Shown: positions 1-64,000 of the stretch, piece after piece
How positions within the stretch are numbered: the stretch's first letter is position 1
Layout of the letters: every line of letters starts with the position of its first letter
Origin: Acidimicrobiia bacterium
Lineage (GTDB): Bacteria > Actinomycetota > Acidimicrobiia > Spongiisociales > ZC4RG35
Assembly (NCBI GenBank): GCA_965203555.1
Contig: CBDBCY010000004.1
Span: 2,272,001-2,336,000, forward strand
Direction of reading: 5' to 3'
Length of the DNA stretch: 64,000 bases
Program-made: the position numbers and the translations under genes
The notes under the pieces: model-generated
Databases searched by the model: none
What the model saw: only the letters and a program-made list of their open reading frames with translations
What the model was told of the DNA's origin: nothing

Positions 1-568
1 TGATGAGGGCGGTCAGGTAATAGGGACCCACATCCAGCATCGGGCCCCCCGCCGGTCCATAGAAGAACGCCGGGCTTGGGTGAAAATGCTCCACTCCGTT
101 GGACAAGAAGAAAGTGCCCATCCCCACCGGGGACCCGATCCAGCCGTCGTCGAGCAGTTTGCGGGAAGTCTGGAGGCCGCTGCCCAGGAAGGTGTCCGGG
201 GCGCATGCCAGCCTGACGTCATTGTGGGCAGCCAAGTCGAGAAGATGCCTCGCCTGTTCCCGAGTCGGCGCCAGGGGCTTCTCCGAGAACACATGCTTTC
301 CCGCTTCCAGAGCAGTCTGGGAGATTCCATAGTGCACTAGGGGTGGGGTGATATTGAGAACGATTTCGACCAGTGGGTCGCTCAGCAATTCTTCCAAGGT
401 CCGATAAATCCGCGGGACACCGAAAGCCGCTGCCCGTTGGCGGGATTGGTTCTGGTCGACGTCGAAGCATCCCACCACCTCGATGGACGGCAGTGTCTTG
501 AATCCCTCCAGGTACTGGAGGCTGACATGGCCGCAGCCCACGATCCCAACCCCGACCCTGCGAATCAT
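1..568 (-). CDS. Gfo/Idh/MocA family oxidoreductase (3' end runs off the window)
   Basis: Not in the ORF track; translated by hand from ATG at 568 (ATGA overlap with the upstream stop): MIRRVGVGIVGCGHVS (Rossmann start) ... EHFHPSPAFFYGPAGGPMLDVGPYYLTALI. Confidence 0.8.
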   Translation of the reverse strand, partial: MIRRVGVGIVGCGHVSLQYLEGFKTLPSIEVVGCFDVDQNQSRQRAAAFGVPRIYRTLEELLSDPLVEIVLNITPPLVHYGISQTALEAGKHVFSEKPLAPTREQARHLLDLAAHNDVRLACAPDTFLGSGLQTSRKLLDDGWIGSPVGMGTFFLSNGVEHFHPSPAFFYGPAGGPMLDVGPYYLTALI

Positions 569-2784
569 CGACGGATCCCCTTTGCCCGGGCCAAGAAGTT
601 GTCGAGGACATTGCGGGTGACCTTTGCCACATTGCTGTTGCCGTCCTGGGTGGCGAGGAACGGGATCCAGTTCATCGAACCAACGGAGAAGACGCATCCG
701 CCCTTGGGCCGTTCGATCAGCACCATGTCGGCCCGCACATCCGGGTCTCGGGCCGAGCCGAAGAAGTTATTCGTTTGCATGATGTCCTCGATGGCGCGCT
801 GGAACTGTCCGTGGCGGCCTGAAGAAGTGGCCAGCAATTTAGTCTGGATCGGGGTACCCAATGCATAGTCCATTCGGTCAATTTCATCGCCTGCCGCTCC
901 CATCAATGCCCCGCCGAGTCCGCTGTCGAACCCACCGATTATCTCATCCTTCCCTATCCCTTCGAAGACGAAGGCGACGTTGTTGTCGAACGAGTCGGGA
1001 CATCGCCGATAGCCGGCGGAGGTGCCCCAACCCATGGCGGTGAATCCCACGCCCACCAGCCTTTGCGGAGCCGTGCCCCGGTGCCGCCAGAGTCCTCCGA
1101 CTCTGTCCTCGAAACTGAGCCATTCCTCCCCCACCTCCGACGTCCAGTCCCGTGATCCGGCAAAGCCGCGTCGCATTTCGATGACCCCCGGCATATCGGG
1201 ATGGGTGGCGGTTACCCAGAAGAGACCGTTTCCTCCCAGGTACATCAGGCGCCCCCCGCACTCCAGCCAGTCTTCCACTGCTGCCATCCAATTGGGAGAT
1301 ACGTATTCAGGGTGACTTCCGGTGATCACCACCGAGTAGGAGGAGAGTAGATCGACTCCGTATGTATCCAGGTCCTCATCGGTAATCACATCGAATCGGT
1401 GGCCCTCGGATCGCAGCCACCGGAGAAGAGTGATGTCGGTGGAGAAGTGGCGAGGACCTCTGGTCCCCCACCAGTGGTATTCCGATGCGAAGGTTACGAT
1501 GGGGCGGTTGCGGGTGGCGTAGCAGATGCCACTGGCATCAGCGTGCAGGTTGTAGACCGAGGCGCCCAGATCAGGGCGTTCGGCCAGAAAGCTGTCGAAG
1601 GGATTCGACTCGTCGTAGGGGTGCATACCCACATCGGCGTGTGCTTCCTCGATGGCCACCGAGTCGGGATTGGGGTCCGGCCGGAGGTTCCCGTAGGCCA
1701 GATATGTGAAGGTGGGCATCAATACGGCTATATCAGGCTTGTCAGTTCTGCTGTGGACAAAGAACGGCAGTTCTGCCGAAGTCCCCCTGCTTTCGATCTG
1801 CATGGCATAGGCGCCGGGTTCCAGGTCCCGGGGAAGAGCGACGACCGCCGATACGTCCCAGTTCTTATCACCCACGTCATCACTATGGAAGTGGATGGCG
1901 TTTCGATGCACCGCCTGCTCCGTTAGTGACTGACGCCAGCTCCAGGAGTGGCCTTTCATCCGCAGGGCGGGAAGGTTGACGGTCCGACCGTGGCGATCCC
2001 CCGGACCGCGGTCGGGTACCCGGGTGGTGGCCTGCATCCGGGCGAAATCCCAGCATCCGATCACAGCAGCGCCTGGGACGTTGGCATGGCGTCCGCCCTC
2101 GTCCGGGGATCCTTCCACCCAGGACCGGTAGATAGCAGGCTGTTCGATCTTGCCGTCGTAGCAGCGGTCTACGGAAAAAGTACCGGCCGTGTCCTGGCCT
2201 CCAACCGCAGCTATGGTGATAGGACCATCAATGACAAGCGGCGTATTCTCCGGGGCTTGGTGGACAACCGCGGTTTCTTCCGAAGACTGCCGGCCGAGTT
2301 CTTCGACCTCGATAGCCTGTCGCCCGGTGGCCGTGTCGAATCCGGCGAAGATCCGATACCAGATCCTTTCCGAAAGAGCTACTTCGGAAACGACTTTCCA
2401 TCGGCGCCGGGCCCAGGATAGGTTGAAACAGGGACGGCCGGCTACATCAAGCGCCAGGGTCACGCCCTCGTTGGTGTTTGAGTCCCGCCAGTTCACCAGT
2501 GTCTGCTCTTCGCCGCGCCGGGGAAGGGTGGGCCAAACCCAAAGCCGCACGCTCACCTGTGTCAGGTGTTCAGGACCGGCGGCGGGGACGAAAACCATGG
2601 ATCCGACGGGTGACGGCGGCTGGCTTCCCGGGATCTGATCCTGACCGATTGACGGTACTCCTTCTCCTGGTGAATCGAGGGATATCAGATTGAAGGAGAA
2701 CGGATGAGCCTCGGTGTCGAGATGCATGCGAACCTCGTCACCGGGCATGTAGGACCATTGGTCAAGATACCCGCAAACCGCCAC
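565..2784 (-). CDS. N,N-dimethylformamidase beta (large) subunit family protein with N-terminal LamG-like region
   Basis: 739 aa; motifs AIHFHSDD, PTFTYLAYGN, SVYNLHADASG, GSHPEY, LMYLGGNG and RADMV characteristic of the DMFase large-subunit family. Confidence 0.8.
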   Translation of the reverse strand: MAVCGYLDQWSYMPGDEVRMHLDTEAHPFSFNLISLDSPGEGVPSIGQDQIPGSQPPSPVGSMVFVPAAGPEHLTQVSVRLWVWPTLPRRGEEQTLVNWRDSNTNEGVTLALDVAGRPCFNLSWARRRWKVVSEVALSERIWYRIFAGFDTATGRQAIEVEELGRQSSEETAVVHQAPENTPLVIDGPITIAAVGGQDTAGTFSVDRCYDGKIEQPAIYRSWVEGSPDEGGRHANVPGAAVIGCWDFARMQATTRVPDRGPGDRHGRTVNLPALRMKGHSWSWRQSLTEQAVHRNAIHFHSDDVGDKNWDVSAVVALPRDLEPGAYAMQIESRGTSAELPFFVHSRTDKPDIAVLMPTFTYLAYGNLRPDPNPDSVAIEEAHADVGMHPYDESNPFDSFLAERPDLGASVYNLHADASGICYATRNRPIVTFASEYHWWGTRGPRHFSTDITLLRWLRSEGHRFDVITDEDLDTYGVDLLSSYSVVITGSHPEYVSPNWMAAVEDWLECGGRLMYLGGNGLFWVTATHPDMPGVIEMRRGFAGSRDWTSEVGEEWLSFEDRVGGLWRHRGTAPQRLVGVGFTAMGWGTSAGYRRCPDSFDNNVAFVFEGIGKDEIIGGFDSGLGGALMGAAGDEIDRMDYALGTPIQTKLLATSSGRHGQFQRAIEDIMQTNNFFGSARDPDVRADMVLIERPKGGCVFSVGSMNWIPFLATQDGNSNVAKVTRNVLDNFLARAKGIRR

Positions 2785-2845
2785 GGTCTTCTCTCCTTTC
2801 AGATCTGGTTCAACCGGCGGGCAAAGTGTTTACTTCCGGTCAGAA

Positions 2846-3856
2846 TCAGGGGCCACTGGGGTTGGCGCCTCCGCCTTCCTCCTCCTCTTCCAAGGCTTCC
2901 GCCAGCGCCGATCGGGTTACGGCTCTCTCCCTCCTTTCTTCGGAGAATTGGTTGAGGGCCACGGCGCCGATCAGGAGGGCGCCTATCACGACATTGGTCC
3001 ACGTCACTTCGAATCCGATGGCTATCAGGCCTGATCGGATCGAGCCGATCAGGAATACGGCCAACAGGACCCCCCCAATGGGCGCCACCCCCCCGGTGAA
3101 CAGCACACCACCCAACAGGACAGCTGTCAACACCTGCAATTCATAACCGATGCCGGCGGTGGGAGCGGCGGTCCCGAATCGGCTGGCGCTCAACGTGGAG
3201 GCCAGGCCCACCAGGATGCCGTTGACGATGAACACGCCGATCACATACTTTCGGATCGGAATTCCCACTGACGCGGCCGCCCTGACGTTGGAGCCCACTG
3301 CCAGCAAACGACGGCCGATGTCAATCCGGTTTGCAAAGGCGAAGGCCAGCAAAGCCAGACCGATGAAAATCAGGACGTTGACCGGAATGGCGAAGAACTG
3401 ACCCCGACCCACCGTCCGGAATTCCTGTGGAACCCCTGCCACCGTTCTGCCTCTGGTGATCAGTATGACCACCCCGGCATACAGAGTCAGGGCGCCCAGG
3501 GTCACGACGATGGGAGACACCGCCAAACGGTGGACCATCACACCATTGATCCCGCCCAGGACGGCCCCCATCAGTGGTCCCAGCAAGAGCGCCAACGGCC
3601 AAGGCACACCGGCGGCGGCCGCCATGGATGCCACCACCCCGCATAGGGAAAACATCGAGCCGATCGAGATATCGATATTGCCCGAGGCCACCACGAAGGC
3701 GGATCCCAACGCTCCGATGCCCAATGACACCAATTGAATTGCTAGCACCCGGATGTTGGAAGGGGTTAGATAGTGGCTGGCCTGTAACTGCACGACGGTG
3801 ACCACAATGATCAACCCCAGCGCGAGCGCGCTACTCCGACCTACCCTGGTAGGCAC
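2846..3856 (-). CDS. Sugar ABC transporter permease (RbsC/BPD_transp_2 family)
   Basis: Hydrophobic; GNIDISIGS, GRRLLAVGSN, YELQVLTAVLLGG motifs. Confidence 0.9.
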   Translation of the reverse strand: MPTRVGRSSALALGLIIVVTVVQLQASHYLTPSNIRVLAIQLVSLGIGALGSAFVVASGNIDISIGSMFSLCGVVASMAAAAGVPWPLALLLGPLMGAVLGGINGVMVHRLAVSPIVVTLGALTLYAGVVILITRGRTVAGVPQEFRTVGRGQFFAIPVNVLIFIGLALLAFAFANRIDIGRRLLAVGSNVRAAASVGIPIRKYVIGVFIVNGILVGLASTLSASRFGTAAPTAGIGYELQVLTAVLLGGVLFTGGVAPIGGVLLAVFLIGSIRSGLIAIGFEVTWTNVVIGALLIGAVALNQFSEERRERAVTRSALAEALEEEEEGGGANPSGP

Positions 3857-3863
3857 AGTTCCC

Positions 3864-4631
3864 TCATTCTTTATGACCCATCATGGCGGCCAGAAGTTTA
3901 TCTCTGCGAATGGCGCTGGCCGGTTCATCGAGCGTGATCCTTCCCTGGAACATGGTTACCAGGCGATCACTGACGTTGAGAACGTGATCGAGGTTGTGGG
4001 AGATGATCACCACCCCGATCCCGCGTTCGACCATCCGCCTGATGCTCTTCAGAATGGTGTTCGCCTGACGGATTCCCAGTGCCGCGGTCGGTTCGTCCAT
4101 CAGCACCAGGCGGGGGTCTCCCCGCAGAGACCGGGCAATGGCAATGGCCTGCCGCTGCCCGCCGGAAAGCCGTTCGACCTTGGTTGCGCTGTGCGGTACG
4201 GATGCGCCCATACTTGCCAAGAGGTCCTTGGTTTCATTGCGGATCCGGCGACGATCCATCCAACCGATCGGCCCGAAACGCCACTTGGGTGTTTCGGCGT
4301 TTAGGAAGACGTTGCCAGGGACATCCAGTTCATCGCACAGATCCAGGTTCTGGGCGACCGTGGCGATTCCGACTCGGCGAGCATTACGAACCGACCACTC
4401 TTTCACTCGGTCGCCATGCACGCGGATCTCACCGATGTCGGGCGCCAACTCTCCGTTCATGACCCGCAGCAGCGTGGTCTTTCCCGCTCCGTTGTCTCCT
4501 ACCAGCCCTAAGCATTCGCCGGCTCTCAACGAGAGGCTCACCCCGTGGAGTGCCCGTACTCGCTCGTAGAATTTTGATATACCGGAGACACTGATGATGG
4601 TGGACCCGCTGTCTGCCGAATCCACCATCAT
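3864..4631 (-). CDS. Sugar ABC transporter ATP-binding protein
   Basis: Walker A GDNGAGKTT, signature LSGGQRQ, Walker B VLMDEPT, H-loop ISHN. Confidence 0.92.
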   Translation of the reverse strand: MMVDSADSGSTIISVSGISKFYERVRALHGVSLSLRAGECLGLVGDNGAGKTTLLRVMNGELAPDIGEIRVHGDRVKEWSVRNARRVGIATVAQNLDLCDELDVPGNVFLNAETPKWRFGPIGWMDRRRIRNETKDLLASMGASVPHSATKVERLSGGQRQAIAIARSLRGDPRLVLMDEPTAALGIRQANTILKSIRRMVERGIGVVIISHNLDHVLNVSDRLVTMFQGRITLDEPASAIRRDKLLAAMMGHKE

Positions 4632-4659
4632 CGTAAGCTATCCAGTCCTTTCGGGTTCT

Positions 4660-6771
4660 CTAATTACTCGGGGTGGTTTGGGGTTCGTCCCGGTATTCGA
4701 TCACACTGTCGATCAGATCCTCAACATACTGGGGGTACTCGCCGGAACTGTCCAGATCCTGGAGCAGCTGTTGGATGTCTGCCAGGTTGTTGGGGTCCAC
4801 CACTTGGCCGAGCATGTACACGGTGGGTGGTCTGGTCTCGCCTCTGGCGCAAGCTAGGGCATCCCGGAACATCTGGATCGAGGCCAGGTTGTTCTTGGAG
4901 TACATGTAAGCAGCCTGCAGTGGGGTGTCGCCTCGGGCCAGCACCTCGAGGCCGGCTTCGGAGACGTTGGTCACCGCTAGGAACACCTGTTCGGGATCGT
5001 CCAGGCCCTGTTCCGCCAGGGCCGCCAGTCCGGCCACTCCCGAGTCGATCTCTGGAGCGAACCAGATCCGGGCGTCAGGGTTGGCGGCTGCCATGTTGGC
5101 GAAGGCGGCGGCAATCGCCTCAGGACCCATCGCCTGAGCCTCGGCCACCACCTCGGCGCCGGGGACGACACTCTTCACGCCGTCGACAAAGCCGTTGCTC
5201 CGGGCCAGGATTGGCGGGTTGTCAGGACGTGCGATCAAGGCGATCTTGGGCGAGTCGTAACCGCGGGCGGCTGCCCACTCGCCAGCGTGAACACCTACCC
5301 CGTAGCCGCCCTGGTAGTTGTCCTCGTTCCAGTTCTGCGCTCCGGTCAGAGGAGTCTGGGACTCGTTGAGCACGCAAACGCCTCTCGATGCCGCTTCCAC
5401 CTGGAAGTCGAGGAAGGGCTCAGGGTTGATGTACTCCATGATGATCGCGTCAACGCCCGATTCCAGTAGGGCATAGGCGTCATCGAGCATCTGTACCTCA
5501 TTGACTTCCTTGGTGGGGGCGCTGTCCACTATCACCAGTTCGGCGCCCTGCCGGTCCGCCTCATGCTGGAAGTAGCGATACTGCTCCACATAGAACGGAT
5601 GGGTTGCGATGAGCGCCGGCACCCCAACCACAATCGGATCCTCGGGCCCGGGGGTGGTTTGGGGTTCGTCCCGGTATTCGATCACACTGTCGATCAGATC
5701 CTCAACATACTGGGGGTACTCGCCGGAACTGTCCAGATCCTGGAGCAGCTGTTGGATGTCTGCCAGGTTGTTGGGGTCCACCACTTGGCCGAGCATGTAC
5801 ACGGTGGGTGGTCTGGTCTCGCCTCTGGCGCAAGCTAGGGCATCCCGGAACATCTGGATCGAGGCCAGGTTGTTCTTGGAGTACATGTAAGCAGCCTGCA
5901 GTGGGGTGTCGCCTCGGGCCAGCACCTCGAGGCCGGCTTCGGAGACGTTGGTCACCGCTAGGAACACCTGTTCGGGATCGTCCAGGCCCTGTTCCGCCAG
6001 GGCCGCCAGTCCGGCCACTCCCGAGTCGATCTCTGGAGCGAACCAGATCCGGGCGTCAGGGTTGGCGGCTGCCATGTTGGCGAAGGCGGCGGCAATCGCC
6101 TCAGGACCCATCGCCTGAGCCTCGGCCACCACCTCGGCGCCGGGGACGACACTCTTCACGCCGTCGACAAAGCCGTTGCTCCGGGCCAGGATTGGCGGGT
6201 TGTCAGGACGTGCGATCAAGGCGATCTTGGGCGAGTCGTAACCGCGGGCGGCTGCCCACTCGCCAGCGTGAACACCTACCCCGTAGCCGCCCTGGTAGTT
6301 GTCCTCGTTCCAGTTCTGCGCTCCGGTCAGAGGAGTCTGGGACTCGTTGAGCACGCAAACGCCTCTCGATGCCGCTTCCACCTGGAAGTCGAGGAAGGGC
6401 TCAGGGTTGATGTACTCCATGATGATCGCGTCAACGCCCGATTCCAGTAGGGCATAGGCGTCATCGAGCATCTGTACCTCATTGACTTCCTTGGTGGGGG
6501 CGCTGTCCACTATCACCAGTTCGGCGCCCTGCCGGTCCGCCTCATGCTGGAAGTAGCGATACTGCTCCACATAGAACGGATGGGTTGCGATGAGCGCCGG
6601 CACCCCAACCACAATCGGATCCTCGGGTGCGTCAGTAGGCGCTGGCGCAGCAACCGCAGTGGTGGTGGTGGCTTCCTCTGCCTCACCGCAGGCTGCGGCC
6701 ACCAACCCCAGGACTAGGAGTCCCGTCAACAGGATATTGGTACGTAATCTCATGGGCAATTCTCCATTCAC
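4660..6771 (-). CDS. Sugar ABC substrate-binding lipoprotein made of two identical binding domains
   Basis: Lipobox LVAAAC, Thr/Ala/Pro linker, then PEDPIVVGVPALIATHPFY...DEPQTTP twice (RbsB-like). True start may be ATG 6753. Confidence 0.85.
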   Translation of the reverse strand: MNGELPMRLRTNILLTGLLVLGLVAAACGEAEEATTTTAVAAPAPTDAPEDPIVVGVPALIATHPFYVEQYRYFQHEADRQGAELVIVDSAPTKEVNEVQMLDDAYALLESGVDAIIMEYINPEPFLDFQVEAASRGVCVLNESQTPLTGAQNWNEDNYQGGYGVGVHAGEWAAARGYDSPKIALIARPDNPPILARSNGFVDGVKSVVPGAEVVAEAQAMGPEAIAAAFANMAAANPDARIWFAPEIDSGVAGLAALAEQGLDDPEQVFLAVTNVSEAGLEVLARGDTPLQAAYMYSKNNLASIQMFRDALACARGETRPPTVYMLGQVVDPNNLADIQQLLQDLDSSGEYPQYVEDLIDSVIEYRDEPQTTPGPEDPIVVGVPALIATHPFYVEQYRYFQHEADRQGAELVIVDSAPTKEVNEVQMLDDAYALLESGVDAIIMEYINPEPFLDFQVEAASRGVCVLNESQTPLTGAQNWNEDNYQGGYGVGVHAGEWAAARGYDSPKIALIARPDNPPILARSNGFVDGVKSVVPGAEVVAEAQAMGPEAIAAAFANMAAANPDARIWFAPEIDSGVAGLAALAEQGLDDPEQVFLAVTNVSEAGLEVLARGDTPLQAAYMYSKNNLASIQMFRDALACARGETRPPTVYMLGQVVDPNNLADIQQLLQDLDSSGEYPQYVEDLIDSVIEYRDEPQTTPSN
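4670..6627. repeat. Tandem direct repeat, 977 bp x2 (4670-5646 and 5651-6627), period 981 bp
   Basis: Boundaries read by eye; ORFs in other frames are also duplicated at an offset of 981 (e.g. 4827/5808, 5287/6268), consistent with nucleotide identity. Confidence 0.92.
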
Positions 6772-6948
6772 TCGGCTCTTACAAGTTCGGCGCTTCGGAC
6801 TCCCGTTGAGCGGGAGGTTACATCACTAAAACTCCGGTGAGACTCTCAAACAGCCATTTGTTTGGTGATGGGTTTTGGCTTTCACAGGAGCATTTGACCC
6901 CATCGATCTAAGATAAGTTGTCTAATCATCGCATCTAGGTGGTGGCCT

Positions 6949-8097
6949 TTGACTGGAATCGGAATGATCGGAATGGGTCTGATGGGATCCAAACACTGCC
7001 AGGCAATCCTGAGTGCCGCCACTCGTTTTGATGAATTGCGTTCTGATCCTCCCCGCCTGGTTGTTTGTGTGGATGAGTCCCTCGATCAGGTGGAAAGAGC
7101 CAGAGCTCTATACGGGTTCGAGCGGGGCGCCACTTCCTGGCAGGAGGTGATCGAGGCCGATGATGTGGACCTGGTGATGATCTGTTCCCCAAACGCCACC
7201 CACGCCCGGTTTGCTCAAGCCGCCGGCGAGGCGGGAAAGAATGTTTTCTGCGAGAAACCGGTGGGCCGCTCACCTGAGGAGACCCGTCGTATTGCTGAAT
7301 CGGCTTCCCGAAACGGTGTCCGGTCCATGGTGGGCTATGTCTATCGATGGGCGCCGATGGCGAGATATGCTCAACAGTTGGTGGCGGAGGGCGCGATCGG
7401 CGAGGTGACCCATTATCGAGGTCGTTTTCTAGTGGGATACGGCAAAGACCCGGCCACGCCCCTGTCCTGGCGGTTCGATGGAGACGCGGCGGGGTTCGGG
7501 GCGCTGGGCGACCTGATGTCTCATGTGCTGGACATGTCCCACTTCATCGCCGGAAAGGTCCATGAGGTGGTGGCCGACACGCACACCTTTATCAGGGAGC
7601 GCCCAGTACCCGACCGCTCGGATAGTCATGTATTCGGCGCTCAAGCCACTGCCACCAGGGGCCCCGTTACCAACGATGACTACGCGACAGCCCTGATCCG
7701 TCTGAGCAACGGCGGGCGAGGGTATCTGGAAGCCTGTCGGATAATCAACGGTCCCGTTTGCCGGATGGCTTTTGATGTGCACGGAACCGAGGGGGCCGTC
7801 TCATGGAATCTGGAGCGCATGAACGAACTGGTGGTCATGCATGATTCCCATCCCGATAGCGAGCGGACCATTCTGAGCGGCCCCCGCCACCCGGGACAGG
7901 CGGGTTTCTGGCCCGGTCCCGGGGTGGGCATCGGCTACGAGGACATAGTCAGTATCCAGGCCGCGGCTATGATCCGCCACATGGAGACCGGGGAGGGCTG
8001 GGTTCCCACCTTCGAAGACGCCCGATATGTTGCTAACGCACAGGAAGCGATAATGAACTCGTCGACCAGACGCGGATGGGAAAGGATCCCCGACTGA
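6949..8097 (+). CDS. Gfo/Idh/MocA oxidoreductase (inositol/sugar dehydrogenase-like)
   Basis: GMIGMGLMG, CEKP, GALGDLMSH motifs. Confidence 0.88.
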   Translation: MTGIGMIGMGLMGSKHCQAILSAATRFDELRSDPPRLVVCVDESLDQVERARALYGFERGATSWQEVIEADDVDLVMICSPNATHARFAQAAGEAGKNVFCEKPVGRSPEETRRIAESASRNGVRSMVGYVYRWAPMARYAQQLVAEGAIGEVTHYRGRFLVGYGKDPATPLSWRFDGDAAGFGALGDLMSHVLDMSHFIAGKVHEVVADTHTFIRERPVPDRSDSHVFGAQATATRGPVTNDDYATALIRLSNGGRGYLEACRIINGPVCRMAFDVHGTEGAVSWNLERMNELVVMHDSHPDSERTILSGPRHPGQAGFWPGPGVGIGYEDIVSIQAAAMIRHMETGEGWVPTFEDARYVANAQEAIMNSSTRRGWERIPD

Positions 8098-9167
8098 TTG
8101 TGGCTGCGGGGAACGAACCACTGCGCTGGGGTCTAATGAGCACGGCGCGAATCAACGACCGCATTGTCGAGGCGGTGGCCATGTCCGGGCGTTCGGTTGT
8201 CACCGCCATTGCCAGCCGGGACGAAGAACGGGCACGTACCTATGCACGGTCAATGGGGATTCCCCTTTCCTTTGGCAGCTATGACCGGATGCTTGCCTCC
8301 GACGAGGTGGATGTGGTGTACGTCTCCCTGCCCAACTGGCTGCATGTCCCTTGGGGAGTGAAAGCGGCAAGATCGGGTAAGCACGCACTGATCGAGAAGC
8401 CCATCGCTATTTATCCGGGTGAGGTTGAACGGCTGGTGCAGGCTGTCGAGGAGAATGAGGTGATCATCCAGGAAGCGTCGATGATGCGTTTCCACCCCCA
8501 GACCGCACTCCTTAGCCGGTTGGTATCGGAGGGAGTGATCGGAGTCCCCCGGTGGGCCCAGGGGACCTTCAGCTTCACTTTGCTGTACACCGATGACATC
8601 CGGCTCGATTCGAGGGGTGGAGGGTCGGTATGGGATCTGGGCTGCTATCCGGTCACCCTGTTCCAGGCCGTCTTGCAGAGACGACCCGTCGAGGTGGAGG
8701 GATTCATTAGAAGAGCGGGACAATCGGCGGACCTGACCTTTGCTGCCCAGATCCACTATGAAGGGGGAGTGATGGGACAATTCGTCACCAGCATGGAATC
8801 GCTGCCCTCCTGGTCGGGCGAGTTTGTCGGCTCCCGAGGCCGCATCCGTGTCTCATACCCCTGGCTCAGCCAGGTGGAACTCGCTTCCACGGTGGAGGTG
8901 GTCACCCATATGTCGGAGGTGGTCGGCCTTTCCAAGTCCGGGGACGACAACCGGGCGTTTGGTGACGAGGCTGATAATCAATCCACCAGCTATCACACCT
9001 TCGAAGGCACCAACGCCTATTTTGAAGAAGTAAAGGCCATGGAGAGAATGATTCTCGACGCCGAGCCGATGATTTTCCCGCTCCAGGAGAGCGCGGTGAA
9101 CATGGCCACCATCCGCGCTCTGATCGAGTCGGCGGACCGTCGAAAGGCGGTGACAGTAGATGAGTGA
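8076..9167 (+). CDS. Gfo/Idh/MocA oxidoreductase (xylose/dihydrodiol dehydrogenase-like)
   Basis: LRWGLMSTARIN, IEKP, GGGSVWDLGCY. Start may be GTG near 8100. Confidence 0.88.
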   Translation: MGKDPRLIVAAGNEPLRWGLMSTARINDRIVEAVAMSGRSVVTAIASRDEERARTYARSMGIPLSFGSYDRMLASDEVDVVYVSLPNWLHVPWGVKAARSGKHALIEKPIAIYPGEVERLVQAVEENEVIIQEASMMRFHPQTALLSRLVSEGVIGVPRWAQGTFSFTLLYTDDIRLDSRGGGSVWDLGCYPVTLFQAVLQRRPVEVEGFIRRAGQSADLTFAAQIHYEGGVMGQFVTSMESLPSWSGEFVGSRGRIRVSYPWLSQVELASTVEVVTHMSEVVGLSKSGDDNRAFGDEADNQSTSYHTFEGTNAYFEEVKAMERMILDAEPMIFPLQESAVNMATIRALIESADRRKAVTVDE

Positions 9168-9549
9168 CAACGGCCTGTTCGGGCACCTCACCAGGTTGCA
9201 GCATGTGAACATCCCGTCGACTGACCTGGCCAGATCCAGAGAGTTCTATCTGGAAAAGCTCGGCCTGCCCGAACTCCCCCGTCCGCCGTTCGAATCCCCT
9301 GGTGTCTGGGTTGGCGCCGGACCTGAGAACGCTATCCACATCAGCAAGGTTCCGGCCCTGGGGCCGAATCCCAACAATCACTTGGCCTTGGAGGTGGAGA
9401 ATTTGGATGATCTTGTGAAGGTTCTCACAGCTCGAGGAGTGGATTGTCGCCTTCCTCCGCATGTGGCCGCCGCCGGACGCCAGGCGTTTCTCAGCGATCC
9501 GGACGGCAACATGATCGAGTTGAACCAGCCGCCGGGCCAGACCGGGTAA
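9160..9549 (+). CDS. VOC/glyoxalase family protein
   Basis: LQHVNI..DLARSREFY, HLALEV, FLSDPDGNMIEL. Confidence 0.88.
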   Translation: MSDNGLFGHLTRLQHVNIPSTDLARSREFYLEKLGLPELPRPPFESPGVWVGAGPENAIHISKVPALGPNPNNHLALEVENLDDLVKVLTARGVDCRLPPHVAAAGRQAFLSDPDGNMIELNQPPGQTG

Positions 9550-9565
9550 CAGGGATCATCGGAGA

Positions 9566-10543
9566 TTGATCGGCGCCGCGGTGAATGACTGTGCCCCCGG
9601 GGAGGTCCGCATCGAAATTCCTGCCGAGGCGCCCGCCGAGGTGCTCGCTTTCAATAACGCCTTGGGCCTGGCCTTCGCGCATCTTCCCAAGATCTATGAG
9701 GTGGGCCCGGCGGTTGCCCGACAGGCCCGAGAGGAGGGAAAGTCTGTGTTCGGCGCCTTGGTCTATTCGGAACGGGCTTGCGAAAAGACAGTGGAGGGGC
9801 CGTCGGGTCCGGTCCGTTTCCGGGTGATACCACCTGCCGGCGAATCCCGGGGGGTCTTTCTGCACATTCACGGCGGCGGATGGGTATTGGGCGGCGCCCA
9901 TCACCACGACCCGATGCTGGAGAGACTGGCCGACGCGACCGGTCTGACGGTGGTCTCCACCTATTACCGGTTGGCGCCCGAGAACCCCTATCCGGCCGGA
10001 CCGGACGACTGCGAGGCGGCCGCGTTATGGCTGTACAACAATTCTCTCCGGGCCTTTGGCGCAGAGTTGGTGGCCATCGGGGGCGAGTCGGCGGGGGCTC
10101 ATCTTGCCGCAGTCACCTGTCTTCGCCTCCGGGACCGTCACGGGCTCCAGCCCTTCCAAGCCGCCCTCCTGGCCTACGGCGCATACGACCTGCGGGGCAC
10201 GCCCTCGGTGCGAGAAGCGGGGGAGGAGACACTGATCCTCACCACCGGCGTAATCCGGTGGTTCACCGAGCAGTTCGCCGGGCGACAGGACCTGTCCGGC
10301 CCCGACATCTCCCCGATTTTCGCCGATCTGGCGGGACTGCCCCCTGCCTTATTCACCGTGGGGACCGTCGATCCGCTGTTCGATGACTCGCTTTTCATGT
10401 TCAGCCGGTGGCGTAAGGCCGGAAACGGGGCGGAACTGGCTATCTGGCCAGAGGGAATCCATGCTTTTGACTACTTCGACACCGAGTACGGCCGGGCGGC
10501 CCGAGATTGGATGCACACCTTCTTGAACCGAATTCTTGGCTGA
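9566..10543 (+). CDS. Alpha/beta hydrolase, HSL-type esterase
   Basis: HGGGW oxyanion motif, YRLAPENPYPA, GESAG nucleophile, DPL and HAF triad residues. Confidence 0.9.
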   Translation: MIGAAVNDCAPGEVRIEIPAEAPAEVLAFNNALGLAFAHLPKIYEVGPAVARQAREEGKSVFGALVYSERACEKTVEGPSGPVRFRVIPPAGESRGVFLHIHGGGWVLGGAHHHDPMLERLADATGLTVVSTYYRLAPENPYPAGPDDCEAAALWLYNNSLRAFGAELVAIGGESAGAHLAAVTCLRLRDRHGLQPFQAALLAYGAYDLRGTPSVREAGEETLILTTGVIRWFTEQFAGRQDLSGPDISPIFADLAGLPPALFTVGTVDPLFDDSLFMFSRWRKAGNGAELAIWPEGIHAFDYFDTEYGRAARDWMHTFLNRILG

Positions 10544-10589
10544 AATCGCCTTTAATATCGGGAGGACGTAGCAAACAGAGGAGAACGGA

Positions 10590-11642
10590 ATGGATCTCTT
10601 GAGTGGAGTAAGGGCACAGACGGTCAGCACCGATCGTCTCGAGACTTTCGTGTACGAGTCCGGCCCCGAAGATGGAATCCCGGTGGTGATGATTCACGGC
10701 AACCTTTCCACTGGACGTTTCTTTGAACACCTTTGGTCCGGTGCGCCCGAGCGCTACCGGTTCATTGCCCCCGATATGCGGTCGTTCGGGCGTTCGGAAC
10801 CGAAACCCATCGAAGCAACTCGGGGCTTGAGGGACTGGGCGGACGACACCCACGCACTGGTGCAAGCGCTGGGGATCCAGCGGCCTGTCCATCTGGTGGG
10901 CTGGTCGACCGGCGGCTCGGCGATCGCCGCTTACGCAAGGGATCGGCAAGTTGCCTCTCTGACGATGATCGATCCGGTGTCTCCCTATGGGTTCGGCGCC
11001 TGCCAACGGGACGGGACTCCCTGCTATACCGACTGGGCAGGTTCGGGGGGAGGAACCGGCAATCCGGATTTCACCGCTCGCCTGGCGGCGGGAGACCGAT
11101 CGACCGAGGACATGGTCTCGCCCCGCAACGTTATGAATTCCTCCTACTGGGCGCCCACTCATCGCGAGCCTCCCGAAAGGGAAGAGGTGTTGTTGGACGA
11201 GGTCTTGCTATCGGTCACCGGCGATGACGGGTATCCCGGCGACTTCACTCCGTCGGGAAACTGGCCGGGGGTGGCGCCCGGCAGGCGGGGCATTCTGAAC
11301 GCGCTGTCCGGCAAGTACAGCGATTGGTCGGACATCGTCGACGTCGACCCCAAGCCTCCGGTGCTTTGGACTCATGGCTCTGCCGACATTGTGGTCGCCG
11401 ATGGTTCGGCCTGGGAGATGGGGACTCTCGGGCAGGCGGGATTCGTTCCCGGCTGGCCGGGTGCGGAGGCGTTTCCTCCCCAGTTGATGGTGTCCCAGAT
11501 ACGCGATGTCTTGGAGCAGTACCAAGCGGCAGGTGGCCGGGTGGTTATGGAGATGTTCGAAGGATCAGGTCATGGCCCGCAATTCGACGCGGCTCAGGCC
11601 TGGTCGGAAGCCTTCTTCGATTTTCTGGCGTCGGTAGAGTAG
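10590..11642 (+). CDS. Alpha/beta fold hydrolase
   Basis: IHGN, APDMRSFGRS, GWSTG nucleophile elbow, GSGHGP. Confidence 0.88.
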   Translation: MDLLSGVRAQTVSTDRLETFVYESGPEDGIPVVMIHGNLSTGRFFEHLWSGAPERYRFIAPDMRSFGRSEPKPIEATRGLRDWADDTHALVQALGIQRPVHLVGWSTGGSAIAAYARDRQVASLTMIDPVSPYGFGACQRDGTPCYTDWAGSGGGTGNPDFTARLAAGDRSTEDMVSPRNVMNSSYWAPTHREPPEREEVLLDEVLLSVTGDDGYPGDFTPSGNWPGVAPGRRGILNALSGKYSDWSDIVDVDPKPPVLWTHGSADIVVADGSAWEMGTLGQAGFVPGWPGAEAFPPQLMVSQIRDVLEQYQAAGGRVVMEMFEGSGHGPQFDAAQAWSEAFFDFLASVE

Positions 11643-11659
11643 CAGTCCGGCTTCCCGCG

Positions 11660-11986
11660 CTACTCGGTGCCGCGGAAATTGCTTTCGTCTATCTGACCGC
11701 TCACAATCCAGATGACCCTCTTTGTGATGGCCGGGTCCACCTCCTTGCGATGTTTGGCCAACTGCTTTGAGAATCGGTGCTCATCCACGGCGGCCTCGTC
11801 GGCGTAGAGCTCGAACAGGGCGTAACGATTGGGGTTGCGGGCATCTACGAACACGTCGAAGACCAGGCAGCCCTCCTCGCCGTTCAGAGTGGCTTCGGAG
11901 TGATTCAGCATGTTGCCATGAAACTTGTCCCGCTGGGCGGGATCGATGTCCAATTCGACGTAGTAACCAATTTCTTTCATAGTCAT
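11660..11986 (-). CDS. ABM/LsrG-like small dimeric alpha-beta barrel protein (putative quinol monooxygenase family)
   Basis: EEGCLVFDV, YALFELYADEAAVDEH pattern. Confidence 0.8.
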   Translation of the reverse strand: MTMKEIGYYVELDIDPAQRDKFHGNMLNHSEATLNGEEGCLVFDVFVDARNPNRYALFELYADEAAVDEHRFSKQLAKHRKEVDPAITKRVIWIVSGQIDESNFRGTE

Positions 11987-12072
11987 TCCCTTCTCATGTT
12001 GCCGGCTTCACGTCCGCTTGCCGACCGCCCGGGATTCCAGAAGCCGATCAACACATCGAGTACCTGGCGTGA

Positions 12073-12873
12073 TCAGAGTTTGTCAGATGAGAAGTCGAAT
12101 TCGTCCATGTTCGGGCCATGGCCGAGCATCGCCCAGCCTCCATCCACATAGATGATCTGGCCGGTGATCATCTCAGCGGCGTCGCTGGTAAGGAAAGTCA
12201 CCACTCCCACATAATCGTCGGGCGTCATCACCCGACCGAGCGGCGTCACCCTGGACCAGTCGTCAGCGTAGCCTTCGCTGTACCGGAGGTTGCGGGCGGT
12301 GAGAGTGGCGCCCGGCGCTACTGCGTTCACCCTGACACCGGGGGCCAGATCCAGGGCCAACTGCCTGGTCATGGATTCCAGGCCACCCTTGGCCATGGTG
12401 TACGCGCCGTGGAAAGGCATGATCGCCTCCACCGCGATGCTTGAGATGTTGACTATCGATCCCCCTTCACTGTCGTTCATGATCTCCGAAGCCTTCAGAG
12501 ACAGGAAGAAGGGACCCTTCAGCACCGTATTGACCACGTCGTCAAAGTCCACCTCGGTAGTTTCGTGAATGGGTCCGAAGCGGGTGCGCGCCGCGTTGTT
12601 CACCAGGATGTCAAGTCTTCCGAAGCGCTCCGCCACCTCATCCACCGCGGCCAAACACCGGTTGAGGTCGGCGAGTTCCAGTTGTACCGGGCAGGCGTCG
12701 CCGCCTGCATCGGTTATGGCTGCGACGGTCTGCTCGGCCCCGTCGGCGTCGGTGTGGTACCCGATGGCCACCGAGGCGCCATGCCGGGCCAGTCCTATGG
12801 CGATCCCCTCTCCAATTCCCTTGCTCGCTCCGGTTACGAAGGCTGTCTTTCCTGCATGGCTGGGGGTACCCAT
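12073..12873 (-). CDS. Short-chain dehydrogenase/reductase
   Basis: TGASKGIG, NNA, YTMAK catalytic motif, VNAVAPG. Confidence 0.92.
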   Translation of the reverse strand: MGTPSHAGKTAFVTGASKGIGEGIAIGLARHGASVAIGYHTDADGAEQTVAAITDAGGDACPVQLELADLNRCLAAVDEVAERFGRLDILVNNAARTRFGPIHETTEVDFDDVVNTVLKGPFFLSLKASEIMNDSEGGSIVNISSIAVEAIMPFHGAYTMAKGGLESMTRQLALDLAPGVRVNAVAPGATLTARNLRYSEGYADDWSRVTPLGRVMTPDDYVGVVTFLTSDAAEMITGQIIYVDGGWAMLGHGPNMDEFDFSSDKL

Positions 12874-12908
12874 GAAGAGATTATATTACCGGACAACCAG
12901 CGGACCGG

Positions 12909-13616
12909 TCAGGCTCGGATGGACTCCAAATAAACCAGGGAAGTTGCCAGGTGTTCTTCCATGGCGGCTCGGGCGCCCTCCACATCACGGTTGGTAACGG
13001 TCTTCATGATGCGTTCATGTTCGGGGAGGCTCCGCATGATGCGATGGTCGGGCCGGGCCAGAGGTCGCATGGCAGTTTGAAGCGCCTTCTGCAAAGGTTC
13101 CAGCATCTTGCCGAGCACCACGTTTCCGGTTGCCTTGAATATGGCCGAATGGAAGCTCGCGTCGGTTTTGAGATAGTTCCTCTCATCCAGTGGATTGACC
13201 ACGGCGGACTTGGCGGCGATCTCCAAGTTTTCGAAGGCATCCTTGATAACTTGGAGTTCCTCGTCCGACGCCCGCTGGGCGGCCAGCGCCACTGCTTCCA
13301 CTTCCAAAATCCGGCGGGCTTCCAAGAAATCTCCCAGAACCCGGTTGCTGCGGGCGGTGGCCAGGGTGATATCAAGGACATCGGCGTCAAGGATGTCCCA
13401 TTGCTCGGACGGTTGGACAACCGCTCCCACCCCGTGCGTGACTTTGACCAAGCCCCGCTCCTCGAGAGCCCGCACCGACTCCCGGATGGTGCCCCTGCTG
13501 GCCCCGAAGCGCTCCGTCAGATCATTCTCCTTGGGAAGCCGCTCTCCTTCGGAGTATCGACCCGAAATGATATCTCCCATCAGGACGCGCATCGCATCCC
13601 TGCTCAGCCTCGACAT
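12909..13616 (-). CDS. GntR/FadR family transcriptional regulator
   Basis: wHTH LPKENDLTERFGASRGTIRE; FCD domain DASFH...EHERI. Confidence 0.92.
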   Translation of the reverse strand: MSRLSRDAMRVLMGDIISGRYSEGERLPKENDLTERFGASRGTIRESVRALEERGLVKVTHGVGAVVQPSEQWDILDADVLDITLATARSNRVLGDFLEARRILEVEAVALAAQRASDEELQVIKDAFENLEIAAKSAVVNPLDERNYLKTDASFHSAIFKATGNVVLGKMLEPLQKALQTAMRPLARPDHRIMRSLPEHERIMKTVTNRDVEGARAAMEEHLATSLVYLESIRA

Positions 13617-13691
13617 GAGGTTCCTTTCTCTGCTGACACCTGGCCCGAACCGGATATTAGACGGATGAAAAGGTTTTCCAGCCGCCGGTAT

Positions 13692-15593
13692 TCACGCTCC
13701 TGCGTAGTAAAACCTCTGGGACTCGCGACCCTTGAGGTGCAATTCGGCAATCTGGCGCATCTCGGCCTTTTCGGACTCTTCGGCAATACCCACATCCCAC
13801 CAGGCCCCCCCGCCGGGCAGCATCCGGTAGGGCTCCACGGGGCAAACGATCACCACGGGGAGTGCGGTCCGGCGAGCTTCGGCAAGGGCATCTTCGAGGT
13901 CATCGACATCGGGAGCATGGAATACCCGGCAGCCAAGACTCTGAGCGTTGAGAACGAAGTCGACGGGAAGGACGCTGCCGGTGAGACGTTGCGTGTCGTC
14001 CTCCCGATACCGCAGTTCAGTGCCGAACAGAACGCCGGTCGTGCCCTCCTGAAGGGCTCTGATGGATTGGTACCCGTCGTTGGTGACCAGGATCACCGTA
14101 ACTTTGATTCCTTCTTGAACAGCCGAGACTATCTCTGGATTGGACAACAGCCACCCTCCCTCACCCTGGATAACGTATACCTCGGTGTCCCCCGGTCGAG
14201 CCATCTTGTATCCCATGGCCCCGGGCACCTCGTGGCCCATGCAGGAATAGCCGAACTCGAGATGCACCTCGGTCCCGTTCGAGTGATCCCACATCTTGTG
14301 CACGTCGGCCGGTGGGGATCCCGCCGCCGCCACCATCACATCCCCCGGTTGGGCCTGGCCGTTCACGGTCCGTAACACTTCACCCTGGCTCATGATCTGT
14401 CCCGGTGGACGTTCCAAGTGGTGGTCCATCAGGTCGGCCCAGACTCGGCCCTCGGCTGTGGTCTGGGTTCGGTACTCGTCGCTCGCTGTCCAGCCGGCTT
14501 GTTCCAGAATCTCGCCGAGCCTCTCCACCGACAGTTTGGCGTCGGCCACAATCGGTGCACCGCCCAGTTTGTAGGCGTCGCGGCCGGCGACATTTATACC
14601 GACAAACCGCACTCCGCGGTTTTGGAAGAGAGAGTTGGAAGCGGTGGTGAAGTCCTGCAGCCTGGTTCCTACGCAGATCACCAGGTCGGCGCGCGACGCC
14701 ATGGCATTGGCGCCACCAGTGCCCGTGACTCCCACCGCGCCCAAGTGATACGGTCCCGCCGGAACAGACGCCTTTCCGGCAAAGGTCTCACCCACCGGCA
14801 CCCCGAAACGCTCAGAGAACTCCGCTACCGTGGCGCCCGCCCGCGAGTAGCGAATCCCGCCACCGGCGATCAGGAACGGTCGTTCGGAAGCCCGGATCAA
14901 CTCGGCAGCCCGGGCGATCTGCTCTTCGGCCGGGGGCCTGCGAGGTATGTGCCACACCCGTGGTTCGAAAAAGCGTACCGGAAAGTCCCACGCTTCTCCT
15001 TCTGTGTCCTGGTGGAAAGAGATCGTCACTGCTCCCGTATCGGCTTGATCGGTCAACACTCGGCAGGCCTCGGGAAGCGCGGTGAGAAGATGCTCGGGAT
15101 AGCTGACCCGATCAAAGAACCGTGATACCGGCCGGAAGGAGTCGTTCACCGTGATATCCCCGCCCATCAGGTCCTCGATCTGCTGGAGCACTGGCCCTTG
15201 GCGCCGCCGAACGAAAGTGTCGGCCGGCAACAGCAGCACCGGTAACCGGTTGGAGGTGGCAGTGGCCGCACCCGTGACCATGTTGGTGGCGCCGGGACCG
15301 ATGGAGGCGGCACAGGCGAAGGTAGAAAGACGGTCTTTCGCCTTGGCGTAGCCCATGGCCTGATGCACCGCCGACTGCTCGTTCTTGGCCTGATAGAACG
15401 CGAGGTCGTGACCGTACTCCTCGAGCGCCTGCCCCAGTCCCACCACGTTGCCGTGTCCGAAGAGCCCGAATATCCCCCGGAACAGGCGCTCCCGCTCACC
15501 GTCGAATTCTGTCCATTGGGCCTGAAGGAATTTCACGATGGCTTGGGCAGTGGTAAGCCGGATCGTCCTGTCCATATCTTTGCCGTTCATCAT
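13692..15593 (-). CDS. iolD: 3D-(3,5/4)-trihydroxycyclohexane-1,2-dione acylhydrolase (TPP-dependent)
   Basis: TIRLTTAQAIVKFL, FGHGNVVGLGQAL, SIGPGATNMVTGAATA, PVLQQIE, EFGYSCMGHE. Confidence 0.9.
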   Translation of the reverse strand: MMNGKDMDRTIRLTTAQAIVKFLQAQWTEFDGERERLFRGIFGLFGHGNVVGLGQALEEYGHDLAFYQAKNEQSAVHQAMGYAKAKDRLSTFACAASIGPGATNMVTGAATATSNRLPVLLLPADTFVRRRQGPVLQQIEDLMGGDITVNDSFRPVSRFFDRVSYPEHLLTALPEACRVLTDQADTGAVTISFHQDTEGEAWDFPVRFFEPRVWHIPRRPPAEEQIARAAELIRASERPFLIAGGGIRYSRAGATVAEFSERFGVPVGETFAGKASVPAGPYHLGAVGVTGTGGANAMASRADLVICVGTRLQDFTTASNSLFQNRGVRFVGINVAGRDAYKLGGAPIVADAKLSVERLGEILEQAGWTASDEYRTQTTAEGRVWADLMDHHLERPPGQIMSQGEVLRTVNGQAQPGDVMVAAAGSPPADVHKMWDHSNGTEVHLEFGYSCMGHEVPGAMGYKMARPGDTEVYVIQGEGGWLLSNPEIVSAVQEGIKVTVILVTNDGYQSIRALQEGTTGVLFGTELRYREDDTQRLTGSVLPVDFVLNAQSLGCRVFHAPDVDDLEDALAEARRTALPVVIVCPVEPYRMLPGGGAWWDVGIAEESEKAEMRQIAELHLKGRESQRFYYAGA

Positions 15594-15629
15594 CTTCCTG
15601 TTTCCTTTCTCCTCCGGATCTCATTTTTC

Positions 15630-17060
15630 CTAACCGGGATGGATCACCACCGTCTTGGACTCGGTCATCTCTTCAATGGCGTACTTGGGCCCCTCCTTGC
15701 CGATCCCGCTTCCCTTCAGCCCACCGTATGGCATAGGGTCTACCCGCCACAGCGGGCCCCAGTTAATGTGCACGTTTCCTGCGTCCACCTCCCGGGCGAA
15801 ACGGACGGCGGCGCCGATATCGCGGGTGAACACTCCTGCCCCCAATCCGTAGGAGGTCTGGTTGCACAGGGCTATAGCCTCATCGATACTGTCGACCGGA
15901 ACAACGCCCACGGCCGGACCGAACAGTTCCTCGGAAAAGAGAGTCGTGTCCCGCGGAACATCCGCCACCACGGTGGCTTGGTGCAATGCGCCGTTCACTT
16001 CCCCGCCCACCACTACTCTGGCGCCCTTGGATTCGGCGTCGGCTATAACTCTGCGTACCCGATCGGCCTCTCCGGAACTTATCATCGGACCCATGTCGGT
16101 GCTCTCGTCGATTGGATCACCGGGCTGAATCGCTGAGAATTGATCCCCCAGGGCATCCAGAAAGTCCTGATAGGAACGACGCTCCACCAGCACCCGCTGG
16201 GCAGAGATACACACCTGTCCGGCGTTGACCGTACCGGCTTTGGCCGTTGCCGAGGCAGCCAGGTCCAGATCAGCGTCAGGGAGGACCACCACGGGACAAT
16301 TGGCGCCCAATTCGAGCAGGAGCCTCTTCACCCCTGCGACTTCGGTAATGCTCTTACCCACCGCCGCGCTGCCGGTAAAACTGACCACCCTGACCCGATC
16401 GTCGGTGGATAGCCGGGCGCCCACCTCCCCGCCGGGTCCGGTGATGCACTGAACGGCGCCTTCGGGAAAGCCGATGTCCAGCAGAAGGCTCATGAAGGCA
16501 AGAGCGCTGAGGGGCGTGTAGGAGGCCGGCTTCACAATCACCGGGTTTCCTGCTGCCAGTGCAGGCCCTACCTTGTGGGCGACCAGCAGGAGGGGATAGT
16601 TGAAGGGAGTGATGGCGGCCACCACCCCGGCGGGCTGGCGAAGCGTGAAACCCAAGCGTCCTTCACCTCCCGGGCTGCCGTCGAGTGGGAGCACCTCACC
16701 CTCGATACGGCGAGCTTCACCTGCGCAATAGCGGAGCAAGGCGCCTAATCGCCCGGCTTCTCCACGCGCCTCGGTGACAGTCTTTCCCTGCTCGGCGACC
16801 ACCAGCCCGGCCAGATACTCGGTGGCTTCGTCGCATTTGAGAGCGGCTCTTTCCAGCAGGTCGGCCCGTTGGTGGGCGCTGAGTGCTCTCATCGGTTTGG
16901 CGGCCGCAGCCGCCGCCGTCAAAGTGGCTTCGATATCCTGCTCTGTGACCGAGGAGATCTCTGCGACCACCTCTCTGTTATAGGGATTCAAGACGCCCAT
17001 CGGGGTGCCTCGCGGCGCTTGGCCGGCGGAGAGCCGGGGATCCTGCAGAGTTTCAATCAT
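15630..17060 (-). CDS. Aldehyde dehydrogenase family protein
   Basis: ITPFNYP, SFTGS, LELGAN, AGQVCIS (catalytic Cys), EELFGP. Confidence 0.92.
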   Translation of the reverse strand: MIETLQDPRLSAGQAPRGTPMGVLNPYNREVVAEISSVTEQDIEATLTAAAAAAKPMRALSAHQRADLLERAALKCDEATEYLAGLVVAEQGKTVTEARGEAGRLGALLRYCAGEARRIEGEVLPLDGSPGGEGRLGFTLRQPAGVVAAITPFNYPLLLVAHKVGPALAAGNPVIVKPASYTPLSALAFMSLLLDIGFPEGAVQCITGPGGEVGARLSTDDRVRVVSFTGSAAVGKSITEVAGVKRLLLELGANCPVVVLPDADLDLAASATAKAGTVNAGQVCISAQRVLVERRSYQDFLDALGDQFSAIQPGDPIDESTDMGPMISSGEADRVRRVIADAESKGARVVVGGEVNGALHQATVVADVPRDTTLFSEELFGPAVGVVPVDSIDEAIALCNQTSYGLGAGVFTRDIGAAVRFAREVDAGNVHINWGPLWRVDPMPYGGLKGSGIGKEGPKYAIEEMTESKTVVIHPG

Positions 17061-17088
17061 ATTTGAAGCCTAGGGGTGCCCATCAGGC

Positions 17089-17979
17089 TTACAGCCCAAG
17101 GGCCCGCAAGTATTCGAAGGTCCGCCAGGCGGCAGGAAAGGGTTTGTCCGGTGGTGCGGGATACATGTCTTGTTCCACGGTGGCATGACCTTCGAAACCG
17201 GCGTCTTTCAAGGCTTTGGCCATCTCCGCAAAGTCGATCACCCCGTACACCGGCTCGCAGAACACGCCCATCTCGACTGCCTTGGCAAAGGTGATTCCCT
17301 CTCGGCGGACCCGTTGCAGAATCTCCCCATCCACGTTCTTGAGATGGAAGTATTCGGTGCGGTCGGCGTGTTTCTTATAGAACCCGACCGCGTCTCCCCC
17401 TAGATAGGCATGATGGCCGGTGTCCAGACACAGGGCGATCAGTCCCGGGTCGGTGTCAGCCAGGAATCGCTCGATCTGGTCCTCGGTTTCTACGTGGGTC
17501 TCTGCGTGAGGGTGGAACACGGCTCTGAGCCCGTGGTCTGCCGCGATCCCGGCAATTCGATGGGTGGTGTCAATCAGGGCTCGCCATTGGTCGTCGGTCA
17601 GCGTGTCGCTTCGTAATATCTCTCCGGTGAACAGGTCCGAGTAGGTACCGGCGATTACGATCAGGTACCCTGCCCCGACCGAGACCAGGGATTCGCAGGC
17701 GCCGGTGGTCTCCGCTTCCAGTGCGGGCCAATGATCCGGATCGTCCAGGAATCCCATGGTGAAGGTGCCAGAGACCCTCAAGCCGCGGCCAGCCAACTCT
17801 TTTCGCAGAATCTCGGTATCGGTTGGAAGGTATCCGTAAGGGCCAAGTTCAATCCATTCGTATCCCACTGCACTGATCTCATCAAGGCACCGCTCCCACG
17901 GCATCTGGCGCGGGTCGTCGGGAAACCAGATACCCCAAGAGTTGGGTGCGGTTCCAAGTTTTAGTCTTGAGTCGCCCAT
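17089..17979 (-). CDS. iolE: 2-keto-myo-inositol (inosose) dehydratase-like TIM-barrel protein
   Basis: GTAPNSWG, ELGPYGYLP, FHPHAET, LCLDTGH, HLKN, VEQD; two genes from iolD. Confidence 0.75.
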   Translation of the reverse strand: MGDSRLKLGTAPNSWGIWFPDDPRQMPWERCLDEISAVGYEWIELGPYGYLPTDTEILRKELAGRGLRVSGTFTMGFLDDPDHWPALEAETTGACESLVSVGAGYLIVIAGTYSDLFTGEILRSDTLTDDQWRALIDTTHRIAGIAADHGLRAVFHPHAETHVETEDQIERFLADTDPGLIALCLDTGHHAYLGGDAVGFYKKHADRTEYFHLKNVDGEILQRVRREGITFAKAVEMGVFCEPVYGVIDFAEMAKALKDAGFEGHATVEQDMYPAPPDKPFPAAWRTFEYLRALGL

Positions 17980-17982
17980 CGT

Positions 17983-18933
17983 TCACCTCCTTGGTGCTAC
18001 AGGGGTTTGGAGGAATTCAAGCAAGTTGTCTATGCATTGGTTCAGCATCAACCGGATGGATTTTCTGCTGAGCCCGGCAATGTGCGGAGACACGACGGTG
18101 TTGGGTAGCTGGAGCAGGGGGGAATCCTGTGGCGGTTCCTTCACGAAGACATCCAATCCGGCGCCGGCTACTCGCCCGGACCGGATCGCTTCGGCCAGGG
18201 CTTCCTCATCCACGATGGGTCCCCGAGCGGTGTTGATGAGAATCAATCCGGGTCGGGCTATCGCCAGCTGGCGGTTGCCGATCATGTTGCGGGTGGCCGG
18301 GGTCAAAGGACAGTGGATTGTGATGATCTCGCTCCACTTCATCAACTCCTCAAGGGTGACGAGCGGATAGGGAGAGGCATTGGTGATCTGGGGATCGCAC
18401 ACTCGGATGTCCACTTCAAAGCCCGCCAAGCGCCGGGCAACCGTTTTCCCGATTCGACCGTACCCGATCAGCCCGACACGAGCCCCGGTCAGTTCTCCGC
18501 CGGCAAGTCGGCCTGCCCTGTCCCACAAGCCCCTGCGCACCGCCGCATCGTTGTCCACCAGGCGCCGTACCACCGTCAGAATCAATGCCATTGTATGGTC
18601 GGCGCAGGAGTTGTGATTGGCGCCGGGCGTAGTGACGATTTTTACCCCTGCCTCCCCGGCGGCCTCGGTGTCGATGTTGTCCAAACCCACGCCGGTTCTC
18701 GCTACCACCCTCAGCATCGGAGAAGCGGCGAACACTTCTGCGGTGAACGGGTCGCCGCTGACAATGGCCCCCACGGACCCCGCCAACAGGTTGATCAGGT
18801 CGTCAGGACTCCGCCTTCCGTCGTAAGGGGCGTACCGGACGCGGTATCCGGCCGATTCAATCCGCCCAGCCATGGACGGATCGTCGGGGCGGAAACCGGG
18901 CGAGGTGATGAGGATGACCGGTCGGGCAGTCAC
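17983..18933 (-). CDS. D-isomer-specific 2-hydroxyacid dehydrogenase (phosphoglycerate dehydrogenase-like)
   Basis: RTGVGLDNID, GYGRIG, INTARG, LDVFVKEP, SPHIAG. Start placed at GTG 18933 (GTGA overlap with the upstream stop) rather than 19170. Confidence 0.87.
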   Translation of the reverse strand: MTARPVILITSPGFRPDDPSMAGRIESAGYRVRYAPYDGRRSPDDLINLLAGSVGAIVSGDPFTAEVFAASPMLRVVARTGVGLDNIDTEAAGEAGVKIVTTPGANHNSCADHTMALILTVVRRLVDNDAAVRRGLWDRAGRLAGGELTGARVGLIGYGRIGKTVARRLAGFEVDIRVCDPQITNASPYPLVTLEELMKWSEIITIHCPLTPATRNMIGNRQLAIARPGLILINTARGPIVDEEALAEAIRSGRVAGAGLDVFVKEPPQDSPLLQLPNTVVSPHIAGLSRKSIRLMLNQCIDNLLEFLQTPVAPRR

Positions 18934-19184
18934 GATGGGCCTGGGCGGTGGCGGTCGTCGGTAAGTTCCGCGTCGAAAACCCCGATGCCCCACAGGATCA
19001 TTCCTGGGCCCGAGAGGATGAGAATGAAAGGAATTATCAGCCTCTTGAATGAAAACGCACTGCCGGGTTCCTGCGAAGGTTCCCGGTTGAGATCGGTTTT
19101 GCCAGGCCGGGAGACGATGGTGTACAGCAGCAAGCCGATACCGGTCCCCAGCCATATCAGGCCGATCCATCCACCGCTGTCCAT
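18930..19184 (-). CDS. Small two-TM membrane protein, unknown function
   Basis: 84 aa with two hydrophobic segments; GGAG Shine-Dalgarno upstream; stop overlaps the next start. Confidence 0.6.
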   Translation of the reverse strand: MDSGGWIGLIWLGTGIGLLLYTIVSRPGKTDLNREPSQEPGSAFSFKRLIIPFILILSGPGMILWGIGVFDAELTDDRHRPGPS

Positions 19185-19319
19185 TTTGATCTCCTACTAA
19201 CGGATGTCTAATGATAGGATGTCCTTTCCTATACTCGCCCTTGATGATGTCAGTAGTCGCCGGGGGTATTGACGGAGAGGTTGGGGACTCTTCCTCCCTG
19301 CTGAGCGAGAGGAGTTGGT

Positions 19320-20180
19320 ATGGCGCGATTAGGAGCTTCGATAACCGACTATCTGGGGCAGGTCGACCCCGATGAATATCTCAGGGAGTGTGCAGACCAG
19401 GGTTATCGGTCGGCGCCCTGCCCGGTCATCGACCCTGAGGACACCGAAGTTGTGCGACATGTCCGCCGGGAGTTCGCCAGGGCGGACGTGGTCATTTCGG
19501 AGGTGGCGGCCTGGGTTAACCCCATGGATCCCGATCCTGGCCTGAGAAAGGCGGCCCGAGCCGAAATCACACAAGCCATGGCATTGGCAGACGAGTTGGG
19601 GGCAGCGTGCTGCACTACGGTCTCTGGAGCTTTGGCGTCTGCTGACACGCCCGACTCCCACGTAGGGCATCATCCGGACAATTTCACTGCCGACGCCGTT
19701 GACGCGGTGATCGAGTGGATTCGCGATGTTCTGGCAGCAGTGAAACCCACCCAGAGTTTCCTGACACTGGAGATGTGTCCTTGGGCGATTGTGGACTGCC
19801 CCGAGGTTTATATTGATGTTCTGGATCGGGTGGATGACCCAGGGCTCGCCGTCCATCTCGACCCTGCCAACCACATGACTTCTCCTCGCGCTCTGTTCAA
19901 CTCCGGGGCGGTGATCGAGGATCTTTTCGATCAATTGGGCAAGTGGACCAAGGCCTGCCATGCGAAGGACGTCACCTTCGTGGGGAGTCCTTCCATTGTG
20001 GCGATGAAAGAGGTGCCACCCGGCACCGGATACCTGGATTACGATGCCTTTCTCCGTTGCATGTCACGGCTCGACGGCAATGTCCCTCTGATAATGGAAC
20101 ACCTGCCTGACCGGGAGACATACGCTCGAAGCGGCGCCCGTATCAGGGAAGTGGCCGATGTCCATGGAGTCGCTCTGTAG
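19320..20180 (+). CDS. Sugar phosphate isomerase/epimerase family TIM-barrel protein
   Basis: TLEM, VHLDPAN, CHAKD, PGTGYLDY, IMEH metal-binding pattern. Confidence 0.82.
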   Translation: MARLGASITDYLGQVDPDEYLRECADQGYRSAPCPVIDPEDTEVVRHVRREFARADVVISEVAAWVNPMDPDPGLRKAARAEITQAMALADELGAACCTTVSGALASADTPDSHVGHHPDNFTADAVDAVIEWIRDVLAAVKPTQSFLTLEMCPWAIVDCPEVYIDVLDRVDDPGLAVHLDPANHMTSPRALFNSGAVIEDLFDQLGKWTKACHAKDVTFVGSPSIVAMKEVPPGTGYLDYDAFLRCMSRLDGNVPLIMEHLPDRETYARSGARIREVADVHGVAL

Positions 20181-20261
20181 AACCCGACCGTAAATCTCTC
20201 CAACGTGACATGCACTTTCACGGATCTCTGACACTGCGGATGGGGCGACGCCGGGAAAGGG

Positions 20262-20984
20262 GTGGACTTGAGACCTGAGGCGCAACAAAGGAGGAATGCA
20301 TTGGTAGACCTTGCAGGGGCCTTGGCCGAATGCCGCAGATGTGAACGGCTGGTGGCATGGCGGGAGAAAGTAGCCAGGGAAAAGAGAGCCGCCTATCGCG
20401 ACGAGACCTACTGGGGACGTCCGGTGCCCGGCTTCGGAGATCCGGATGCGCGGCTGGTCTTGGTGGGTCTGGCGCCGGCCGCCCACGGCGCCAACCGCAC
20501 GGGGCGCATGTTCACCGGTGACCGGTCCGGGGATTGGCTGTACCGGGCGCTGCACAAGGCGGGGTTTGCCAATCAGGCCCACTCGACGGGGATTGATGAC
20601 GGGTTGAGTCTTCGGGACGTTTGGGTGACTGCCTCGGTGCACTGCGCGCCGCCGCAAAACCGTCCGCTCGCTGCGGAGACCGCCAACTGCTCTGACTGGT
20701 TGATCGGAGAGTTGAACGAGCTGAAGCGGATGGCAGTGATAGTGGCCTTGGGGGGACTCTCTCACGCCAATCTGCTGCGCCAGGGGCCCCGTTTGGGTTG
20801 GTCGGTCCCCCGGCCGCGGCCAGCGTTCGGCCATGGGACGGTGACACCATTGGAGGGTGGTCCCACCCTGGTCTCCTCTTATCACCCCAGCCAGCAGAAC
20901 ACTTTCACGGGGCGTTTGACGGAGCAGATGTTTGACAGGGTGTTTGCGGTGGTTCGTAGGCTGCTGCAAGGAACAGCCGGATAA
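20262..20984 (+). CDS. udgB: Uracil-DNA glycosylase family 5
   Basis: CRRCERL, GLAPAAHGANRTGRMFTGDRSG, CAPPQN, SYHPSQQNT. Confidence 0.9.
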   Translation: MDLRPEAQQRRNALVDLAGALAECRRCERLVAWREKVAREKRAAYRDETYWGRPVPGFGDPDARLVLVGLAPAAHGANRTGRMFTGDRSGDWLYRALHKAGFANQAHSTGIDDGLSLRDVWVTASVHCAPPQNRPLAAETANCSDWLIGELNELKRMAVIVALGGLSHANLLRQGPRLGWSVPRPRPAFGHGTVTPLEGGPTLVSSYHPSQQNTFTGRLTEQMFDRVFAVVRRLLQGTAG

Positions 20985-21069
20985 GCATAATTAGCAATAC
21001 CCGTTTCTTGTAAATGGCGGATTCCCGATAGCATTCGTGCTCGGAACTGCAGGAAAGATCCTTCAAATC

Positions 21070-22332
21070 ATGCTTAGTCTCGACAACCGAACCCTTGAGC
21101 GGTTGAACTCCGAAGCACCCTCGACCTTGACCTCCCAACGCCGAAGGGCGCTGGAGGAGTACCGTCGGCTGGGGATGCCCTCCTCGAAGGAGGAGAACTG
21201 GAAATACGTGGAACTGGGGTTCGACCTGGACGAGATGGGTCTGCCCAGTGGCCCGGGGGATCCCCTCCCTGAGAATGAGTTCGTGGCGGCGTTGAGTAAC
21301 CAGGCGGGCTCAGCGGTGATGGTGGATGGGCGACTGGTGGAGGTTGACAACGACTCGGAAGCCTGGCTCGGATCGGCGATCGAGGCAGGCGGGACCGGCT
21401 CTGCCCTTGACCTTCTGGCCGCCGACACCGACAAGTTCGCCGCCGCCGCTCTGGCGTTCTCGGTGGATGACATCACCCTGCGCATCCCCCGGAACAGGGC
21501 GGTGGACTCGCCGTTTGTGATCGACATCCAATCCACCTGCCCGAATACGGTTACCTTTCCGAATCTGAGCATCCGCGCCGAGGAGAACTCCGAGGCCACC
21601 GTGGTGGTGCTGTTCCGGTCACCGGAGGGAGTGTCAAGTGTTCTCGTGCCCAGCCTGCAGGCTACGGTGGGGCATGGAGCTCGTCTTTCCGTAACCACAG
21701 TGGGTCTCATGGGATCCGAGGGAGCAAACGTCATGCATCATCGGTCGAAGATAGGTCGGGACGCCACTTTGCGGATCGGAGAGATCGGCTTGGGAGGCCG
21801 GCTGGCCCGGATGGATTTGCGCACCTCACTGGCGGGAAGGGGAGGAAGCGTTGAGGTAGTGGGTCTCTACTACGGGGAGATGCGACAGGTGCTGGATTAC
21901 CGGCTGGTGGTTAACCATGTGGGTCCTTCCACCAGTTCGGATGTGTTCCTGAAGGGAGGAGTGCAGGACCATGCCCAGTCGATCTTCACCGGCCTGTTGA
22001 GAATTGAGGAAGATGCGGCGGGCTCGTCGGCGTTCGAGACCAACCGCAACCTGGTGTTTTCCGATGGGGCAAAGGCCAACTCGGTACCCAACCTGGAGAT
22101 CCTGTGCAACGACGTCATCTGCGGACACGGGTCGAGCGTGGGGCCACTGGAGACCGAGCCGCTGTTTTACCTGATGAGTCGGGGCATCAGCAAGGCGCGG
22201 GCCGAGCGAGTCCTTGTGCGAGGGTTCTTTGAGGAGGCGATCGGCCGCCTGCCGCTCGACGACCTCGACGAACCGGCCCGCCAGGCCGTCAACCGGCGTT
22301 TCGCCCTGGCCCAGGAAGGGGGAAGAGTCTGA
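21070..22332 (+). CDS. sufD: Fe-S cluster assembly protein SufD
   Basis: EENWKY, NRNL, SVPNLEILCNDVICGHGSSVG, LFYLMSRGI. ATG 21070 chosen as start. Confidence 0.85.
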   Translation: MLSLDNRTLERLNSEAPSTLTSQRRRALEEYRRLGMPSSKEENWKYVELGFDLDEMGLPSGPGDPLPENEFVAALSNQAGSAVMVDGRLVEVDNDSEAWLGSAIEAGGTGSALDLLAADTDKFAAAALAFSVDDITLRIPRNRAVDSPFVIDIQSTCPNTVTFPNLSIRAEENSEATVVVLFRSPEGVSSVLVPSLQATVGHGARLSVTTVGLMGSEGANVMHHRSKIGRDATLRIGEIGLGGRLARMDLRTSLAGRGGSVEVVGLYYGEMRQVLDYRLVVNHVGPSTSSDVFLKGGVQDHAQSIFTGLLRIEEDAAGSSAFETNRNLVFSDGAKANSVPNLEILCNDVICGHGSSVGPLETEPLFYLMSRGISKARAERVLVRGFFEEAIGRLPLDDLDEPARQAVNRRFALAQEGGRV

Positions 22333-22661
22333 TGGCCTGGGTCAAAGTGGCCGGACTGGCGGATATGGAGGAGGGGCAAGGCGTGAGGATCTGCCACCAG
22401 GGTCGGGTGGTGGCGGTGTTCCTGGCCGAAGGGGAGTTGTACGCGGTTGATGATCGATGCACCCACGCCGAGGCTTCGCTGTCGGAGGGAGAGGTGTTCG
22501 ACACCGAAGTGGAGTGCCCCCTGCACGGCGCCGTTTTTGATCTGGTCACCGGGGAAGCATTGACCTTTCCGGCCACTCGACCGGTCGCCACCTATCCCAC
22601 CCGGGTGGAGGACGGAAGAGTGCAGGTGCAAGTACCTGAAGACGGACCGGGGGCAGTCTGA
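22332..22661 (+). CDS. Rieske [2Fe-2S] ferredoxin (SUF-associated)
   Basis: CTH...CPLHGAVFD Rieske ligands; lies between sufD and sufC. Confidence 0.9.
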   Translation: MAWVKVAGLADMEEGQGVRICHQGRVVAVFLAEGELYAVDDRCTHAEASLSEGEVFDTEVECPLHGAVFDLVTGEALTFPATRPVATYPTRVEDGRVQVQVPEDGPGAV

Positions 22662-23464
22662 TGGGCGTAGCTCTGAAGGTGCAGGGCTTGCGGGCCTCGG
22701 TGGGGTCGGTCGAGATTCTTCGCGGTGTCGACCTGGAGATTCCCTTTGGACAGATGCATGCCCTGATGGGCCCCAACGGTTCGGGAAAGAGTACGTTGTG
22801 TCATGTCCTGTCCGGTCATCCCGACTTCGTTGCGGAAGGCAAAGCCTGGGTGGACGGTGAAGAGATTCTGGAGTTGGATGCGGATCAACGGGCCCGGCTC
22901 GGTTTGGTCCAGGCTTTCCAGAACCCGGTGGCGGTTCCCGGCGTGGAGTTGGAAGAAATCATGAAGGAGGCGGCCGAGGAGCGAGGCATGGATCCGGAAG
23001 AGACCGATCGGCGGATAGCCGAGGCTTCCAGGCGCTTCGATATGGATTCTTTTTTGGGGCGGTCGGTTAACGATGATCTCTCGGGGGGAGAGAAGAAGCG
23101 CTCGGAGATATTCCAGATCTCGGTTCTGTCACCCAAGGCGGCTCTGTTGGATGAGACCGATTCAGGTCTGGATATCGACATGGTCCGAACGGTGGCCGCC
23201 GCGGTGGAGGAGATGCGTCGCCCTGACATGGGTGTACTGATGATCACCCACCACTCTCGGATTCTCAGCTTTGTAAAGCCCGACCGGGTGCATGTCATGA
23301 TGGGGGGAAAGATCGTCACCTCCGGGGGGCCGGCTCTGGCCCAGGAATTAGAGCAATCCGGCTATGAGGGTTTGCGAAAACGACTGGGGATATCTTCTCC
23401 CGGCGTTGATACGACCACCAAGCCTGCTTTCGACTCCTTTACCGACCTTCCCTTTATCGACTGA
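22661..23464 (+). CDS. sufC: Fe-S cluster assembly ATPase SufC (copy 1)
   Basis: GPNGSGKST, FQNP, LSGGEKKRSEI, DETDSGLDID, ITHH. Confidence 0.9.
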   Translation: MGVALKVQGLRASVGSVEILRGVDLEIPFGQMHALMGPNGSGKSTLCHVLSGHPDFVAEGKAWVDGEEILELDADQRARLGLVQAFQNPVAVPGVELEEIMKEAAEERGMDPEETDRRIAEASRRFDMDSFLGRSVNDDLSGGEKKRSEIFQISVLSPKAALLDETDSGLDIDMVRTVAAAVEEMRRPDMGVLMITHHSRILSFVKPDRVHVMMGGKIVTSGGPALAQELEQSGYEGLRKRLGISSPGVDTTTKPAFDSFTDLPFID

Positions 23465-23705
23465 CCGCCGCGCCTCGGTTTCCCGGATACTGGGATAGAA
23501 CTCGCACCACAGGATGGTGATCGGCGGGGGTTTGCGGGTACCGCCCCCGTGATGGCTGTGGACGTCCGCCGGCAAGGATGGATCTTGGTTCCCGCCGGTT
23601 CAATGCTTGGAAAGTTGCAATCGTCGCGGCAGAATAGGGAACCAAGGTGAAACGTTTCTTCAGGGTTGACCATAGGTATGAGTTGCCGGTAATGACGATT
23701 GAGGT

Positions 23706-25451
23706 GTGACGATGGCCCTACCAAGCGAAGGCCAACATGTCCGATACGAGCCACATGAGGACCCGCCGCTTGCGGTAGCCGTCGGCGCCGGCCTGCAAGC
23801 CGCGGCAATAATCGTGACGCCGGTGGTTTTGACTGTTGTGATTGTGGCCCGGATCGCCCAGCAGCCCGAGAGCTACATTTCGTGGGCTGTCTTTGCCGCA
23901 CTGGTCATCAGCGGACTCACCACCGCTGTTCAGGCCAAGCGGATCGGACGGATCGGATCCGGGCATGTGCTGATCATGGGAACGTCCGGCGCCTTCATAG
24001 CGGTGTGCGTGGCGGCTCTGGTAACAGGTGGACCTTCCATGATGGCCGGTCTCATCGTCGTGTCTTCGCTTTTTCAATTCCTGATGGCCAATCGGCTTTC
24101 CCTGTTGCGCAGGGTCTTTACTCCTGTTGTCTCCGGCACGGTGATCATGCTTATCGCTGCCACAGTGGTGCCCGTCGTTTTTGACACTCTGACCGACGTT
24201 CCGGCTGACGTATCCTCGGGTGCTGCTCCCCTTGCGGCGATCGCCACTCTGTTGACCGTTGGGGGGCTGGTATTGCGTGCCCCGCCGGCCTGGAGGCTTT
24301 GGTCGCCGGTGATAGGGATTGCGGTAGGTTGCGCGGTGGCGGTGCCGTTTGGCATCTATGACGTACAACCGATCTTGGATGCCCCCTGGGTGGGCGTGCC
24401 CATCTCGTCCTGGCCGGGATTCGACTTTACTCCAGATGCGGAATTCTGGGCACTGGCGCCGGCATTCGTGGTGGTTACCCTGGTCGGGGCGATCGAAACC
24501 CTGGGCGACGGCGTCGCTATCCAAAGGGTGTCGCGACGCAATCCTGTGGCTACCGACTTTCGGGTGGTTCAGGGCGCCCTCAACGCGGACGGTGTCGGGA
24601 ATCTGCTGTCCGGCATTGCGGGGACCCTTCCCAACACAACCTATTCAACCAGCATCTCGCTCGCCGAGGTCACGGGAATCGCCGCCCGACGAGTGGGTGT
24701 CGTCATTGGTGCGATCTTTGTCGGGGTGGCGTTCTTTCCCAAGATCGGGGCGTTGCTGATTTCGATTCCACCACCGGTGGCAGCCGCCTACATCGTTGTG
24801 TTGGTGGGGATGCTGTTTGTCCAGGGGATGAAGATCATTGTCCAAGACGGGGTCGATCATCGCAAGGCAGTCGTTGCAGGACTGTCGTTTTGGATGGGTG
24901 TGGGTTTCCAGAACGAATGGATCTTTCCGGATCTGTTGGGCGAAGGATTCCTGGGGGTGCTATTCGGCAACGGGATGACTGCCGGCGCGATAGTGGCGAT
25001 CGCGATGATGTTGTTCATGGAGGCGACCGGTCCTAAACGGAAACGGTTGGAAACGGAGCTCGAGTGGGGAGCTTTGCCGAAGTTGGAGGCGTTGTTGCGC
25101 GACTTCGGCGCCGGATGCCGGTGGGATTCCGCTTCTGTGGAGCGGCTGGTACTGGTGGGAGAGGAAACTCTGTCAAGCCTTCTGTCAGAAGAAAGCGATC
25201 CTCAGCATAAGCCCCGCCACATGGTGGTAGGTGTCCGCTTGGGAGGGGAAGGCGCCGAGTTGGAGTTCCTGTGCGCCTCCGGGCGGGAGAATCTGGAGGA
25301 TCGGCTGTCGTTTATGGGAGAACCGCCCGACATACCCGACAGCCGGGAGATGTCGTTCCGGTTGCTGCGGCACTACGCTTCTTCGGTGCGTCATCAAAAA
25401 TATCATGATGTCGACATCGTCACTGTTAATGTGGCGGGATCCCGTGGATAG
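23706..25451 (+). CDS. NCS2 (xanthine/uracil) permease with a C-terminal ~140-aa soluble domain
   Basis: About 13 TM segments, IETLGD, ADGVGN, PNTTYS NAT-signature region; hydrophilic C-terminal extension. Confidence 0.82.
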   Translation: MTMALPSEGQHVRYEPHEDPPLAVAVGAGLQAAAIIVTPVVLTVVIVARIAQQPESYISWAVFAALVISGLTTAVQAKRIGRIGSGHVLIMGTSGAFIAVCVAALVTGGPSMMAGLIVVSSLFQFLMANRLSLLRRVFTPVVSGTVIMLIAATVVPVVFDTLTDVPADVSSGAAPLAAIATLLTVGGLVLRAPPAWRLWSPVIGIAVGCAVAVPFGIYDVQPILDAPWVGVPISSWPGFDFTPDAEFWALAPAFVVVTLVGAIETLGDGVAIQRVSRRNPVATDFRVVQGALNADGVGNLLSGIAGTLPNTTYSTSISLAEVTGIAARRVGVVIGAIFVGVAFFPKIGALLISIPPPVAAAYIVVLVGMLFVQGMKIIVQDGVDHRKAVVAGLSFWMGVGFQNEWIFPDLLGEGFLGVLFGNGMTAGAIVAIAMMLFMEATGPKRKRLETELEWGALPKLEALLRDFGAGCRWDSASVERLVLVGEETLSSLLSEESDPQHKPRHMVVGVRLGGEGAELEFLCASGRENLEDRLSFMGEPPDIPDSREMSFRLLRHYASSVRHQKYHDVDIVTVNVAGSRG

Positions 25452-25528
25452 CTCTATTTGGTTCTCTCCTGCGGCCCCGTGGCCTATGCCGCCCTTACCT
25501 CACCCTGGGTAACTGCCTGCAGCACCGA

Positions 25529-26770
25529 TTAATGCAAAGAACTGGTCGGTCGGATTCCCAGACGGTGGGCGCCCAGCGCTCCGAATGCCTCGACAGTTCT
25601 TGACCATGAACCCTTCAAAGCGGCTTGGCGCCAACGTTCCAGGTCTGGATCGAGCAGCCGGTCGGCCACCGGCACGACCTGCATTACGGTACGGTCCACC
25701 CAGGTGGGGGTGTAGGTCATGTCCCTAACCGCCAAGCCATCGGGACTGTCATCGATTACCACATGCAGGATGGCGCCATCCCCGCTTGATGGTGTACAGC
25801 ACGTGGGAGTCTGGTTGGAGAGAAAGTTCCCCAGTCCGTAGACCACCCACATGTCATCGATCCGATCGACGGGCTGGATGACATGGGCGTGATGGCCTAT
25901 CACAAGGTCCACCGTCCCCTTCTCGGCAATCGCCTGGGCGACCTGGCGTTGTCGGGAGTCGGGCATACGTCGGTACTCGGTCCCCCAGTGCAGGGAGACG
26001 ATGATGAACTCTGCCCCCTCATTCCGGGCAGTCGCCGCGTCGGCGGCGATGCTCTCCACGTCGATGAGGTTGACCCACCAGTCCTCTCCCCTGGGCAGCT
26101 TCAATCCGTTCAAACCATGGGTGTAGGACAAGTGAGCCAGGTGAATGCCGTTGACCTGATAATGGGCGGCGCCCGGGGATTGTGGGCCGGTGGCCGTCCC
26201 GGCGAAGCCCAGACCGTGTTCCTCCATGGCGCCGATGGTTTGCGCCACCCCGGCGGTGCCTTGGTCCATGGAGTGATTGGAAGCCAGAGAACACCCGTCC
26301 CATCCGGTCTGGGCTATCGCTTCCACCAACTCCGATGGGGTGCGAAATCGCGGGTAGCCCCGCGGGCTTTGCGACGAAATGACAGTTTCCAGGTGACAAA
26401 TGGCCAGGTCGGCGGCCTGCAGCTTCGGAGCGACCTGCTCGAACATCGGCGAGAAGTCGTATTGGCGGTCACGGTACGTTTCCGTTGGTTGGTACATCTC
26501 CGGGGGTTGAACGATGGATGCCAGGCTTGCGGGGTCATGGGCGGTTCGAGCGTAATGTCGGGCGAACCTGATGACCCGTAGATGCGGCAGAATGTCGCCG
26601 GTGAAGGCTAGCTCAACCCGGCGGGACGACGGGGTGGAGGACGGCGCCTCTCGCTCTTCAGCAGGGGACGTTCCGCACAGCATGAGGACCGCAAGGGCCA
26701 GAGCACCCACGGCCATGCACCTCCGAGGGGACCGTGTCGAGGGTCTCAGTTGAACGGGACGTTCGACCAT
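25529..26770 (-). CDS. CapA/PgsA family metallophosphoesterase-fold protein
   Basis: FTGDIL, CHLET, SLASNHSMD, SLHWGTEY, IGHHAHVIQ, YGLGNF. Start uncertain. Confidence 0.85.
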   Translation of the reverse strand: MVERPVQLRPSTRSPRRCMAVGALALAVLMLCGTSPAEEREAPSSTPSSRRVELAFTGDILPHLRVIRFARHYARTAHDPASLASIVQPPEMYQPTETYRDRQYDFSPMFEQVAPKLQAADLAICHLETVISSQSPRGYPRFRTPSELVEAIAQTGWDGCSLASNHSMDQGTAGVAQTIGAMEEHGLGFAGTATGPQSPGAAHYQVNGIHLAHLSYTHGLNGLKLPRGEDWWVNLIDVESIAADAATARNEGAEFIIVSLHWGTEYRRMPDSRQRQVAQAIAEKGTVDLVIGHHAHVIQPVDRIDDMWVVYGLGNFLSNQTPTCCTPSSGDGAILHVVIDDSPDGLAVRDMTYTPTWVDRTVMQVVPVADRLLDPDLERWRQAALKGSWSRTVEAFGALGAHRLGIRPTSSLH

Positions 26771-26994
26771 CGCAGTCTCATATGTGAGCAAATTACCGGC
26801 TCCAGGGCCACTTTGCCCCGATATGGACCCGAGATTTGTCTTCAAGTTGCCCAGTGGCCCTGAAACGGGCTGCATCTTCACCACCGCGGGTATGTAGCCT
26901 GCTGTGCGACAGACACTTTTTAGCACGATGACCACAGGGGCGGCGCCGGGCAACGGAGACCGCCTGCCGAAACCGACACAAGGGGAGTGAAGCC

Positions 26995-28386
26995 ATGGAG
27001 TACCGGTCCGAGAGAGACTCGATGGGGGAGGTGCTGGTTCCCGCCGAGGCCTATTACGGCGCTTCCACCCAGCGGGCGGTGGAGAATTTTCCCATCTCCG
27101 GCACGGGGTTCGAGAGACGGTTCATCTGGGCGCTGGGTCTGATCAAGAGATCGGTGGCGGAGGCTGCGTCGGAGGAGGGGCATCTCGACTCCCGGATCGC
27201 CGGTGCAGTGAAGCAGGCAGCTTCGGAAGTCATGGAGGGCAACTGGGACGATCACTTTCCGGTGGATGTCTTCCAGACCGGTTCAGGCACTTCCACCAAC
27301 ATCAATGCCAACGAGGTGATCGCCGGCCGAGCCACCGAATTACTGGGAGGACCTCGACAGGAACGACTGGTGCATCCCAACGATCACGTCAACTTCGGAC
27401 AGTCGTCCAACGACGTCATCCCCACCGCAATTCATGTGGCGGCGGCCGCGGCCATTCATGAGTCCCTGCTCCCTTCCTTGGAGACATTGTCGAATTCACT
27501 GACCTCCAAGTCGGATGAGTTCTCCGGGCTGGTGAAGTCGGGTCGTACCCATTTGATGGACGCCACTCCGGTGACCTTGGGACAGGAGTTTTCCGGCTAC
27601 GCGGCAGCAGTGAGCAAGGGCGCGCGGAGGGTGAGGAAGGTTCTGCCGGAGTTGGAGGAGTTACCTCTGGGTGGCACGGCGGTGGGCACCGGGATCAACT
27701 GTCCCGATGGTCTGGCGGCTGCCGCCATCTCGATGATTGCCGAAAACTCGGGGATACCTTTCACTGAGGCGGCCAATCACTTCGAGGCACAGGCCGGAAA
27801 GGATGCGACCGTCAATGCTTCGGGATCTTTGAAGACGGTGGCTGTGTCCCTGTTCAAGATCGCCAACGATCTGCGTTGGTTGTCGTCGGGGCCCGTCACC
27901 GGGATTGCCGAGATACGCCTACCGGCGCTGCAGCCGGGATCTTCGATCATGCCCGCCAAGGTCAATCCGGTGATTCCTGAGATGGTCATGCAGGTGGTGG
28001 CACAGGTGATCGGCAATGATTCAGCCATCACCTGGGCGGGCGCCAACGGCAATTTCGAGTTGAACGTGATGATGCCGGTTATCGCCCGCAATCTCCTCGA
28101 GTCCATAAGGCTGCTGGCCAACGCCGCCCGGGGGCTGGCCCGAAAGTGCGTGGACGGGATCGAGGCCGACTCGGAAAGAGCGAGGAGGTTGGTCGAACGA
28201 AATGTGATAGTTGTCACTGCGCTCAATCCCCACATCGGCTATGACGCCGGGGCTTCGGTCGCCAAGGAAGCCTTCGCCACCGGTCGCACCGTCCGGGAGG
28301 TCGCCCTGGAACGCGGCCTACTGACCGAAAGGGAATTGGACGAGATGCTCGACTTGCAGAAGATGACCGAGGGAGGTCTTTCCTAG
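26995..28386 (+). CDS. fumC: Fumarate hydratase class II
   Basis: [38 protein letters not shown]. Confidence 0.93.
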
Positions 28387-28814
28387 CTGTCTCCCAGAGC
28401 CTGCTCCAAGGTTATCCAGGGCAGGGTGGCGCATTTGATCCTGACCGGATAGCGTCTCACCCCGGCCAGGGCGATCAGGTCGCCGAGGTCTGCATAACCG
28501 TTTTCGCTGGAGTCGGCGGGCGCCTGCATCAGCCCGTGGAACCGATTCGACAGACCCAGCACATCCGGGATGGGATGACCGGAAACGGCCTCACCCATCA
28601 AAGAGGCGCTTGACTGGCTGATCGAACAACCCTTTCCGGTCACGGAGATGGCGCTGACCCGTCCCTCCCGCAGTTGCAATTGGACTTTCACCTCGTCACC
28701 GCACAGGGGGTTGGCGCCTTCGGATGACACGTCGGGATCGGACAGGGGAGTCCGGTAACGTGGATTACGGTAGTGATCCAAGATCACTTGGCGGTAGACC
28801 TCTTGCAGAGCCAT
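28383..28814 (-). CDS. sufU: SUF system NifU-like sulfur-transfer protein SufU
   Basis: [32 protein letters not shown]. Confidence 0.92.
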
Positions 28815-28850
28815 TTCTCTATAGGTTAGAAAAGCTGATCGGCCCTGTTG

Positions 28851-29600
28851 CTAGCGAAAGGATTCGTACCCTTGCGACTCGAGCTGGGCGGTTAGTTCCG
28901 CGCCACCTGTCTTTACCAGTTTTCCTCTTACCAATACGTGTACGTAATGGGGGATGACGTAGTCCAGCAGACGCTGGAAGTGGGTGATTATCAGAAACCC
29001 CCGTTCGGGGCCGATCATGCGTTTGACTCCGTCGGACACCGTACGCAGCGCGTCAATATCCAGACCGGAGTCGGTTTCGTCCATGATCGCCAGTTTGGGT
29101 TCGAGCACGGTCATCTGCAGTATCTCGTTCCGTTTACGCTCCCCACCCGAAAAGCCTTCGTTGAGATAGCGGTCTGCGAAGTTACCGGGAATGCCGAGTT
29201 GAGCCATGGCGTCCATCACCTTGAGGCGAAGCTCGATTATCGAATAATCGATCCCGGTGCGATTGGAAAGAGCCTGGCGGAGGAACTGCACGACAGGCAC
29301 GCCGGGGATCTCGGTGGGATGCTGGAAAGCCATGAAGATCCCCCGGTTGGCCCGCTTGTCGGGTGCGTCCCCGGTGATGTCCTCTCCGTCGAAATAGATC
29401 GCCCCGTCCGTTACCTGCAACCCCGGGTGGCCCATCAGCACTGAAGCCAGGGTGGTCTTGCCGGACCCGTTGGGGCCCATCACCGCATGGATCTCGTTGT
29501 AGTGGACGTCCAGGTCGATGCCGCGGAGGATGGCTGTGTCATCGGCCGACACATGAAGGTTCTCAATGCGGAGCAGAGGGGTTTCGGACACGATCAACAC
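28851..29600 (-). CDS. sufC: Fe-S cluster assembly ATPase SufC (copy 2)
   Basis: GPNGSGKTT, FQHP, NEGFSGGERKRNEI, DETDSGLDIDAL, ITHFQRLLDY. Confidence 0.92.
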   Translation of the reverse strand: MLIVSETPLLRIENLHVSADDTAILRGIDLDVHYNEIHAVMGPNGSGKTTLASVLMGHPGLQVTDGAIYFDGEDITGDAPDKRANRGIFMAFQHPTEIPGVPVVQFLRQALSNRTGIDYSIIELRLKVMDAMAQLGIPGNFADRYLNEGFSGGERKRNEILQMTVLEPKLAIMDETDSGLDIDALRTVSDGVKRMIGPERGFLIITHFQRLLDYVIPHYVHVLVRGKLVKTGGAELTAQLESQGYESFR

Positions 29601-29688
29601 ACTAATGAAGAGAAGAGAGCAATGAAAAACCCGTTTATGAACGCCTCAAAATATTGCAAAGGCCCATTCAGGCGTTATTGTCCGACCC

Positions 29689-31230
29689 ATGACCGATTTG
29701 TCTGTACGGAAAGCGGGTGAGGAGCCCAAGATTCCTCCCTTTCCGGCCGCCTTGTTGGGGTACCAGCGCAGAGCTGTCGATCGGTACCTGAAGGGCCTCA
29801 TTGAATCCAAGGCTACGGGGTCACAAGTACTTGGATTGCGTCCCGACGCCATTCTCCCCGCCGAAAATTTGAACCGCTACCAGGACTTGGGGAGGGAGAT
29901 AGGAGAACTCCTTTCGGCCGTTCAGCAAACAGCGACCGCGATTAAGGAACAGGCGGAAATGGACGCCGCCCAGTGGCGGGGAGAAGCCACCATCGAAGTG
30001 CAAAAGAGAATTGCCGAGGCGCAGACCGCCGCCGAGGAACTGCGGGCAGCTGCCTGGGAAGTCTCCACTCAGATGATCGTCCAGATCCAAGAGGTGGAGA
30101 GGGACGCGTATCGAAGCATACGAAAGCACTCCCAGGAGGTCCTCGCCGAGGCCGAGAACGAATCTCACCGTATCCGAGAGGACGCCCGACGTAGAGCAGA
30201 AGCTATTCGAAGCAACGCTCACGTGGAGTCACTGGAGGTGGAGGAGCGGACGAGAAACCTCTGCGATCAGATGATTGAGTCCGCCGAACAGCAGGTCTCC
30301 GCCATTCAGGAACGAGTATTGGCCCTTGAGCGTCATCGCGACCAACTTCTGGAAGAGATCGGGGGGATTCGTTCGGGGGTGGCGCCTATTGGAGTGAAGC
30401 TGGTTGACCAGACCGGTGGCCTAATCTACCCGTCCACTCCCGCCGAGGAGGCGCCCAGCCATGTGACTCCTCAACACGAAATGTCGGGACTGGTGAAAGT
30501 CATCTCTCCAACCGGAGAGTCTGAGGACGTCTCTCCCCAAGACTCCCCTGGCAAGACCTCTGAACAAACCACCACGGGTTCCACCGAGGAGAAAGTGAAA
30601 GAAGAGCCGACAAAGCAACTCGACAGTCCTGTCCACCCGGACTTTGAAGATCTCTTCGCGTCCCTTCGCGAGATATCCGTTCCTGTGCCCGGGCCTGCTG
30701 TCGGGGGTACAGAGGCATCCCGACCTCCGATGGTGACCCACATGGGAAAGGACGAGGCCGTCGAATTGAGGGAGGCGATGTTGCTTCCCATCTCCAACCA
30801 GTTTGTCCGCCTTTTCAAGAGGCTGCTGACCGAGGAGCAGAATCGAGTACTGGAAGGGATAAGAACCAGCCAGTTGAACTGGGGTGAGGAGGAAGTCAGC
30901 AATCGACTGCGGTCTCATCTGGAGATGCTGGCCGAACAGAGTTGGCAGGCGGGCCACGGCGCCGCGGAGCGGATGGCCGGCCGGAGCATTCCCAGGCCAG
31001 GCATGGCTTTGGAGGAAGAACCAGGCTTTACTTCCCGGTTGGTGGCCGATGTGAATGAGGCCATAGACCTCCAGGGTGAGGAGGGCGACACCCCGAGGAG
31101 CCTGATGGTGTCCCGGATGTTCCGGGTCTGGAGGAGCGAAAGATTGGAACGCCACTTGCAGGAACTGAGCGAAAAGTATTACGAGCAGGGCTTGGCGGAA
31201 TCCCTGGAAGCGGTGGGCGCCTCCAAATGA
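29689..31230 (+). CDS. DivIVA-like coiled-coil protein
   Basis: N-terminal FPAALLGYQRRAVDRYL resembles the DivIVA motif; followed by a long A/E/Q/R-rich coiled coil. Confidence 0.6.
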   Translation: MTDLSVRKAGEEPKIPPFPAALLGYQRRAVDRYLKGLIESKATGSQVLGLRPDAILPAENLNRYQDLGREIGELLSAVQQTATAIKEQAEMDAAQWRGEATIEVQKRIAEAQTAAEELRAAAWEVSTQMIVQIQEVERDAYRSIRKHSQEVLAEAENESHRIREDARRRAEAIRSNAHVESLEVEERTRNLCDQMIESAEQQVSAIQERVLALERHRDQLLEEIGGIRSGVAPIGVKLVDQTGGLIYPSTPAEEAPSHVTPQHEMSGLVKVISPTGESEDVSPQDSPGKTSEQTTTGSTEEKVKEEPTKQLDSPVHPDFEDLFASLREISVPVPGPAVGGTEASRPPMVTHMGKDEAVELREAMLLPISNQFVRLFKRLLTEEQNRVLEGIRTSQLNWGEEEVSNRLRSHLEMLAEQSWQAGHGAAERMAGRSIPRPGMALEEEPGFTSRLVADVNEAIDLQGEEGDTPRSLMVSRMFRVWRSERLERHLQELSEKYYEQGLAESLEAVGASK

Positions 31231-31387
31231 CTGATTGAAATGAGCGGTTCTCTGTCCAACACGGAGGCAGGCAAGATCGGGTCGTGACCATCTTTGGCGT
31301 TGTCGGCATTGATCGTGTTACGCAGCCGTTTTTGGTTTATCGACTCCCTCCCGCATAGCTTTGCGCCATTGCTAAGGTGGGTGAGGG

Positions 31388-32755
31388 TTGGTCCGCAGGT
31401 TGCTATCGGGGTTCTTGGTCGTCGTGGCGTTGGTCGCCTGTGTCGAGGCGGAAGAGTCGGTGCAAGTCCCGAACCGGTCCTCTGCGGGGGCCGAGCAGCA
31501 ATCAAAGACAGGACCAGAGGCGGGGGTGACAGACTCTCCCGGCTCCGTTGCCGGTGAGGGAGTCGTAGAACAGGAAGAACTGGCGGAGCAGGTTGCAGGG
31601 GAACAGGATCTTCTCCTGGTAACTGGTTCCGGAGGGGAAGTGACGGTGATGAGACCTGATGGAAGGCCGGTCCGAGCGCTTCGAGCCTCCACTGGAATCG
31701 GAGGACCGAGCCTGCAGCCCACCTGGGCGCCGGTCTCGTTGAAGGGTCGTCACCGGGTGGCATGGACCGAACTCGCCGAGGACGGGACGTTTCACATCAC
31801 GCTGGCCGATGTGGTGGACGGCAGCATGACAAGACACGAGTCGCCGATAGCCCCTTTCTACTACTACTGGAGTCCTGATGCCACACTGCTGGGGTTCTTG
31901 GGTCAGAATGCTTTTTCCCCGTTGCAGATGGGGGTGGTGGACGTACAACGTGACACATTGGAATTGGTTGGCGAAGGCCGGCCTTTCTACTTCGATTGGC
32001 GAGCCGATTCCAAGGCCATCGTGACTCACGTCGGCGATGTCCTGTCGCTACTTACCCATGACGACGAGGTGTGGTCGACAGAGGTTCTGCCGGTAAGACC
32101 GGGGCTTTTCCAAGCGCCGGCCTGGATTTCCCCGGATCGGATTCTGGTTACTACATCCAATACACCCGGCGGCGTCGAGGTGGGTATGAGAGCAATCCCC
32201 GGCGTCCAGGGCGATCCATCCGGGCAACGCCTGATTGTCAGTAATTTGGATGGTCGTTCCATCAGCACTTTGGCTGATCTGGAGGGGGCGGCAGCCTTTG
32301 AGCCAGACCCTGACGGATCAAGGGTGGCGTTCACCGATTTCGACGGTCCGCTGATGGTATTGGACATAGCGGAAGGAGTCTCGTCGCCGGTTTCCGAAGG
32401 AAGAGTTGCCGCGTTCCAGTGGAGCCCTGACGGAAGTCGGCTCTTGCTGATGGAGGTGGACCCCGAGGCGCAGCTATTGGTGCCCAAGGTTTGGGATGGA
32501 AGCGACACACTGGTGTTCCCCCCATTTTTCCCCACCCGGGTGTTCCTTCTTCAATACCTGCCGTTTTGGGATCAATACTCCCGAAGTCTTACCCTCTGGG
32601 CGCCGTCCGGAGAGGCCTTCACTCATCCGGCTGCAAATGCGGACGGGGATCGGATCATGGTACAGCACTTGAGTGAAGCAGGGCCCGTCGAGGTAAGCAG
32701 AGGCGTCTTTGCCAGCTGGTCTCCCTCTCCGGTCTCGGTCGCCCCGCAGCCATAA
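31388..32755 (+). CDS. TolB-like beta-propeller lipoprotein
   Basis: Lipobox ALVAC; repeated WSPD/WAP blade motifs. Confidence 0.7.
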   Translation: MVRRLLSGFLVVVALVACVEAEESVQVPNRSSAGAEQQSKTGPEAGVTDSPGSVAGEGVVEQEELAEQVAGEQDLLLVTGSGGEVTVMRPDGRPVRALRASTGIGGPSLQPTWAPVSLKGRHRVAWTELAEDGTFHITLADVVDGSMTRHESPIAPFYYYWSPDATLLGFLGQNAFSPLQMGVVDVQRDTLELVGEGRPFYFDWRADSKAIVTHVGDVLSLLTHDDEVWSTEVLPVRPGLFQAPAWISPDRILVTTSNTPGGVEVGMRAIPGVQGDPSGQRLIVSNLDGRSISTLADLEGAAAFEPDPDGSRVAFTDFDGPLMVLDIAEGVSSPVSEGRVAAFQWSPDGSRLLLMEVDPEAQLLVPKVWDGSDTLVFPPFFPTRVFLLQYLPFWDQYSRSLTLWAPSGEAFTHPAANADGDRIMVQHLSEAGPVEVSRGVFASWSPSPVSVAPQP

Positions 32756-32757
32756 TC

Positions 32758-32778
32758 GGGGCCCTGAACCAGGGCCCC
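32758..32778. terminator. GC-rich hairpin just after the TolB-like gene (putative terminator)
   Basis: GGGGCCCTG-AAC-CAGGGCCCC, perfect 9-bp stem; no clear U-tract. Confidence 0.5.
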
Positions 32779-34507
32779 ACCCCCACCGCCGCCAAACCGG
32801 TTGGAACGAGGTGTGGCCAGGCTGGCGCCAGCCGGGTGGATTACCTCGTGTGAGAAGCCGAGGAACGGCAAGGAAGAGACGCCCTCACCGATGGAACCGT
32901 TTCGGTGGAGGACGCTCGGATTGATCCCGCTTAGGTGGAACCTGCCAAAGCGGTGATTGTCGATGCGAACAGTGTGCAGTTGGGGGTGTGACACTAAGGA
33001 ACAAAAGCCGTAAAAGATCCAACCACGAATGCTTCTTGATCAGCTACGGTGTGCTCGGTTGGCTAGGGCGTGTTCATGTTTCGGAGGGTGTTGTGGATGG
33101 GGGCGAAGGTGTTGAGGGCGAGGATATGTCGAGTTTTCGAATCGGGAGAGGTTTTCGTCGGTAGCTCTTGGTTTCCTGAGAAGTCGTTCTACTGGTTAGG
33201 TCTTGTGTCCGTTTGCTGTGGGGATGACGAGCCCTTCTGGCCGGGCGGGGTGGTCAACCCCTTGGAGCAGGTGGTCCTTGTTTTGTTGGGTGTCCGCATG
33301 TGGGTGAAGACTTGTTCTGGTTTGCTTGGCGACAGGGAGGAACCTCCGATCGGGAGGGCCGGTTCTGTCACCAAGCGCCCGGTGGGTCGGGTGTCTTGCG
33401 GCAACCGTTTGGTGGACTCTTGCGGAAAAGTTTTAGTGTTTGTTTTCACAACTTGGTGATGTTTTGTCACACCCTCTGTGCATACTGTAGACATGAAACA
33501 AACAGTCAACAGTCGGCGGTCCGCCAACCTGGCCAAGTTGCTGTCACCCACCATGCCGGTCGTGGATGCGTCGGTTGAAGAACTGAAACAGCGTATCCAG
33601 TCCACCATCCGTGTCCAGAACCAAGTGGCGGCGGTCCGCGCCCAGGCGGTGTCGGAGTTGCGCCGCCGCCAGGGGACGGAGAAGGTGGAGACGATTTTGC
33701 GGGAAGACGGTCTGTTGGGCCGTCGGAAGGCACGGTCGGAGGTGGAGACCGCCAAAGAATTGGAGGAGCTGCCCAAGACGCGGGAGGGTTTCCTAAAGGG
33801 AGAGATCTCTGCTGACAACGCGCGTATCCTGGCGGGCGCCAACCAGAGGGGAACCATCATCGAGGACGAATTGTTGGACGGTGCCCGTTCCCAGTCTCCT
33901 GACAAGTTCGCGGCTACGGTACGCAAACACGAACAGAAGCGTTCAGAGGATGATGGTGTTTCCAAGTTGGAGCATCAGCGTTCCCGCCGGTTCGCGAGGA
34001 TCACCACCGACCAGGACGACGGGATGACCGTCCTGTACGGGCGTTTCGACCCGGTCACCGGCGCCCGGGTGGAGACGGCGGTGTCTCACATGATGAAACA
34101 ACTATGGCACCAAGAAGACCCCACCGAGCGGGCTACTGCGGGTCAGCGGATGGCCGACGCCATAGCCGAACTGGTCACCCGCCAAGGAAAAGACGGTCGA
34201 TCGCAGGGCGTGCGGTTGTTGTTGATCGCCGACTACGACACGGTCAGCCAACAGTTGGGCAACCCTCGCCTCGAGAACGGAACCCCCCTCCCCGCCCGTA
34301 CGCTACGCCAGTTGGCCTGCGACGCTCAGATACTCCCCGCCGTCTTCTCGGGTTCGTCGGTGCCGTTGGATTTGGGACGGGCGCGGCGGACGGCCAGCGG
34401 TTCCCAACGGGCCGCGCTGGTCGCCCGGGACAAACACTGCATCGGGTGCGGCGCCAAGGCCTCCTGGTGCCAGGCGCATCACATCGTCCACACTCATACT
34501 TATAGGC

Positions 34508-34689
34508 GTGTCCGGGCCGGGCAAGTCTGACTCAATCGTTAACCGACCTGTTGTCTTGTGCCAGATCTGTCGGCTTGTTCCGGCCCGGACACAAGCACCT
34601 CCCGAAGGGGGGCGGGGTGACTTGATAGGAGCTTTGATTTCTCCGCCACCGCGAGTGTTCCGTCCGCTGCTCCCCTTTTTCGGGCAGGT
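34508..34689 (+). ncRNA. Putative IS110 bridge RNA (target-binding and donor-binding hairpins)
   Basis: Hairpin 1: GTGTCCGGGCCGG (34508-20) pairs with CCGGCCCGGACAC (34580-92). Hairpin 2: 34597-34612 pairs with 34672-34689. Loops carry segments matching the target and donor (see findings). Confidence 0.72.
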
Positions 34690-34719
34690 CGAAAGAAGCG
34701 TACCTCGAAAGAGGGGAGG

Positions 34720-35936
34720 ATGAACATGAAGAACCGGGCTGATATCTATGGTGGGGTTGACACCCATCGTGATATGCATGTCGCAGCAGTGGTGGACACC
34801 ACCGGTCGAGTCCTGGGAACGGCTTCGTTTCCGACCGATACGATCGGCTACCAACAACTACACGATTGGTTCAGGTCATTGGGAAGGGCACTCCGAGTAG
34901 GAGTGGAAGGCACCGGAAGCTACGGTGCCGGCCTGACCCGTTATCTGACCCGGGTCGGTATCGAGGTGGTGGAAGTCAACCGTCCCAATCGCCAACTGCG
35001 CCGACAGAAGGGCAAGAGCGACACCGTGGACGCTGAAGCCGCCGCCCGCGCCGCTGCCAACGGTATGGCCACTGCTCTGCCCAAGACCGCCGACGGGCCA
35101 GTAGAAGCGATACGGATGTTGCGGGTCACCCGCCGCTCGGCGGTCAAAGCCCGCACCCAGGCCGCCAACCAACTGCACGCCCTGGTGGTAACCGCTCCCG
35201 AGCAGGTAAAACACCAACTGGTGGGCAAACCCATCCGTACCAGGGTCAGGATCTGCGCCGCGTTCCGTCCCGCCGACGACCACACCACTGTCGCCTACAC
35301 CAAGAAAACTCTCCGTCACCTCGCCCGCCGCTACCAGACACTCACCGCAGAGATCCGAGAACTAAACACCGAAATCGAACGTCTCTGCGTCCGGGTCAAC
35401 CCAGCACTCATCGCCGCGGCCGGGGTGGGCCCGGACGCAGCAGCCGCGTTACTGATAGCATCCGGCGACAATCCCCACCGCTTGCGCTCAGAAGCATCCT
35501 TTGCGGCGCCAGTCCCGTCCAGGCCTCCTCAGGACAGACCGTACGGCACCGCCTCAACCGCGGCGGGAACCGCCAAGCCAACAACGCCCTCTGGCGTATC
35601 GCCATCACCCGCATGCGCATCAACCAACCCACCCAGGAGTACGTCCGAAAACGCCAATCCGACGGCAAAACCCGCCGCGAAATCATCCGTTGCCTCAAAC
35701 GCCACATAGCTCGAGAGATCTACCACCTACTCACCAACCCCCCACCAACACCCGACACCGCCCAGCTCCGCACCCAACGACAACACCACCAGATCACCCT
35801 CACCCACGCCGCCACAGCACTCCGCATCCACCCCACCCTCCTCTCAAAACTGGAAAAAGGCCAACACCACGACCACCAACTCGCCACCACCTACCAACAC
35901 TGGCTCACCACCCAAAACCCGATTTGGAAAAAATAG
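34720..35936 (+). pseudogene. IS110 recombinase/transposase with a frameshift near 35500 and a C-terminal HTH
   Basis: GGVDTH, GVEGTGSYG, KSDTVDA (DEDD). After EASF the conserved CGASPVQASSG..HRLNRGGNRQAN..RCLKRHIAREIY continues in a different frame. Ends with an XRE-like HTH. Confidence 0.85.
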
Positions 35937-36503
35937 GAGCATCTGGCAAGACGGGGGTCCCACGAACCTGGACAACATGTGTCTTTTGTGCAGCAGATGC
36001 CACCACAAAGTCCACGACAATGACTGGACAGTACACAAAACCCCAACCGGCGAATACACCCTCCGCCGCCCATCAAGCATCGCCTGGCGACCACGGCACC
36101 GTACCCCCAACCGCTACCGCCGCCGATCCACGCGCCGACGCCCGATCAAACAGAGAAAATGACCGAACCCGCGTCCTGTCTCTATGGTTCCTGCCAGCCC
36201 GTTTTTGCCACTCTTGATCCACGCCCATCCCCAATGGTGTCCCTGGAAGCACTTTGAACACCAGATACAACACCCCGCTAATTGTTTACCGGCTCAAACG
36301 GTCATAAACAGCGCGCCACCTCCCAAACCGGGACGGCAACCCCCGCCACCTGCCGCCATACTCCCGTCACCTGCCAAACAGCGTTCAACACCTTACAGAT
36401 TCAACAAGCCTGCCCATGCACCCTGACACCGCAAAACAAACCGCTATCCGTCCACTGAATCCCAACATCTCCACCGCTACACCACCCAGGCGTGAAACAC
36501 GCC

Positions 36504-36863
36504 CTAATCCCAGCCCAGTTGGTGCAGTCGCTTTTCCGAGAGACCCAGGTAATGTCCCAGTTCGTGCAGCAAGGTCCGGCGGATCTCTTCTTCGGTCTCG
36601 GTCCGAGAAAGCCCCAGGTCCAGATGAGCCAACCGGTAAATGCGAATCTCGTCGGGCAGGACTCCCCAATAGTCCGCAGCGCGGTCCAGCAGTGAGACCC
36701 CGACATATTCACCCAGCAACTCATCCCCACAATCTGCCTTCCTCTCCTCTGGAGGAGGGGCGTCCATGGCCACCACCACCACGTTGTCCATCAACGAGTT
36801 CACCCATTCGGGTAGTTCGGCCAGTGCCCGGTCTATCACCTGCTCGAAGTCGTCCCTGCGCAT
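36504..36863 (-). CDS. Zincin-like metallopeptidase (DUF1025 family)
   Basis: FEQVIDRALAELP, LLGEYVG, LPDEIRIYR, TLLHELGHYLGL. Confidence 0.87.
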   Translation of the reverse strand: MRRDDFEQVIDRALAELPEWVNSLMDNVVVVAMDAPPPEERKADCGDELLGEYVGVSLLDRAADYWGVLPDEIRIYRLAHLDLGLSRTETEEEIRRTLLHELGHYLGLSEKRLHQLGWD

Positions 36864-36873
36864 TTGTGGGTTC

Positions 36874-37272
36874 TCAATACAGCGCAAGCACCGCTTCGAT
36901 TTCCACTACCGCTCGGGGGTCGGCCAATCCGCTGATCACAAGCAGGGTGTTGACCGGATAGTCGCCGTCGGGGTACCACTCCGAAAACACTTGGTTCCGT
37001 CCCTGGTAGAAACCCTGTAGGGCGGTCGCTGTCACGTAGGTTCGCAGGGAGGCGATGTCTGATGGGGAGGCGCCCAAGGATCCGACTAAGGCGTTGAGAT
37101 TGGAAAGGGCGTCCCGGGTCTGAGCGGCAGGGCCTTGCGCCATCGTTCCGTCTTTCCGACGACCGGTCTGTCCTGCCAGCCAGGCCAGGGAGGCGCCGGG
37201 AGGAGCTCGGGACACCAGTGAATACGGGCCGGTTGGGCGGCTTACTCCCGGCGGATTGCTTTTCCACAGCAT
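36874..37272 (-). CDS. RidA/YjgF/UK114 family protein
   Basis: GPYS, LAGQ, AQTRDALSNL, LADPRAVVEIEAV. Confidence 0.85.
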   Translation of the reverse strand: MLWKSNPPGVSRPTGPYSLVSRAPPGASLAWLAGQTGRRKDGTMAQGPAAQTRDALSNLNALVGSLGASPSDIASLRTYVTATALQGFYQGRNQVFSEWYPDGDYPVNTLLVISGLADPRAVVEIEAVLALY

Positions 37273-37325
37273 GACGACGTTGGCAGGAATCTACCAGCCG
37301 AAGTTCCGTCTTTCCAGATCTGCTA

Positions 37326-37341
37326 AGATTGGATCCAATCT
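37326..37341. promoter_or_regulatory. Perfect 16-bp palindrome, candidate GntR operator
   Basis: AGATTGGATCCAATCT between divergent ridA and cupin starts; related ATAGGATACAAT at 41829-41840 upstream of tctC. Confidence 0.6.
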
Positions 37342-37373
37342 GACAAATGCTCCCATAGGAGGTCTCCACCAAG

Positions 37374-38414
37374 ATGACAACCCGCACTCGTACCGCCACC
37401 AGTCACTACGAAGTCCAGAAAAAGCGCAGATCCGACGAACTGGAGTACTGGCGAGAGAACCGCCTGCACGTCGTCAGAGGCTCGGAAGTGGTCATGCATC
37501 CCACCCCCCGGGGAATTGACCGGGGAGTGCTGGTGGGGCTGGACGGGGACCGGCCGAGTCTGGTGCTGGACGCCCACCGCCATGACATGGCGCCGGGTGT
37601 GGTCTCCACGGTTCATCGTCACTCCTGGGACGCCATCATGTTCGTAACCGATGGTCGAGGATGGACGGAAGTCAACGGGCGGCGATACGACTGGAGGGCC
37701 TGGGACACCGTGTACCTACCCGCCTGGGCATGGCACCGCCACGGAAACGAAGGGGATTCCACCGCCTCATACGTCACCTTCGGCTCCGAACCCTTGGCGG
37801 AATTGGTGGGCATGGCCATCATCGAAGAAGGGGGCGATGCTCCTTTTGGTGATCTCCCGCCCTCGCTGACGGTGGCTGCCCCGGGGATGGGTTCGGATCC
37901 CTACACGCGACGAATCGAGCGTTTGGCCCGCCGCCAGGAGGCCTTTTCGGAGACTCGCATCATGACCGCTTTTGACGACATCCCTTTCCGGGTGACTCCC
38001 CGCGGGGCTCGAAGCGGGTTTCTGGTGGACCGGAGTCTCGGATACAACACTGGTGGCCTCACCGCGGTTATACACCAATTGGCGCCGGGTCTCTACCAGT
38101 CTCGCCATCGTCACGGGGGAGAGGCTTGGCTCTACTGCACTACCGGCCAGGGGTACAGCGTCATTGATGATGAACGCTATGACTGGGGTCCCGGTGACAT
38201 GGCCGTGGTCGACCACTGGGCCTGGCACCAGCATTTCAATGCCTCCGATACCCAGATAGCCGCCATTATCCGGGTTCACAACTTCGACAGTCTCTACATG
38301 GGCATGCGGGCGTTGCTGGACCCCTTGCCTCTCTTCGAGGAACCTCCCAAACTGGATGCTCCCGATCTCGCCGACATGGAATGGCCCCCTGCCGACGCCG
38401 GTCGACCGCAGTGA
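37374..38414 (+). CDS. Bicupin protein (gentisate-dioxygenase-like fold)
   Basis: Two cupin motifs: HRHSWD...WHRH and HRHGGE...WHQH. Confidence 0.8.
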   Translation: MTTRTRTATSHYEVQKKRRSDELEYWRENRLHVVRGSEVVMHPTPRGIDRGVLVGLDGDRPSLVLDAHRHDMAPGVVSTVHRHSWDAIMFVTDGRGWTEVNGRRYDWRAWDTVYLPAWAWHRHGNEGDSTASYVTFGSEPLAELVGMAIIEEGGDAPFGDLPPSLTVAAPGMGSDPYTRRIERLARRQEAFSETRIMTAFDDIPFRVTPRGARSGFLVDRSLGYNTGGLTAVIHQLAPGLYQSRHRHGGEAWLYCTTGQGYSVIDDERYDWGPGDMAVVDHWAWHQHFNASDTQIAAIIRVHNFDSLYMGMRALLDPLPLFEEPPKLDAPDLADMEWPPADAGRPQ

Positions 38415-39319
38415 TCGGAAGGGCCGACACGGCGAGGGAAAACCTCCGCCAAGACCGGTACGGATTCCTGCGCTGGCGACTCCTCCCTCAACCGGGCTGG
38501 GAGCAGTGGTGGGACCGGATCGTGGTTCCTGGGGGAATCAAGCAGCGGTTGGACGACTACACCCGGCAGGCGATCCGTCTGCGGGCCAGGTTCACGCAGG
38601 TGGGAATGCCGCTGCACGGCTTGGTTCTTCTCTACGGTCCGCCAGGAACCGGGAAGACCTCCCTCGCCAAGGGCCTGGCCAACCGTTTGGGTCAGCATCG
38701 CGGCCAGATCATCTTCGCCGAGGTGGATGCCCACGCCATGCCGTCGCAGATGTTGGGGGAGAGCCAACGCAATGTGGCGAATCTGCTCGAGAAGTCAATT
38801 CCGGAGTTGGCCGCCAAGGAACTGCCGGTGGTGGTGTTGATCGACGAGGTGACCTCGGTGGCGGTCAACCGGCAGATGGCGATGGGAGGCACCGATCCGG
38901 TGGATGTGATCCGCGCCACTGACGCCGCGCTCCAGGGGTTGGACCGTCTGGCCTCCGATCATCCCAACGTCCTGCTGGTTGCCACCTCCAACCTGGAGGG
39001 GGCCATCGATGAGGCGGTCCTGAGCCGGGTGGATCTGGCGGTCGAGATCGCGGTTCCCGACCGGGGTGCGAGAGTGCAAATCCTGTCGGACAGCCTGTCC
39101 GAACTGGCTTCGGTATTCAACTCCCGGGGCGCCGCCGTGGATGTGGACCAGAGTGAACTAAGTGACTTGGCGTCGGATCTGGCAGGACTGTCCGGTCGGC
39201 GGCTGCGCAAGCTGGTGTTCGAAGCCGTGCTGATTGCCGGGGAGTCCGGTCAGACCGGATTGACCGTCGAACATCTTCGAATGGCAACGGATCGTTCGGT
39301 CTCCGGGATTGGGCGATGA
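38411..39319 (+). CDS. AAA+ ATPase of the Pch2/TRIP13 (CBASS Cap6-like) type
   Basis: PLHGLVLLYGPPGTGKTSLAKGLA, VLIDEV, PVDVIRATDAAL, VATSN, AIDEAVLSR, LSGRRLRKL. GTG 38411 overlaps the cupin stop. Confidence 0.8.
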   Translation: MIGRADTARENLRQDRYGFLRWRLLPQPGWEQWWDRIVVPGGIKQRLDDYTRQAIRLRARFTQVGMPLHGLVLLYGPPGTGKTSLAKGLANRLGQHRGQIIFAEVDAHAMPSQMLGESQRNVANLLEKSIPELAAKELPVVVLIDEVTSVAVNRQMAMGGTDPVDVIRATDAALQGLDRLASDHPNVLLVATSNLEGAIDEAVLSRVDLAVEIAVPDRGARVQILSDSLSELASVFNSRGAAVDVDQSELSDLASDLAGLSGRRLRKLVFEAVLIAGESGQTGLTVEHLRMATDRSVSGIGR

Positions 39320-40611
39320 TGACGGCGGTGGTCGGCAAGGTGCTGGATCGCATCGACCAGTCCCGGGAGGATCTCGCAGAATTGGCGCTGCGGCTGGGCA
39401 ACACCTACGGCCCGCTGGGAAACGAGGAGCCGACCGCCCGAGCAGTACACGAGTGGTACCGGGAAAACGGGATGGAAAGCCATCTGGTCCCCATGATCGA
39501 AGGTCGGGCCTGCGCAGTGGGACGAGTGCCGGGGGCGGGAGGAGGAAAGTCTCTGATCTTCAATGCTCACCTCGACACGGAAGCATCGGGGCCCGATTTC
39601 GATCTACTGATGGAAGCGCCGGATCCCAACCGGGTTGGCGCCCGCCGGGAAGGGGACCGCATATACGGACACACCGTCCAGAACGATCGGGGTTGCATGG
39701 CCGTGCAGATGATCGCCGGAAGGGCGCTGCTCGGCGCGGGAGCGCCTCTGCGGGGAGACCTGCTGCTCAAGTCGGCGGCAGGGGAGACCGGATCGGCCCC
39801 GGTGGACGAATACCAGGGGCTGCGTTACGAGTCGAAGGGGTTCGGCACCAACTGGCTGCTGGAACACGGCTACGCCGCCGACTACGCCGTCATTGCCGAG
39901 ACCACCGATTTTTCCGCATCGTGGGTTCAATGCGGCGCCGCATACTTCAAAATCACCGTTCGGGGCCGGAACATGTACACCCCGCGCCTGCAAAGACCGG
40001 CCGATTTTTCCGCCCATCCCAACGCCATCGTGCGGGCCGCGGCCCTGATCGGTGCGCTGGAGGAGTGGGCGATTGAGTATGAGAAGTCCCGGACAGTGGA
40101 AACTGCATGCGGCATGATGCGGCCCAAGTCCCAGATAGGGGCTATCAGAGGCGGGATCCCATGGCGGCCCAACCGCTCCTCCACCTATGCCGCCCTTTAC
40201 ATGGATGTGCGGACCCGTCCCGGAGACGACATCTCCGAGATAACTGCTTCCCTCCGCAACGCCATCTCCGCCACCGGGTTGGAGGCCGAACTTCGGCTGA
40301 TCATGTTCAAGCCCGGCTACGCCGCCTCCCAAGCTGCAATAGACCCGCTGTTGCGCGCCATCGCCGATTCGCACCGGTTCGTTCGGGGAGTGGATATGCC
40401 CGAACGCGCCGAATCGGCGGTGGTCTCGATGTGGCGAGATACCAACGTGTACAACCGGGTTGGAATTCCCGCCCTCACTTTCGGACCCAGCCGCGGGCAG
40501 GCTGCCGTGCAGGGGACCGGTTACATGCATCTGGACAATATGTTGGAGGGAGCCAAAATCTACGCTCTTACCGCCCTTTCTATCTGTGCCGGGGTTTCGC
40601 CCCCCTTGTGA
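39316..40611 (+). CDS. M20/ArgE-DapE family metallo-amidohydrolase
   Basis: FNAHLDT, QNDRG, AGETG, VIAE, ALTFGP. Confidence 0.82.
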   Translation: MMTAVVGKVLDRIDQSREDLAELALRLGNTYGPLGNEEPTARAVHEWYRENGMESHLVPMIEGRACAVGRVPGAGGGKSLIFNAHLDTEASGPDFDLLMEAPDPNRVGARREGDRIYGHTVQNDRGCMAVQMIAGRALLGAGAPLRGDLLLKSAAGETGSAPVDEYQGLRYESKGFGTNWLLEHGYAADYAVIAETTDFSASWVQCGAAYFKITVRGRNMYTPRLQRPADFSAHPNAIVRAAALIGALEEWAIEYEKSRTVETACGMMRPKSQIGAIRGGIPWRPNRSSTYAALYMDVRTRPGDDISEITASLRNAISATGLEAELRLIMFKPGYAASQAAIDPLLRAIADSHRFVRGVDMPERAESAVVSMWRDTNVYNRVGIPALTFGPSRGQAAVQGTGYMHLDNMLEGAKIYALTALSICAGVSPPL

Positions 40612-41798
40612 CTTCGTCTTCTCCGGTCAGATCACCGCTTCGGTATGAGTGGATGGCCCATCTGGGTGGAATGGCGGTCATCACCGGGGTTCAACTGATC
40701 TCTCCCGCCCTTCCCGCCCTCGCCGAACGATTCGCCCTTTCAGAGTCCGAAGTCTCTTTGGTGATCAGCATCTATTTGGTCCCCGCCGCCTTGGCGTCGG
40801 TGCCGGCGGGGTTTCTGGCCGACCGGTTCGGAAGACGGTGGGTCTTCGGCGCCGGCCTGTGTCTGTTCGGCCTGGCGGGGGTGCTTCTGCCTGTGGTGGC
40901 GCAAGAGTCCTTCGGAGCCCTACTGGTAATCAGGTTCATGCAGGGATTGGGATTCGCGCCGGCCTTTCCCCTCACCATCACCATCCTGGGCGATCTGTAC
41001 AAGGGTCCGAGACTGGTTGGCGCGCTGGGACGGCGGTCGGTTCTGATGTCGGTGGCCGACGGCGGCTATCCCATCCTGGGCGGGATCCTGGTGGGCCTTT
41101 CCTGGCTGGCGCCATGGTATCTGCAGGCTCTGGCTCTTCCGATCGGTCTGGTGGTGCTGTTGACCTTTCGGGACTGGGTGCCGCTGGGCAGTCGGGGTGG
41201 CATGGGCGGTATGCGATGGCTCTGGCGCTCGGTGCGTTCCAAGGGCATCCTGTCCCTCCACTACGTGGGTTTTCTCCGGTTCTTCGTCAAGTTCGCTTTG
41301 CTCTCCTACCTCCCGCTGCTGCTGGTGATATCCCGGGACATGACAGCAGCCCAAGCCGGTCTGATACTGGGCACGGCCGCTCTGTGCGGGACCTTGGGAG
41401 CAGCCATGAGCGCAGTGTTGGCCCGCCTCGGCCCGGCGTCCCGGTGGGTCATTGCGGGAATGGTCGTGCAGGGCCTGGGATTGGTGGTGATGGCCTTTGC
41501 GACCCGACTCTGGGTTCTGATGACGGTTGCGGTGATTTACGGGCTGGCCGACGGCGTCCTGGGCACGTTTGTCAACGCTTACCTGGCGTCGGCCACCGAC
41601 CCTGAGCACCGGGCCAGTCTGGTGGCCGCCAATGGGGCCATTAAGAATTTTGGAAAGCTCCTAGCGCCCATCCTGTTGGGGATGATGGTGTTGGTGATGC
41701 CTCTGTCGGTGGGGTTCGCGATTGTGGCGGTCGTGTTGGTCGTCTCGGCCCCGACGGCCGGCCCTCTCCGAGCCTACGACTCCAGGATTTCAAGGTGA
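40608..41798 (+). CDS. MFS transporter
   Basis: About 12 TM segments, motif A GFLADRFGRR; GTG 40608 overlaps the M20 stop. Confidence 0.88.
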   Translation: MTSSSPVRSPLRYEWMAHLGGMAVITGVQLISPALPALAERFALSESEVSLVISIYLVPAALASVPAGFLADRFGRRWVFGAGLCLFGLAGVLLPVVAQESFGALLVIRFMQGLGFAPAFPLTITILGDLYKGPRLVGALGRRSVLMSVADGGYPILGGILVGLSWLAPWYLQALALPIGLVVLLTFRDWVPLGSRGGMGGMRWLWRSVRSKGILSLHYVGFLRFFVKFALLSYLPLLLVISRDMTAAQAGLILGTAALCGTLGAAMSAVLARLGPASRWVIAGMVVQGLGLVVMAFATRLWVLMTVAVIYGLADGVLGTFVNAYLASATDPEHRASLVAANGAIKNFGKLLAPILLGMMVLVMPLSVGFAIVAVVLVVSAPTAGPLRAYDSRISR

Positions 41799-41921
41799 GA
41801 GGGCCTTTTACGGCCCTGGCCCCGCCGAATAGGATACAATAGCCAATTTGAATCGCAGGCCGGGCGACGGCCTCCAAGTTGGACAAGGAAGAAAACAAGT
41901 AAACGAGCAAAGGAGAGAACA

Positions 41922-43982
41922 GTGCGAAAAAGATCTTGGCTATCGGCCTTGGTCGTGCTTATGGCCTTGGCGTTGATCACGGCTGCCTGTGGCGATGATG
42001 ACGAAGTCGCTGAAACGACCCAGGCGCCGACAACCACGGCGCCGCCGGCGGAGACTCCTGCGGAGGAACCTGCCGATGAACCGGCTGAAGAGCCCGCCGC
42101 AGAGCCCGAGGACATGGGCTGGGCGCCGAGTGGTGATGTGACGTGGATTGTGCCTTATAACCCTGGTGGTGGTTTTGATACTTACAGTCGGGGTTTGGCG
42201 CAGGTGTTGTCCGAGGGTGGTTTCCTGCCTGATGGTGTGACGGTGGTGGTGGAGAACATCACTCCGATCCAGCAGGGGGTTGCTGCGATGTTCAATGGTG
42301 ATCCTGATGGTCACACGATGGGTATTTTGCCGATGCCGGCTGCGATTGCCCAGGAGTTGATCAATCCGGAGATTTCTCCGTGGTCGACCGGGGAGTTCAC
42401 GGTGTTGGGTTCCATTGAGGAGAATGCCTACGTGTTGTATGTGGCTGCTGATGGTCCTTATCAGTCGATTGATGATTTGATGGGGGCTTCGGGGTTGAAT
42501 TCGTTGACGGTGGAGCGTGGTTCTTCGTCTTCGATCGCCAATGTGGTTGCCAGTGGCGCGTTGGGTTTGGATGCTCAGATCAACTTCGGCGCGGAGGGTT
42601 CTGAGGAGGCTGCGACTGCTTTGATCCGGGGTGATGTTGATTACATCGTTTATGGGACTACCGATTTGGTTGGTTTCATGGATTCTGGTGATTTGCGGGC
42701 GTTGTTGTTCCTGGGTACCGAGGATCAGCGTCCGGAGGCTTTGACCTGGTTGGCTGATGTTCCGAGCATCGCCGATGTCGGTTATCCGGAGGCTGCCGGT
42801 TCGGTGACCGAGTTGCGTGCGGTGGTGATGCCGCCCGGCCTGGACGACGAAGTAGCCGAATACTGGAGGAACACCCTGTACGAGGCGATGACTTCCGACG
42901 ATTTCGCCGCCTGGTCAGAAGAGGCCGGCCGGCCCATCATCCCCCGCGATGCGGAATCGGCCCGTGGCGTGATGGCCGCCCAGGTCGACACCATGAGAGC
43001 TCTCGATCCCGACCTGGTGGCGCAGTTGCGCTCCGAAGGAGCCGCGGCTGCTCCGAGTTGGGCGCCGAGTGGTGATGTGACGTGGATTGTGCCTTATAAC
43101 CCTGGTGGTGGTTTTGATACTTACAGTCGGGGTTTGGCGCAGGTGTTGTCCGAGGGTGGTTTCCTGCCTGATGGTGTGACGGTGGTGGTGGAGAACATCA
43201 CTCCGATCCAGCAGGGGGTTGCTGCGATGTTCAATGGTGATCCTGATGGTCACACGATGGGTATTTTGCCGATGCCGGCTGCGATTGCCCAGGAGTTGAT
43301 CAATCCGGAGATTTCTCCGTGGTCGACCGGGGAGTTCACGGTGTTGGGTTCCATTGAGGAGAATGCCTACGTGTTGTATGTGGCTGCTGATGGTCCTTAT
43401 CAGTCGATTGATGATTTGATGGGGGCTTCGGGGTTGAATTCGTTGACGGTGGAGCGTGGTTCTTCGTCTTCGATCGCCAATGTGGTTGCCAGTGGCGCGT
43501 TGGGTTTGGATGCTCAGATCAACTTCGGCGCGGAGGGTTCTGAGGAGGCTGCGACTGCTTTGATCCGGGGTGATGTTGATTACATCGTTTATGGGACTAC
43601 CGATTTGGTTGGTTTCATGGATTCTGGTGATTTGCGGGCGTTGTTGTTCCTGGGTACCGAGGATCAGCGTCCGGAGGCTTTGACCTGGTTGGCTGATGTT
43701 CCGAGCATCGCCGATGTCGGTTATCCGGAGGCTGCCGGTTCGGTGACCGAGTTGCGTGCGGTGGTGATGCCGCCCGGCCTGGACGACGAAGTAGCCGAAT
43801 ACTGGAAGCGGACTTTGATCACCGCCATGATGTCGGATGATTTCGCCGCCTGGTCAGAAGAAGCAGGCCGGCCCATCATCCCGCGTGGCGCCGAGTCCGC
43901 CAAGAACGTGATGGCCGCCCAGGTCGACACGATGAAGGCCCTGGATCCCGATCTGGTGGCGCAGTTGCGCTCCGAGGGATAA
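41922..43982 (+). CDS. tctC: Tripartite tricarboxylate transporter substrate-binding lipoprotein (TctC/Bug) with two tandem domains
   Basis: Lipobox ITAAC; WIVPYNPGGGFDTYSR (Bug PxxxGGxxD motif), PDGHTM, LADVPSIADVG each present twice. Confidence 0.85.
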   Translation: MRKRSWLSALVVLMALALITAACGDDDEVAETTQAPTTTAPPAETPAEEPADEPAEEPAAEPEDMGWAPSGDVTWIVPYNPGGGFDTYSRGLAQVLSEGGFLPDGVTVVVENITPIQQGVAAMFNGDPDGHTMGILPMPAAIAQELINPEISPWSTGEFTVLGSIEENAYVLYVAADGPYQSIDDLMGASGLNSLTVERGSSSSIANVVASGALGLDAQINFGAEGSEEAATALIRGDVDYIVYGTTDLVGFMDSGDLRALLFLGTEDQRPEALTWLADVPSIADVGYPEAAGSVTELRAVVMPPGLDDEVAEYWRNTLYEAMTSDDFAAWSEEAGRPIIPRDAESARGVMAAQVDTMRALDPDLVAQLRSEGAAAAPSWAPSGDVTWIVPYNPGGGFDTYSRGLAQVLSEGGFLPDGVTVVVENITPIQQGVAAMFNGDPDGHTMGILPMPAAIAQELINPEISPWSTGEFTVLGSIEENAYVLYVAADGPYQSIDDLMGASGLNSLTVERGSSSSIANVVASGALGLDAQINFGAEGSEEAATALIRGDVDYIVYGTTDLVGFMDSGDLRALLFLGTEDQRPEALTWLADVPSIADVGYPEAAGSVTELRAVVMPPGLDDEVAEYWKRTLITAMMSDDFAAWSEEAGRPIIPRGAESAKNVMAAQVDTMKALDPDLVAQLRSEG
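42120..43806. repeat. Intragenic direct repeat: 748-bp apparently identical core (42120-42867 / 43059-43806), period 939 bp, followed by diverged ~170-bp tails
   Basis: Read by eye; identical translations up to EVAEYW, then RNTLYEAMTS versus KRTLITAMMS. Confidence 0.9.
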
Positions 43983-44076
43983 CCGAATAACGAAGTAGAG
44001 GTGTTGCCGAGGAGATGGCCGGGCCTGCAAACCCGGTCGTCTCCTCCACACCCGATGAGACAAGATCCGAGAGTAA

Positions 44077-46110
44077 ATGACACTTCTTGAGGGACTGACC
44101 TCCGCCGCCGATCTCCTGCTCAGTTGGCCGTTGCTGTTGTTCTTTTTGCTGGGAACGCTCAACGGCCTGGTATTTGGCATCCTTCCCGGCTTGAGCGGGT
44201 CGGTGGGAATCGCATTGATGATCCCTCTCACCTTCGGGATCGACATTTCGGAGGCGATCGTGTTGTTTACCGCCGCCCTGTCCGGGCAGACTTTCGCAGG
44301 TTCCATCACGGCCATACTGCTGAACACACCCGGGACCGCGCCCAATGCGGCCACTACCTTCGATGGCTATCAACTCTCCCGCCAGGGTAAGGCCGGGTAT
44401 GCCCTGGGGATATCGGCCATGGCGTCGTCGCTCGGTTCCCTGGTGGGCGTGGTAGTGCTGGTGGGTTTGCTGCCGGCGGTGAGAGTGTTCATACTCTCCT
44501 TCTCCTACCCCGAATTCATGCTGCTGGCATTGATGGGCCTGGCCGCCATCGCCGCGGCTTCCCGGGGGTCGCTCATCAAAGGGCTGATCGCCGGAGGGGT
44601 GGGAGTCATGCTGTCCTTCGTGGGACTGGGATCGTGGGGTCAGCGATATGTATTCAACTCTTTGAGCCTGATTGACGGGGTGGACGTGATTGCGGTGTTG
44701 ATCGGGCTGTTCGCCATCTCCGAGGTGGTGCGACTTCTGAAGCAGAACCGCCCCATCTCCCGGGTCGGGGACATGCCGCTTGACCGCTCGCAGGTCTGGC
44801 AGGGTATGTGGTACGTAATCAAAAAGCCGTTCCTGCTGATCCGCAGCGCCCTGGTGGGCACCGGTCTGGGGATCGTCCCGGCGGTGGGAGGGACGGTTGC
44901 ATCCTTCATGGCCTACTACCAGGCTATGCACACCACCAAGGACGGCAAGTTCGGGCAGGGCGATCCCAGAGGCGTGCTGGCGCCCGAAGCCGCCAACGAC
45001 GGAAAGGACGCCGGTGCGGCGCTTCCCACCCTGGCCTTCGGTCTGCCGGGCAGCTCCGACTGGGCGATCATCCTGGGCGCCATGGTGCTCTACGGGGTGG
45101 TGCCGGGACCGAATCTGTTGCGGGAGCGCCCCGATATCGTCTGGATTGCCATCATCGTCATCCTGGCCGCATCCTGGGTCACCTCGGCGATCGGTATAGC
45201 TGCTTCCCGCTGGCTGGTGCCGGTAACCAAGGTGCGGCCGTCCCTCCTGGCGCCGATCGTGGCGGTTTTGGCGCTGGTGGGGTCATTCGGACTGGAGCGG
45301 CAGTTCGTGGATGTCATATTCACCGTGGGGTTCGGCATCCTGGGCTATTACATGAAGATCCACCGGATGCCGGTGGTGCCGCTCATCCTGGGTCTGTTGC
45401 TGGGAGCCGAAGCCGAGCGTTCCTTTCACCTTTCGATGAACCTCTTTGATCAGGGTTTGCTGGTGTTTCTCACCCGGCCCATCTCCCTGGTCCTGCTGGC
45501 GGTGACCGCCTCTCTCCTGATCGGGTCGGTCTGGTCGGTGGCCCGGCGGCGCAAGAAGCTGGGCGGCGAGGCGGAGGTGGCGATCGCCCCCGCCGAGATG
45601 GGACTGGTGGCGTTCATCGGGGCGGTGATGCTGGCCGCCACTCTTTTCTCTTACACGTTCCCCGCCAACGAAGGGCGACTGTTTCCCCAAGTGGTGGGTT
45701 GGGGGACGGTGGCCCTGGTGTTGATTTTCCTGGTGGTGGCCCGAAACCCCGCCCTGCGGTCCCGTTGGGGATATTTCATCAGTGAGGAGCTGATCCATTT
45801 TGACAGGGGTCAGCAGGAGGAGGCGGAAGAGCCGGTCGTTGCCGAGATCGAATCGGACGACGATCAAGCTCGACGGGAGCGGGCCCTGTTGCTGTCGCTG
45901 TTCGGCTTCCTGGCGGTCGCTTGGCTGGCTGGGCTCAACCTGGTGGCGGTGCCGCTGTACGTCCTGGCCTTGATGAGATGGTTCGGGCGGGAGAAGTGGC
46001 GGACCTCGGTCATCGCGGCGCTGGTCACCACGGTCTTGATCTGGTTCATGATCAACTTCATTCTGAGTTCTCCCATTCACTGGGGTCTGCTGCTTGAGCC
46101 CCTTTTCTGA
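44077..46110 (+). CDS. tctA: Tripartite tricarboxylate transporter permease TctA with a fused C-terminal TctB-like region
   Basis: GILPGL, ILLNTPGT, APEAANDG, PTLAFGLPG; about 170 extra aa with four or more TM segments. Confidence 0.85.
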   Translation: MTLLEGLTSAADLLLSWPLLLFFLLGTLNGLVFGILPGLSGSVGIALMIPLTFGIDISEAIVLFTAALSGQTFAGSITAILLNTPGTAPNAATTFDGYQLSRQGKAGYALGISAMASSLGSLVGVVVLVGLLPAVRVFILSFSYPEFMLLALMGLAAIAAASRGSLIKGLIAGGVGVMLSFVGLGSWGQRYVFNSLSLIDGVDVIAVLIGLFAISEVVRLLKQNRPISRVGDMPLDRSQVWQGMWYVIKKPFLLIRSALVGTGLGIVPAVGGTVASFMAYYQAMHTTKDGKFGQGDPRGVLAPEAANDGKDAGAALPTLAFGLPGSSDWAIILGAMVLYGVVPGPNLLRERPDIVWIAIIVILAASWVTSAIGIAASRWLVPVTKVRPSLLAPIVAVLALVGSFGLERQFVDVIFTVGFGILGYYMKIHRMPVVPLILGLLLGAEAERSFHLSMNLFDQGLLVFLTRPISLVLLAVTASLLIGSVWSVARRRKKLGGEAEVAIAPAEMGLVAFIGAVMLAATLFSYTFPANEGRLFPQVVGWGTVALVLIFLVVARNPALRSRWGYFISEELIHFDRGQQEEAEEPVVAEIESDDDQARRERALLLSLFGFLAVAWLAGLNLVAVPLYVLALMRWFGREKWRTSVIAALVTTVLIWFMINFILSSPIHWGLLLEPLF

Positions 46111-46562
46111 TGCCCGCGCAGGAGTTTCGCCGCGAAGTGGTTGTCAATCTGAGCCGTCCCAGAATGTGGGAAGTGCTGTTGGATGTGGAGACGGTGGCCG
46201 GTTGGGTGGGTTTGATCGGTGAGGTGAGAGAGGTTGTTCCTCTTTCACACTATGTGGCGGTGCTCCAGGACCGGGTGGGTCCCTTTCGATTGAGGGCCGA
46301 CCTGGCAATCCTCGTCAAGGAAATGGATCGGGGGTCGAAGGTGGTGCTGGAGGCGGAAGGCGAGGATCGCCAGGTCCGTTCCCGGATAAAGGTGAATCTG
46401 ACCCTCCGTCTGTTCGACACCCCGGAGGACGCCACGGCCTTGCGGCTTCAGGGTCGCTACGAGGTCACCGGACGGGTGGCGACTCTGGGCGCCTCGCTCA
46501 TCAGGCACAAGGCCGAGACCATTTTAAACGAGTTCTGCGCCAGGGCGGCGAAGGCGGCCTAG
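46110..46562 (+). CDS. CoxG/SRPBCC family protein
   Basis: WEVLLD, VGPFR, VTGRVATLGASLI; directly precedes Mo-hydroxylase genes. Confidence 0.8.
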   Translation: MPAQEFRREVVVNLSRPRMWEVLLDVETVAGWVGLIGEVREVVPLSHYVAVLQDRVGPFRLRADLAILVKEMDRGSKVVLEAEGEDRQVRSRIKVNLTLRLFDTPEDATALRLQGRYEVTGRVATLGASLIRHKAETILNEFCARAAKAA

Positions 46563-46563
46563 C

Positions 46564-47358
46564 GTGGGTGTTCTCCCCCCTTTCCGGCTGTTGCGGCCCC
46601 GCACGGTCTCCCAGGCGCTGGCGTGGCTGGACTACGACCGGATGGCGTACGCGGGCGGCACGGAGTTGCTGCTGGCCATGAAGGAGGGTTTGCTGCGTCC
46701 CACCCACCTGGTGGATCTCAAGGGGATCGAGGGGATCGGCTCGGTGGAGGAATCCGGCGGCGAGGTGTCGATCGGGGCCCTGGTGACTCATACGCAGGCC
46801 GCCGATCATCCTGTCGTGCGGGACCGGATACCCGGATTGGCCCCGGTGCTCCGCAGGGTCGGCAACCCCAGGGTGCGATCCACCGGTACCCTGGCCGGCA
46901 ACCTGTGTTTTGCCGAGCCCCGCTCCGACGTGGCCGCGGCGCTGATCGCCCTGGGGGGTGAAGTGGAGATCGCTTCCGAAGGGGGCCGAAGGCGGATGCC
47001 GGTGGAGGATTTCGTGCTGGGTCCTTACACCACCGCATTGGAACCCGGACAAATGCTCACCCGGATCCTTGTTCCGATACGCCCCGATCTGCGGTTCGTA
47101 TATCTAAAACATCAGACCGCCGAGCGGCCCGCCCTGGGAGTGGCGCTGGCCGCCGGTTCGCATGTCTGCACGGTGGTGGGCGCGGTGGGCCTCAGCCCGC
47201 AGGTCTTCAAGTTGGGTTCGGTCTCCGATCTCGACCCAGGCGACATCGCGGGCCGGGTGGAGGTGATCGGGGACCTCACCGGGTCGGAGGAGTACAAAAG
47301 GCACCTGGTGGAGGTGTACCTGGGTCGGGCGGTCGACAGCATGGAGCGTGACCGATGA
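46564..47358 (+). CDS. Molybdenum hydroxylase FAD-binding subunit (CoxM/CutM-like)
   Basis: AGGTELL, RVRSTGTLAGNL. Confidence 0.88.
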   Translation: MGVLPPFRLLRPRTVSQALAWLDYDRMAYAGGTELLLAMKEGLLRPTHLVDLKGIEGIGSVEESGGEVSIGALVTHTQAADHPVVRDRIPGLAPVLRRVGNPRVRSTGTLAGNLCFAEPRSDVAAALIALGGEVEIASEGGRRRMPVEDFVLGPYTTALEPGQMLTRILVPIRPDLRFVYLKHQTAERPALGVALAAGSHVCTVVGAVGLSPQVFKLGSVSDLDPGDIAGRVEVIGDLTGSEEYKRHLVEVYLGRAVDSMERDR

Positions 47359-47846
47359 TCGGGGTGGAGACGGTCGAGATAACCCCGATGGTCAACGGGC
47401 GGGAGATGGTCGTTTCCGTGCCGGTGAGAATGACACTGGCCGAGATGCTGCGGGACCGGTTGGACCTGTTCGGCGTGAAGCTCAGTTGCGAGATGCAGGT
47501 GTGCGGGGTGTGTACCGTTCTGGTCGACGACCAACCGGTGTCCTCCTGCACCCTCCTGGCGGCCGACGTGGATCGAAGACGGGTACTGACCATTGAAGGT
47601 CTGGCGGACGGGGAGCAACTTCATCCCATCCAGCAGGCCTTCGTGGACCACTTTGCGTTGCAATGCGGCTTCTGCACCCCGGGATTCATATTGATGACCA
47701 AGCATCTGCTGGAGCGTTCGCCGGACCCGGGCCCCGATGAGATCGTTGAACACTTCGATGGGAATCTGTGTCGCTGCACCGGCTACGCGCCGATCATCGA
47801 GGCGGTGGCGGATGCGGCCGGCCGTCTGCGGGCCAATCCCTCATGA
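47355..47846 (+). CDS. Molybdenum hydroxylase 2x[2Fe-2S] subunit (CoxS/CutS-like)
   Basis: CEMQVCGVC..SSC, QCGFCTPG, NLCRCTGY. Confidence 0.92.
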   Translation: MIGVETVEITPMVNGREMVVSVPVRMTLAEMLRDRLDLFGVKLSCEMQVCGVCTVLVDDQPVSSCTLLAADVDRRRVLTIEGLADGEQLHPIQQAFVDHFALQCGFCTPGFILMTKHLLERSPDPGPDEIVEHFDGNLCRCTGYAPIIEAVADAAGRLRANPS

Positions 47847-50083
47847 TCTCTCCCCCCCGGCTGGACGCGGTCCCCAAGGTGACCGGCAGGGCGCGTTACG
47901 CGGTGGATTTCCGAGCCCCGAACATGCTTTATTCGTCATTGGTCCGATCAGAACGGGCTCATGCCATGCTGGAAGGCATCGACGCTTCGGCGGCGCTGGC
48001 CACCGAGGGGGTGGTGGCGGTTATCACCGGCTACGACCTCGCTCCGCTCTTCCCCCGCTTCGGTCACATCATCGCAGACCATCCCATCCTGGCGATCGAC
48101 AAGGTGCGTTACCTTGGCGAACCGGTGGCGCTGGTGCTGGCTGAGGATCGGTACGCCGCTTCGGACGGCGCGGAGTCGGTGCAGGTCGCCTACCGGGAAC
48201 TGGCGGCGGTGATGGATCCCGAGCAGGCCTTGGCGGAGGATGCTCCCCTGCTCCACACCACCGATTACGGGGTGGGTGACCGTTCCTTCGAGGAGGCTCA
48301 CTCGGAGTCTCGCTCCGACAACGTCTGCCACCGGGTGGAGCTTTCATGGGGAGACGTGGATCAGGCTTTGTCCGAAGCCGACCTGGTGGTGGAGACCTCT
48401 ACCTCTTATCCCAAGCTGTACGGCTATGCGATGGAGCCCTACAACGCTCTTGCCCGTTTCGAGGACGGGTATCTGAAGGTGATCACCACCGCTCAGCATC
48501 CGTTCATGGTCCGGGACGATCTGGCCCGGGTGTTCTCCCTGCCGCTCAGCCATGTTCGGGTCACCTCACCCTATGTGGGCGGCGGCTACGGCACCAAGTC
48601 CTACACCAAGGTCGAACCGCTGGCGGCGGTGGGCGCCTGGTACACCGGTCGACCGGTGAAGGTGGAACTCGACGCTACCGGCTCGATCCTCACTACCCGC
48701 GCCGACTCGGCTCAGGTCACCATCCGGTCCGGATTCAAGGCCGACGGCGTGCTTTTGGCCCGCGATGTTCGGTTGACCCTGGACACCGGCGCCTACGCCG
48801 ACAACGGGCCGTTGGTGCTTTCCAAGGCCTCTAATCGCTCCTTCGGTCCCTACCGGAACGAAAACGTGCGGGTGAGCGGCACCGCGGTGTACACCAATAC
48901 GGTTCCGTCTTCCTCCTATCGGGGATTCGGCGCCCCGCAGGTCAGCCTGGCGTCCGAGCTCAACATGGATCAGGCTGCCCAGCAACTGGGTGTCGACCCC
49001 GTCCAGTTGCGTCGCCGCAATCTCATTCCACCCGGCGAGCGTCACTATCCGGGCAAACGCCCGATGGACGCCGATCTGGTGTCCGACCTCGACCTTCTGG
49101 CGGAGGCGCTGGGCTGGGGGGACCCGGTGGAGGAGCGCCAGGGAATCGGGTTCGGGGTGACCGCCTCCGACGCGGGGGCCTACCCGGTCTCCACCGCCAC
49201 GGTCAAGATTCTCCCCGACGGTTCGGTGCTGGTGTCGACCGGCTCGTCGGAGATGGGGCAGGGGAGCAGAACGGCGCTGGCCGTGATCGCCTCCCGGGAG
49301 TTGGGAGTTGCCTTGGAGAGGGTGGCCATAGCCCAATCCGACACGCACGCCACTCCTTATGAACGGACCTCTGGAGCGAGCCGTACCACCACCCTCACCG
49401 GCCTGGCCGTCCAGAGGGCCTGTTCGGAACTGTTGTCGCGTCTGGAGACGGCAGCTGCGGAACTTCGGGGAGGTCCGCTCACCGAAGTAAAGGCGGCTGA
49501 AGGGATGGTGGTAGGGCCGTGGGGCGATCTCACTTTCGGAGAGGTGGTGCAGGGTTGGTTCGGCGGCCGGCTGGGAGAGCTGTCGGCCACCGGGGTGGTG
49601 CGCCGGGTGGGAGAGTTGGAAGAGCTTCCTCCCTTCTGGGAGATCGGGGTGTCGGGGGTGAAAGTGCGTGTCGACTCCGACACCGGCCAGGTGACCTGTC
49701 TGCGCATGGTTACGGTGGCCGACGTCGGCCATGCCATTCATCCGGAGATGCTCAAGGGGCAGGATGTGGGAGCGGCCACCCAGGGGCTGGGTGCGGCGCT
49801 CTATGAAGAATTGGTGTACGACGGCCCGCAGTTGGTCAACTCCAACCTGGTGGAGTACCGGGTTCCCCGCGCCGGGGACATGCCCACCCAGATCGTGACC
49901 ATCGTGGCGGAGCGTGGTGACGGGGTGGGTCCCTACGGCGCCAAAGGGGGAGGGGAGGGAACTCTGAATCCCATAGGGGGAGCCACCGCCGCCGCGGTCG
50001 GCCGGGCGGTGGGCCGCTGGCCGGACCGGCTGCCACTCACTCCGGAACGAGTGTGGAGATTGATGAGAGGAGACGGAAGCTGA
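47843..50083 (+). CDS. Xanthine dehydrogenase family molybdopterin-binding subunit
   Basis: KVTGRARY, AQHP, VGGGYGTK, YRGFGAPQ, EMGQG, GAKGGGEG. ATG 47843 overlaps the previous stop. Confidence 0.9.
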   Translation: MISPPRLDAVPKVTGRARYAVDFRAPNMLYSSLVRSERAHAMLEGIDASAALATEGVVAVITGYDLAPLFPRFGHIIADHPILAIDKVRYLGEPVALVLAEDRYAASDGAESVQVAYRELAAVMDPEQALAEDAPLLHTTDYGVGDRSFEEAHSESRSDNVCHRVELSWGDVDQALSEADLVVETSTSYPKLYGYAMEPYNALARFEDGYLKVITTAQHPFMVRDDLARVFSLPLSHVRVTSPYVGGGYGTKSYTKVEPLAAVGAWYTGRPVKVELDATGSILTTRADSAQVTIRSGFKADGVLLARDVRLTLDTGAYADNGPLVLSKASNRSFGPYRNENVRVSGTAVYTNTVPSSSYRGFGAPQVSLASELNMDQAAQQLGVDPVQLRRRNLIPPGERHYPGKRPMDADLVSDLDLLAEALGWGDPVEERQGIGFGVTASDAGAYPVSTATVKILPDGSVLVSTGSSEMGQGSRTALAVIASRELGVALERVAIAQSDTHATPYERTSGASRTTTLTGLAVQRACSELLSRLETAAAELRGGPLTEVKAAEGMVVGPWGDLTFGEVVQGWFGGRLGELSATGVVRRVGELEELPPFWEIGVSGVKVRVDSDTGQVTCLRMVTVADVGHAIHPEMLKGQDVGAATQGLGAALYEELVYDGPQLVNSNLVEYRVPRAGDMPTQIVTIVAERGDGVGPYGAKGGGEGTLNPIGGATAAAVGRAVGRWPDRLPLTPERVWRLMRGDGS

Positions 50084-50775
50084 TGGATGTGAGCAGGCTG
50101 GAGCCGTGGGTGGCGGAGGCGCGCCGCCGCTACCGGACCGCCGAGGATATGGTCACCGGAGTTCTCCGGGAGGCGATCGTCACCGGCGCGTTCAGTCCCG
50201 GAGAGCGACTTCCCCAGGATCAGCTGGCCGAGTTGTTGATGGTCAGCCGTATGCCCATCCGTGCCGCCCTGCGCCAACTGGACTCCGAAGGGCTGGTGGT
50301 CAACATTCCCCATCGCGGCGCCAAGGTGCGGGAATTGTCACCTGCCGAGTTGCGTGAGTTGTACGAACTGCGGGTGGTGGTGGAGTGTTTTGCATTGCGC
50401 CGGTCGGTGGGGGAGGCCGTTCCCACGGACCTTCTGGAGTTGGGGGAACTGGCCGAAAGCTGCGAAGAAGCCGAGGAAGGAGATGAGTGGATCCGACAGA
50501 GGTGCGCCTTCTACCGGCGGCTTTACACCATTGGCAACGGAGTCAGGGTGGTGGATACCATCATGGCGCTTCGCGCCGAAGTGAGCCGGTACTTGTTGCG
50601 GAAGAGGTTCTGTCCCGGGTGGCACCGAGAATTGCTGGATATTCTGGCCAAGGGCGATGCCGAAGAGGCTGCCAAGTCCCTCGAGGACCATCTGATGGAG
50701 GTGCTGGAGTCGATGGAAGAGGAGATCAGCGCCGCCAATGGGTGGAACGGAGCAGGGGACCGGGAGGAAGGATGA
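50083..50775 (+). CDS. GntR family regulator (FCD domain)
   Basis: LREAIVTGAFSPGERL, VSRMPIRAAL, ELYELR. Confidence 0.9.
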   Translation: MDVSRLEPWVAEARRRYRTAEDMVTGVLREAIVTGAFSPGERLPQDQLAELLMVSRMPIRAALRQLDSEGLVVNIPHRGAKVRELSPAELRELYELRVVVECFALRRSVGEAVPTDLLELGELAESCEEAEEGDEWIRQRCAFYRRLYTIGNGVRVVDTIMALRAEVSRYLLRKRFCPGWHRELLDILAKGDAEEAAKSLEDHLMEVLESMEEEISAANGWNGAGDREEG

Positions 50776-51722
50776 GAAAGGAGCAGGTTGCTTTCTACAG
50801 CCACGGGGAGAGAGTGGTGGGTACCCTGCACCTGCCCGATTCGAGCGGGAGCCGTCCAGGTCCGGCCATAGTTCAGGGACCGGGCTGGATGGGTTTGCGC
50901 ACCGCCGGGCTGTACGGTCCCTACCACCAGGCCTTTGTGTCGGCGGGAATGGCGGTCCTGATCATCGACTACCGGGGGTTCGGCGATTCGGGAGGCGATC
51001 TGATGGCCTTCTCCCCGGCGCGACAACTGGAAGATCTGATCAATGCGGTGACCTATCTCACCACTCGCCCCGAGGTGGATGCCGATCGGATCGGCGCATT
51101 CGGGTCGGGAGGGACGGGGGGCGGCAATGCGGTTTGCCTGGCTGCATCGGATGCGAGGGTGAGGAGCGTGGTCTCCCAGGTTCCGGTTGCCGACGGTCGC
51201 GACTGGCTGCGGAGAATGCGACGGGGCTACGAGTGGCAGGAATTCTTGGAGCGGATACAAACCGACAGGGCCAAGAGGGTGATCACCGGCCAGGGGGAGT
51301 TGGTCCATCCCCAAGAGATCATGATTCCAACTCCTGAACGGAGGGCCACCAGCATAAAAAAGGACGTCGATTCCCGGGTTCCCGTTCGCCTGCCCCTGGC
51401 GGCGGCGGAGGGGATCATGGCCTACCAACCGGTCGAGATGGTTGATCGGATCTCTCCCCGGCCGTTGCTGATCGTGGCGGTGGAAAACGATCCGGTCACC
51501 CCCACCGATCACGCCCGGGCGCTCTACGACCGGGCCGGTCCGCCCAAGAAACTGATTGTTCAGCGGCACACCACCCATTACGCCGCCTACCGGCAATACG
51601 GCAGGACGATCATTCCCCACATAGTGGGCTGGTTTCGAAAAGGTCTGGGGACGGCCAGGATAAAGGCTGTCGAAGCAACCACGGACAAAGAGGAGCACAT
51701 GATTATCGAGGAGATCGAATGA
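50772..51722 (+). CDS. Alpha/beta hydrolase with an atypical nucleophile elbow
   Basis: DYRGFGDSGG, EVDADRIGAFGSGGTGGG, ISPRPLL..NDPVTP, HY. ATG 50772 overlaps the GntR stop. Confidence 0.8.
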   Translation: MRKEQVAFYSHGERVVGTLHLPDSSGSRPGPAIVQGPGWMGLRTAGLYGPYHQAFVSAGMAVLIIDYRGFGDSGGDLMAFSPARQLEDLINAVTYLTTRPEVDADRIGAFGSGGTGGGNAVCLAASDARVRSVVSQVPVADGRDWLRRMRRGYEWQEFLERIQTDRAKRVITGQGELVHPQEIMIPTPERRATSIKKDVDSRVPVRLPLAAAEGIMAYQPVEMVDRISPRPLLIVAVENDPVTPTDHARALYDRAGPPKKLIVQRHTTHYAAYRQYGRTIIPHIVGWFRKGLGTARIKAVEATTDKEEHMIIEEIE

Positions 51723-53110
51723 ACATCAACAGAGTCATCAGAGGCGCCGCGGTGGTCAGGGAGGGTTGTCTGCAGGAGATGGACATTATGGTGGCCGGGG
51801 AGCGGATCTCCGGGCTGGCCGTGCCGGGTGCCATCGCGCCCCCCTTTTCCGCTGAGGTGGTGGAGGCTGACGGATTGTGGGCTTTGCCGGGGGGAGTCGA
51901 TGTCCATGTCCACTTGCGGGAACCCGGTTATACCCACAAGGAGGACATCGAGACCGCCACCCGCGCCGCGGCGGCCGGCGGCTACACCACCGTGTTGGGG
52001 ATGCCCAACCTGAAGCCGCCCACCATGACCGCCGACGATCTCCGGGAGACTTTGAAGTTGTACGACCGAAAGAGCCTGGTGGACTACAACCACAATCCCG
52101 CCGCCAAGCAAAAAGAGGAACTGGCGGAGATGGCGACAATGGGGATCGCCGCCTACAAGATCTACATGGTCGCCGATACCGGCCGGTCGTATCCGCATCC
52201 TGCCGCCATCGGGGTTCATGATCACGGACATCTCTTGGAAGCGATGCAGACCGTGGCCGAAACCGGTCTGATTTTGATGGTCCATCCTCATGACCAACGC
52301 ATAGAAGAAGTGGTGGAGCAGCGTTTCTGGGATGCGGGGGACCGATCCCCCGAGGCGTATGCACGCACTCTGATGACCGGAGACGGGATGCTGTGGGACA
52401 CCGCTTCCGCTCTCCTGATCCGCATGGCCGAGGCCACCGGCTGTCGATTGCACATTGTGCACACCACCACCACCCGCCAGATCGAGATGATCCGAGCGGC
52501 GCGCCGGCGCGGCGTGGCGGTTACCTGCGAGGCGAATCATTGGACACTGTTTCTCGCCACCTGGGAGTTGGTGAAGGAGTTGGGTCCCTACGTGCTTTCG
52601 TATTGGGTTCCCCCCCATCACCAGGAAGCGGTGTGGAGAGCCCTGGCCGATGGGTCCATCGACATGGTCGCCTCCGATCACGCTCCCCACACCAGGGAGG
52701 AGAAGGACGTCGGCTACCGGGACATGTGGGCCGCTCACACCGGAACCCCCGGGATCCAATACCAGTTGCCTCTCCTGATCGACGCCCACCATCAGGGCCG
52801 GATCTCCCTGGCCCGGCTGGTGGAGGTGGTGGCGGGCGCCCCCGCCCGGCTGTTCGGTCTCTCCGGAAAGGGCCGGATCGAGCCGGGCGCCGACGCCGAC
52901 CTGGTCCTGGTCGATCCTCACAGGGAGTGGACGATCACCAACGAGTCGGTGCTTTCCAAGATCGACTGGACTCCCTATCACGGACGAACAATTAGGGGAG
53001 CGGTGCGGCGCACGATGGTGCGGGGGACCGACGTCTACGTCGATGGAGAAGTTGTAGGGACCCCAGGCTTTGGTCGCCAAGCTGTTCCCGACGCCCCCAA
53101 TAGGAGTTGA
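51719..53110 (+). CDS. Dihydroorotase/allantoinase-family cyclic amidohydrolase
   Basis: PGGVDVHVHLREPG, AAAAGGYTT..MPN, YKIYM, HIVH, ASDHAPH, GADADLV. Confidence 0.88.
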   Translation: MNINRVIRGAAVVREGCLQEMDIMVAGERISGLAVPGAIAPPFSAEVVEADGLWALPGGVDVHVHLREPGYTHKEDIETATRAAAAGGYTTVLGMPNLKPPTMTADDLRETLKLYDRKSLVDYNHNPAAKQKEELAEMATMGIAAYKIYMVADTGRSYPHPAAIGVHDHGHLLEAMQTVAETGLILMVHPHDQRIEEVVEQRFWDAGDRSPEAYARTLMTGDGMLWDTASALLIRMAEATGCRLHIVHTTTTRQIEMIRAARRRGVAVTCEANHWTLFLATWELVKELGPYVLSYWVPPHHQEAVWRALADGSIDMVASDHAPHTREEKDVGYRDMWAAHTGTPGIQYQLPLLIDAHHQGRISLARLVEVVAGAPARLFGLSGKGRIEPGADADLVLVDPHREWTITNESVLSKIDWTPYHGRTIRGAVRRTMVRGTDVYVDGEVVGTPGFGRQAVPDAPNRS

Positions 53111-53113
53111 ACC

Positions 53114-54091
53114 ATGAATTTCGGATTGTTGCTGCCCCACTTCGGTCGTCACATCGACCGCGACATGCTCTGGGACGGGGCGAGGAGAGCAGAGGAACTG
53201 GGCTTTGACTCCCTGTGGGTCAGAGACCATCTGATGTTCGAGCCCCATGGAGAATTCGAGGCGCCCAACAGGTCTTTTCTGGAGCCCTTAACGGTGCTGA
53301 CGTCGGTGGGGGCAGTCACTTCCTCGATCATGCTGGGAACAGCAACCCTGATTCCCTATCGTCATCCGCTGGTGGTTGCCGCCACCCTTGCTTCGGTCGA
53401 TTCGCTGGTCGGCAATGGCCGCCTGATCACCGCCTGGGGGGCCGGCGGCTATGACTTCGAATTCGAAGCCGTTGGGATCACCGGCGTATTCCGACCCGAG
53501 TTGGTGGAGTCCAATGCGCGGATCCTGGCCAAGATTCTCTCCGAGGACCACGTCACCTACCAGGACAGGCACTACCGGTTCGAGAACGCCACCATCCGCC
53601 CCCATCCCGCCACTCCCATTCCCTTCTGGTACGGAGGGGCCACTCCCGCCTCGGCTCGCCGAGCCGCCACCTATTGCAGCGGCTGGATGCCGGGACGGAT
53701 CACCCTTCCCACCATCGCCAAGCGGGTGGCCCAGATGCAAGGGCTCACCCGGGAGAACGGACGTCCCATGCCGACGGTCGCCTGCATACCGCCCACCAGC
53801 ATCGCCGAGACCACCGAGGAGGCCATGGCCGGGACGTCGCTCGAAGGACTTCTCGCCTGGGCCAACACCCGCGGCAAATGGTGGGTCAAGCCTCCTTCGG
53901 GTCGCTTCGAGACCGCCGAGGACATCGAAGGTTCCCTGATCGCAGGAACCCCGGACGAGGTGGTAACCGCCACCGCCAAGTTCGAAGACGTGGGCGTCGA
54001 CCACCTGGTCTTCGACCTGCGTCTCTCCTTCGACCGATGGCTTCAGAGCATCGACCTGCTGGGCAGAGAGGTGATCCCCCGCCTTCGATAA
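53114..54091 (+). CDS. LLM-class (luciferase-like) flavin/F420-dependent oxidoreductase
   Basis: AEELGFDSLWVRDH, YRHP, FWYGG, IAGTPDEV. Confidence 0.87.
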   Translation: MNFGLLLPHFGRHIDRDMLWDGARRAEELGFDSLWVRDHLMFEPHGEFEAPNRSFLEPLTVLTSVGAVTSSIMLGTATLIPYRHPLVVAATLASVDSLVGNGRLITAWGAGGYDFEFEAVGITGVFRPELVESNARILAKILSEDHVTYQDRHYRFENATIRPHPATPIPFWYGGATPASARRAATYCSGWMPGRITLPTIAKRVAQMQGLTRENGRPMPTVACIPPTSIAETTEEAMAGTSLEGLLAWANTRGKWWVKPPSGRFETAEDIEGSLIAGTPDEVVTATAKFEDVGVDHLVFDLRLSFDRWLQSIDLLGREVIPRLR

Positions 54092-54104
54092 GGGCCGTTC
54101 GTTC

Positions 54105-54269
54105 GCCACCCTCGAATGCGTGGACTGGTACCCGTCTACCGCAGATTCCTCGAACCCATAGAAGACATCCCACCCGCCCGAAAAGGAAACCAACTACTGT
54201 AATAATAGACTTGTACCACAAACCGGAGAACTACTCACACAAAACACCGGTAAACCCGGGGCGGTCCAG
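54105..54269 (+). mobile_element. IS3-family right-end remnant
   Basis: Degenerate ATLECVDWY..RRFLEPIEDIPP integrase C-terminus, followed by an IRR-like GGTAAACCCGGGGCGGTCCA. Confidence 0.7.
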
Positions 54270-54436
54270 TTGAGAGGATTCCTAGCTAGTGATAAGTCTG
54301 TCAAGTAACGGAATAGGTCGGGATCTGGCCTCGCATAGGCTAAACGCCTGCGTGGTGCTGCGTGGAGGCCGGCCGTTTGACCTACTCGACCAAATGGCAG
54401 ACATACCACCGGAAACATAGGGGAGGATTGCTCCAA

Positions 54437-56459
54437 ATGCTCCGCTTGGCCGAAGAACTGCTGCTGTTGCTCTTGGACGACCGGACCGGTGACTTTTCCA
54501 ACCTGCCCGACCGGACCTTGGGCTACGCACTGGCCGGGGTGGCGCTGATGGATCTGGCCCTGGAGGGCCGGATCGACACGGACACCGACTCGCTCACCCT
54601 GACCGACCCGACGCCGGTGGGCGACGACCTGCTGGACCCCATCCTGGCCGATATCGCCGAGGAACTCAACGCCCGGCCCGACGCGCTCCCGACCGTCTTC
54701 TGGATCAGACGCATCGCGGAACGGGCGCACGAACTGCGGGACAACGCCCTGGCGCGACTGGCGGACAGGGGCATCCTGGACGCCGACGACGGGCTGACGA
54801 TGTTTGCCCTCTCCCGCCTGACGGCGCGCGCCAGGCGGTACCCCCGGGCGGAGGGGGAGTCAGAACGGGAAATTCATGCCCGAGTTATGGGCGTCCTGTT
54901 CGGCAGCGACATACCGTCGCCGGAGGACGCCATGATCGTCGGGCTGGCTCATGCGTGCGGCGCCTTCCGGCAGATGCTGACCACAGCGGAGTATGAGGAA
55001 GTGGAGGGCCGAATAGAGCTTGTCGCCAGGCTGGACCTGATCGGGCAGTCGGTGACGGGCGCCATCCGCAACCTGAGCCTGGCGGAGTCCCATACCCTGA
55101 CCCGGGTCATCCGGGACCAGGGCGGCGGCTGGCCGCGGGCCTCCGGGGGACTGCCCTTGGTCGGCCACGCTCTCCGGCTGAGCGGCGACCTCCGCGCCTT
55201 CTTCACCGAGCAGTATCTCCGACACGGCCCGGTGTTCGAGGTCAGCGCCTTCGGAAGAAAAATGGTGGTGCTGGCGGGGCAAGAAGCCAATTTATTCATG
55301 AGACGGGAGGGAAAGTCCCATCTGCGAAACCGGGAGCTTTTCGCCGGGTTCTCCCATGAAGTGGGTGCGGCCAACGTCGTGACGGGCATGGACGGAGCGG
55401 ACCATCGCCGCCTGCGCCAGACCATGCGCTCCGGCTACTCCCGGGCCCACTATCTGCGGAAGATGTCCGACGCCGTCGCTGTCGTGGAGCGCGAGCTGTC
55501 ACAGTTACCGTTGCAACGGCCCATAGCCGGTTATCACACCATGCAGCGCATCATGACCGAGCAGATAAGCGTGGTTTCGGCCGGCACCTCCTCCGACGGC
55601 TACCTGGAGGACGCCGTCACTTTCATCGAAATGCTGGAGTTGGTTCATCTGGCTCAGCGGCGCCCGAAGTTCATGCTGCGGACTCCGCGGTTCAGACGGG
55701 CGCGGCAGCGCTTGGAAGAGCTCTTCGAGAAGGTACTGGCGTCCCACGAGCCAGAGTTGCGGGAAGGCGCCCAGCGGGACCTGGTGGACGACCTGCTGGA
55801 ACTCCGTCGTTCCTCTCCCGACTTCATGCCGGACACGGACCTGTTCATCAACGTGATGGGACCCTTTCTGGTTGGCGTAGACACGGTGTCCGGCTCCGTC
55901 TCATTCATGCTCTACGCCCTGCTGAAGCACCCCAGCCTGCTGGAGCGGGTGCGGGCCGAGGCCGACGGGCTGTTCGCCGGCGCCGGGCCGGACCCGGAGA
56001 AGCTCCGCGGGATGACGGTAACCCAGGGGGTCATCCTGGAAACCCTGCGAATGTATCCCATAGTGCCGGCCCTGAAGCGCACCGTGACCAACTCCTTCGA
56101 CTTCGCGGGGTACCGGATCCCCGCCGGGACCCAAGTGCTCATGGCAGTGGCCGTCCCGCACTACCTGCCGGAGTTCTTTTCCGACCCGCAGCGCTTTGAC
56201 ATTGACCGCTATTCGCCCGAGCGCCGGGAAAACATCCGGCCTGGAGCTTTCGCTCCCTTCGGGCTGGGCCACCACAGTTGCCTGGGACAGGGTTTCGCCC
56301 AGGCGCAGATGCTCCTCACAATCGCCACCATGCTGCACCGGGCGGAAATAGCGTTGGATCCGCCGGATTACCGGCTGAAGATCAGCCATGCGCCGGTGCC
56401 CAGCCCGGACCGCAATTTCAGGTTCCGGCTACTGCGAAGACGACGGGGGGGGGGGGTGA
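54437..56459 (+). CDS. GPP34/GOLPH3-domain - cytochrome P450 fusion
   Basis: ATG 54437 after GGGAGG. N-terminal LAEELLLLLLD..LAGVALMDLALEGRI..PTPVGDDLLD (GPP34-like). P450 motifs VGVDT, ETLR, FDIDRY, FGLGHHSCLG. The natural stop is probably TGA 56457-59, reached if the G12 run were G11; as given the ORF reads to 57037. Confidence 0.82.
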
Positions 56460-57710
56460 TTGAGCGCCATATCCACTCCGAACGCCAGGTCGCAGCGTCT
56501 CTACGACCTGGACGCCCTGCGGGCCGTGGCCATGTTCCTGGGCGTGGTACTGCACGGCTCCATCTTCGTGCTGCCTGCCCCCCAGCACCTGTGGCCGATT
56601 CACGACCCGGCCGCCACCGGCGACCCGACCTACAAGGTGGTCATCGACTTCATCCACGGCTTCAGAATGCCGGTGTTCTTCCTGCTCAGCGGCTTCTTCA
56701 GCGCCCTGCTCTGGCAACGGCGCGGCCTGCGCGCCCTGGCGGTACAGCGCCTGAAGCGCGTCGGGATTCCCTTCATCGTATCCTGCCTCACCATCCTCCC
56801 CCTCAGCGTTTGGCTGCTCCAGCTCATCGCCGGCCGGGTGGAGCCCTACGACTTCCCGCCGTGGGCGCTGCCCCTGATCTGGCTGTTCGGCACCCTGGGG
56901 CATCTCTGGTTCCTGTGGTACCTGCTGCTGCTGATGGGCTGCTTCCTAGCGGCGGCGCGGGCCGGACTTCAGTTCCTGCATCCCGCTTGGTGGCTTATGA
57001 TACCCCTCTCCCTGGGGACTTCGCTCCTGATGGTTGATCCGGTCTACGGGCCGGACACCGCCGTAACCATCGTCCCGAGGCCGGCCCTGTTTTTCCACTA
57101 CGCCTGCTTCTTCGTATTGGGGGCCTTCTTTTACCGGCGCGGCATGACCGTCCGCCGCCGGTGGGCCGCGGCCCTGCCGCCTGCCGCACTAACCTTCTGG
57201 GCCGGCTATTACCTGCTGGAAAAATACCTGGCGCCCTTTGGCGGGGACAGTGCCGAGGCCGGGACGGCTTTCCTGTTCAGGAACAACCTGACCCTCTTCG
57301 CCGCGCTGCTGGAGGCCGCTTTCGCCTGGCTGATGTGTTTCGGGCTGATGGGGCTTTTCCGCTGGGCGGCGTCCAGGGAAAGTTTTGCCGTGCGCTATCT
57401 TTCCGATGCGTCCTATTGGATGTACCTGATTCATCTGCCGCTGGTGGTCATCGCCCAGCACCTGGTGTTGAATCTGCCCATCCACTACCACCTGAAGTTC
57501 CTGCTGGTGGTGGCCGGGGCCAGCGTGGCCCTGCTGGCAACCTATCAACTGGCCGTGCGATACACCATCATTGGCCGGACGCTGAACGGGCCACGGACCC
57601 GCCGCCGGCCCGGCTCGGCAACCCGGGCGGTCCAGCCTCCGCCAGCCAGAGGGCCACGGATGAGAGGGACTCGTGCCGACCAAGTGCCGGCTACACGGAG
57701 GCCTTCGTAG
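56460..57710 (+). CDS. Acyltransferase family 3 (OpgC/MdoC-like) membrane protein
   Basis: RLYDLDALRAVAMFLGVVLH, FRMPVFFLLSGFF, HLWFLWYL, YLSDASYWMYLIHLP. Confidence 0.88.
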   Translation: MSAISTPNARSQRLYDLDALRAVAMFLGVVLHGSIFVLPAPQHLWPIHDPAATGDPTYKVVIDFIHGFRMPVFFLLSGFFSALLWQRRGLRALAVQRLKRVGIPFIVSCLTILPLSVWLLQLIAGRVEPYDFPPWALPLIWLFGTLGHLWFLWYLLLLMGCFLAAARAGLQFLHPAWWLMIPLSLGTSLLMVDPVYGPDTAVTIVPRPALFFHYACFFVLGAFFYRRGMTVRRRWAAALPPAALTFWAGYYLLEKYLAPFGGDSAEAGTAFLFRNNLTLFAALLEAAFAWLMCFGLMGLFRWAASRESFAVRYLSDASYWMYLIHLPLVVIAQHLVLNLPIHYHLKFLLVVAGASVALLATYQLAVRYTIIGRTLNGPRTRRRPGSATRAVQPPPARGPRMRGTRADQVPATRRPS

Positions 57711-57879
57711 AGAGAGCCGTCAGCTGGGATGAAACCCAGGGATGTGGGGACAACCGGCGCCTGATTGCGACTCCATCACGGGCTCTCCGGGGAGAGATGC
57801 CCTGGTCATGAGGCCGGCAGGGACCGGAGGAGGGGGCCAGGCATTCGGCCCTGCGCGTTGTCGTGGGTTGGGGTCTGCA

Positions 57880-58198
57880 CGGGGTTGTCCAACCGGTATC
57901 TCACCGTCCCCCGTGATGACGATCATCCCCCCGTGATGACGATGCCCTGGCCGAGTCGGTGGTCGGCCTGTACAAAACCGAACTGATCCGCAACAAAGGA
58001 CCCTGGCGAGACCTCGACCACGTCGAGAATCGCCACCCTCGAAATGCGTGGACTGGTACACCTCCACCGAAGACTCCTCGAACCAATCGGAGACACACCG
58101 ACCCGCCGAAAAGGAGGCCAACCACTACAGTAAACCACCACCAACAACCGGAGAACTACTCACACAAAACACTCTCCGATGAACTCGGGGCGTTCACA
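57880..58198 (+). mobile_element. IS3-family right-end remnant
   Basis: DDALAESVVGLYKTELIRNKGPWRDLDHVE, then frameshifted ..VDWY..HRRLLEPIGD, then IRR-like TCTCCGATGAACTCGGGGCGTTCA; similar to 54105-54269. Left boundary approximate. Confidence 0.75.
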
Positions 58199-58269
58199 CC
58201 CGATCTGTGGATTGAGGCTGAATGACCCAGGATCGCCTTTTACCCAGATTCCGCGGGACGGGATCGCTT

Positions 58270-58704
58270 CTAATCTGGGCAGGCTCTTCTGTCGAGTACT
58301 GCGGCTTGTATCTCGTCCGCTATCGAATCCAGGTTCTGGTGTTCCCAGAATCTCAGAACCCGCCAACCGCCTTCGGTCAGCTGCTGGGTATGAAAACGAT
58401 CCCGCTCGACATTGGATTGGAGTTTGGCCGCCCACCACTCTCGGTTGGTCTTGGGCGAAGAGCGATGGTCAGGACAGGAGTGCCAGAAGCACCCGTCCAG
58501 GTAGACAGCGATCCGGAGGCGAGGAAAAGCTATGTCCGGTTTGGAGCGGGTGAGATGGGGGATGGGGAAGTTCACCCGATATCGCAGTCCCCGAGCGTGG
58601 AGGATACGACGTACTTTCAGTTCCAGCGGTGTGTCGGATCTCGGGGTGTTCTTCATACGTCGGCGGACCGCAGCCGAGACGGCGGATGGAGTTCGGGAGG
58701 ACAC
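58270..58704 (-). CDS. vsr: Very short patch repair endonuclease
   Basis: RRRM..DTPLELKVRRILHARGLRYR, KPDIAF, YLDGCFWHSCPDH, NVERD, GWRVLRFWEH. GTG 58704 just after the MTase stop. Confidence 0.92.
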   Translation of the reverse strand: MSSRTPSAVSAAVRRRMKNTPRSDTPLELKVRRILHARGLRYRVNFPIPHLTRSKPDIAFPRLRIAVYLDGCFWHSCPDHRSSPKTNREWWAAKLQSNVERDRFHTQQLTEGGWRVLRFWEHQNLDSIADEIQAAVLDRRACPD

Positions 58705-58708
58705 CTGG

Positions 58709-60055
58709 CTATCGGGGCCGGTCAGCCGCCAGCAACGACAAGGCGGCGGCATAGCCGAGGGGCATGGGAACCGCGTTGCCTATCCACTGAGCGACCCTGG
58801 TGCGAGAAGGGGGCTTTCGAGAATTGGTGACAAAGCAGTAGGTGTTCGGAAACCCCTGGATGCGGGCCCCTTCCCGGAGGGTCAGAGTTCGGCGTCGGGT
58901 CGGATGCACGTATCTCCCTCTGCCCGGTGACAGGAACCCAGTAGTGAGAGTGGGGGCGGGATGTTCTTCCCGCATCCTTCCATACACCGACCGGTAGCTG
59001 GTTCCGTTTCTGTGGCTGGGAGGACGTTCGGGGGGCGGCAGTTCGTAGCGGTCGTTGTCGAACAGCCAGTCAATCCGGGAGCGGTTCTCGTCGCTGAGTT
59101 CGGCAGGCTGGTCCAAGAAATGCGGGCCGGTCGCATCCTGAAGGTCTTTGATCGCCCACATGAGTGACCGTGGTCGGTCCTCGGCCAACATCTCGGCGAT
59201 GATGCCCAGAGGGATCGGCTGTTCATTCCGATGAGCCACCATGAAAAAACGCTGGCGGGTCTGTGGCCATCCCATGGCGTCGGCGGCCAGAATGCCGGAC
59301 TCCACCCGGTAGCCGGCCGATTCGAAGAGGGCGCGGGCGGTTTCCACCACCTGGGAACGGTCCCGTACCACTGCCGGGACGTTCTCGATGATTGCCATGC
59401 GGGCGTCGACGGCGGCAGTGAATGCGGGAACCGTCATATAGAGCTCGTTGCGCTTGTCTGTGCGGCGGGTGTGATTGTTGAGATTGGAATGACCCTGGCA
59501 AGGAGGACCGGCCATAATCAGGTCGATGCTTGCCAGCCTTTCGTTGATGTCCGGGTTTACGATTTCCGGTTCATAGACGAACGATGCCCTTTTGGCCCAC
59601 TCCTCTACTCTAAAGTCGATCAGGGCGGTCACCGACTCGGTGGATCGAAACCGGGTGCTGTGGTTTGCGGCGTAGACATCGGCGGCCTCTTCGTCCAGAT
59701 CGCAAATCAGCTCCGACACTAGAGCCGATCCCATCTCCGCTGCCAGTTGTTTGACACCCAGAGCCAGCCCTCCGATCCCGCAAAAGAGATCGACGGCACG
59801 AAGGACCCCCCGGCTGGGATTACGCGGTCGGGGCCTCGTTCCCTCTAGATAGGACCTCCACCAGTCACCCTTCGCATTGACGGTTTCGCTTGTTCCCCCT
59901 GGGAGGGATGCGCCGGAGAGGTCGATCCGCGACTCTATGTCCAGCACCCCCGTTCGCAGGGTGTGGATCAGTTCTCGGTCCCTCCGTACATAGGACTCCG
60001 GCTGGAAGCTACTTGCGGTGTCCTTGAAAACCGGGTCCGGCTGGTGCAGCGTCAT
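58709..60055 (-). CDS. DNA (cytosine-5)-methyltransferase
   Basis: Motif I DLFCGIGG, IV GPPCQGHS, VI IENV, VIII PQTRQRFF, IX LTLREGARIQGFP, X IGNAVP. ATG 60055 overlaps the upstream stop. Confidence 0.92.
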   Translation of the reverse strand: MTLHQPDPVFKDTASSFQPESYVRRDRELIHTLRTGVLDIESRIDLSGASLPGGTSETVNAKGDWWRSYLEGTRPRPRNPSRGVLRAVDLFCGIGGLALGVKQLAAEMGSALVSELICDLDEEAADVYAANHSTRFRSTESVTALIDFRVEEWAKRASFVYEPEIVNPDINERLASIDLIMAGPPCQGHSNLNNHTRRTDKRNELYMTVPAFTAAVDARMAIIENVPAVVRDRSQVVETARALFESAGYRVESGILAADAMGWPQTRQRFFMVAHRNEQPIPLGIIAEMLAEDRPRSLMWAIKDLQDATGPHFLDQPAELSDENRSRIDWLFDNDRYELPPPERPPSHRNGTSYRSVYGRMREEHPAPTLTTGFLSPGRGRYVHPTRRRTLTLREGARIQGFPNTYCFVTNSRKPPSRTRVAQWIGNAVPMPLGYAAALSLLAADRPR

Positions 60056-60765
60056 GTGGAGGGCTTCGTTTCGCCGGTTACTTCCCGGCGGAGTTCCCAT
60101 ATCAAATCGTGCGCCTCGTCCTCGGTGTATTGGTTTAGCAGGACGTTGGTCCAGGTCCGATTGAGGGCTCTGGCCAGAGCGCGTACGTCGCTGGTCAGCA
60201 TTCGATGATCGCATTGCATCTTCACCAGGGCACGGGTTACTGCCGGAACCGTGCCGGTTCTGGTTCTCAGTATGTGGCTTCGCCAGAAATCGGTGGATTG
60301 GGGGACGGCGCCGGCAAGGTGGGCGTGCTCCAAGCCACCCAAAGCGGCTACTCGCAAGTACATTCGGGTGAGAACGCACTCGGTGGAGTTTCTGCCGTTG
60401 ATGTACTTCATGTGGTTCCCTCTTTCGAAGGCTCCCTGCTCTCTCCAGGATATGAAATTCCAGAAGAACCGCAGACTGAGGTATCTCCAGAAACTCGGAT
60501 CATCCAGTATCGCTACCGGCACATCTTGCAGGGACTCGAAGAGGATTGGCGAAAGTTTGCCTTCAACCAGATCGCGATCCTTTTTCTCGGTGTGCCCGAC
60601 CCATTCCTGGTGAAATCGCCGTGACGCAGCACTGATTCTTTCCATATCGATGTCCTCTCCCGTTCCGAGCCATTTCGCCATGATGTCCACGGCCGGGGTG
60701 TGGCCGGCCAGCATTTCCTCGGCCGTCTCCCGACAGTCGGAGAGAGTCAATGTCGGATATCTCAT
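60052..60765 (-). CDS. Hypothetical protein, DUF6339-like
   Basis: 237 aa; DPSFWRYLS..ISWR..RN..LTRMYLR..RALARALNR pattern resembles DUF6339 as recalled; not search-confirmed. Confidence 0.55.
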   Translation of the reverse strand: MRYPTLTLSDCRETAEEMLAGHTPAVDIMAKWLGTGEDIDMERISAASRRFHQEWVGHTEKKDRDLVEGKLSPILFESLQDVPVAILDDPSFWRYLSLRFFWNFISWREQGAFERGNHMKYINGRNSTECVLTRMYLRVAALGGLEHAHLAGAVPQSTDFWRSHILRTRTGTVPAVTRALVKMQCDHRMLTSDVRALARALNRTWTNVLLNQYTEDEAHDLIWELRREVTGETKPST

Positions 60766-61751
60766 GATGTTCCTTCCCGCAAGGTGGACAAGAACTGTTT
60801 GCGGATGCCGATCTCCGCTTCGGCCATGGCTATCAGTTTTTGTGGATCGTCCGTCACCAGTCGCATGAGATGCTCCTGCTCCGACGGAGTGGTGGGCTTG
60901 GCGATCAGGCGAAGCACTCGCCCCAGGAGCGTCCCCTCCAGGTCGCTCCAGGTCTTGTCGCTGTCAGGTTCGGACCGGGAGGCCGAGGCATGGATGACGG
61001 CGGTTAAGAAATCACATGCCAGTTGGAACTGAACGGCGGCGCCGGCGGAGGATTTCTTGTGAATATTCAGCAGGTCGAGCAGGTCCTTGTCCACAAAGAA
61101 CCTGGGAGGATCCTGATCTTCGTAAGATTCCAGGGGATTGTGGCCTTCCATGTGGAGGTAACGCATGGTTCCGGGCGGAAGTTTGTGCTCTTTGCGGTCT
61201 TCTGGGGTGAGCGGTTCTGGCCTGAAGAGGCGATGGGACAGTTTGGTGGTTATGCGAAAGATGGCGCGGGCCAGCCAAGTGCCCTTGCGCCAAGGTTGGA
61301 GAGGTTGCGCGCCTATCGTCCGGTTCAGCAACAGATAGGTGGTGACCACTGCGCCGTTCACACCAGCGGTCAGAGCCCGCGGTCGGGGCGGCCGGTGCAG
61401 GTTCACGGTTGCAGGCAGGGAATCCAGATCTGAAAGTGGGCGATCGAAGACTACGTCACTGATCTTCAAGTAGGGACTGTTGATTGTGACTAGGAGAGAA
61501 AGAGCGGAGAGGTCAAGTCCGGCCTGGGAGACTCCTCCAGTCAAGTCTGCCCGGAATTGGTCCAGGGACTTTTCCTCGCTTCCCCAGTGGAGAACCGCTG
61601 TCTGTTGACCGAACCAGAGGGAGTCTTCCTGAAAAGTTATGCTGGATCCCGCTCGGCAGGTGTGTTCGCCAAACCCGACGGTGACATGGTCCAGTATCTG
61701 ACCGAGATCGATGCCCTCGAAAGGGCGGATCTCCCGTATTTCTCGATTCAA
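60762..61751 (-). CDS. Hypothetical protein (329 aa) in the methyltransferase operon
   Basis: Start and stop both overlap neighbouring genes (TTGA, ATGA); no motif recognised. Confidence 0.7.
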   Translation of the reverse strand: MNREIREIRPFEGIDLGQILDHVTVGFGEHTCRAGSSITFQEDSLWFGQQTAVLHWGSEEKSLDQFRADLTGGVSQAGLDLSALSLLVTINSPYLKISDVVFDRPLSDLDSLPATVNLHRPPRPRALTAGVNGAVVTTYLLLNRTIGAQPLQPWRKGTWLARAIFRITTKLSHRLFRPEPLTPEDRKEHKLPPGTMRYLHMEGHNPLESYEDQDPPRFFVDKDLLDLLNIHKKSSAGAAVQFQLACDFLTAVIHASASRSEPDSDKTWSDLEGTLLGRVLRLIAKPTTPSEQEHLMRLVTDDPQKLIAMAEAEIGIRKQFLSTLREGTS

Positions 61752-63630
61752 GAGGAGCTGCCTTCGACGATTTCCGCCTCAGCGTACAGCCGACCCGACC
61801 ACTCGGACCGATAAGCATCGGTGGTGTATTCGAAAACCCCTCGCTCGTGCTTAACCAGCTCTCCGAGGAAAACTCCTGGTCTCTTCCGATCCTCCACGAA
61901 TCCCGGATGCGGCGTTATTGAAGTTTCAACGGCTTCTCCGGGCTTCCCGTCCTCTAGGAATCTGTAGCGAATCGATACCGCTACCTTCGCCTTCTCCTCT
62001 TGGCAGTGTTCGCTGAGAGAGACTTTCACTGTCCCCTGCAGTGAAATGGCGCCTCCATCCGCCTCCTGCAATCTGTGGTCGAGATTGATGGTGACCGGTC
62101 GAGGCGGAGGCGGGGGAGGAGGAGGTGGCCCGGTCTTGTGGCCTGCCATCAATCTCCTCATGATCCTGTCGAAATGGGGAAGTTCAATGTGCTCGGAAGG
62201 GCGTTCAGGTGGTTGGAGCTGTTTGCGAAAGTTACGGAGGCGCCTTTTGATACCTTGCTTTATTTTTCGGGCCAGTTGGTAGGCTTCAGGGGGGACGGAG
62301 GAATCTCCCTCAGCCTTGGTCTGCCACAGATCGTGGGCGCTGGGCTCGGTGCCGCTGAGCAGCTCATCAACCTGATCGTGGGCTACAAAGGCACCGCGGG
62401 CGAAAGGGGCTGTTTGCCTCACCGACAGATACTCAACCACCATCCGCGGCTTTCGCATCAAAGCTATGATGCTTCGGTGCTCAATGGAGGGGTCATCTCC
62501 AGGGCCGGGAAAGGACCAGCCGTCGGGATCGGATACCAAACCCAGGATGCCTGCCTCGGAACCAGTTCTTATTGGATGTCTCCTGCCCATGCTAGGTACG
62601 GCGGTGGCGCCCGTGGCGATTTCATATGCGCCGATAAAGGTGTTCAAGTCAGGGTCTTTACGGGGACGGGGATAGAGACGTTTCCCATCTTCGGTGCGAA
62701 CGTAGGCGTTGAACCTGAGAGAGTGATCGGCGAGGGCTGGCCACCAATATCGTTCAATGGCTCTGACGAGGTCGATTGCGCATACTCTCGGCTCAACGAG
62801 CAGAAAGCTGGTTCCGGTACCTCTTTCCCGCGTTCCCGAAGGGGAGCGGATTGTCATTCCGAGAGACTTGGCTATCTGGTCGGCCTCGCGGTTAACGAAG
62901 GGTTCCGCATAGCCTGAATCCCCTACTCTTCCGAGACGGGCGAAGCCGGTGTAGCTCTGACTGTTCTTTTCATGCCGGGCCCAGTAGGTCATGCCGAGCA
63001 GGCGTCTGGTCACCCCGGGGTCGTCGGGCCGTTCCTTGAAGCAGGTGTAGGCCACCACCGTCCTGATAGCCGAGCTCTGGATCATCCCGGCCTTGCCGTA
63101 GCCGAAGGTCCCGCCCGATCCCCCACTCTTCTTGGTGTATCCCACGCTCACCATGCCCAGCCACAACTTAGAGCGGTCGTGCTGCCACGGTCCGTACATG
63201 CCTGTACTTCCCTTTTCCTCTATTAGCAGATAGGGAAGTACAGCTTTCGTGTCAGCCAGTCGATCGAGACAGGTCTTCTCCGCCAGCCCCACGGTTTTGG
63301 GTTCCATTCCGCGCAGATGCTCGGACAGTTCGGCCAACCCGAGGTTCTCTGTCAGGGAACGGCGTTCCCGGCCCTCAGCCCTCCTGAAAGAAAACCCTAT
63401 CTGGAAGTCGGGGGGGGGGCTTGGATGCCATCGCGCAGTTCGAGCGCCGCGTCCCAAGCGTTCTGAACGACTTCTCTGGCCAGGTAGACAGCTTGGAGCG
63501 GGGGAGGATTGACTGCCAAGACTCCGGGTGTATCAACCGGCTCATTTCGGAAGAGCTTGGATAGATCTCCGGAAACACCACTACGGTTGGGATCGGGCGT
63601 TTCCCAGGTCCAGCGGCGCACGATAGGCAA
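61748..63630 (-). CDS. GHKL/HATPase-fold ATPase split by a frameshift at a C10 tract (63410-63419)
   Basis: N-box LAREVVQNAWDA is in ORF 63397-63630; G1-like IEEKGSTGM and G2 GGSGGTFGYGKAG are in ORF 61748-63457. C11 or C8 would join them in frame. Confidence 0.75.
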
Positions 63631-64000
63631 TTCTAGTCAGAAGTCCTTTACTATAGAAAAGGATCCTTGTTAGGGTCGTCGTTGGTGACTTCTTATTGCT
63701 TTGGACCTGGATATGTTGCTGTTCCGCGATGGAGTCGGCCAAGGCGAAGAACTGGCCGGTGCTCTCCCTGCTCGGATGTGAGATATGCAATCCCCGACCT
63801 CTCACAGAAACGGGCCCCGTCTCACCGCGGGCCAAATCAGTTACCCGCCCGTCCAACAGGCCTGTCACATTTTAGGACTATGTGGATCACGCCGTGGATA
63901 TGGGACAACTTTGCGCAAATGACCCGATCTGCGAGGATATGGTTGGGGATTTCGTCGATGTTCCAGTGAGATAGCCTCTCCAGTAAATGGGAACGGTAAA

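What the first reader, a model, noticed from the sequence alone, without database searches (positions are those of the whole stretch)
34484..35950. IS110 with a readable bridge RNA aimed at the HNH active-site codons
Seen: reconstructed target ATCGTCCA-C-TGGCAAG (codons I-V-H-W) and donor junction ATAGGAGCAT-C-ACTCAT. The hairpin 1 loop has ATCGTTAAC (34535-43; 7/9 to the left target) and TGCCAG (34559-64; reverse complement of CTGGCA, the right target). The hairpin 2 loop has ATAGGAGC (34625-32; identical to the right end 35933-40) and GAGTG (34653-57; reverse complement of CACTC). Circularisation would create TTGGAA-17 bp-CATACT, a junction promoter just upstream of the RNA. Known: this is the architecture reported for IS110 bridge RNAs. 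Novel aspects (inference): the target is a conserved motif of another multicopy element (parasite on parasite, inactivating its nuclease), the shared core is a single C, and the recombinase has a C-terminal HTH.
Basis: partly seen in the sequence, partly recalled or inferred. Interest (0 to 1): 0.78.

Follow-up and report, generated by a model that had tools for sequence, protein, structure and literature searches.

The report
Decayed IS110 element splitting HNH gene
A broken copy of an RNA-guided jumping gene (IS110 family) sits inside one of about 25 copies of a selfish nuclease gene, at a site that its own guide RNA largely spells out; it works like the known bridge-RNA systems and belongs to a little-studied branch of them.

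Summary
Window 34492-35942 is an IS110-group element flanked by one shared C (34491 and 35943). It splits a DUF222-HNH gene between the H and W codons of HHIVHW. All 23 uninterrupted paralogues in the same genome read ...ATCGTCCAC|TGGCA/TGGGC... there, which confirms the empty site. The left end folds into two long hairpins with internal loops. In 33 relatives with different target loops, the loop letters track the flanks: left guide 7.27 of 9 matches against 3.39 permuted, right guide 4.33 of 5 against 1.44, with 0 of 10,000 permutations reaching these values. Handshake positions, the donor guides and the junction promoter also covary or are conserved. This copy matches its site 5/5 plus core on the right but only 6/8 on the left. 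It is single-copy, and a 10-nt deletion breaks its recombinase; contigs from two other studies carry those 10 nt. The C-terminal XRE-type HTH is real and clade-wide. Verdict: a new member of a known kind, with modest clade-level novelties.

The parts
33478..34491 (+). 5' part of the interrupted DUF222-HNH gene. It ends ...CQAHHIVH; the last C of the His codon is the left copy of the core.
   Evidence: Pfam DUF222 E 5.6e-22. At least 25 paralogues at 45-93% aa identity. Repeat unit about 33331-36162.
34491..34491 (+). Left copy of the 1-nt core (C).
   Evidence: Empty paralogous sites; joint 34490->35943.
34492..34719 (+). Left end (LE), the non-coding region that encodes the bridge RNA. The first bases, ACTC(A), form the right donor arm.
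   Evidence: Fold z = -3.24. Alignment and consensus fold of 33 relatives: 16 of 29 pairs show compensatory changes.
34495..34500 (+). -10 box CATACT of the promoter that forms only in the circular RE-LE junction.
   Evidence: CATACT in 17 of 33 relatives, and CATAAT, CATGAT or AATAAT in 12 more, at the same place.
34506..34592 (+). Target-binding hairpin: a long outer stem, an internal loop and an inner hairpin GAC-CTGTT-GTC (34545-34555).
   Evidence: The inner stem shows GC->AU compensatory change in 7 of 33.
34535..34543 (+). Left target guide ATCGTTAA plus the core letter C. It has the same sense as the target top strand ATCGTCCA-C.
   Evidence: 6 of 8 plus core. In the family, positions -1 to -8 match in 15-22 of 22 class-A relatives and position -9 in 2 of 22.
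34559..34566 (+). Right target guide TGCCA (complement of TGGCA), G opposite the core, then the handshake letters AT (complement of the donor's ...AT before the core).
   Evidence: 5/5 plus core. In the family, positions +1 to +5 match in 24-32 of 33 and +6 in 4 of 33. GAT/GAA/GAC covaries with RE ends ATC/TTC/GTC in 32 of 33.
34597..34690 (+). Donor-binding hairpin. The outer stem is predicted; the inner part is not resolved.
   Evidence: The consensus fold did not recover this domain cleanly.
34625..34632 (+). Left donor guide ATAGGAGC, identical to RE 35933-35940.
   Evidence: Relatives L080 and L084 change C->T in both the guide and the RE.
34653..34659 (+). Right donor guide GAGTG (complement of core C plus ACTC), then the handshake letters TT.
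   Evidence: The guide covaries with the LE start (ACTCA, ACACA, ACGCA, AGTCA, ACTAA). The first handshake letter pairs with target position -1 in 28 of 29 relatives, W included (A).
34726..35501 (+). Recombinase, N-terminal part (RuvC-like DEDD domain and coiled coil). An alternative ATG lies at 34720.
   Evidence: PF01548 E 1.7e-25. 69% aa identity to the intact O2 protein and 78% to L026.
35501..35502 (+). Site of a 10-nt deletion that shifts the reading frame.
   Evidence: Alignment with 4 relatives. Contigs of runs X2 and X4 carry 10 extra nt behind 35501; those of X1 and X3 do not.
35502..35939 (+). Recombinase, C-terminal part in the other frame (Tnp domain with ...ASSG..., then the HTH). 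The stop codon TAG at 35937-35939 lies inside the left donor arm.
   Evidence: PF02371 E 7.7e-8; translation.
35760..35870 (+). XRE-type helix-turn-helix at the recombinase C-terminus.
   Evidence: HTH_31 scores 24.1 bits, below the cut-off of 27. A profile of 21 relatives hits ClgR and XRE regulators in PDB, E 8e-6. The AF2 model of O2 has four helices at 348-398, block pLDDT 80-93.
35924..35929 (+). -35 box TTGGAA of the junction promoter, inside the recombinase coding sequence.
   Evidence: TTGACA stands at this position, with this spacing, in 22 of 33 relatives. TTGGAA occurs in 2 of 33.
35933..35943 (+). Left donor arm ATAGGAGCAT and the right copy of the core C (35943).
   Evidence: ATAGGAGCATC is conserved in most of the 80 loci.
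35943..36162 (+). 3' part of the HNH gene (WQDGGPTNLDNMCLLCSRCHHKVH...).
   Evidence: PF01844 HNH E 2.1e-5.

Best explanation
Window 34492-35942 is a member of the IS110 group of insertion sequences, whose DEDD/serine recombinase is guided by a bridge RNA. The element would circularise, joining its right end to its left end across a single C. That junction would create a sigma-70-type promoter (TTGGAA-17-CATACT). The promoter would transcribe a left-end RNA of roughly 190 nt with two internal loops. The donor loop pairs with both strands of the RE-LE junction (ATAGGAGC.. / C-ACTC). The target loop pairs with the bottom strand left of the target core (ATCGTxxA-C) and with the top strand right of it (C-TGGCA). 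Two letters after each right-hand guide pair with the other partner's DNA after the first strand exchange (handshake). Recombination at the shared C placed the element, without target duplication, between the His and Trp codons of HHIVHW in one of about 25 DUF222-HNH paralogues. This separates the first His of the HNH motif from its Asn and second His. The copy in this genome later lost 10 nt in the recombinase gene. It can no longer make the catalytic serine domain in frame, so it is at best non-autonomous. Shown here: anatomy, empty site, family-wide guide-flank covariation, the deletion. Inferred: circle formation, transcription, catalysis.
For: Protein. PF01548 and PF02371 match. The intact relative O2 scores 202.6 against NCBIfam NF033542 'IS110 family RNA-guided transposase' (cut-off 140). 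Its AF2 model (pLDDT 86.7) finds the IS621 recombinase-bridge RNA complexes 8WT9/8WT6 and ISCro4 9T56 as its best PDB matches (E about 1e-11, TM 0.66-0.70 by target length). Empty sites. 23 of 23 HNH paralogues are continuous across the insertion point. For relative O2, two empty ISL3 sites read CTCATC-C-AAACC, so only one C is shared. RNA. Fold z = -3.24; 16 of 29 consensus pairs have compensatory changes. Guides. Among 33 distinct target loops (55 usable of 85 loci), the left guide scores 7.27/9 against 3.39 permuted and the right guide 4.33/5 against 1.44; 0 of 10,000 permutations reach either value. 46 of 55 insertions fit their own guide at 6/8 or better on the left and 4/5 or better on the right. 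Handshakes. The donor-loop letter pairs with target position -1 in 28 of 29, and the target-loop letters fit the RE in 32 of 33. Target position -1 equals donor position -1 in only 1 of 33. This agrees with the published finding that cognate handshake pairing blocks strand exchange (PMC11208158, section 'Handshake base pairing', passages read). Promoter. -35 TTGACA stands at 17-bp spacing in 22 of 33. W itself: right guide 5/5 plus core, left guide 6/8, first donor-loop handshake letter correct. Deletion.
Against: There is no direct evidence of activity. No RNA run holds the stretch. The runs available are contigs, which cannot show a circle junction. The left guide of this copy has two mismatches (-2 and -3), and its second donor-loop handshake letter does not fit. 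Three ISL3-gene sites in the genome fit slightly better. Nine further identical HNH sites are unoccupied. W is single-copy, so its own guide-target rule rests on one event plus analogy with relatives. 9 of 55 family insertions do not meet the match threshold with their own guide. The inner structure of the donor loop was not resolved. Rfam 15 gives no match better than E 0.46, and those weak matches are to microRNA families.
Confidence: 0.88

Rival explanations
1. The mechanism is the same, but the HNH codons are a near-cognate (off-target or partly matched) site rather than the site this guide evolved for. The evolved target would be another repeat, for example AATCCTCAA-C-TGGCAC in ISL3 transposase genes, or a sequence absent from this genome.
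For: The left guide is 6/8 while 26 of 33 relatives have 7 or 8. Three ISL3 sites score 7/9 against 6/9 for HNH. They also carry AA at -1/-2, as the donor-loop handshake TT predicts, whereas HNH has CA. Insertions that match only one arm are reported for IS621 (preprint 10.64898/2026.08.31.748434, abstract and passages read). They also occur here: L022, L023, L056 and L061 have 7-8/8 on the left but 2-3/5 on the right.
Against: No W-type copy sits in any ISL3 site. Positions beyond +5 are not read in this family (+6 matches in 4 of 33), so the extra ISL3 match at +6 does not count. 7 of 33 relatives, W among them, have 6/8 or fewer, so W lies at the low end of the family range without standing alone. 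The guide may have drifted after insertion in a dead copy. In run X4 the same element carries a different letter inside the left guide (34538 G>A).
Confidence: 0.3
2. The copy was placed by the bridge RNA of another co-resident family member (guiding in trans), because all members share the same donor arms. Its own target loop would then be irrelevant to this insertion.
For: L018 carries the target loop of L042 (own match 3/8 and 2/5) but sits in a site that fits the L028-type loop 8/8 and 5/5. L038 sits in a site that fits the L024-type loop better than its own (6/8 and 3/5 against 2/8 and 1/5). Donor arms ATAGGAGCATC / ACTCAT are shared across the clade.
Against: None of the other 32 loops fits the HNH site. 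The best are 5/9 with 2/5, and L026 with 4/9 and 4/5. W's own loop fits far better. The two other loop types in this genome (O2, O4) score 4/9 or less on the left; O2 scores 1/5 on the right, and O4's right-hand figure was not among those listed.
Confidence: 0.04
3. The frame break is a programmed frameshift and the recombinase is made.
For: None beyond the two overlapping open frames.
Against: The break is a 10-nt gap relative to all four aligned relatives. Near-identical copies in runs X2 and X4 hold 10 more nt at exactly this place. All 26 aligned relatives are continuous here.
Confidence: 0.02

Closest known systems
IS621 of E. coli and its bridge RNA (Durrant et al. 2024, PMC11208160; Hiraizumi et al. 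2024, PMC11208158)
   Same: A DEDD/serine recombinase of the same fold. An RNA encoded in the left end with separate target and donor loops. The left guides have the sense of the top strand and the right guides are complementary to it. Two handshake letters follow each right guide. A promoter is rebuilt across the circle junction. ATA...TAT flanks the donor (ATA-GGAGCATCACTCATACT-TAT here). Insertion is scarless.
   Different: Recombinase identity is only 22-24% over the structural alignment. The only base shared by donor and target is one C (32 of 33 relatives), against the CT dinucleotide of IS621; the IS621 paper itself notes that the first core letter is less conserved. The right guide is 5 nt (4 in IS621) and the left guide 8 nt. 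In 11 of 33 relatives the left guide sits one position further from the core. There is a C-terminal XRE-type HTH of about 60 aa, outside the NCBIfam IS110 model (residues 342-404). The right end is almost wholly coding.
ISEc21 / seekRNA of IS110-type elements (Siddiquee et al. 2024, PMC11187229; abstract and passages read)
   Same: The non-coding region upstream of the transposase gene gives an RNA with short matches to both target strands that overlap at the crossover.
   Different: Different host phylum and different target. No experimental data exist for the present clade.
[quoted passage not shown]
   Same: A sequence-specific IS110-family element that lives in a repeated sequence belonging to another mobile or repeated element.
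   Different: Here the sites lie in protein-coding motif codons (HNH; ISL3, IS21 IstB, TnpB, IS3, IS110 genes), not in terminal repeats or intergenic palindromes. These elements are IS110 group, not IS1111 group.
REP13E12 / '13E12 repeat' DUF222 proteins of mycobacteria, the integration site family of prophage phiRv1 (recalled; PMC1931498 passages show phiRv1 flanked by REP13E12; PMC13157036 passages on the 13E12 repeat family)
   Same: A multicopy DUF222(-HNH) gene family of Actinomycetota that another mobile element uses as a landing site.
   Different: phiRv1 uses a serine integrase (recalled), not an RNA guide. Membership of the present HNH genes in the mycobacterial family was tested only through Pfam DUF222.

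Membership tests
IS110 family (IS110 group) insertion sequence | N-terminal RuvC-like DEDD domain (PF01548) | tested here: met
   E 1.7e-25 for W. D12, E61, D99 and D102 (O2 numbering) are invariant in 26 relatives. W keeps GGVDTH, VEGTGSYG and DTVDAE.
IS110 family (IS110 group) insertion sequence | C-terminal Tnp domain (PF02371) with the conserved serine, in frame with the N-terminal domain | tested here: not met
   The domain is present (E 7.7e-8...ASSGQ...) but in another frame after a 10-nt deletion. It is met in relatives O2 and O4 (404 aa and about 407 aa) and, by the 10 extra nt, in the contig of run X4. The contig of run X2 carries one further inserted base nearby, so its frame is uncertain. 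This copy is therefore a decayed member.
IS110 family (IS110 group) insertion sequence | Long non-coding left end, short right end, no terminal inverted repeats, no target duplication beyond the core | tested here: met
   LE is 228 nt. RE is 3 nt after the stop codon. Empty sites show only one shared C.
Bridge-RNA-guided recombination system | Structured RNA in the non-coding end with two internal loops | tested here: met
   The target hairpin is well supported by compensatory changes. The donor hairpin rests on the single-sequence fold and on conserved closing GAC/GTC motifs only.
Bridge-RNA-guided recombination system | Target-loop letters covary with the flanks of insertions | tested here: met
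   33 distinct loops; 0 of 10,000 permutations reach the observed match. 46 of 55 insertions fit their own guide. W: 6/8 plus core plus 5/5.
Bridge-RNA-guided recombination system | Donor-loop letters match the RE-LE junction and covary with it | tested here: met
   W: 8/8 left, and core plus 4 right. The right donor guide changes together with the LE start in 5 sequence types. L080 and L084 change both guide and RE.
Bridge-RNA-guided recombination system | Handshake letters complementary to the non-cognate partner | tested here: met
   28 of 29 and 32 of 33. Cognate pairing is avoided: 1 of 33.
Bridge-RNA-guided recombination system | Circular intermediate with a junction promoter that drives the RNA | tested here: inconclusive
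   Promoter boxes are conserved at fixed spacing. No circle junction or transcript could be looked for, because only contigs were available and no RNA holder was listed.
Bridge-RNA-guided recombination system | Recombinase binds the RNA and catalyses recombination; reprogramming the loops changes specificity | not testable with these tools
   This needs a biochemical or in vivo assay.
XRE-type HTH domain (C-terminal extension) | Sequence profile and fold of a helix-turn-helix of the XRE/HTH_31 kind | tested here: met
   Single sequences stay below Pfam's cut-off (24.1 against 27). The profile of 21 relatives hits ClgR, XRE, SinR and DdrO chains (best E 8e-6). The model has four helices with block pLDDT 80-93. 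PF13560 is precomputed for 2 of 40 database relatives. DNA binding was not tested.

The most novel reading that the evidence does not exclude
The element belongs to an undescribed clade of bridge recombinases, in Acidimicrobiia with outliers in Rhodococcus and Cryobacterium, that departs from IS621 in three linked ways. First, the recombinase carries a fused XRE-type HTH whose coding sequence runs over the -35 box of the junction promoter. This suggests autoregulation or donor-end binding by the enzyme itself. Second, only a single C must be shared by donor and target, and both neighbouring positions are read as handshake letters. This would make the targetable sequence space much larger than with a CT core. 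Third, the clade has radiated by retargeting its loops to conserved motif codons of other selfish genes (DUF222-HNH, ISL3, IS21 IstA/IstB, TnpB, IS3, other IS110), and members can be placed by each other's RNAs. That would be a guild of hyperparasitic, mutually mobilising elements that disable competitors.
Probability: 0.3. Interest if true: 0.65.

Novelty: new member of a known kind. Interest (0 to 1): 0.45.

Why it matters
This copy is a dead insertion and changes nothing about how bridge recombination is understood. The family around it is more useful. It offers 33 naturally reprogrammed target loops with known insertion sites, a core requirement of one base, clear handshake covariation, a one-base register slip of the left guide in a third of members, and an extra DNA-binding domain on the enzyme. 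These points bear on current efforts to widen the target range and specificity of bridge recombinases. They also document how sequence-specific insertion sequences persist in small symbiont genomes: by landing in the conserved codons of other multicopy selfish genes.

Tried and rejected
Rfam: no family matched better than E 0.46, and those matches were microRNA models, so it gave no help.

Other W-type copies. The own-genome search and a search of 201 family genomes (G000 included) found none with W's target loop. The nearest relative (L026 = L096, 80% nt) has another loop and sits antisense in an IS21-like gene. Only 2 of these (L158, L209) were true clade members, both L026-type, so the scan is uninformative for W.

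Expression. No RNA holder was listed. All four runs laid are contigs, so nothing can be said about transcripts, circle junctions or excision. The 34490->35943 joints in X1-X3 are what the uninterrupted paralogues would give and are not evidence of excision.

G.U wobble as an explanation for left-guide mismatches was rejected: only 3 of 36 mismatches are wobble-compatible. On the right guide 9 of 22 mismatches are rU.dG, which is reported as an aside only.

A dinucleotide or trinucleotide core (TC or ATC) was considered, because all right target guides end GAT. It was rejected as a shared core, because target position -1 equals the donor's T in only 1 of 33 and the empty sites of W and O2 share one C only.

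The model in which the LE starts with an extra C in '1-nt offset' members was rejected for O2 by the two empty ISL3 sites.

The consensus fold paired the LE start with the right donor guide. I read this as guide-donor complementarity, not as an RNA helix.

Literature. No paper holds both 'IS110' and 'DUF222'. Six papers hold IS110, helix-turn-helix and 'bridge RNA' together; five were listed, and by title and abstract none is about a recombinase HTH. The IS110/Nop5 evolution preprint has no occurrence of HTH or helix-turn-helix. These are the only searches behind the statement that the HTH fusion and the HNH target are not in print. Supplementary tables of PMC11208160 (target lists, core lengths) were not seen and may already list this clade or 1-nt cores.

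Rows dropped. Of 85 loci (5 own plus 80), 10 had no recognisable target loop. 20 more were dropped before the counts for a weak LE-start motif (under 6 of 8), no RE within range, or a flank shorter than 6 nt. Duplicated loops were collapsed to the first copy for and restored. L072 and L076 score low because their loop is two letters longer than my fixed register.

Genomes G131 and G052 are marked unpublished. They enter only the tally '62 of 201 genomes with a match'; no sequence or claim rests on them.


Full report
**What is there.** The stretch 34484-35950 holds an insertion sequence. Its own DNA runs from 34492 to 35942 (1451 nt), and a single C stands at both junctions (34491 and 35943). 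The flanks are the two halves of one gene. Window 33478-34491 matches Pfam DUF222 (E 5.6e-22) and ends ...CQAHHIVH. Window 35943-36162 continues WQDGGPTNLDNMCLLCSRCHHKVH and matches Pfam HNH (E 2.1e-5). Inside the element lie a 228-nt non-coding left end and a recombinase gene in two frames. The N-terminal frame matches PF01548 (DEDD_Tnp_IS110, E 1.7e-25). The other frame matches PF02371 (E 7.7e-8). The stop codon lies inside the last 11 bases of the element.

The proposed empty site ATCGTCCA-C-TGGCAAG is no longer a reconstruction. The same genome holds at least 25 further copies of the HNH gene at 45-93% aa identity, in a repeat unit of about 1.4-1.6 kb at 69-92% nt identity. All 23 full-length copies examined are continuous across the insertion point and read HHI(V/I/K)HW. 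Nine carry the identical 15-nt site, and none is occupied. In the genome, 1601 sites read C-TGGCA. Only 20 of them match the left guide at 6 or more of 9; 10 read CATCGTCCA as the HNH paralogues do, and an 11th reads CATCGTGCA.

The genome has four copies of two related elements at 72% nt identity to W. O2, O3 and O5 are identical to each other; O4 is 88% identical to them. They have intact recombinases of 404 and about 407 aa. O2, O3 and O5 sit in ISL3-family transposase genes (PF01610). Two empty ISL3 copies read CTCATC-C-AAACC, so there too only one C is shared between donor and target. A scan of species-representative genomes gave 80 more loci. They come mostly from Acidimicrobiia assemblies, with outliers in Rhodococcus, Cryobacterium and some Proteobacteria.

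Of 85 loci, 75 had a recognisable target loop and 55 passed my filters. These 55 carry 33 different loops. The 5' strand of the loop matches the left flank at 7.27 of 9 positions, taking the better of two registers, against 3.39 after permuting loops among sites. The 3' strand matches the right flank at 4.33 of 5 against 1.44. None of 10,000 permutations reaches either value. By position, the right guide reads +1 to +5 (24-32 of 33) and not +6 (4 of 33). The left guide reads -1 to -8 and not -9. 46 of 55 insertions fit their own guide at 6/8 or better and 4/5 or better.

**Further marks of the published architecture.**
- The right target guide is followed by GAT, GAA or GAC. This matches right ends ...ATC...TTC or ...GTC in 32 of 33.
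- The letter after the right donor guide is complementary to target position -1 in 28 of 29.
- These are the handshake guides of Hiraizumi et al. (PMC11208158, passages of the section 'Handshake base pairing' read).
- That paper also reports that handshake pairing with the cognate DNA blocks exchange. In line with this, target position -1 equals the donor's T in only 1 of 33.
- The right donor guide changes together with the first bases of the left end: ACTCA/TGAGT, ACACA/TGTGT, ACGCA/TGCGT, AGTCA/TGACT, ACTAA/TTAGT.
- The left donor guide changes with the right end in L080 and L084.
- The consensus fold supports the target hairpin, with 16 of 29 pairs showing compensatory change. W alone folds with z = -3.24.
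- The promoter that would form in a circle is conserved. TTGACA lies exactly 17 bp from CATACT or CATAAT in 22 of 33. W has the weaker TTGGAA.

**The protein.** The model of the intact O2 recombinase (mean pLDDT 86.7) finds the IS621 and ISCro4 recombinase-RNA-DNA complexes as its best PDB matches (E about 1e-11). NCBIfam names it 'IS110 family RNA-guided transposase' over residues 9-341. The remaining 60-odd residues are conserved in 24 of 26 aligned relatives and absent from L078 and L081. In the model they form four helices with block pLDDT of 80-93. As a profile they hit XRE-family regulators such as ClgR, SinR and DdrO (best E 8e-6). Single sequences stay just under Pfam's HTH_31 threshold.

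**This copy.**
- Its right guide fits 5/5 plus core.
- Its left guide fits 6/8, with mismatches at -2 and -3.
- Its first donor-loop handshake letter fits, and its second does not.
- 26 of 33 relatives have 7 or 8 of 8 on the left, so W is at the low end.
- Three sites in ISL3 genes of the same genome (AATCCTCAA-C-TGGCA) fit the left guide 7/9 and both handshake letters. The HNH site may thus be near-cognate rather than ideal.
- The recombinase is broken by a 10-nt deletion relative to four aligned relatives.
- Contigs from two runs of other studies (X2, X4) carry the same element at 99% or more with 10 extra nt at exactly that place. Two runs of one study (X1, X3) have the deleted form. An intact W-type allele therefore exists in nature, and the decay here is recent. 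X2 has one further inserted base nearby, so its frame is uncertain.
- No other W-type insertion was found.

**Targets of the clade.** I scanned 20 open frames abutting insertion points. Seven carry transposase-type domains: IstB_IS21, TnpB (OrfB_IS605 plus TNB), DDE_Tnp_1, DDE_Tnp_ISL3, IS110 itself, and two rve/IS3-like frames. O2's flank is ISL3, and L026's flank is IS21-like below threshold. L022 sits in the right end of a related IS110. L042 sits in the ...RHRLNRRGDRQLN codons of another IS110 gene (for the letters; my reading of the codons). Landing in the conserved codons of other multicopy selfish genes is thus the habit of the clade. It is the coding-sequence analogue of the REP targeting and transposon-end targeting already known for the family.

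**Comparison and verdict.** In mechanism and anatomy this is an IS621-like bridge-RNA element, and it belongs to the IS110 group. The one defining feature it fails is an in-frame catalytic domain, so it is a decayed member. The differences from IS621 are:
- a one-base shared core;
- a 5-nt right guide and an 8-nt left guide;
- a one-base register offset in 11 of 33 members;
- the fused HTH;
- an almost entirely coding right end.

I found no paper on these points in the searches named under Tried and rejected. The supplements of the key paper were not available. I rate it a new member of a known kind, of moderate interest mainly for the family data set.

Noticed in passing
L018 (= L097) 1250-2725; L038: L018 carries the target loop of L042 (own match 3/8 and 2/5) but sits in a site that fits the L028-type loop 8/8 and 5/5. 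L038 fits the L024-type loop better than its own. Since all members share donor arms, this looks like placement by a co-resident relative's RNA (guiding in trans).
   Followed up: partly
window 34538 and 35501 in runs X2 and X4: The W-type element in run X4 has G>A inside the left target guide (34538). It also has the 10 nt that are missing here. Run X2 has the 10 nt plus one more inserted base at 35489. These are natural allelic variation of the guide and an intact recombinase frame elsewhere.
   Followed up: partly
33 relatives: Target position -1 is T (the donor's letter) in only 1 of 33 insertion sites (A 18, C 11, G 3). This is as expected if cognate handshake pairing blocks strand exchange.
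   Followed up: yes
11 of 33 relatives, e.g. L028 (12 copies), O2, O4, L040, L025, L024: The block matched by the left guide ends one base before the position expected from the other 22. The target has one extra base, usually a C, before the core C. The donor-loop handshake letter fits the actual base. For O2 the geometry is confirmed by two empty sites. The cause is unknown.
   Followed up: partly
own genome C4:2912883-2916636 (O5; loci L005, L014): The right end of copy O5 is interrupted by about 2.3 kb of other DNA whose edge carries a direct repeat (GATCACTGAAATTCCCC twice). The last 38 nt of the IS110 element lie on the far side. This is probably another mobile element nested in it.
   Followed up: no
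L022 1247-2740 (= L098): The element is inserted in the right end (GATTTGACAAA-C) of a related IS110, so it is a nested pair. The right flank reads TAGGAGCATC, one A short of the expected ATAGGAGCATC.
   Followed up: no
L042 left flank: The insertion lies in the codons of the most conserved IS110 recombinase motif (...RHRLNRRGDRQLN) of another IS110-family gene (Pfam PF01548 plus PF02371 on the flank).
   Followed up: partly
own genome, about 25 loci: The DUF222-HNH gene family makes up about 25 copies (roughly 1% of a 3.4-Mb genome) at 69-92% nt identity. The repeat unit starts 45-150 nt upstream of the ORF. No ends or target duplications were looked for.
   Followed up: partly
33 relatives: Among 22 right-guide mismatches, 9 are of the type rU opposite dG, the wobble-compatible kind. 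On the left guide only 3 of 36 are wobble-compatible.
   Followed up: yes
window 35924-35939: The recombinase reading frame runs through the -35 box (ATT TGG AAA) and stops at a TAG that is part of the left donor arm ATAGGAGC. Promoter, donor arm and HTH tail therefore share the same bases.
   Followed up: no
window 33478-34491 and 34492 onward: The element has the same orientation as the HNH gene. Read-through from the HNH promoter could therefore transcribe the bridge RNA region of the integrated copy, which lacks its own -35 box.
   Followed up: no

Follow-up and report, generated by a model that had tools for sequence, protein, structure and literature searches.

A TRIP13/Pch2-family ATPase gene coupled to a bicupin gene outside CBASS in an Acidimicrobiia bacterium

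The stretch of DNA analysed here (the window, 64,000 nucleotides, C4:2272001-2336000 of the genome) contains a gene coding a bicupin, which is followed by a gene for an AAA+ ATPase of the TRIP13/Pch2 family; hydrolase, transporter and oxidoreductase genes surround the pair. The features of the region are the following, in window coordinates:

36504..36887, minus strand: Zincin_1 small metallopeptidase-like protein (PF06262, 78.7 bits), kept in the related locus L025
36874..37272, minus strand: RidA/L-PSP-like protein (Ribonuc_L-PSP, 47 bits), divergent from the bicupin gene
37374..38414, plus strand: bicupin, 346 aa, with two Cupin_2 domains; distant kin of gentisate/salicylate 1,2-dioxygenases and proposed client of the ATPase
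37374..37409, plus strand: N-terminal tail of the bicupin, codons 1-12 (MTTRTRTATSHY); conserved, predicted disordered and Thr-alternating, proposed pore-engagement element
38411..39319, plus strand: TRIP13/Pch2-family AAA+ ATPase, 302 aa from the GTG at 38411 (PDLC00915, 271.8 bits)
39316..40611, plus strand: M20-family (ArgE/DapE-like) hydrolase, 431 aa (Pfam M20_dimer)
40620..41798, plus strand: MFS transporter (MFS_1, 151 bits), syntenic in 7/7 close loci
41922..46110, plus strand: tripartite tricarboxylate transporter genes, coding a TctC-like protein (686 aa) and a TctA-TctB fusion (677 aa) (Pfam TctC, TctA, TctB)
46110..50083, plus strand: CoxG-like protein and the FAD, 2Fe-2S and Mo subunits of a xanthine-dehydrogenase-family hydroxylase (Pfam COXG, FAD_binding_5, Fer2_2, MoCoBD_1/2)
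50053..54091, plus strand: GntR/FCD regulator, cyclic amidohydrolase (allantoinase/dihydroorotase/hydantoinase-like) and F420-type luciferase-like oxidoreductase (Pfam)

The ATPase gene is translationally coupled on both sides, as the earlier note on this DNA had described: its GTG start overlaps the bicupin stop (GTGA, 38411-38414) and its stop overlaps the start of the M20 gene (ATGA, 39316-39319). An alternative ATG start at 38381, in frame with the GTG at 38411, opens a plus-strand reading frame of 312 aa (38381..39319); the ten additional residues show no conservation among homologues. RNA contigs from one metatranscriptomic library span both gene junctions (38275-38608 and 39171-39557), which is weak evidence of expression; run X10 gave zero cover and run X7 left parts of the genes uncovered, neither being evidence of absence. 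Between 36400 and 42200, two promoter-like sites were found against 0.9 expected, and one terminator-like site against 4.4 expected, while Rfam gave no match over the whole 64-kb window.

The gene content of the operon (a Mo-hydroxylase, a cyclic amidohydrolase, the M20 hydrolase, a RidA protein, transporters and a GntR regulator) suggests the catabolism of an N-heterocyclic carboxylate. No NCBIfam match names a substrate or pathway: all matches of the Mo-hydroxylase proteins fall under their cut-offs, and among the Mo-hydroxylase, amidohydrolase, luciferase-like, GntR and Tct proteins the amidohydrolase alone reaches a cut-off, that of the domain-level dihydroorotase model TIGR00857 (281.6 versus 279.05). 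The M20 hydrolase scores 87 bits with the ArgE/DapE subfamily model, under the cut-off of 217.6. The RidA/L-PSP-like gene is kept in relatives both as an ORF and as DNA; in many metagenome loci the cupin-ATPase pair has homologues of the regulator, the amidohydrolase and the luciferase-like oxidoreductase beside it.

The ATPase is a member of the TRIP13/Pch2 family. The PADLOC TRIP13 model PDLC00915 matches it over nearly its entire length (E 1.9e-81; residues 18-295 against profile positions 12-290 of 302), the runner-up PADLOC family being IetA with 85 bits; Pfam identifies only a generic AAA domain (PF00004, 78.9 bits), and no NCBIfam model reaches its cut-off, PAN, CDC48 and FtsH scoring at most 84 bits, far under theirs. 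The AlphaFold2 model (pLDDT 87.3) has PCH-2/TRIP13 structures at Foldseek ranks 1-11 (4xgu, 6f0x, 5vq9, 5vqa, 6lk0; E 1.6e-18 to 2.2e-15), and Trip13 of Escherichia coli MS115-1 (6p8v_C) at rank 15, with a TM score of 0.75; PCH-2 4xgu is also the top single-domain match by PDB sequence (111.6 bits). An identity as a CDC48-like protein was considered and rejected: p97/CDC48 entries head the PDB list only by summing two domains (~62 + ~58 bits). Similarly, the sequence does not suggest a MoxR/CoxD-type ATPase, as AAA_3 gives 19.1 bits (cut-off 27) and AAA_5 23.7 bits over a partial stretch, far under the AAA and TRIP13 scores.

The ATPase and pore-loop-1 motifs are intact. Walker A reads GPPGTGKT, sensor 1 and the arginine finger are present, and D145-E146 (Walker B), N194, R206 and the pore-loop-1 segment SQMLGESQR vary little or not at all among 32 homologues. 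The motifs on which the earlier note had based its comparison with bacterial Trip13/Cap6 are found in the translation (PLHGLVLLYGPPGTGKTSLAKGLA, SQMLGESQRNVANL, PVDVIRATDAALQGLDRLASDHPNVLLVATSNLEGAIDEAVLSR, GLSGRRLRKLV and LTVEHLRMA), apart from the first it quoted, which was slightly misquoted and actually reads LPQPGWEQWWDRIV; the resemblance itself is upheld by profile, fold and tree. The histidine of the PVDVHRAT motif was considered as the counterpart of His173 in pore loop 2 of E. coli Pch2; this equivalence was withdrawn because the spacing from the Walker B glutamate differs (21 residues versus 14). That histidine is found in clade B, in clade C and in the CBASS paralogue described below, and the position is occupied by I, V, M or A in the clade of the window ATPase.

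In the phylogenetic analysis the window ATPase groups with TRIP13 proteins and apart from the ARC- and FtsH-like proteins, the outgroups being solely the genome's own modules of these two types. An 85-row bacterial TRIP13-like clade (SH-aLRT 97) holds the window ATPase together with all the CBASS-context rows: in the IQ-TREE tree, the former lies in a clade of 21 rows (SH-aLRT 99), 20 of which have a bicupin, and all 11 CBASS-context rows lie in a separate clade of 22 rows (SH-aLRT 96). FastTree agrees in placing the cupin-linked proteins in clades outside the CBASS clade. A group of proteins of 426-448 aa, including one from a choanoflagellate, falls outside the bacterial clade. Clade C, the monocupin clade, has a Streptosporangiales relative (P0138). 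The AU test with all cupin-linked rows as one clade gave p 0.0507, this group having been named after the tree was inspected.

The window ATPase is outside any CBASS operon. The earlier note had reported the absence of HORMA and CD-NTase genes, and this is correct for the 64-kb window; it does not hold for the rest of the genome, which carries a complete type III CBASS (TRIP13, two HORMA proteins, CD-NTase and SAVED-nuclease) about 360 kb upstream. Genome-wide, bacHORMA_2 and SMODS match once each, in both cases at C4:1.949 Mb. A CBASS locus elsewhere had been named in that note as refuting its proposal; formally such a locus exists, but it does not refute that proposal, because the locus has a TRIP13 of its own, and none of the five other carrier genomes matches a HORMA or CD-NTase profile (0/5 for PF18173, PF18138, PDLC00881 and PF18144 in G091, G044, G089, G116 and G125, the PF18138 search being a weak one, as its control matched nowhere). 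The CBASS TRIP13 scores 352 bits with the profile, above the window ATPase, and is 41% identical to it. A tblastn search of the 66 cupin-linked loci (96 loci were classified) turned up no HORMA gene; the HORMA client that characterizes the TRIP13 family was found neither in these loci nor in the five other carrier genomes. TRIP13-like hits numbered roughly 2145 or more. In a plasmid collection, 13 records match the ATPase at 36-44% identity; the two inspected, Polaromonas JS666 plasmid 1 and Rhodococcus opacus pLPS8, carry ordinary CBASS operons, and no cupin-linked example was seen. Since PADLOC-type TRIP13 profiles also pick up metabolic genes such as these (272 bits in this case), a lone TRIP13 match is not to be equated with a defence remnant.

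The conserved partner of the ATPase is instead a cupin. Conservation of the pairing had been named as a check in the earlier note, and the pairing is strongly conserved: the bicupin gene is directly upstream of the ATPase gene in 7/7 close genome loci and, with rearranged flanking genes, in 5/5 further and more distant genomes of the same taxonomic order, and a cupin gene has this position in 52/80 metagenome loci; these counts make the cases look more independent than they are, since the genomes that carry the pair are related to one another and some of the metagenome loci are near-duplicates. The 52 loci comprise 38 whole bicupins, 10 cut by the contig end and 4 labelled monocupin (2 of them contig-cut); the remaining 28 include 12 with HORMA/CD-NTase genes downstream (CBASS), 9 with another context and 7 without upstream flank, and no locus among the 80 has both a cupin and a HORMA gene. 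ATPase and bicupin co-occur in the same 6 of 201 sampled genomes of the order and are adjacent in each. Over ATPase identities from about 45% to 100% the two genes stay together, usually with a start/stop overlap, which measures 4 or 8 nt in clade A; the pair is found in several separate ATPase clades, with a bicupin, a monocupin or a second type of bicupin, and all clade A and B members whose upstream sequence can be read have a cupin. In G475 the bicupin and TRIP13-like genes are adjacent, though convergent. Two genomes have a bicupin homologue and no TRIP13-like gene, namely G459 (52% identical; genome 95% complete) and G397 (45%, apparently frameshifted; genome 98% complete), which indicates that the bicupin family is not obligately dependent on the ATPase.

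The other neighbours are less constant. The M20 gene is directly downstream of the ATPase in 7/7 close loci and in 4/5 order genomes; in G089, L039 and L050 an MFS gene occupies that position, and in part of clade B an MFS gene comes between the two. The monocupin loci have no M20 gene but an alpha/beta hydrolase or a TPP enzyme instead. The Mo-hydroxylase genes vary in side and strand among the loci, or are missing.

The bicupin is distantly related to the gentisate 1,2-dioxygenase family: it has the bicupin fold and a histidine metal site, while its scores remain below the curated thresholds (TIGR02272, gentisate dioxygenase, 62.3 bits versus 442.1; the 5-aminosalicylate dioxygenase model, 76.4 bits versus 650). 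Its top PDB sequence match is the gentisate 1,2-dioxygenase 3bu7 (69.5 bits), and salicylate and gentisate dioxygenases are the nearest folds to its AlphaFold2 model (pLDDT 75.9). In 32 bicupin homologues the HxH...H motif (HRH...H) is invariant in both barrels, and the His/Glu metal-ligand sets are complete and invariant in both. A match to the Pfam family AraC_binding (43.7 bits) was also obtained.

Residues 1-12 of the bicupin have pLDDT below 50 in the model, and T5, T7, H11 and Y12 are invariant in the 32 sequences, at an overall identity of only 54-91%. The HORMA-protein N-termini engaged by bacterial Pch2 are reported to have Ser or Thr at every second residue (bioRxiv 10.1101/694695), and the Thr-alternating tail of the bicupin resembles them. 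The tail is shortened to MTGTTHY in the bicupin of G459, one of the genomes devoid of a TRIP13-like gene, and the second bicupin type (L114 and L097), unrelated in appearance and linked to another ATPase clade, has no Thr-rich tail. The conservation of the tail might serve oligomerisation or another purpose. The C-terminal 30 residues are conserved and predicted disordered as well, so that the engaged end could be the C-terminus. A complex prediction for ATPase and bicupin, made without control runs, scored 0.03 against a mark of 0.32 and speaks neither for nor against binding.

The best reading of these data, to which we give about an even chance, is that the ATPase is a HORMA-independent TRIP13-type remodeller with the upstream bicupin as its dedicated client; it is based on the family membership, the intact ATPase and pore-loop-1 motifs, the conserved pair, the lack of CBASS components in the operon and in the five other carrier genomes searched, and the Thr-alternating tail. 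The ATPase would assemble as a hexamer, and the N-terminal tail of the bicupin may enter its pore, as HORMA N-termini do with Pch2; the following helix and the first barrel would then be partly unfolded, and this remodelling could load, reset or switch the metalloenzyme, for instance by expelling a metal that is oxidised or wrong, or else a dead-end ligand. The putative role of activase or chaperone of the bicupin, put forward in the earlier note, fits the predicted anatomy of the two proteins; a function in Mo-hydroxylase maturation, its other suggestion, is less well supported, because the Mo-hydroxylase and M20 neighbours vary and only the cupin is constant.

Alternatively, the ATPase may serve another product of the operon, i.e., the M20 hydrolase or the Mo-hydroxylase (by a CoxD-like cofactor insertion), or the whole operon as a chaperone, with the cupin adjacency being incidental. 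The overlap of the M20 start with the ATPase stop, the frequent position of M20 directly downstream and the presence of Mo-hydroxylase genes close by in many loci would agree with this; however, the inconstancy of both neighbours makes it rather unlikely, and known Mo-enzyme maturation ATPases, such as CoxD, are of the MoxR type, of which only weak, below-cut-off matches are seen here. It is unlikely, too, that the bicupin is a ligand-sensing switch, i.e., a functional analogue of HORMA proteins that is reset by the ATPase, the pair forming a regulatory or signalling module for the operon. Such a view has in its favour that the resetting of switch proteins is the known role of TRIP13 (bioRxiv 10.1101/694695), that cupins act as ligand sensors in AraC-type regulators and the bicupin does match AraC_binding, and that in G475 the gene immediately upstream of the TRIP13-like one codes a class III nucleotidyl-cyclase domain, with the bicupin gene adjoining, which echoes the CD-NTase/HORMA/TRIP13 arrangement. 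Two complete, invariant metal-ligand sets, ring-cleaving dioxygenases as the nearest structures, a gene position among catabolic enzymes and the lack of any DNA-binding or output domain speak against it.

Conserved adjacency also fits co-regulation without physical contact; the pair may have been co-inherited and co-expressed, with the ATPase having an unrelated housekeeping or stress role and the linkage being historical. The bicupins kept without ATPase in two genomes are in line with this, but the persistence of the pair over such a range of ATPase identities while the surroundings rearrange, its occurrence in several ATPase clades and with differing cupin architectures, and the constant cupin in readable clade A and B loci render it quite improbable. 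Finally, a full CBASS in the same genome and the match to the PADLOC TRIP13 profile could suggest that the ATPase is a spare or degenerate Cap6 acting in trans with that system, or that it has some other defence role; this is largely refuted, and extremely unlikely, given that the CBASS owns a TRIP13, that the five other carriers have no HORMA or CD-NTase match, that the window ATPase lies outside the CBASS clade and that its orthologues are syntenic in a metabolic operon.

TRIP13/Pch2 is regarded as a motor dedicated to the remodelling of HORMA-domain switches. In two papers (PMC6601020; bioRxiv 10.1101/694695), prokaryotic Trip13 is reported from HORMA/CD-NTase operons only. The claim that a cupin-TRIP13 module is undescribed stands, as literature searches found no description of one, with the proviso that the supplements of Ye et al. 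2019/2020 and Tromer et al. 2019 may hold HORMA-less Trip13-like sequences. If the dedicated-client reading is true, this widespread, HORMA-free, cupin-locked lineage would provide the first non-HORMA client for the TRIP13/Pch2 family, a simple two-protein bacterial system for studying how TRIP13-type motors choose and engage substrates, and a TRIP13-type addition to the AAA+ enzyme activases, which are few; it bears also on the origin of the HORMA-TRIP13 partnership and, hence, of part of the eukaryotic checkpoint machinery. A broader and more doubtful proposal is that bacterial TRIP13-like proteins in general, and possibly their ancestor, have a cupin and not a HORMA protein as partner. A cupin accompanies each non-CBASS lineage whose context could be read (clades A and B, the monocupin clade C, and the L032, G475 and L114/L097 types), and the single CBASS clade is bracketed by these lineages when the tree is rooted with the outgroups. 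If so, a metabolic enzyme-activase motor would later have been recruited to the resetting of HORMA switches in immunity, and a whole class of non-HORMA metalloenzyme clients would exist for TRIP13-type motors.

Among known systems, eukaryotic TRIP13/PCH-2 (4xgu, 6f0x, 5vq9) provides the top structural and single-domain sequence matches of the window ATPase; these proteins have an N-terminal domain of ~100 aa, HORMA clients and the adaptor p31comet (bioRxiv 10.1101/694695). Cap6, the bacterial Trip13 of type III CBASS (E. coli MS115-1, PDB 6P8V), is, like the window ATPase, a protein of ~300 aa with a single AAA+ module and without a large N-terminal domain; the two have in common the PADLOC profile, a similar fold and the pore-loop-1 G-x-S/V motif, and Cap6 is the source of the proposed mechanism, the threading of a Ser/Thr-patterned N-terminal tail (bioRxiv 10.1101/694695). 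Unlike the Cap6 operons, the window operon has no HORMA, CD-NTase or effector gene; the partner is a cupin metalloprotein, the context is catabolic and the ATPase belongs to a separate clade. In Rubisco activase/CbbX and in the MoxR-type CoxD, a dedicated AAA+ motor coded beside a metalloenzyme resets or matures its active site by pulling on a terminal tail; these represent a functional analogy to the role proposed here, although they belong to other AAA+ clades and have other clients. We know of no TRIP13-family member in an enzyme-activase role. Lastly, the gentisate and salicylate 1,2-dioxygenases share with the window bicupin the bicupin fold and the His-rich metal motif, whereas the window protein differs from them in having metal ligands in both barrels and conserved, predicted-disordered tails at both its N- and C-terminus.

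The gene of a TRIP13-like AAA+ ATPase lies between those of a two-cupin protein (bicupin) and an M20-family hydrolase; the features of this region, from ORF translations for these three genes and from family matches for those further downstream, are:

37374-38414, + strand, bicupin, 346 aa
38411-39319, + strand, ATPase, 302 aa from GTG
beginning at the ATPase stop, + strand, M20-family hydrolase, 431 aa
upstream of the bicupin, divergent, RidA-like gene and Zincin_1 gene, both conserved in relatives
downstream of the ATPase, M20, MFS and TctC/TctAB transporter genes
downstream of the ATPase, CoxG and a three-subunit xanthine-dehydrogenase-family hydroxylase
further genes downstream, GntR/FCD regulator, cyclic amidohydrolase (allantoinase/dihydroorotase/hydantoinase-like), F420-type luciferase-like oxidoreductase

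For the ATPase, the GTG at 38411 is the most likely start; there is also an in-frame ATG at 38381, but the 10 residues gained from it are not conserved among homologues. In the DNA, the bicupin stop and the ATPase start share GTGA, and the ATPase stop and the M20 ATG share ATGA; the overlap with both neighbours reported in the earlier note is therefore real, as is its overall observation of a TRIP13-like gene adjoining a cupin gene, and the ATPase motifs it quoted were all found in the translation, although one had been slightly misquoted.

The window gene is a genuine member of the TRIP13 family. Pfam gives generic AAA and nothing more specific, and all NCBIfam scores stay below their cut-offs. 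With the PADLOC TRIP13 profile PDLC00915, the protein aligns over the whole length (E 1.9e-81, 271.8 bits; runner-up family 85 bits). For an AlphaFold2 model built on an alignment of 32 homologues (pLDDT 87.3), the eleven best Foldseek matches were C. elegans PCH-2 and human TRIP13, with E. coli MS115-1 Trip13 next (TM 0.75). PCH-2 is also the best single-domain match in the PDB sequence search, p97/CDC48 owing its top rank there to the summing of two domains. Comparison with homologues indicates that Walker A, Walker B, sensor 1, the arginine finger and the pore-loop-1 motif SQMLGESQR are kept, and the ATPase looks like an active motor. The candidate counterpart of the Pch2 pore-loop-2 His, of doubtful equivalence, is hydrophobic in clade A, the ATPase clade with the window protein. 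The representative search is led by giant proteins of 1000-2350 aa (P0121-P0129 and others); in each of them, 3-7 separate stretches resemble the TRIP13-like module (29-35% identity), a pattern suggestive of multi-AAA proteins assembled from it.

Trees were built from ATPases of known-context loci and from 50%-cluster representatives, with ARC- and FtsH-like modules from the window's own genome serving as outgroups (FastTree, 163 rows; IQ-TREE LG+C20 PMSF quick search, 99 rows). Both contain a bacterial TRIP13-like clade (85 rows, SH-aLRT 97 in IQ-TREE), and the window ATPase falls inside it, apart from the outgroups. Clade A comprises 21 rows (support 99), 20 of them with a bicupin upstream; clade B, the second bicupin-linked clade, joins monocupin-linked lineages (26 rows, 97). 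A single 22-row clade (96) takes in every one of the 11 CBASS-context rows. The earlier label "Cap6/TRIP13-like" thus holds for the TRIP13 family by profile, fold and tree, but the protein is not a Cap6; it lies outside the CBASS clade. The sister of that clade is a group with a different bicupin, adjoining the ATPase (locus L114) or in the same operon (locus L097), and a 426-448-aa group including a choanoflagellate protein falls outside the bacterial TRIP13-like clade. Constraining the cupin-linked lineages to one clade gave AU p 0.0507. Both trees come from quick searches with a small set of outgroups, and the one-HORMA-operon Trip13 type is unlabelled in them, so the root is taken with caution. 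In the sister group (L097, L113), the order is OppD/F-type ABC ATPase genes, the TRIP13-like gene, a conserved 102-111-aa ORF of no Pfam family (L097 6860-7195, L113 2234-2542) and a Zn-dependent alcohol dehydrogenase; in L097, a second-type bicupin lies ~4 kb upstream.

Seven Acidimicrobiia MAG loci from close relatives (ATPase 75-82% identical) keep the order bicupin-ATPase-M20-MFS-TctC-TctAB-CoxG-FAD-FeS-Mo, a synteny that, taken alone, could be inertia. Among 201 genomes sampled at the order level, a TRIP13-like gene (E<=1e-30) was found in only five others, at 49-56% identity; a bicupin (63-65% identical) is directly upstream in 5/5 and M20 directly downstream in 4/5, and the Mo-hydroxylase genes lie on varying sides and strands or beyond the region in view. 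The reverse search of the same genomes with the bicupin returned the identical six, with both genes adjacent in each. Alignment with the ATPase found 80 metagenome loci, not all independent, since some are near-duplicates from related samples: a cupin gene is directly upstream in 52 (38 whole bicupins, 10 cut by contig ends, 4 scored as monocupin, two of which are contig-cut), HORMA/CD-NTase genes are downstream in 12, nine have other or truncated context and seven lack upstream sequence; cupin and HORMA occur together in none of the 80. The overlap between bicupin and ATPase genes is 4 or 8 nt long in clade A, and in most of clade B a gap of 1-4 nt separates the two. Conservation of the cupin-AAA pairing, on which the earlier note's proposal depended, is thereby borne out, and the window ATPase lineage is HORMA-free, with the cupin as its one constant neighbour. 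Two unpublished genomes, G344 and G585, came up in two of the searches; none of the conclusions draws on them.

From its gene families, the operon looks like one for catabolism of an N-heterocyclic carboxylate. Within 41922-46110 (+), the TctC-like receptor has doubled length, with two stretches that match in its 686 aa, and TctA and TctB form one fused 677-aa protein. Metatranscriptomic contigs from a coral sample library span both junctions (38275-38608, 39171-39557) and share variants with a DNA run of the same sample; they give a weak hint of co-transcription of bicupin, ATPase and M20, weak because the contigs may stem from DNA carry-over. Such contigs also cover the divergent RidA/Zincin_1 region (36500-37166). 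A stretch of ~3.5 kb at ~32995-36504, missing from six syntenic relatives and possibly a mobile insertion, contains a DUF222 gene (33478-34530) as well as a 129-aa ORF without family; ~2 kb of it is rich in C and A (AT skew +0.185, GC skew -0.13) and lacks a convincing ORF. At 54362-57037 (+), an unusual 891-aa ORF fuses GPP34 (Golgi phosphoprotein 3 family) and cytochrome P450 domains.

The bicupin is only distantly akin to gentisate/salicylate 1,2-dioxygenases (69.5 bits to 3bu7), and its NCBIfam scores are far below the cut-offs; the His/Glu ligand sets are invariant in both barrels of the homologue alignment. Residues 1-12 (MTTRTRTATSHY) and ~315-346 are predicted as disordered in the structure model, yet few parts of the protein are better conserved; across 32 sequences drawn from both clades, T5, T7, H11, Y12, Q15, R18 and R19 do not vary. 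The N-terminal tail reads MKTTTTTQTTHYEIQKKRR in clade B. In our best explanation, by analogy with bacterial Pch2, the ATPase would act as a dedicated remodeller or activase of the bicupin, engaging this conserved tail, a reading to which we give an even chance. Against it speak the second bicupin type, which lacks a Thr-rich tail, and the hydrophobic residue at the putative pore-loop-2 His position in clade A.

Several other explanations have to be weighed. That the cupin is a regulatory switch is unlikely, and that the ATPase serves another operon client is slightly more so, the cupin being the only constant neighbour of its lineage. Among 401 genomes sampled across the phylum, bicupin homologues (45-52% identity) occur in three besides the window's own. 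In G475, a TRIP13-like gene adjoins the bicupin gene, the two being convergent, and the tail is MVTRTRTNVTHWEVQ. A TRIP13-like gene is absent from the other two, G459 and G397, so the enzyme family can exist without the motor; this favours a linkage of bicupin and ATPase without contact, which we consider decidedly unlikely. The G459 tail is shortened (MTGTTHYQVQ) and the G397 gene has an apparent frameshift; a shortened tail where the motor is absent may bear on the tail-motor link, but with two genomes it is only suggestive.

A trans-acting CBASS part is highly improbable. The 64-kb window contains no HORMA or CD-NTase, as the earlier note had stated; the genome has both ~360 kb upstream, in a complete type III CBASS at 1947895-1952104 of the same contig (L010 7895-12104), consisting of TRIP13, HORMA (PADLOC model PDLC00881), bacHORMA_2, SMODS CD-NTase and SAVED/PD-(D/E)xK nuclease genes. 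A type I restriction-modification HsdM gene follows it. Such a locus, which the earlier note took as telling against its view of the ATPase, is present to the letter, but does not contradict that view in spirit, because this CBASS has its own TRIP13 motor (352 bits to PDLC00915), 41% identical to the window ATPase. Moreover, bacHORMA_2, bacHORMA_1, the PADLOC HORMA model and SMODS each matched in 0/5 of the other carrier genomes (72-99% complete); as controls, the bacHORMA_2 and SMODS searches recover the CBASS genes of the window's genome, while bacHORMA_1 matched nothing anywhere and is a weak search.

Full-text literature searches turned up nothing relevant joining TRIP13, Pch2 or Cap6 with cupin, bicupin or gentisate. 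In Tromer et al. 2019 (PMC6601020) and Ye et al. (bioRxiv 10.1101/694695), prokaryotic Trip13 is described solely with HORMA operons, though the supplementary trees of these papers may include sequences of the present kind without comment. According to Ye et al., bacterial Pch2 draws the N-terminus of HORMA proteins through its pore with a two-residue periodicity, Ser/Thr being conserved at every second position of these N-termini, and residues 1-12 of HORMA were deleted as a test of pore threading. The bicupin tail looks like this Ser/Thr-alternating N-terminus, and it is mainly because of this resemblance that a remodeller or activase acting on the bicupin is proposed. In G475, a gene with a class III adenylate/guanylate-cyclase domain lies directly upstream of the TRIP13-like gene on the same strand (L137, contig C290, 2148-5563), and the bicupin gene, its product 45% identical to that of the window, converges on both; the CD-NTase/TRIP13/HORMA arrangement is thus echoed by cyclase/TRIP13/cupin.

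Follow-up and report, generated by a model that had tools for sequence, protein, structure and literature searches.

Several described systems come close to the locus analysed here. PDC-M33 is a PADLOC candidate whose A, B and C models have 627, 289 and about 250 positions, and which was chosen for its embedding in BREX, DISARM or type I restriction-modification (RM) loci; the passages on such candidates report no functional test (Payne et al., bioRxiv 10.1101/2024.01.29.577857). A GHKL ATPase is combined with a C5 methylase and Vsr in the paraMORC/MORC RM operons, as outlined by Iyer et al. 2008 (PMC2292703), and in Mza (MzaB-MzaC-MzaD). Methylation-linked defence can also be switched by homopolymer slippage. 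In the Pgl/BREX system of Streptomyces coelicolor, a G tract in pglX makes phage resistance phase-variable, with ON/OFF switching at 1e-2 to 1e-4 (PMC4365076), and type I and III RM offer examples of phasevarions that arise in this way (PMC12707154).

We analysed a stretch of 64,000 nucleotides from an Acidimicrobiia bacterium (contig CBDBCY010000004.1), hereafter the window. Five minus-strand genes, all co-oriented, span positions 58270-63630: A (GHKL-type), B, C (DUF6339), M (C5 methylase) and vsr. An earlier note on this DNA had described such a set with tight junctions, and the description held: the genes overlap at TTGA (A/B), ATGA (B/C) and ATGA (C/M), and a 4-bp gap separates the M stop (58709) from the GTG start of vsr (58704), whose translation might alternatively begin at an ATG at 58752. 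The features are as follows.

63397..63630, minus strand: 5' piece of gene A, 77 aa including the C10 run; GHKL N-box AREVVQNAWDA; its out-of-frame end lies right after the run
63410..63419, minus strand: homopolymer C10 (G10 on the plus strand) in a variable loop following the N-box; candidate slipped-strand switch
61748..63409, minus strand: 3' part of gene A, with G1/G2 boxes, middle region, 9-Pro linker and beta-rich tail; distant relative of PDC-M33A
62102..62128, minus strand: the 9-Pro linker within the 3' part of gene A, codon-interrupted
60762..61751, minus strand: gene B, 329 aa; predicted Ig-like beta-sandwich (about residues 12-173) and helical C-terminal domain; no family
60052..60765, minus strand: gene C, 237 aa, DUF6339; predicted to be nearly all-helical, its fold clearly matching none in structure searches; conserved Arg/Trp and a DFWRSH motif
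58709..60055, minus strand: gene M, 448 aa, C5-cytosine methyltransferase; best PADLOC model DruM2
58270..58704, minus strand: vsr, very-short-patch repair endonuclease; optional in the family
58000..58200, plus strand: IS-like remnant on the downstream side of vsr, related to copies at other sites in the genome

The locus resembles PDC-M33 in having three co-oriented genes in the order A-B-C with matching sizes of about 630, 300 and 250 aa, and C is probably a DUF6339 protein here as it is there. The A piece of the window matched PDLC04582 (PDC-M33A) at E 1.2e-8, and its relatives at up to 1.3e-14, over the N-terminal part only; against a true PDC-M33 member, hhalign gave 91% over 290 columns, so that homology holds for A. 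The B protein of the window and those of six relatives gave no match to PDLC04583 (PDC-M33B), with an hhalign probability of 0.3% against the true member, and C reached E 2e-3 on PDC-M33C and a probability of 0.6%. A true member (L116), in contrast, matched all three models, A at 1.8e-52, B at 5e-15 and C at 1e-8; in the present clade the A and C scores are weak and B gives none. The clade further differs in having a fourth gene, a dedicated and coupled C5 methylase, and in recurrent runs within A, runs of at least 8 being absent from L116 and L117. By these profile comparisons, the cassette is a distant sister of PDC-M33 and not a member. The label 'uncharacterised' in the earlier note calls for some qualification, A and C being distantly related to a catalogued candidate.

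The other described systems are further away. As in Mza, Z1 helicase and DUF4420 genes precede divergent relatives of A (L091-L094, L113, L114, L156), but an SFII/Z1 helicase or PD-(D/E)xK gene is absent from the core of the present clade and from this 95%-complete genome, and no such pair lies beside the ATPase gene in or beyond the window. M found its best PADLOC model in DruM2 of Druantia type II (PDLC00033, E 1.7e-84), but matches to DruF, DruG and DruE are absent among the cassette proteins; a DruE-like helicase of this genome belongs to another island, about 650 kb distant. With type II RM the locus shares M, which matches the C5 methylase family at E 6e-42 with motifs I, IV (PC), VI (ENV), VIII and X intact. 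About 85 residues precede motif I and are conserved across the family, in agreement with the long N-terminal extension noticed earlier, and the Vsr protein matches TIGR00632 at E 1e-34. Phase-variable Pgl/BREX and type I/III RM share with this locus a homopolymer run within a gene of a methylation-linked defence system. The Pgl run, however, is in the methylase, whereas the runs here are in the ATPase gene and never in the methylase, and they occupy several sites as poly-C and poly-G alike. A search of the literature that stopped short of the supplement of Payne et al., where PDC-M33 is defined and its context or domains may be described, found no paper on PDC-M33, DUF6339 or the combined terms, and none joining the themes of methylation-linked cassettes and homopolymer switching.

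Gene A contains all the motifs ascribed to it earlier (EVVQNAWDA, GSTGM, GTFGYGK and the poly-Pro linker). Of the Bergerat boxes (ExxxN, DxGxG, GxxGxG, T), the family conserves E50/N54 and GGxxGxGK; its G1 box carries Glu at the position where Asp is usual. No Pfam ATPase match was obtained for 29 A members, and PDB profiles returned only Hsp90/TRAP1 (best TRAP1, E 0.058). An Atlas lead pointed to HATPase_c_3 (0.87), with no alignment to HATPase_c_3 proteins; nor did A align with MzaB-like MORC (probability 0.4%). From its conserved boxes, A is probably a GHKL-type ATPase.

The models of B and C fold confidently. C matches DUF6339 at E 8e-5, just under the cut-off, and its relatives carry PF19866. 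Pfam, PDB sequence profiles, Foldseek and VIA-align revealed no recognisable restriction nuclease in either protein, as the earlier reading had it. The fold searches, run with Foldseek against PDB and for C also against viral models, with the helical half of B barely covered, listed no nuclease family (best Z 7.3 and 6.4); this absence of a fold match does not amount to a new fold. No nuclease or other effector was identified. Structure prediction indicates that B and C bind each other, strand 207-213 of C lying on 155-159 of B: the modelled complex scored 0.87 against 0.01 for the best control, its runs shared at least 75% of contacts with partner pLDDT of at least 88, and the mark used for binding is attained by 116 of 157 solved complexes and by 2 of 215 mismatched pairs. 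The Arg/Trp and DFWRSH residues of C lie outside this predicted interface and are therefore likely to face DNA.

The recurrence of A-B-C with this methylase clade was borne out, the A-B-C-M unit being present in 59 of 71 eligible loci of relatives, spread over several phyla by record title. The fifth gene did not share this constancy: Vsr lies near 22 of 54 complete cassettes, in varying place and orientation, and no other neighbour family occurs in more than 12 of the loci. A is carried by 8 of 401 genomes of the class, and no close A was found among 16 other members of the genus. The cassette has a GC3 of 0.65-0.72, lower than the 0.78-0.84 of four genes beside it. As judged from distribution and composition, A-B-C-M is a horizontally acquired four-gene unit with optional Vsr. 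Its genomic context is defence-like by gene content, relatives adjoining Mza-like MORC/Z1/DUF4420, Mokosh, HEC-06/GmrSD-like and DISARM-like genes. None of 233 candidate viral contigs held a relative of A.

What is new here is a gene A split at a homopolymer run, together with the recurrence of runs in A across the family. Gene A of the window lies in two frames that break at 10 C on the coding strand (63410-63419); 8 or 11 C would place it in frame, and full-length homologues of about 620-690 aa align across the break. The earlier note had hinted at this by proposing a frame-repaired operon, but left the homopolymer and its recurrence, the most telling feature of the locus, unremarked. Contigs of two sequencing runs, both from one study and one of them (X1) perhaps the source, matched the C10 allele with 0 gaps across the run. 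Assembly error as the source of the break was set aside in view of this agreement and of the family-wide pattern. No length heterogeneity was seen within one population, both sequencing runs giving C10 in contigs, which drop rare variants. Under the slipped-strand reading, gene A is likely to be switched OFF in this genome.

Across the family, A contains 18 poly-C or poly-G runs of at least 9 in 164 kb. B, C, M and Vsr have 0 in 227 kb, where the rate of A would predict about 25, and the flanks have 8 in 1,152 kb. The significance of this enrichment is overstated because the loci are related. This genome itself has 18 runs of at least 10 bases, where extrapolation gives 0.19; of these, 7 lie in or at RM-type genes and 2 others adjoin one. 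The A runs are of both C and G types and occur at several loop sites on separate, scattered branches; 7 are in frame and 14 are broken at the run. Of the Pro/Gly runs, 6 of 8 at the N-terminal site are pure, against none of 31 in the C-terminal linker, where all are codon-interrupted. Among the features of phase variation by simple sequence repeats, a homopolymer of at least 9 in the coding region, both frames among relatives, and a frequency far above background were found for A. There is no same-strain pair among the run-bearing loci, the closest pairs being about 85% identical. By its pattern, the run in A is likely a reversible slipped-strand ON/OFF switch, and we hold it to be probably a selected one.

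We propose, with confidence a little beyond an even balance, that A-B-C-M with optional Vsr is an RM-like defence system that carries a reversible run switch in its ATPase gene, OFF in this genome. That the cassette serves defence at all appears probable; that A-B-C forms the attacking arm and not a methylation helper is reasonably likely. M, with its motifs intact, would methylate C5 at a family-specific site and so mark self, and Vsr would repair the T:G mismatches that arise from 5mC deamination, as is established for Dcm/Vsr. Its GHKL boxes suggest that A may form a DNA clamp of the MutL/MORC type by dimerising on ATP, while B and C would form the predicted complex, with the Arg/Trp and DFWRSH residues turned toward DNA. 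Together, A, B and C would act as a machine that detects sites lacking methylation on incoming DNA and blocks or cuts that DNA, though without a recognised nuclease fold, and poly-C slippage would keep the arm off in most cells and return it in some. More tentatively, and with somewhat less than even confidence, A-B-C-M may represent an undescribed restriction class with an ATP-driven clamp effector and a new-fold DNA reader or nuclease (DUF6339), in which marine bacteria from two or more phyla, most of them associated with sponges, evolved slipped-strand switches repeatedly and independently, within a genome-wide habit of phase-varying defence.

If the proposed reading is right, the locus would be a methylation-linked defence system without a recognisable nuclease, with a testable core, A-B-C-M, and a named predicted interface between B and C. 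Convergent switches in A, read as selection for on/off, would be genetic evidence that the module has a costly, conditional function, and would explain why a third of A homologues resemble pseudogenes. The best-known cases of phase-variable defence genes are those of pathogens and of Streptomyces Pgl; the present reading would add uncultured marine bacteria, many of them bearing sponge-symbiont names.

Because A opens a translationally coupled operon, the switch may silence all downstream genes, including M. Hence the run could act as a master switch or phasevarion, either through polarity or because M needs A-B-C, as in BREX, so that the 5mC pattern flips with or without restriction. The four overlapped or tight junctions would suit this, as would the C18 run that one relative (L076) carries in the leader upstream of A and not inside it, the conserved N-terminal extension of M, which could dock on C, and the phasevarion precedent in type I and III RM (PMC12707154). 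We regard it as unlikely, since M has no run of at least 8 in 65 loci (79 kb), although a run there would be the direct route to switching methylation, since two genomes with decayed copies retain M and vsr remnants after loss of A and B, and since A-B-C is also found without this M clade (L005, L008, L010, L043).

Still less probable is that no switch was selected. The runs would then have grown without selection in Pro/Gly loops that tolerate them, in hosts whose indel repair is weak, and the break in A here would mark a recently formed pseudogene of a cassette in decay, or else a sequencing error at the homopolymer. Long C/G runs do abound genome-wide in some relatives' hosts. In many relatives, A is broken by IS insertions, stops or other frameshifts, and a 1:2 ratio of in-frame to out-of-frame runs is also expected from random error. 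Speaking against the proposed reading, breaks other than those caused by runs hit A no more per kb than B (10/59 vs 6/59 loci). Neutral growth, however, does not sit well with the confinement of runs to A, with the Pro/Gly-rich C-terminal linker, which never holds a pure run (31/31 codon-interrupted), or with runs of C17, C24 and C32 inside intact in-frame genes. Against error or decay, out-of-frame runs occur in both short-read-type and chromosome-level records (as judged from contig names), both sequencing runs have C10, and B, C, M and vsr are intact in this genome.

That A-B-C is a MutL-like repair helper which licenses Vsr at M-made T:G mismatches, and not a defence effector, is very improbable: MutL, a GHKL ATPase, does act with Vsr in very-short-patch repair of E. 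coli (PMC2292703), and Vsr is the only nuclease present, but Vsr is optional and variably placed, divergent trios accompany Z1 helicase and DUF4420 nuclease genes instead, and a switch on such a gene is less expected.

Beyond the window, where further components had been thought possible, none was found: the next upstream ORF resembles an unrelated lipoprotein, and the 95%-complete genome has no Z1 match. Scanning the locus for promoters and terminators gave signals at chance level. The IS remnant reported beside the operon is indeed there, as a short IS-like fragment near 58000-58200 with genome copies 74-87% identical, and it bears a putative IS3-type motif.

Five co-oriented minus-strand genes had been reported in the earlier note, and sequence coordinates confirmed them at the same positions, together with the TTGA, ATGA and ATGA junctions and the 4-bp gap of the cassette:

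63630-61748, minus strand, gene A, probable GHKL-type ATPase (sequence reading, two frames)
61751-60762, minus strand, gene B, 329 aa, no family
60765-60052, minus strand, gene C, DUF6339, 237 aa
60055-58709, minus strand, gene M, C5 methylase, 448 aa
58704-58270, minus strand, vsr, optional fifth gene

The frame of gene A is broken at a ten-C run (63410-63419), and its 77-aa 5' piece and the remainder together match intact homologues (about 630 aa) along their full length. GC3 of the cassette is lower than that of four neighbouring genes, and no close A was found among 16 other genomes of the genus. Further components, such as Z1, had been suspected outside the window; this did not hold up, since the next ORF beside the cassette there looks, by its sequence, like a lipoprotein, and no Z1 gene turned up in the host genome, which is 95% complete. 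Just outside the window, apparently intact transposase and ATPase genes form a pair that we take to be IS21-like (window-relative 70701-72781, contig G000:C4).

To judge conservation, 355 A homologues were recognized among 8,000 scored candidates, and 11 metagenome and 78 genome loci (the best 78 of 133 confirmed) were fetched; these are not independent, several being near-duplicates or from one record. A lay on the plus strand in 90 loci; the locus of the window itself, a minus-strand one and three weak hits were set aside. Of the 90, 71 extended 3.6 kb or more downstream, after L088, whose double copy is shattered, had likewise been omitted. The order A-B-C-M was found in 59 of the 71, so that the upstream trio does co-occur with M elsewhere. 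The remaining 12 comprise four loci with A-B-C but not this methylase clade (L005, L008, L010 and L043, all except L043 having a different C5 methylase close by), four truncated loci (L021, L023, L072, L081) and four divergent ones in which B was missed by the profile (L091-L093, L095). No other recurrent neighbour family occurred in more than 12 loci. In the reverse survey, the M clade was present in 8 of 401 genomes of the class, six of which also had A; the two without A hold decayed remnants that kept M and vsr, one also retaining the end of C. Two relatives (L038:16742-20620, L045:14992-18937) carry two A-B-C trios that face each other and share one methylase gene, on which they converge; the second trio is divergent. 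In another (L112:8034-11648), a divergent A homologue shares an uninterrupted reading frame with sigma-70 and HTH domains, which could reflect either a regulatory fusion or two neighbouring genes; HTH_3 is also seen on Atlas neighbours of A.

Gene A retains E50, N54, GGxxGxGK and a G1 box with Glu, with weak profile support as GHKL. The B model (pLDDT 91.8) is an Ig-like sandwich plus a helical domain, with a best fold match of Z 7.3 over 126 residues (rmsd 4.5); the C model (pLDDT 96.7) is nearly all-helical, and nothing clearly matched it (top Z 6.4 for 59 residues, rmsd 3.6; Foldseek E >0.5). As in the earlier note, which recognized no restriction nuclease, fold searches of both models listed no nuclease family, a result still compatible with a cryptic nuclease. 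B and C were predicted to bind each other with a score of 0.87, versus 0.01 for the best of three controls. Of 157 solved complexes, 116 came up to the score mark, as did 2 of 215 mismatched pairs; with the alignments used here these counts apply only roughly. At least 75% of contacts agreed between runs, with partner pLDDT of at least 88, and the predicted interface brings residues 207-213 and 87-90 of C against residues 155-159 and 94-98 of B. Residues conserved in C (W93, R94, W107, R108, R134, R138, D159, W161, S163, H164, R195) are not those named in this interface, and may therefore be turned towards DNA or make up an active site.

The PADLOC comparison bore out a relationship to a candidate system, PDC-M33, but not membership. 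A matched PDC-M33A (E 1e-8 to 1e-14) and C matched PDC-M33C weakly, whereas B had no PADLOC match and L116, a genuine PDC-M33 trio of the same genus, scored far more strongly on the A, B and C models (2e-52, 5e-15 and 1e-8). Because A aligned with its L116 counterpart at 91% probability and B and C gave no significant match to theirs, we infer that the cassette is a sister clade of PDC-M33, distinguished by its own methylase and, probably, a convergently evolved switch. PDC-M33 is itself a predicted candidate, as are PDC systems in general (Payne et al.), and our searches found no paper on PDC-M33, DUF6339 or the combined themes. The same-genus genome G008 (L116 and L154) carries three DUF6339 genes, of which two belong to PDC-M33-like trios arranged in tandem. 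More distant A-B-C trios follow Z1-helicase and DUF4420 genes, adjoin DISARM-like genes or, on a haloarchaeal plasmid, adjoin a cytosine methylase, the same kinds of context as given for paraMORC ATPases by Iyer et al. (PMC2292703). The best PADLOC model for M was DruM2, but DruE, DruF and DruG, included in the Druantia type II definition (PMC8565338), were not found at the locus. A separate defence island of the host (L136, G000:C4:1674000-1693999) carries a DruE-like helicase, a DpdE/DrmD-like SNF2 helicase, a DrmMI-like methylase, PDC-S19 and PDC-S37.

A sequencing error was our first reading of the C10 break, and was dropped because contigs from two sequencing runs cross it without a gap: an 11-kb contig of X1 matching the whole stretch, and one of X2, from another sample of the same study. 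Long pure runs recur at a few loops in A of relatives, at about residues 63-81 (C9 to C32, G15/G19), 105-125 (G8 to G16) and 310-323 (G8 to G13). With the window excluded, A contains 18 runs of at least 9 bases over 164 kb, and the other four genes (B, C, M, vsr) contain none over 227 kb; the flanks have 8 over 1,152 kb, among them the G19 of L055, located at a contig end, and the C18 in the leader of L076. At the rate seen in the flanks, A should have about 1.1, although kinship among loci inflates any P value. Of 21 runs of at least 8 bases in A, 14 coincide with a frameshift and 7 are in frame, one of which (G8 at residue 448, L078) may be chance. On a tree of B+C from 67 loci, the runs are scattered over branches whose sisters lack them, and one loop can hold either C or G; site and base on their own point to at least four origins. 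The C-terminal linker served as an internal control: 31 of 31 Pro/Gly runs there are codon-interrupted, as is the window's 9-Pro linker, versus 6 of 8 that are pure in the N-terminal loop. Many run-bearing records carry what we take to be sponge-symbiont names, which concerns the records and not the habitat of the window's host.

We lean slightly towards a mechanism in which M would mark self DNA, Vsr would clean up, and A, as an ATP-driven clamp with its B-C partner, would act on unmethylated incoming DNA, while slippage in the A run would toggle the A-B-C arm, the assembled allele being OFF. A switch of the whole operon or of methylation is less likely; A leads a coupled operon, so that switching could silence M too. 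The methylase is what is switched in the precedents, by a G-tract in the methylation-linked Streptomyces pglX system (PMC4365076) and in RM phasevarions (PMC12707154), whereas here the run is in gene A. Neutral decay seems more doubtful still. Against a switch, breaks other than run-caused ones affect A in 10 of 59, B in 6 of 59, C in 1 and M in 4, A not exceeding B per kb; the genomes of several relatives' hosts are rich in long runs throughout; the closest run-bearing pairs are about 85% identical; and the run-spanning contigs of two samples revealed no length switching inside a population. A Vsr-helper role is improbable; among 54 loci with sufficient flanking sequence, 22 had Vsr close by, differing in position and orientation.

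Across the host genome, runs of 6, 7, 8 and 9 bases numbered 1571, 161, 10 and 1, and those of 10-13 bases 18, versus 0.19 extrapolated. This two-humped profile is typical of contingency loci. Of those 18, seven fall within or at RM-type genes (type ISP, type IIG, HmaC/DUF499, gene A), two more adjoin a type ISP gene, and for most others there was no family. On G000:C4 these 18 poly-C/G sites (L096-L108 and the window), half of them in or next to RM-type genes, include four within and following a single type ISP gene (L102), as well as frameshifts in a type IIG gene (L099) and an HmaC/DUF499 gene (L101). A candidate second switch in the window is G12 at 56445-56456, located where a GPP34-cytochrome P450 fusion (ORF 54362-57037; E 6e-34 and 6e-61, respectively) ends and just ahead of an acyltransferase-3 start. 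With this run the P450 frame continues for about 200 codons over the next gene, and one base fewer would give an immediate stop.
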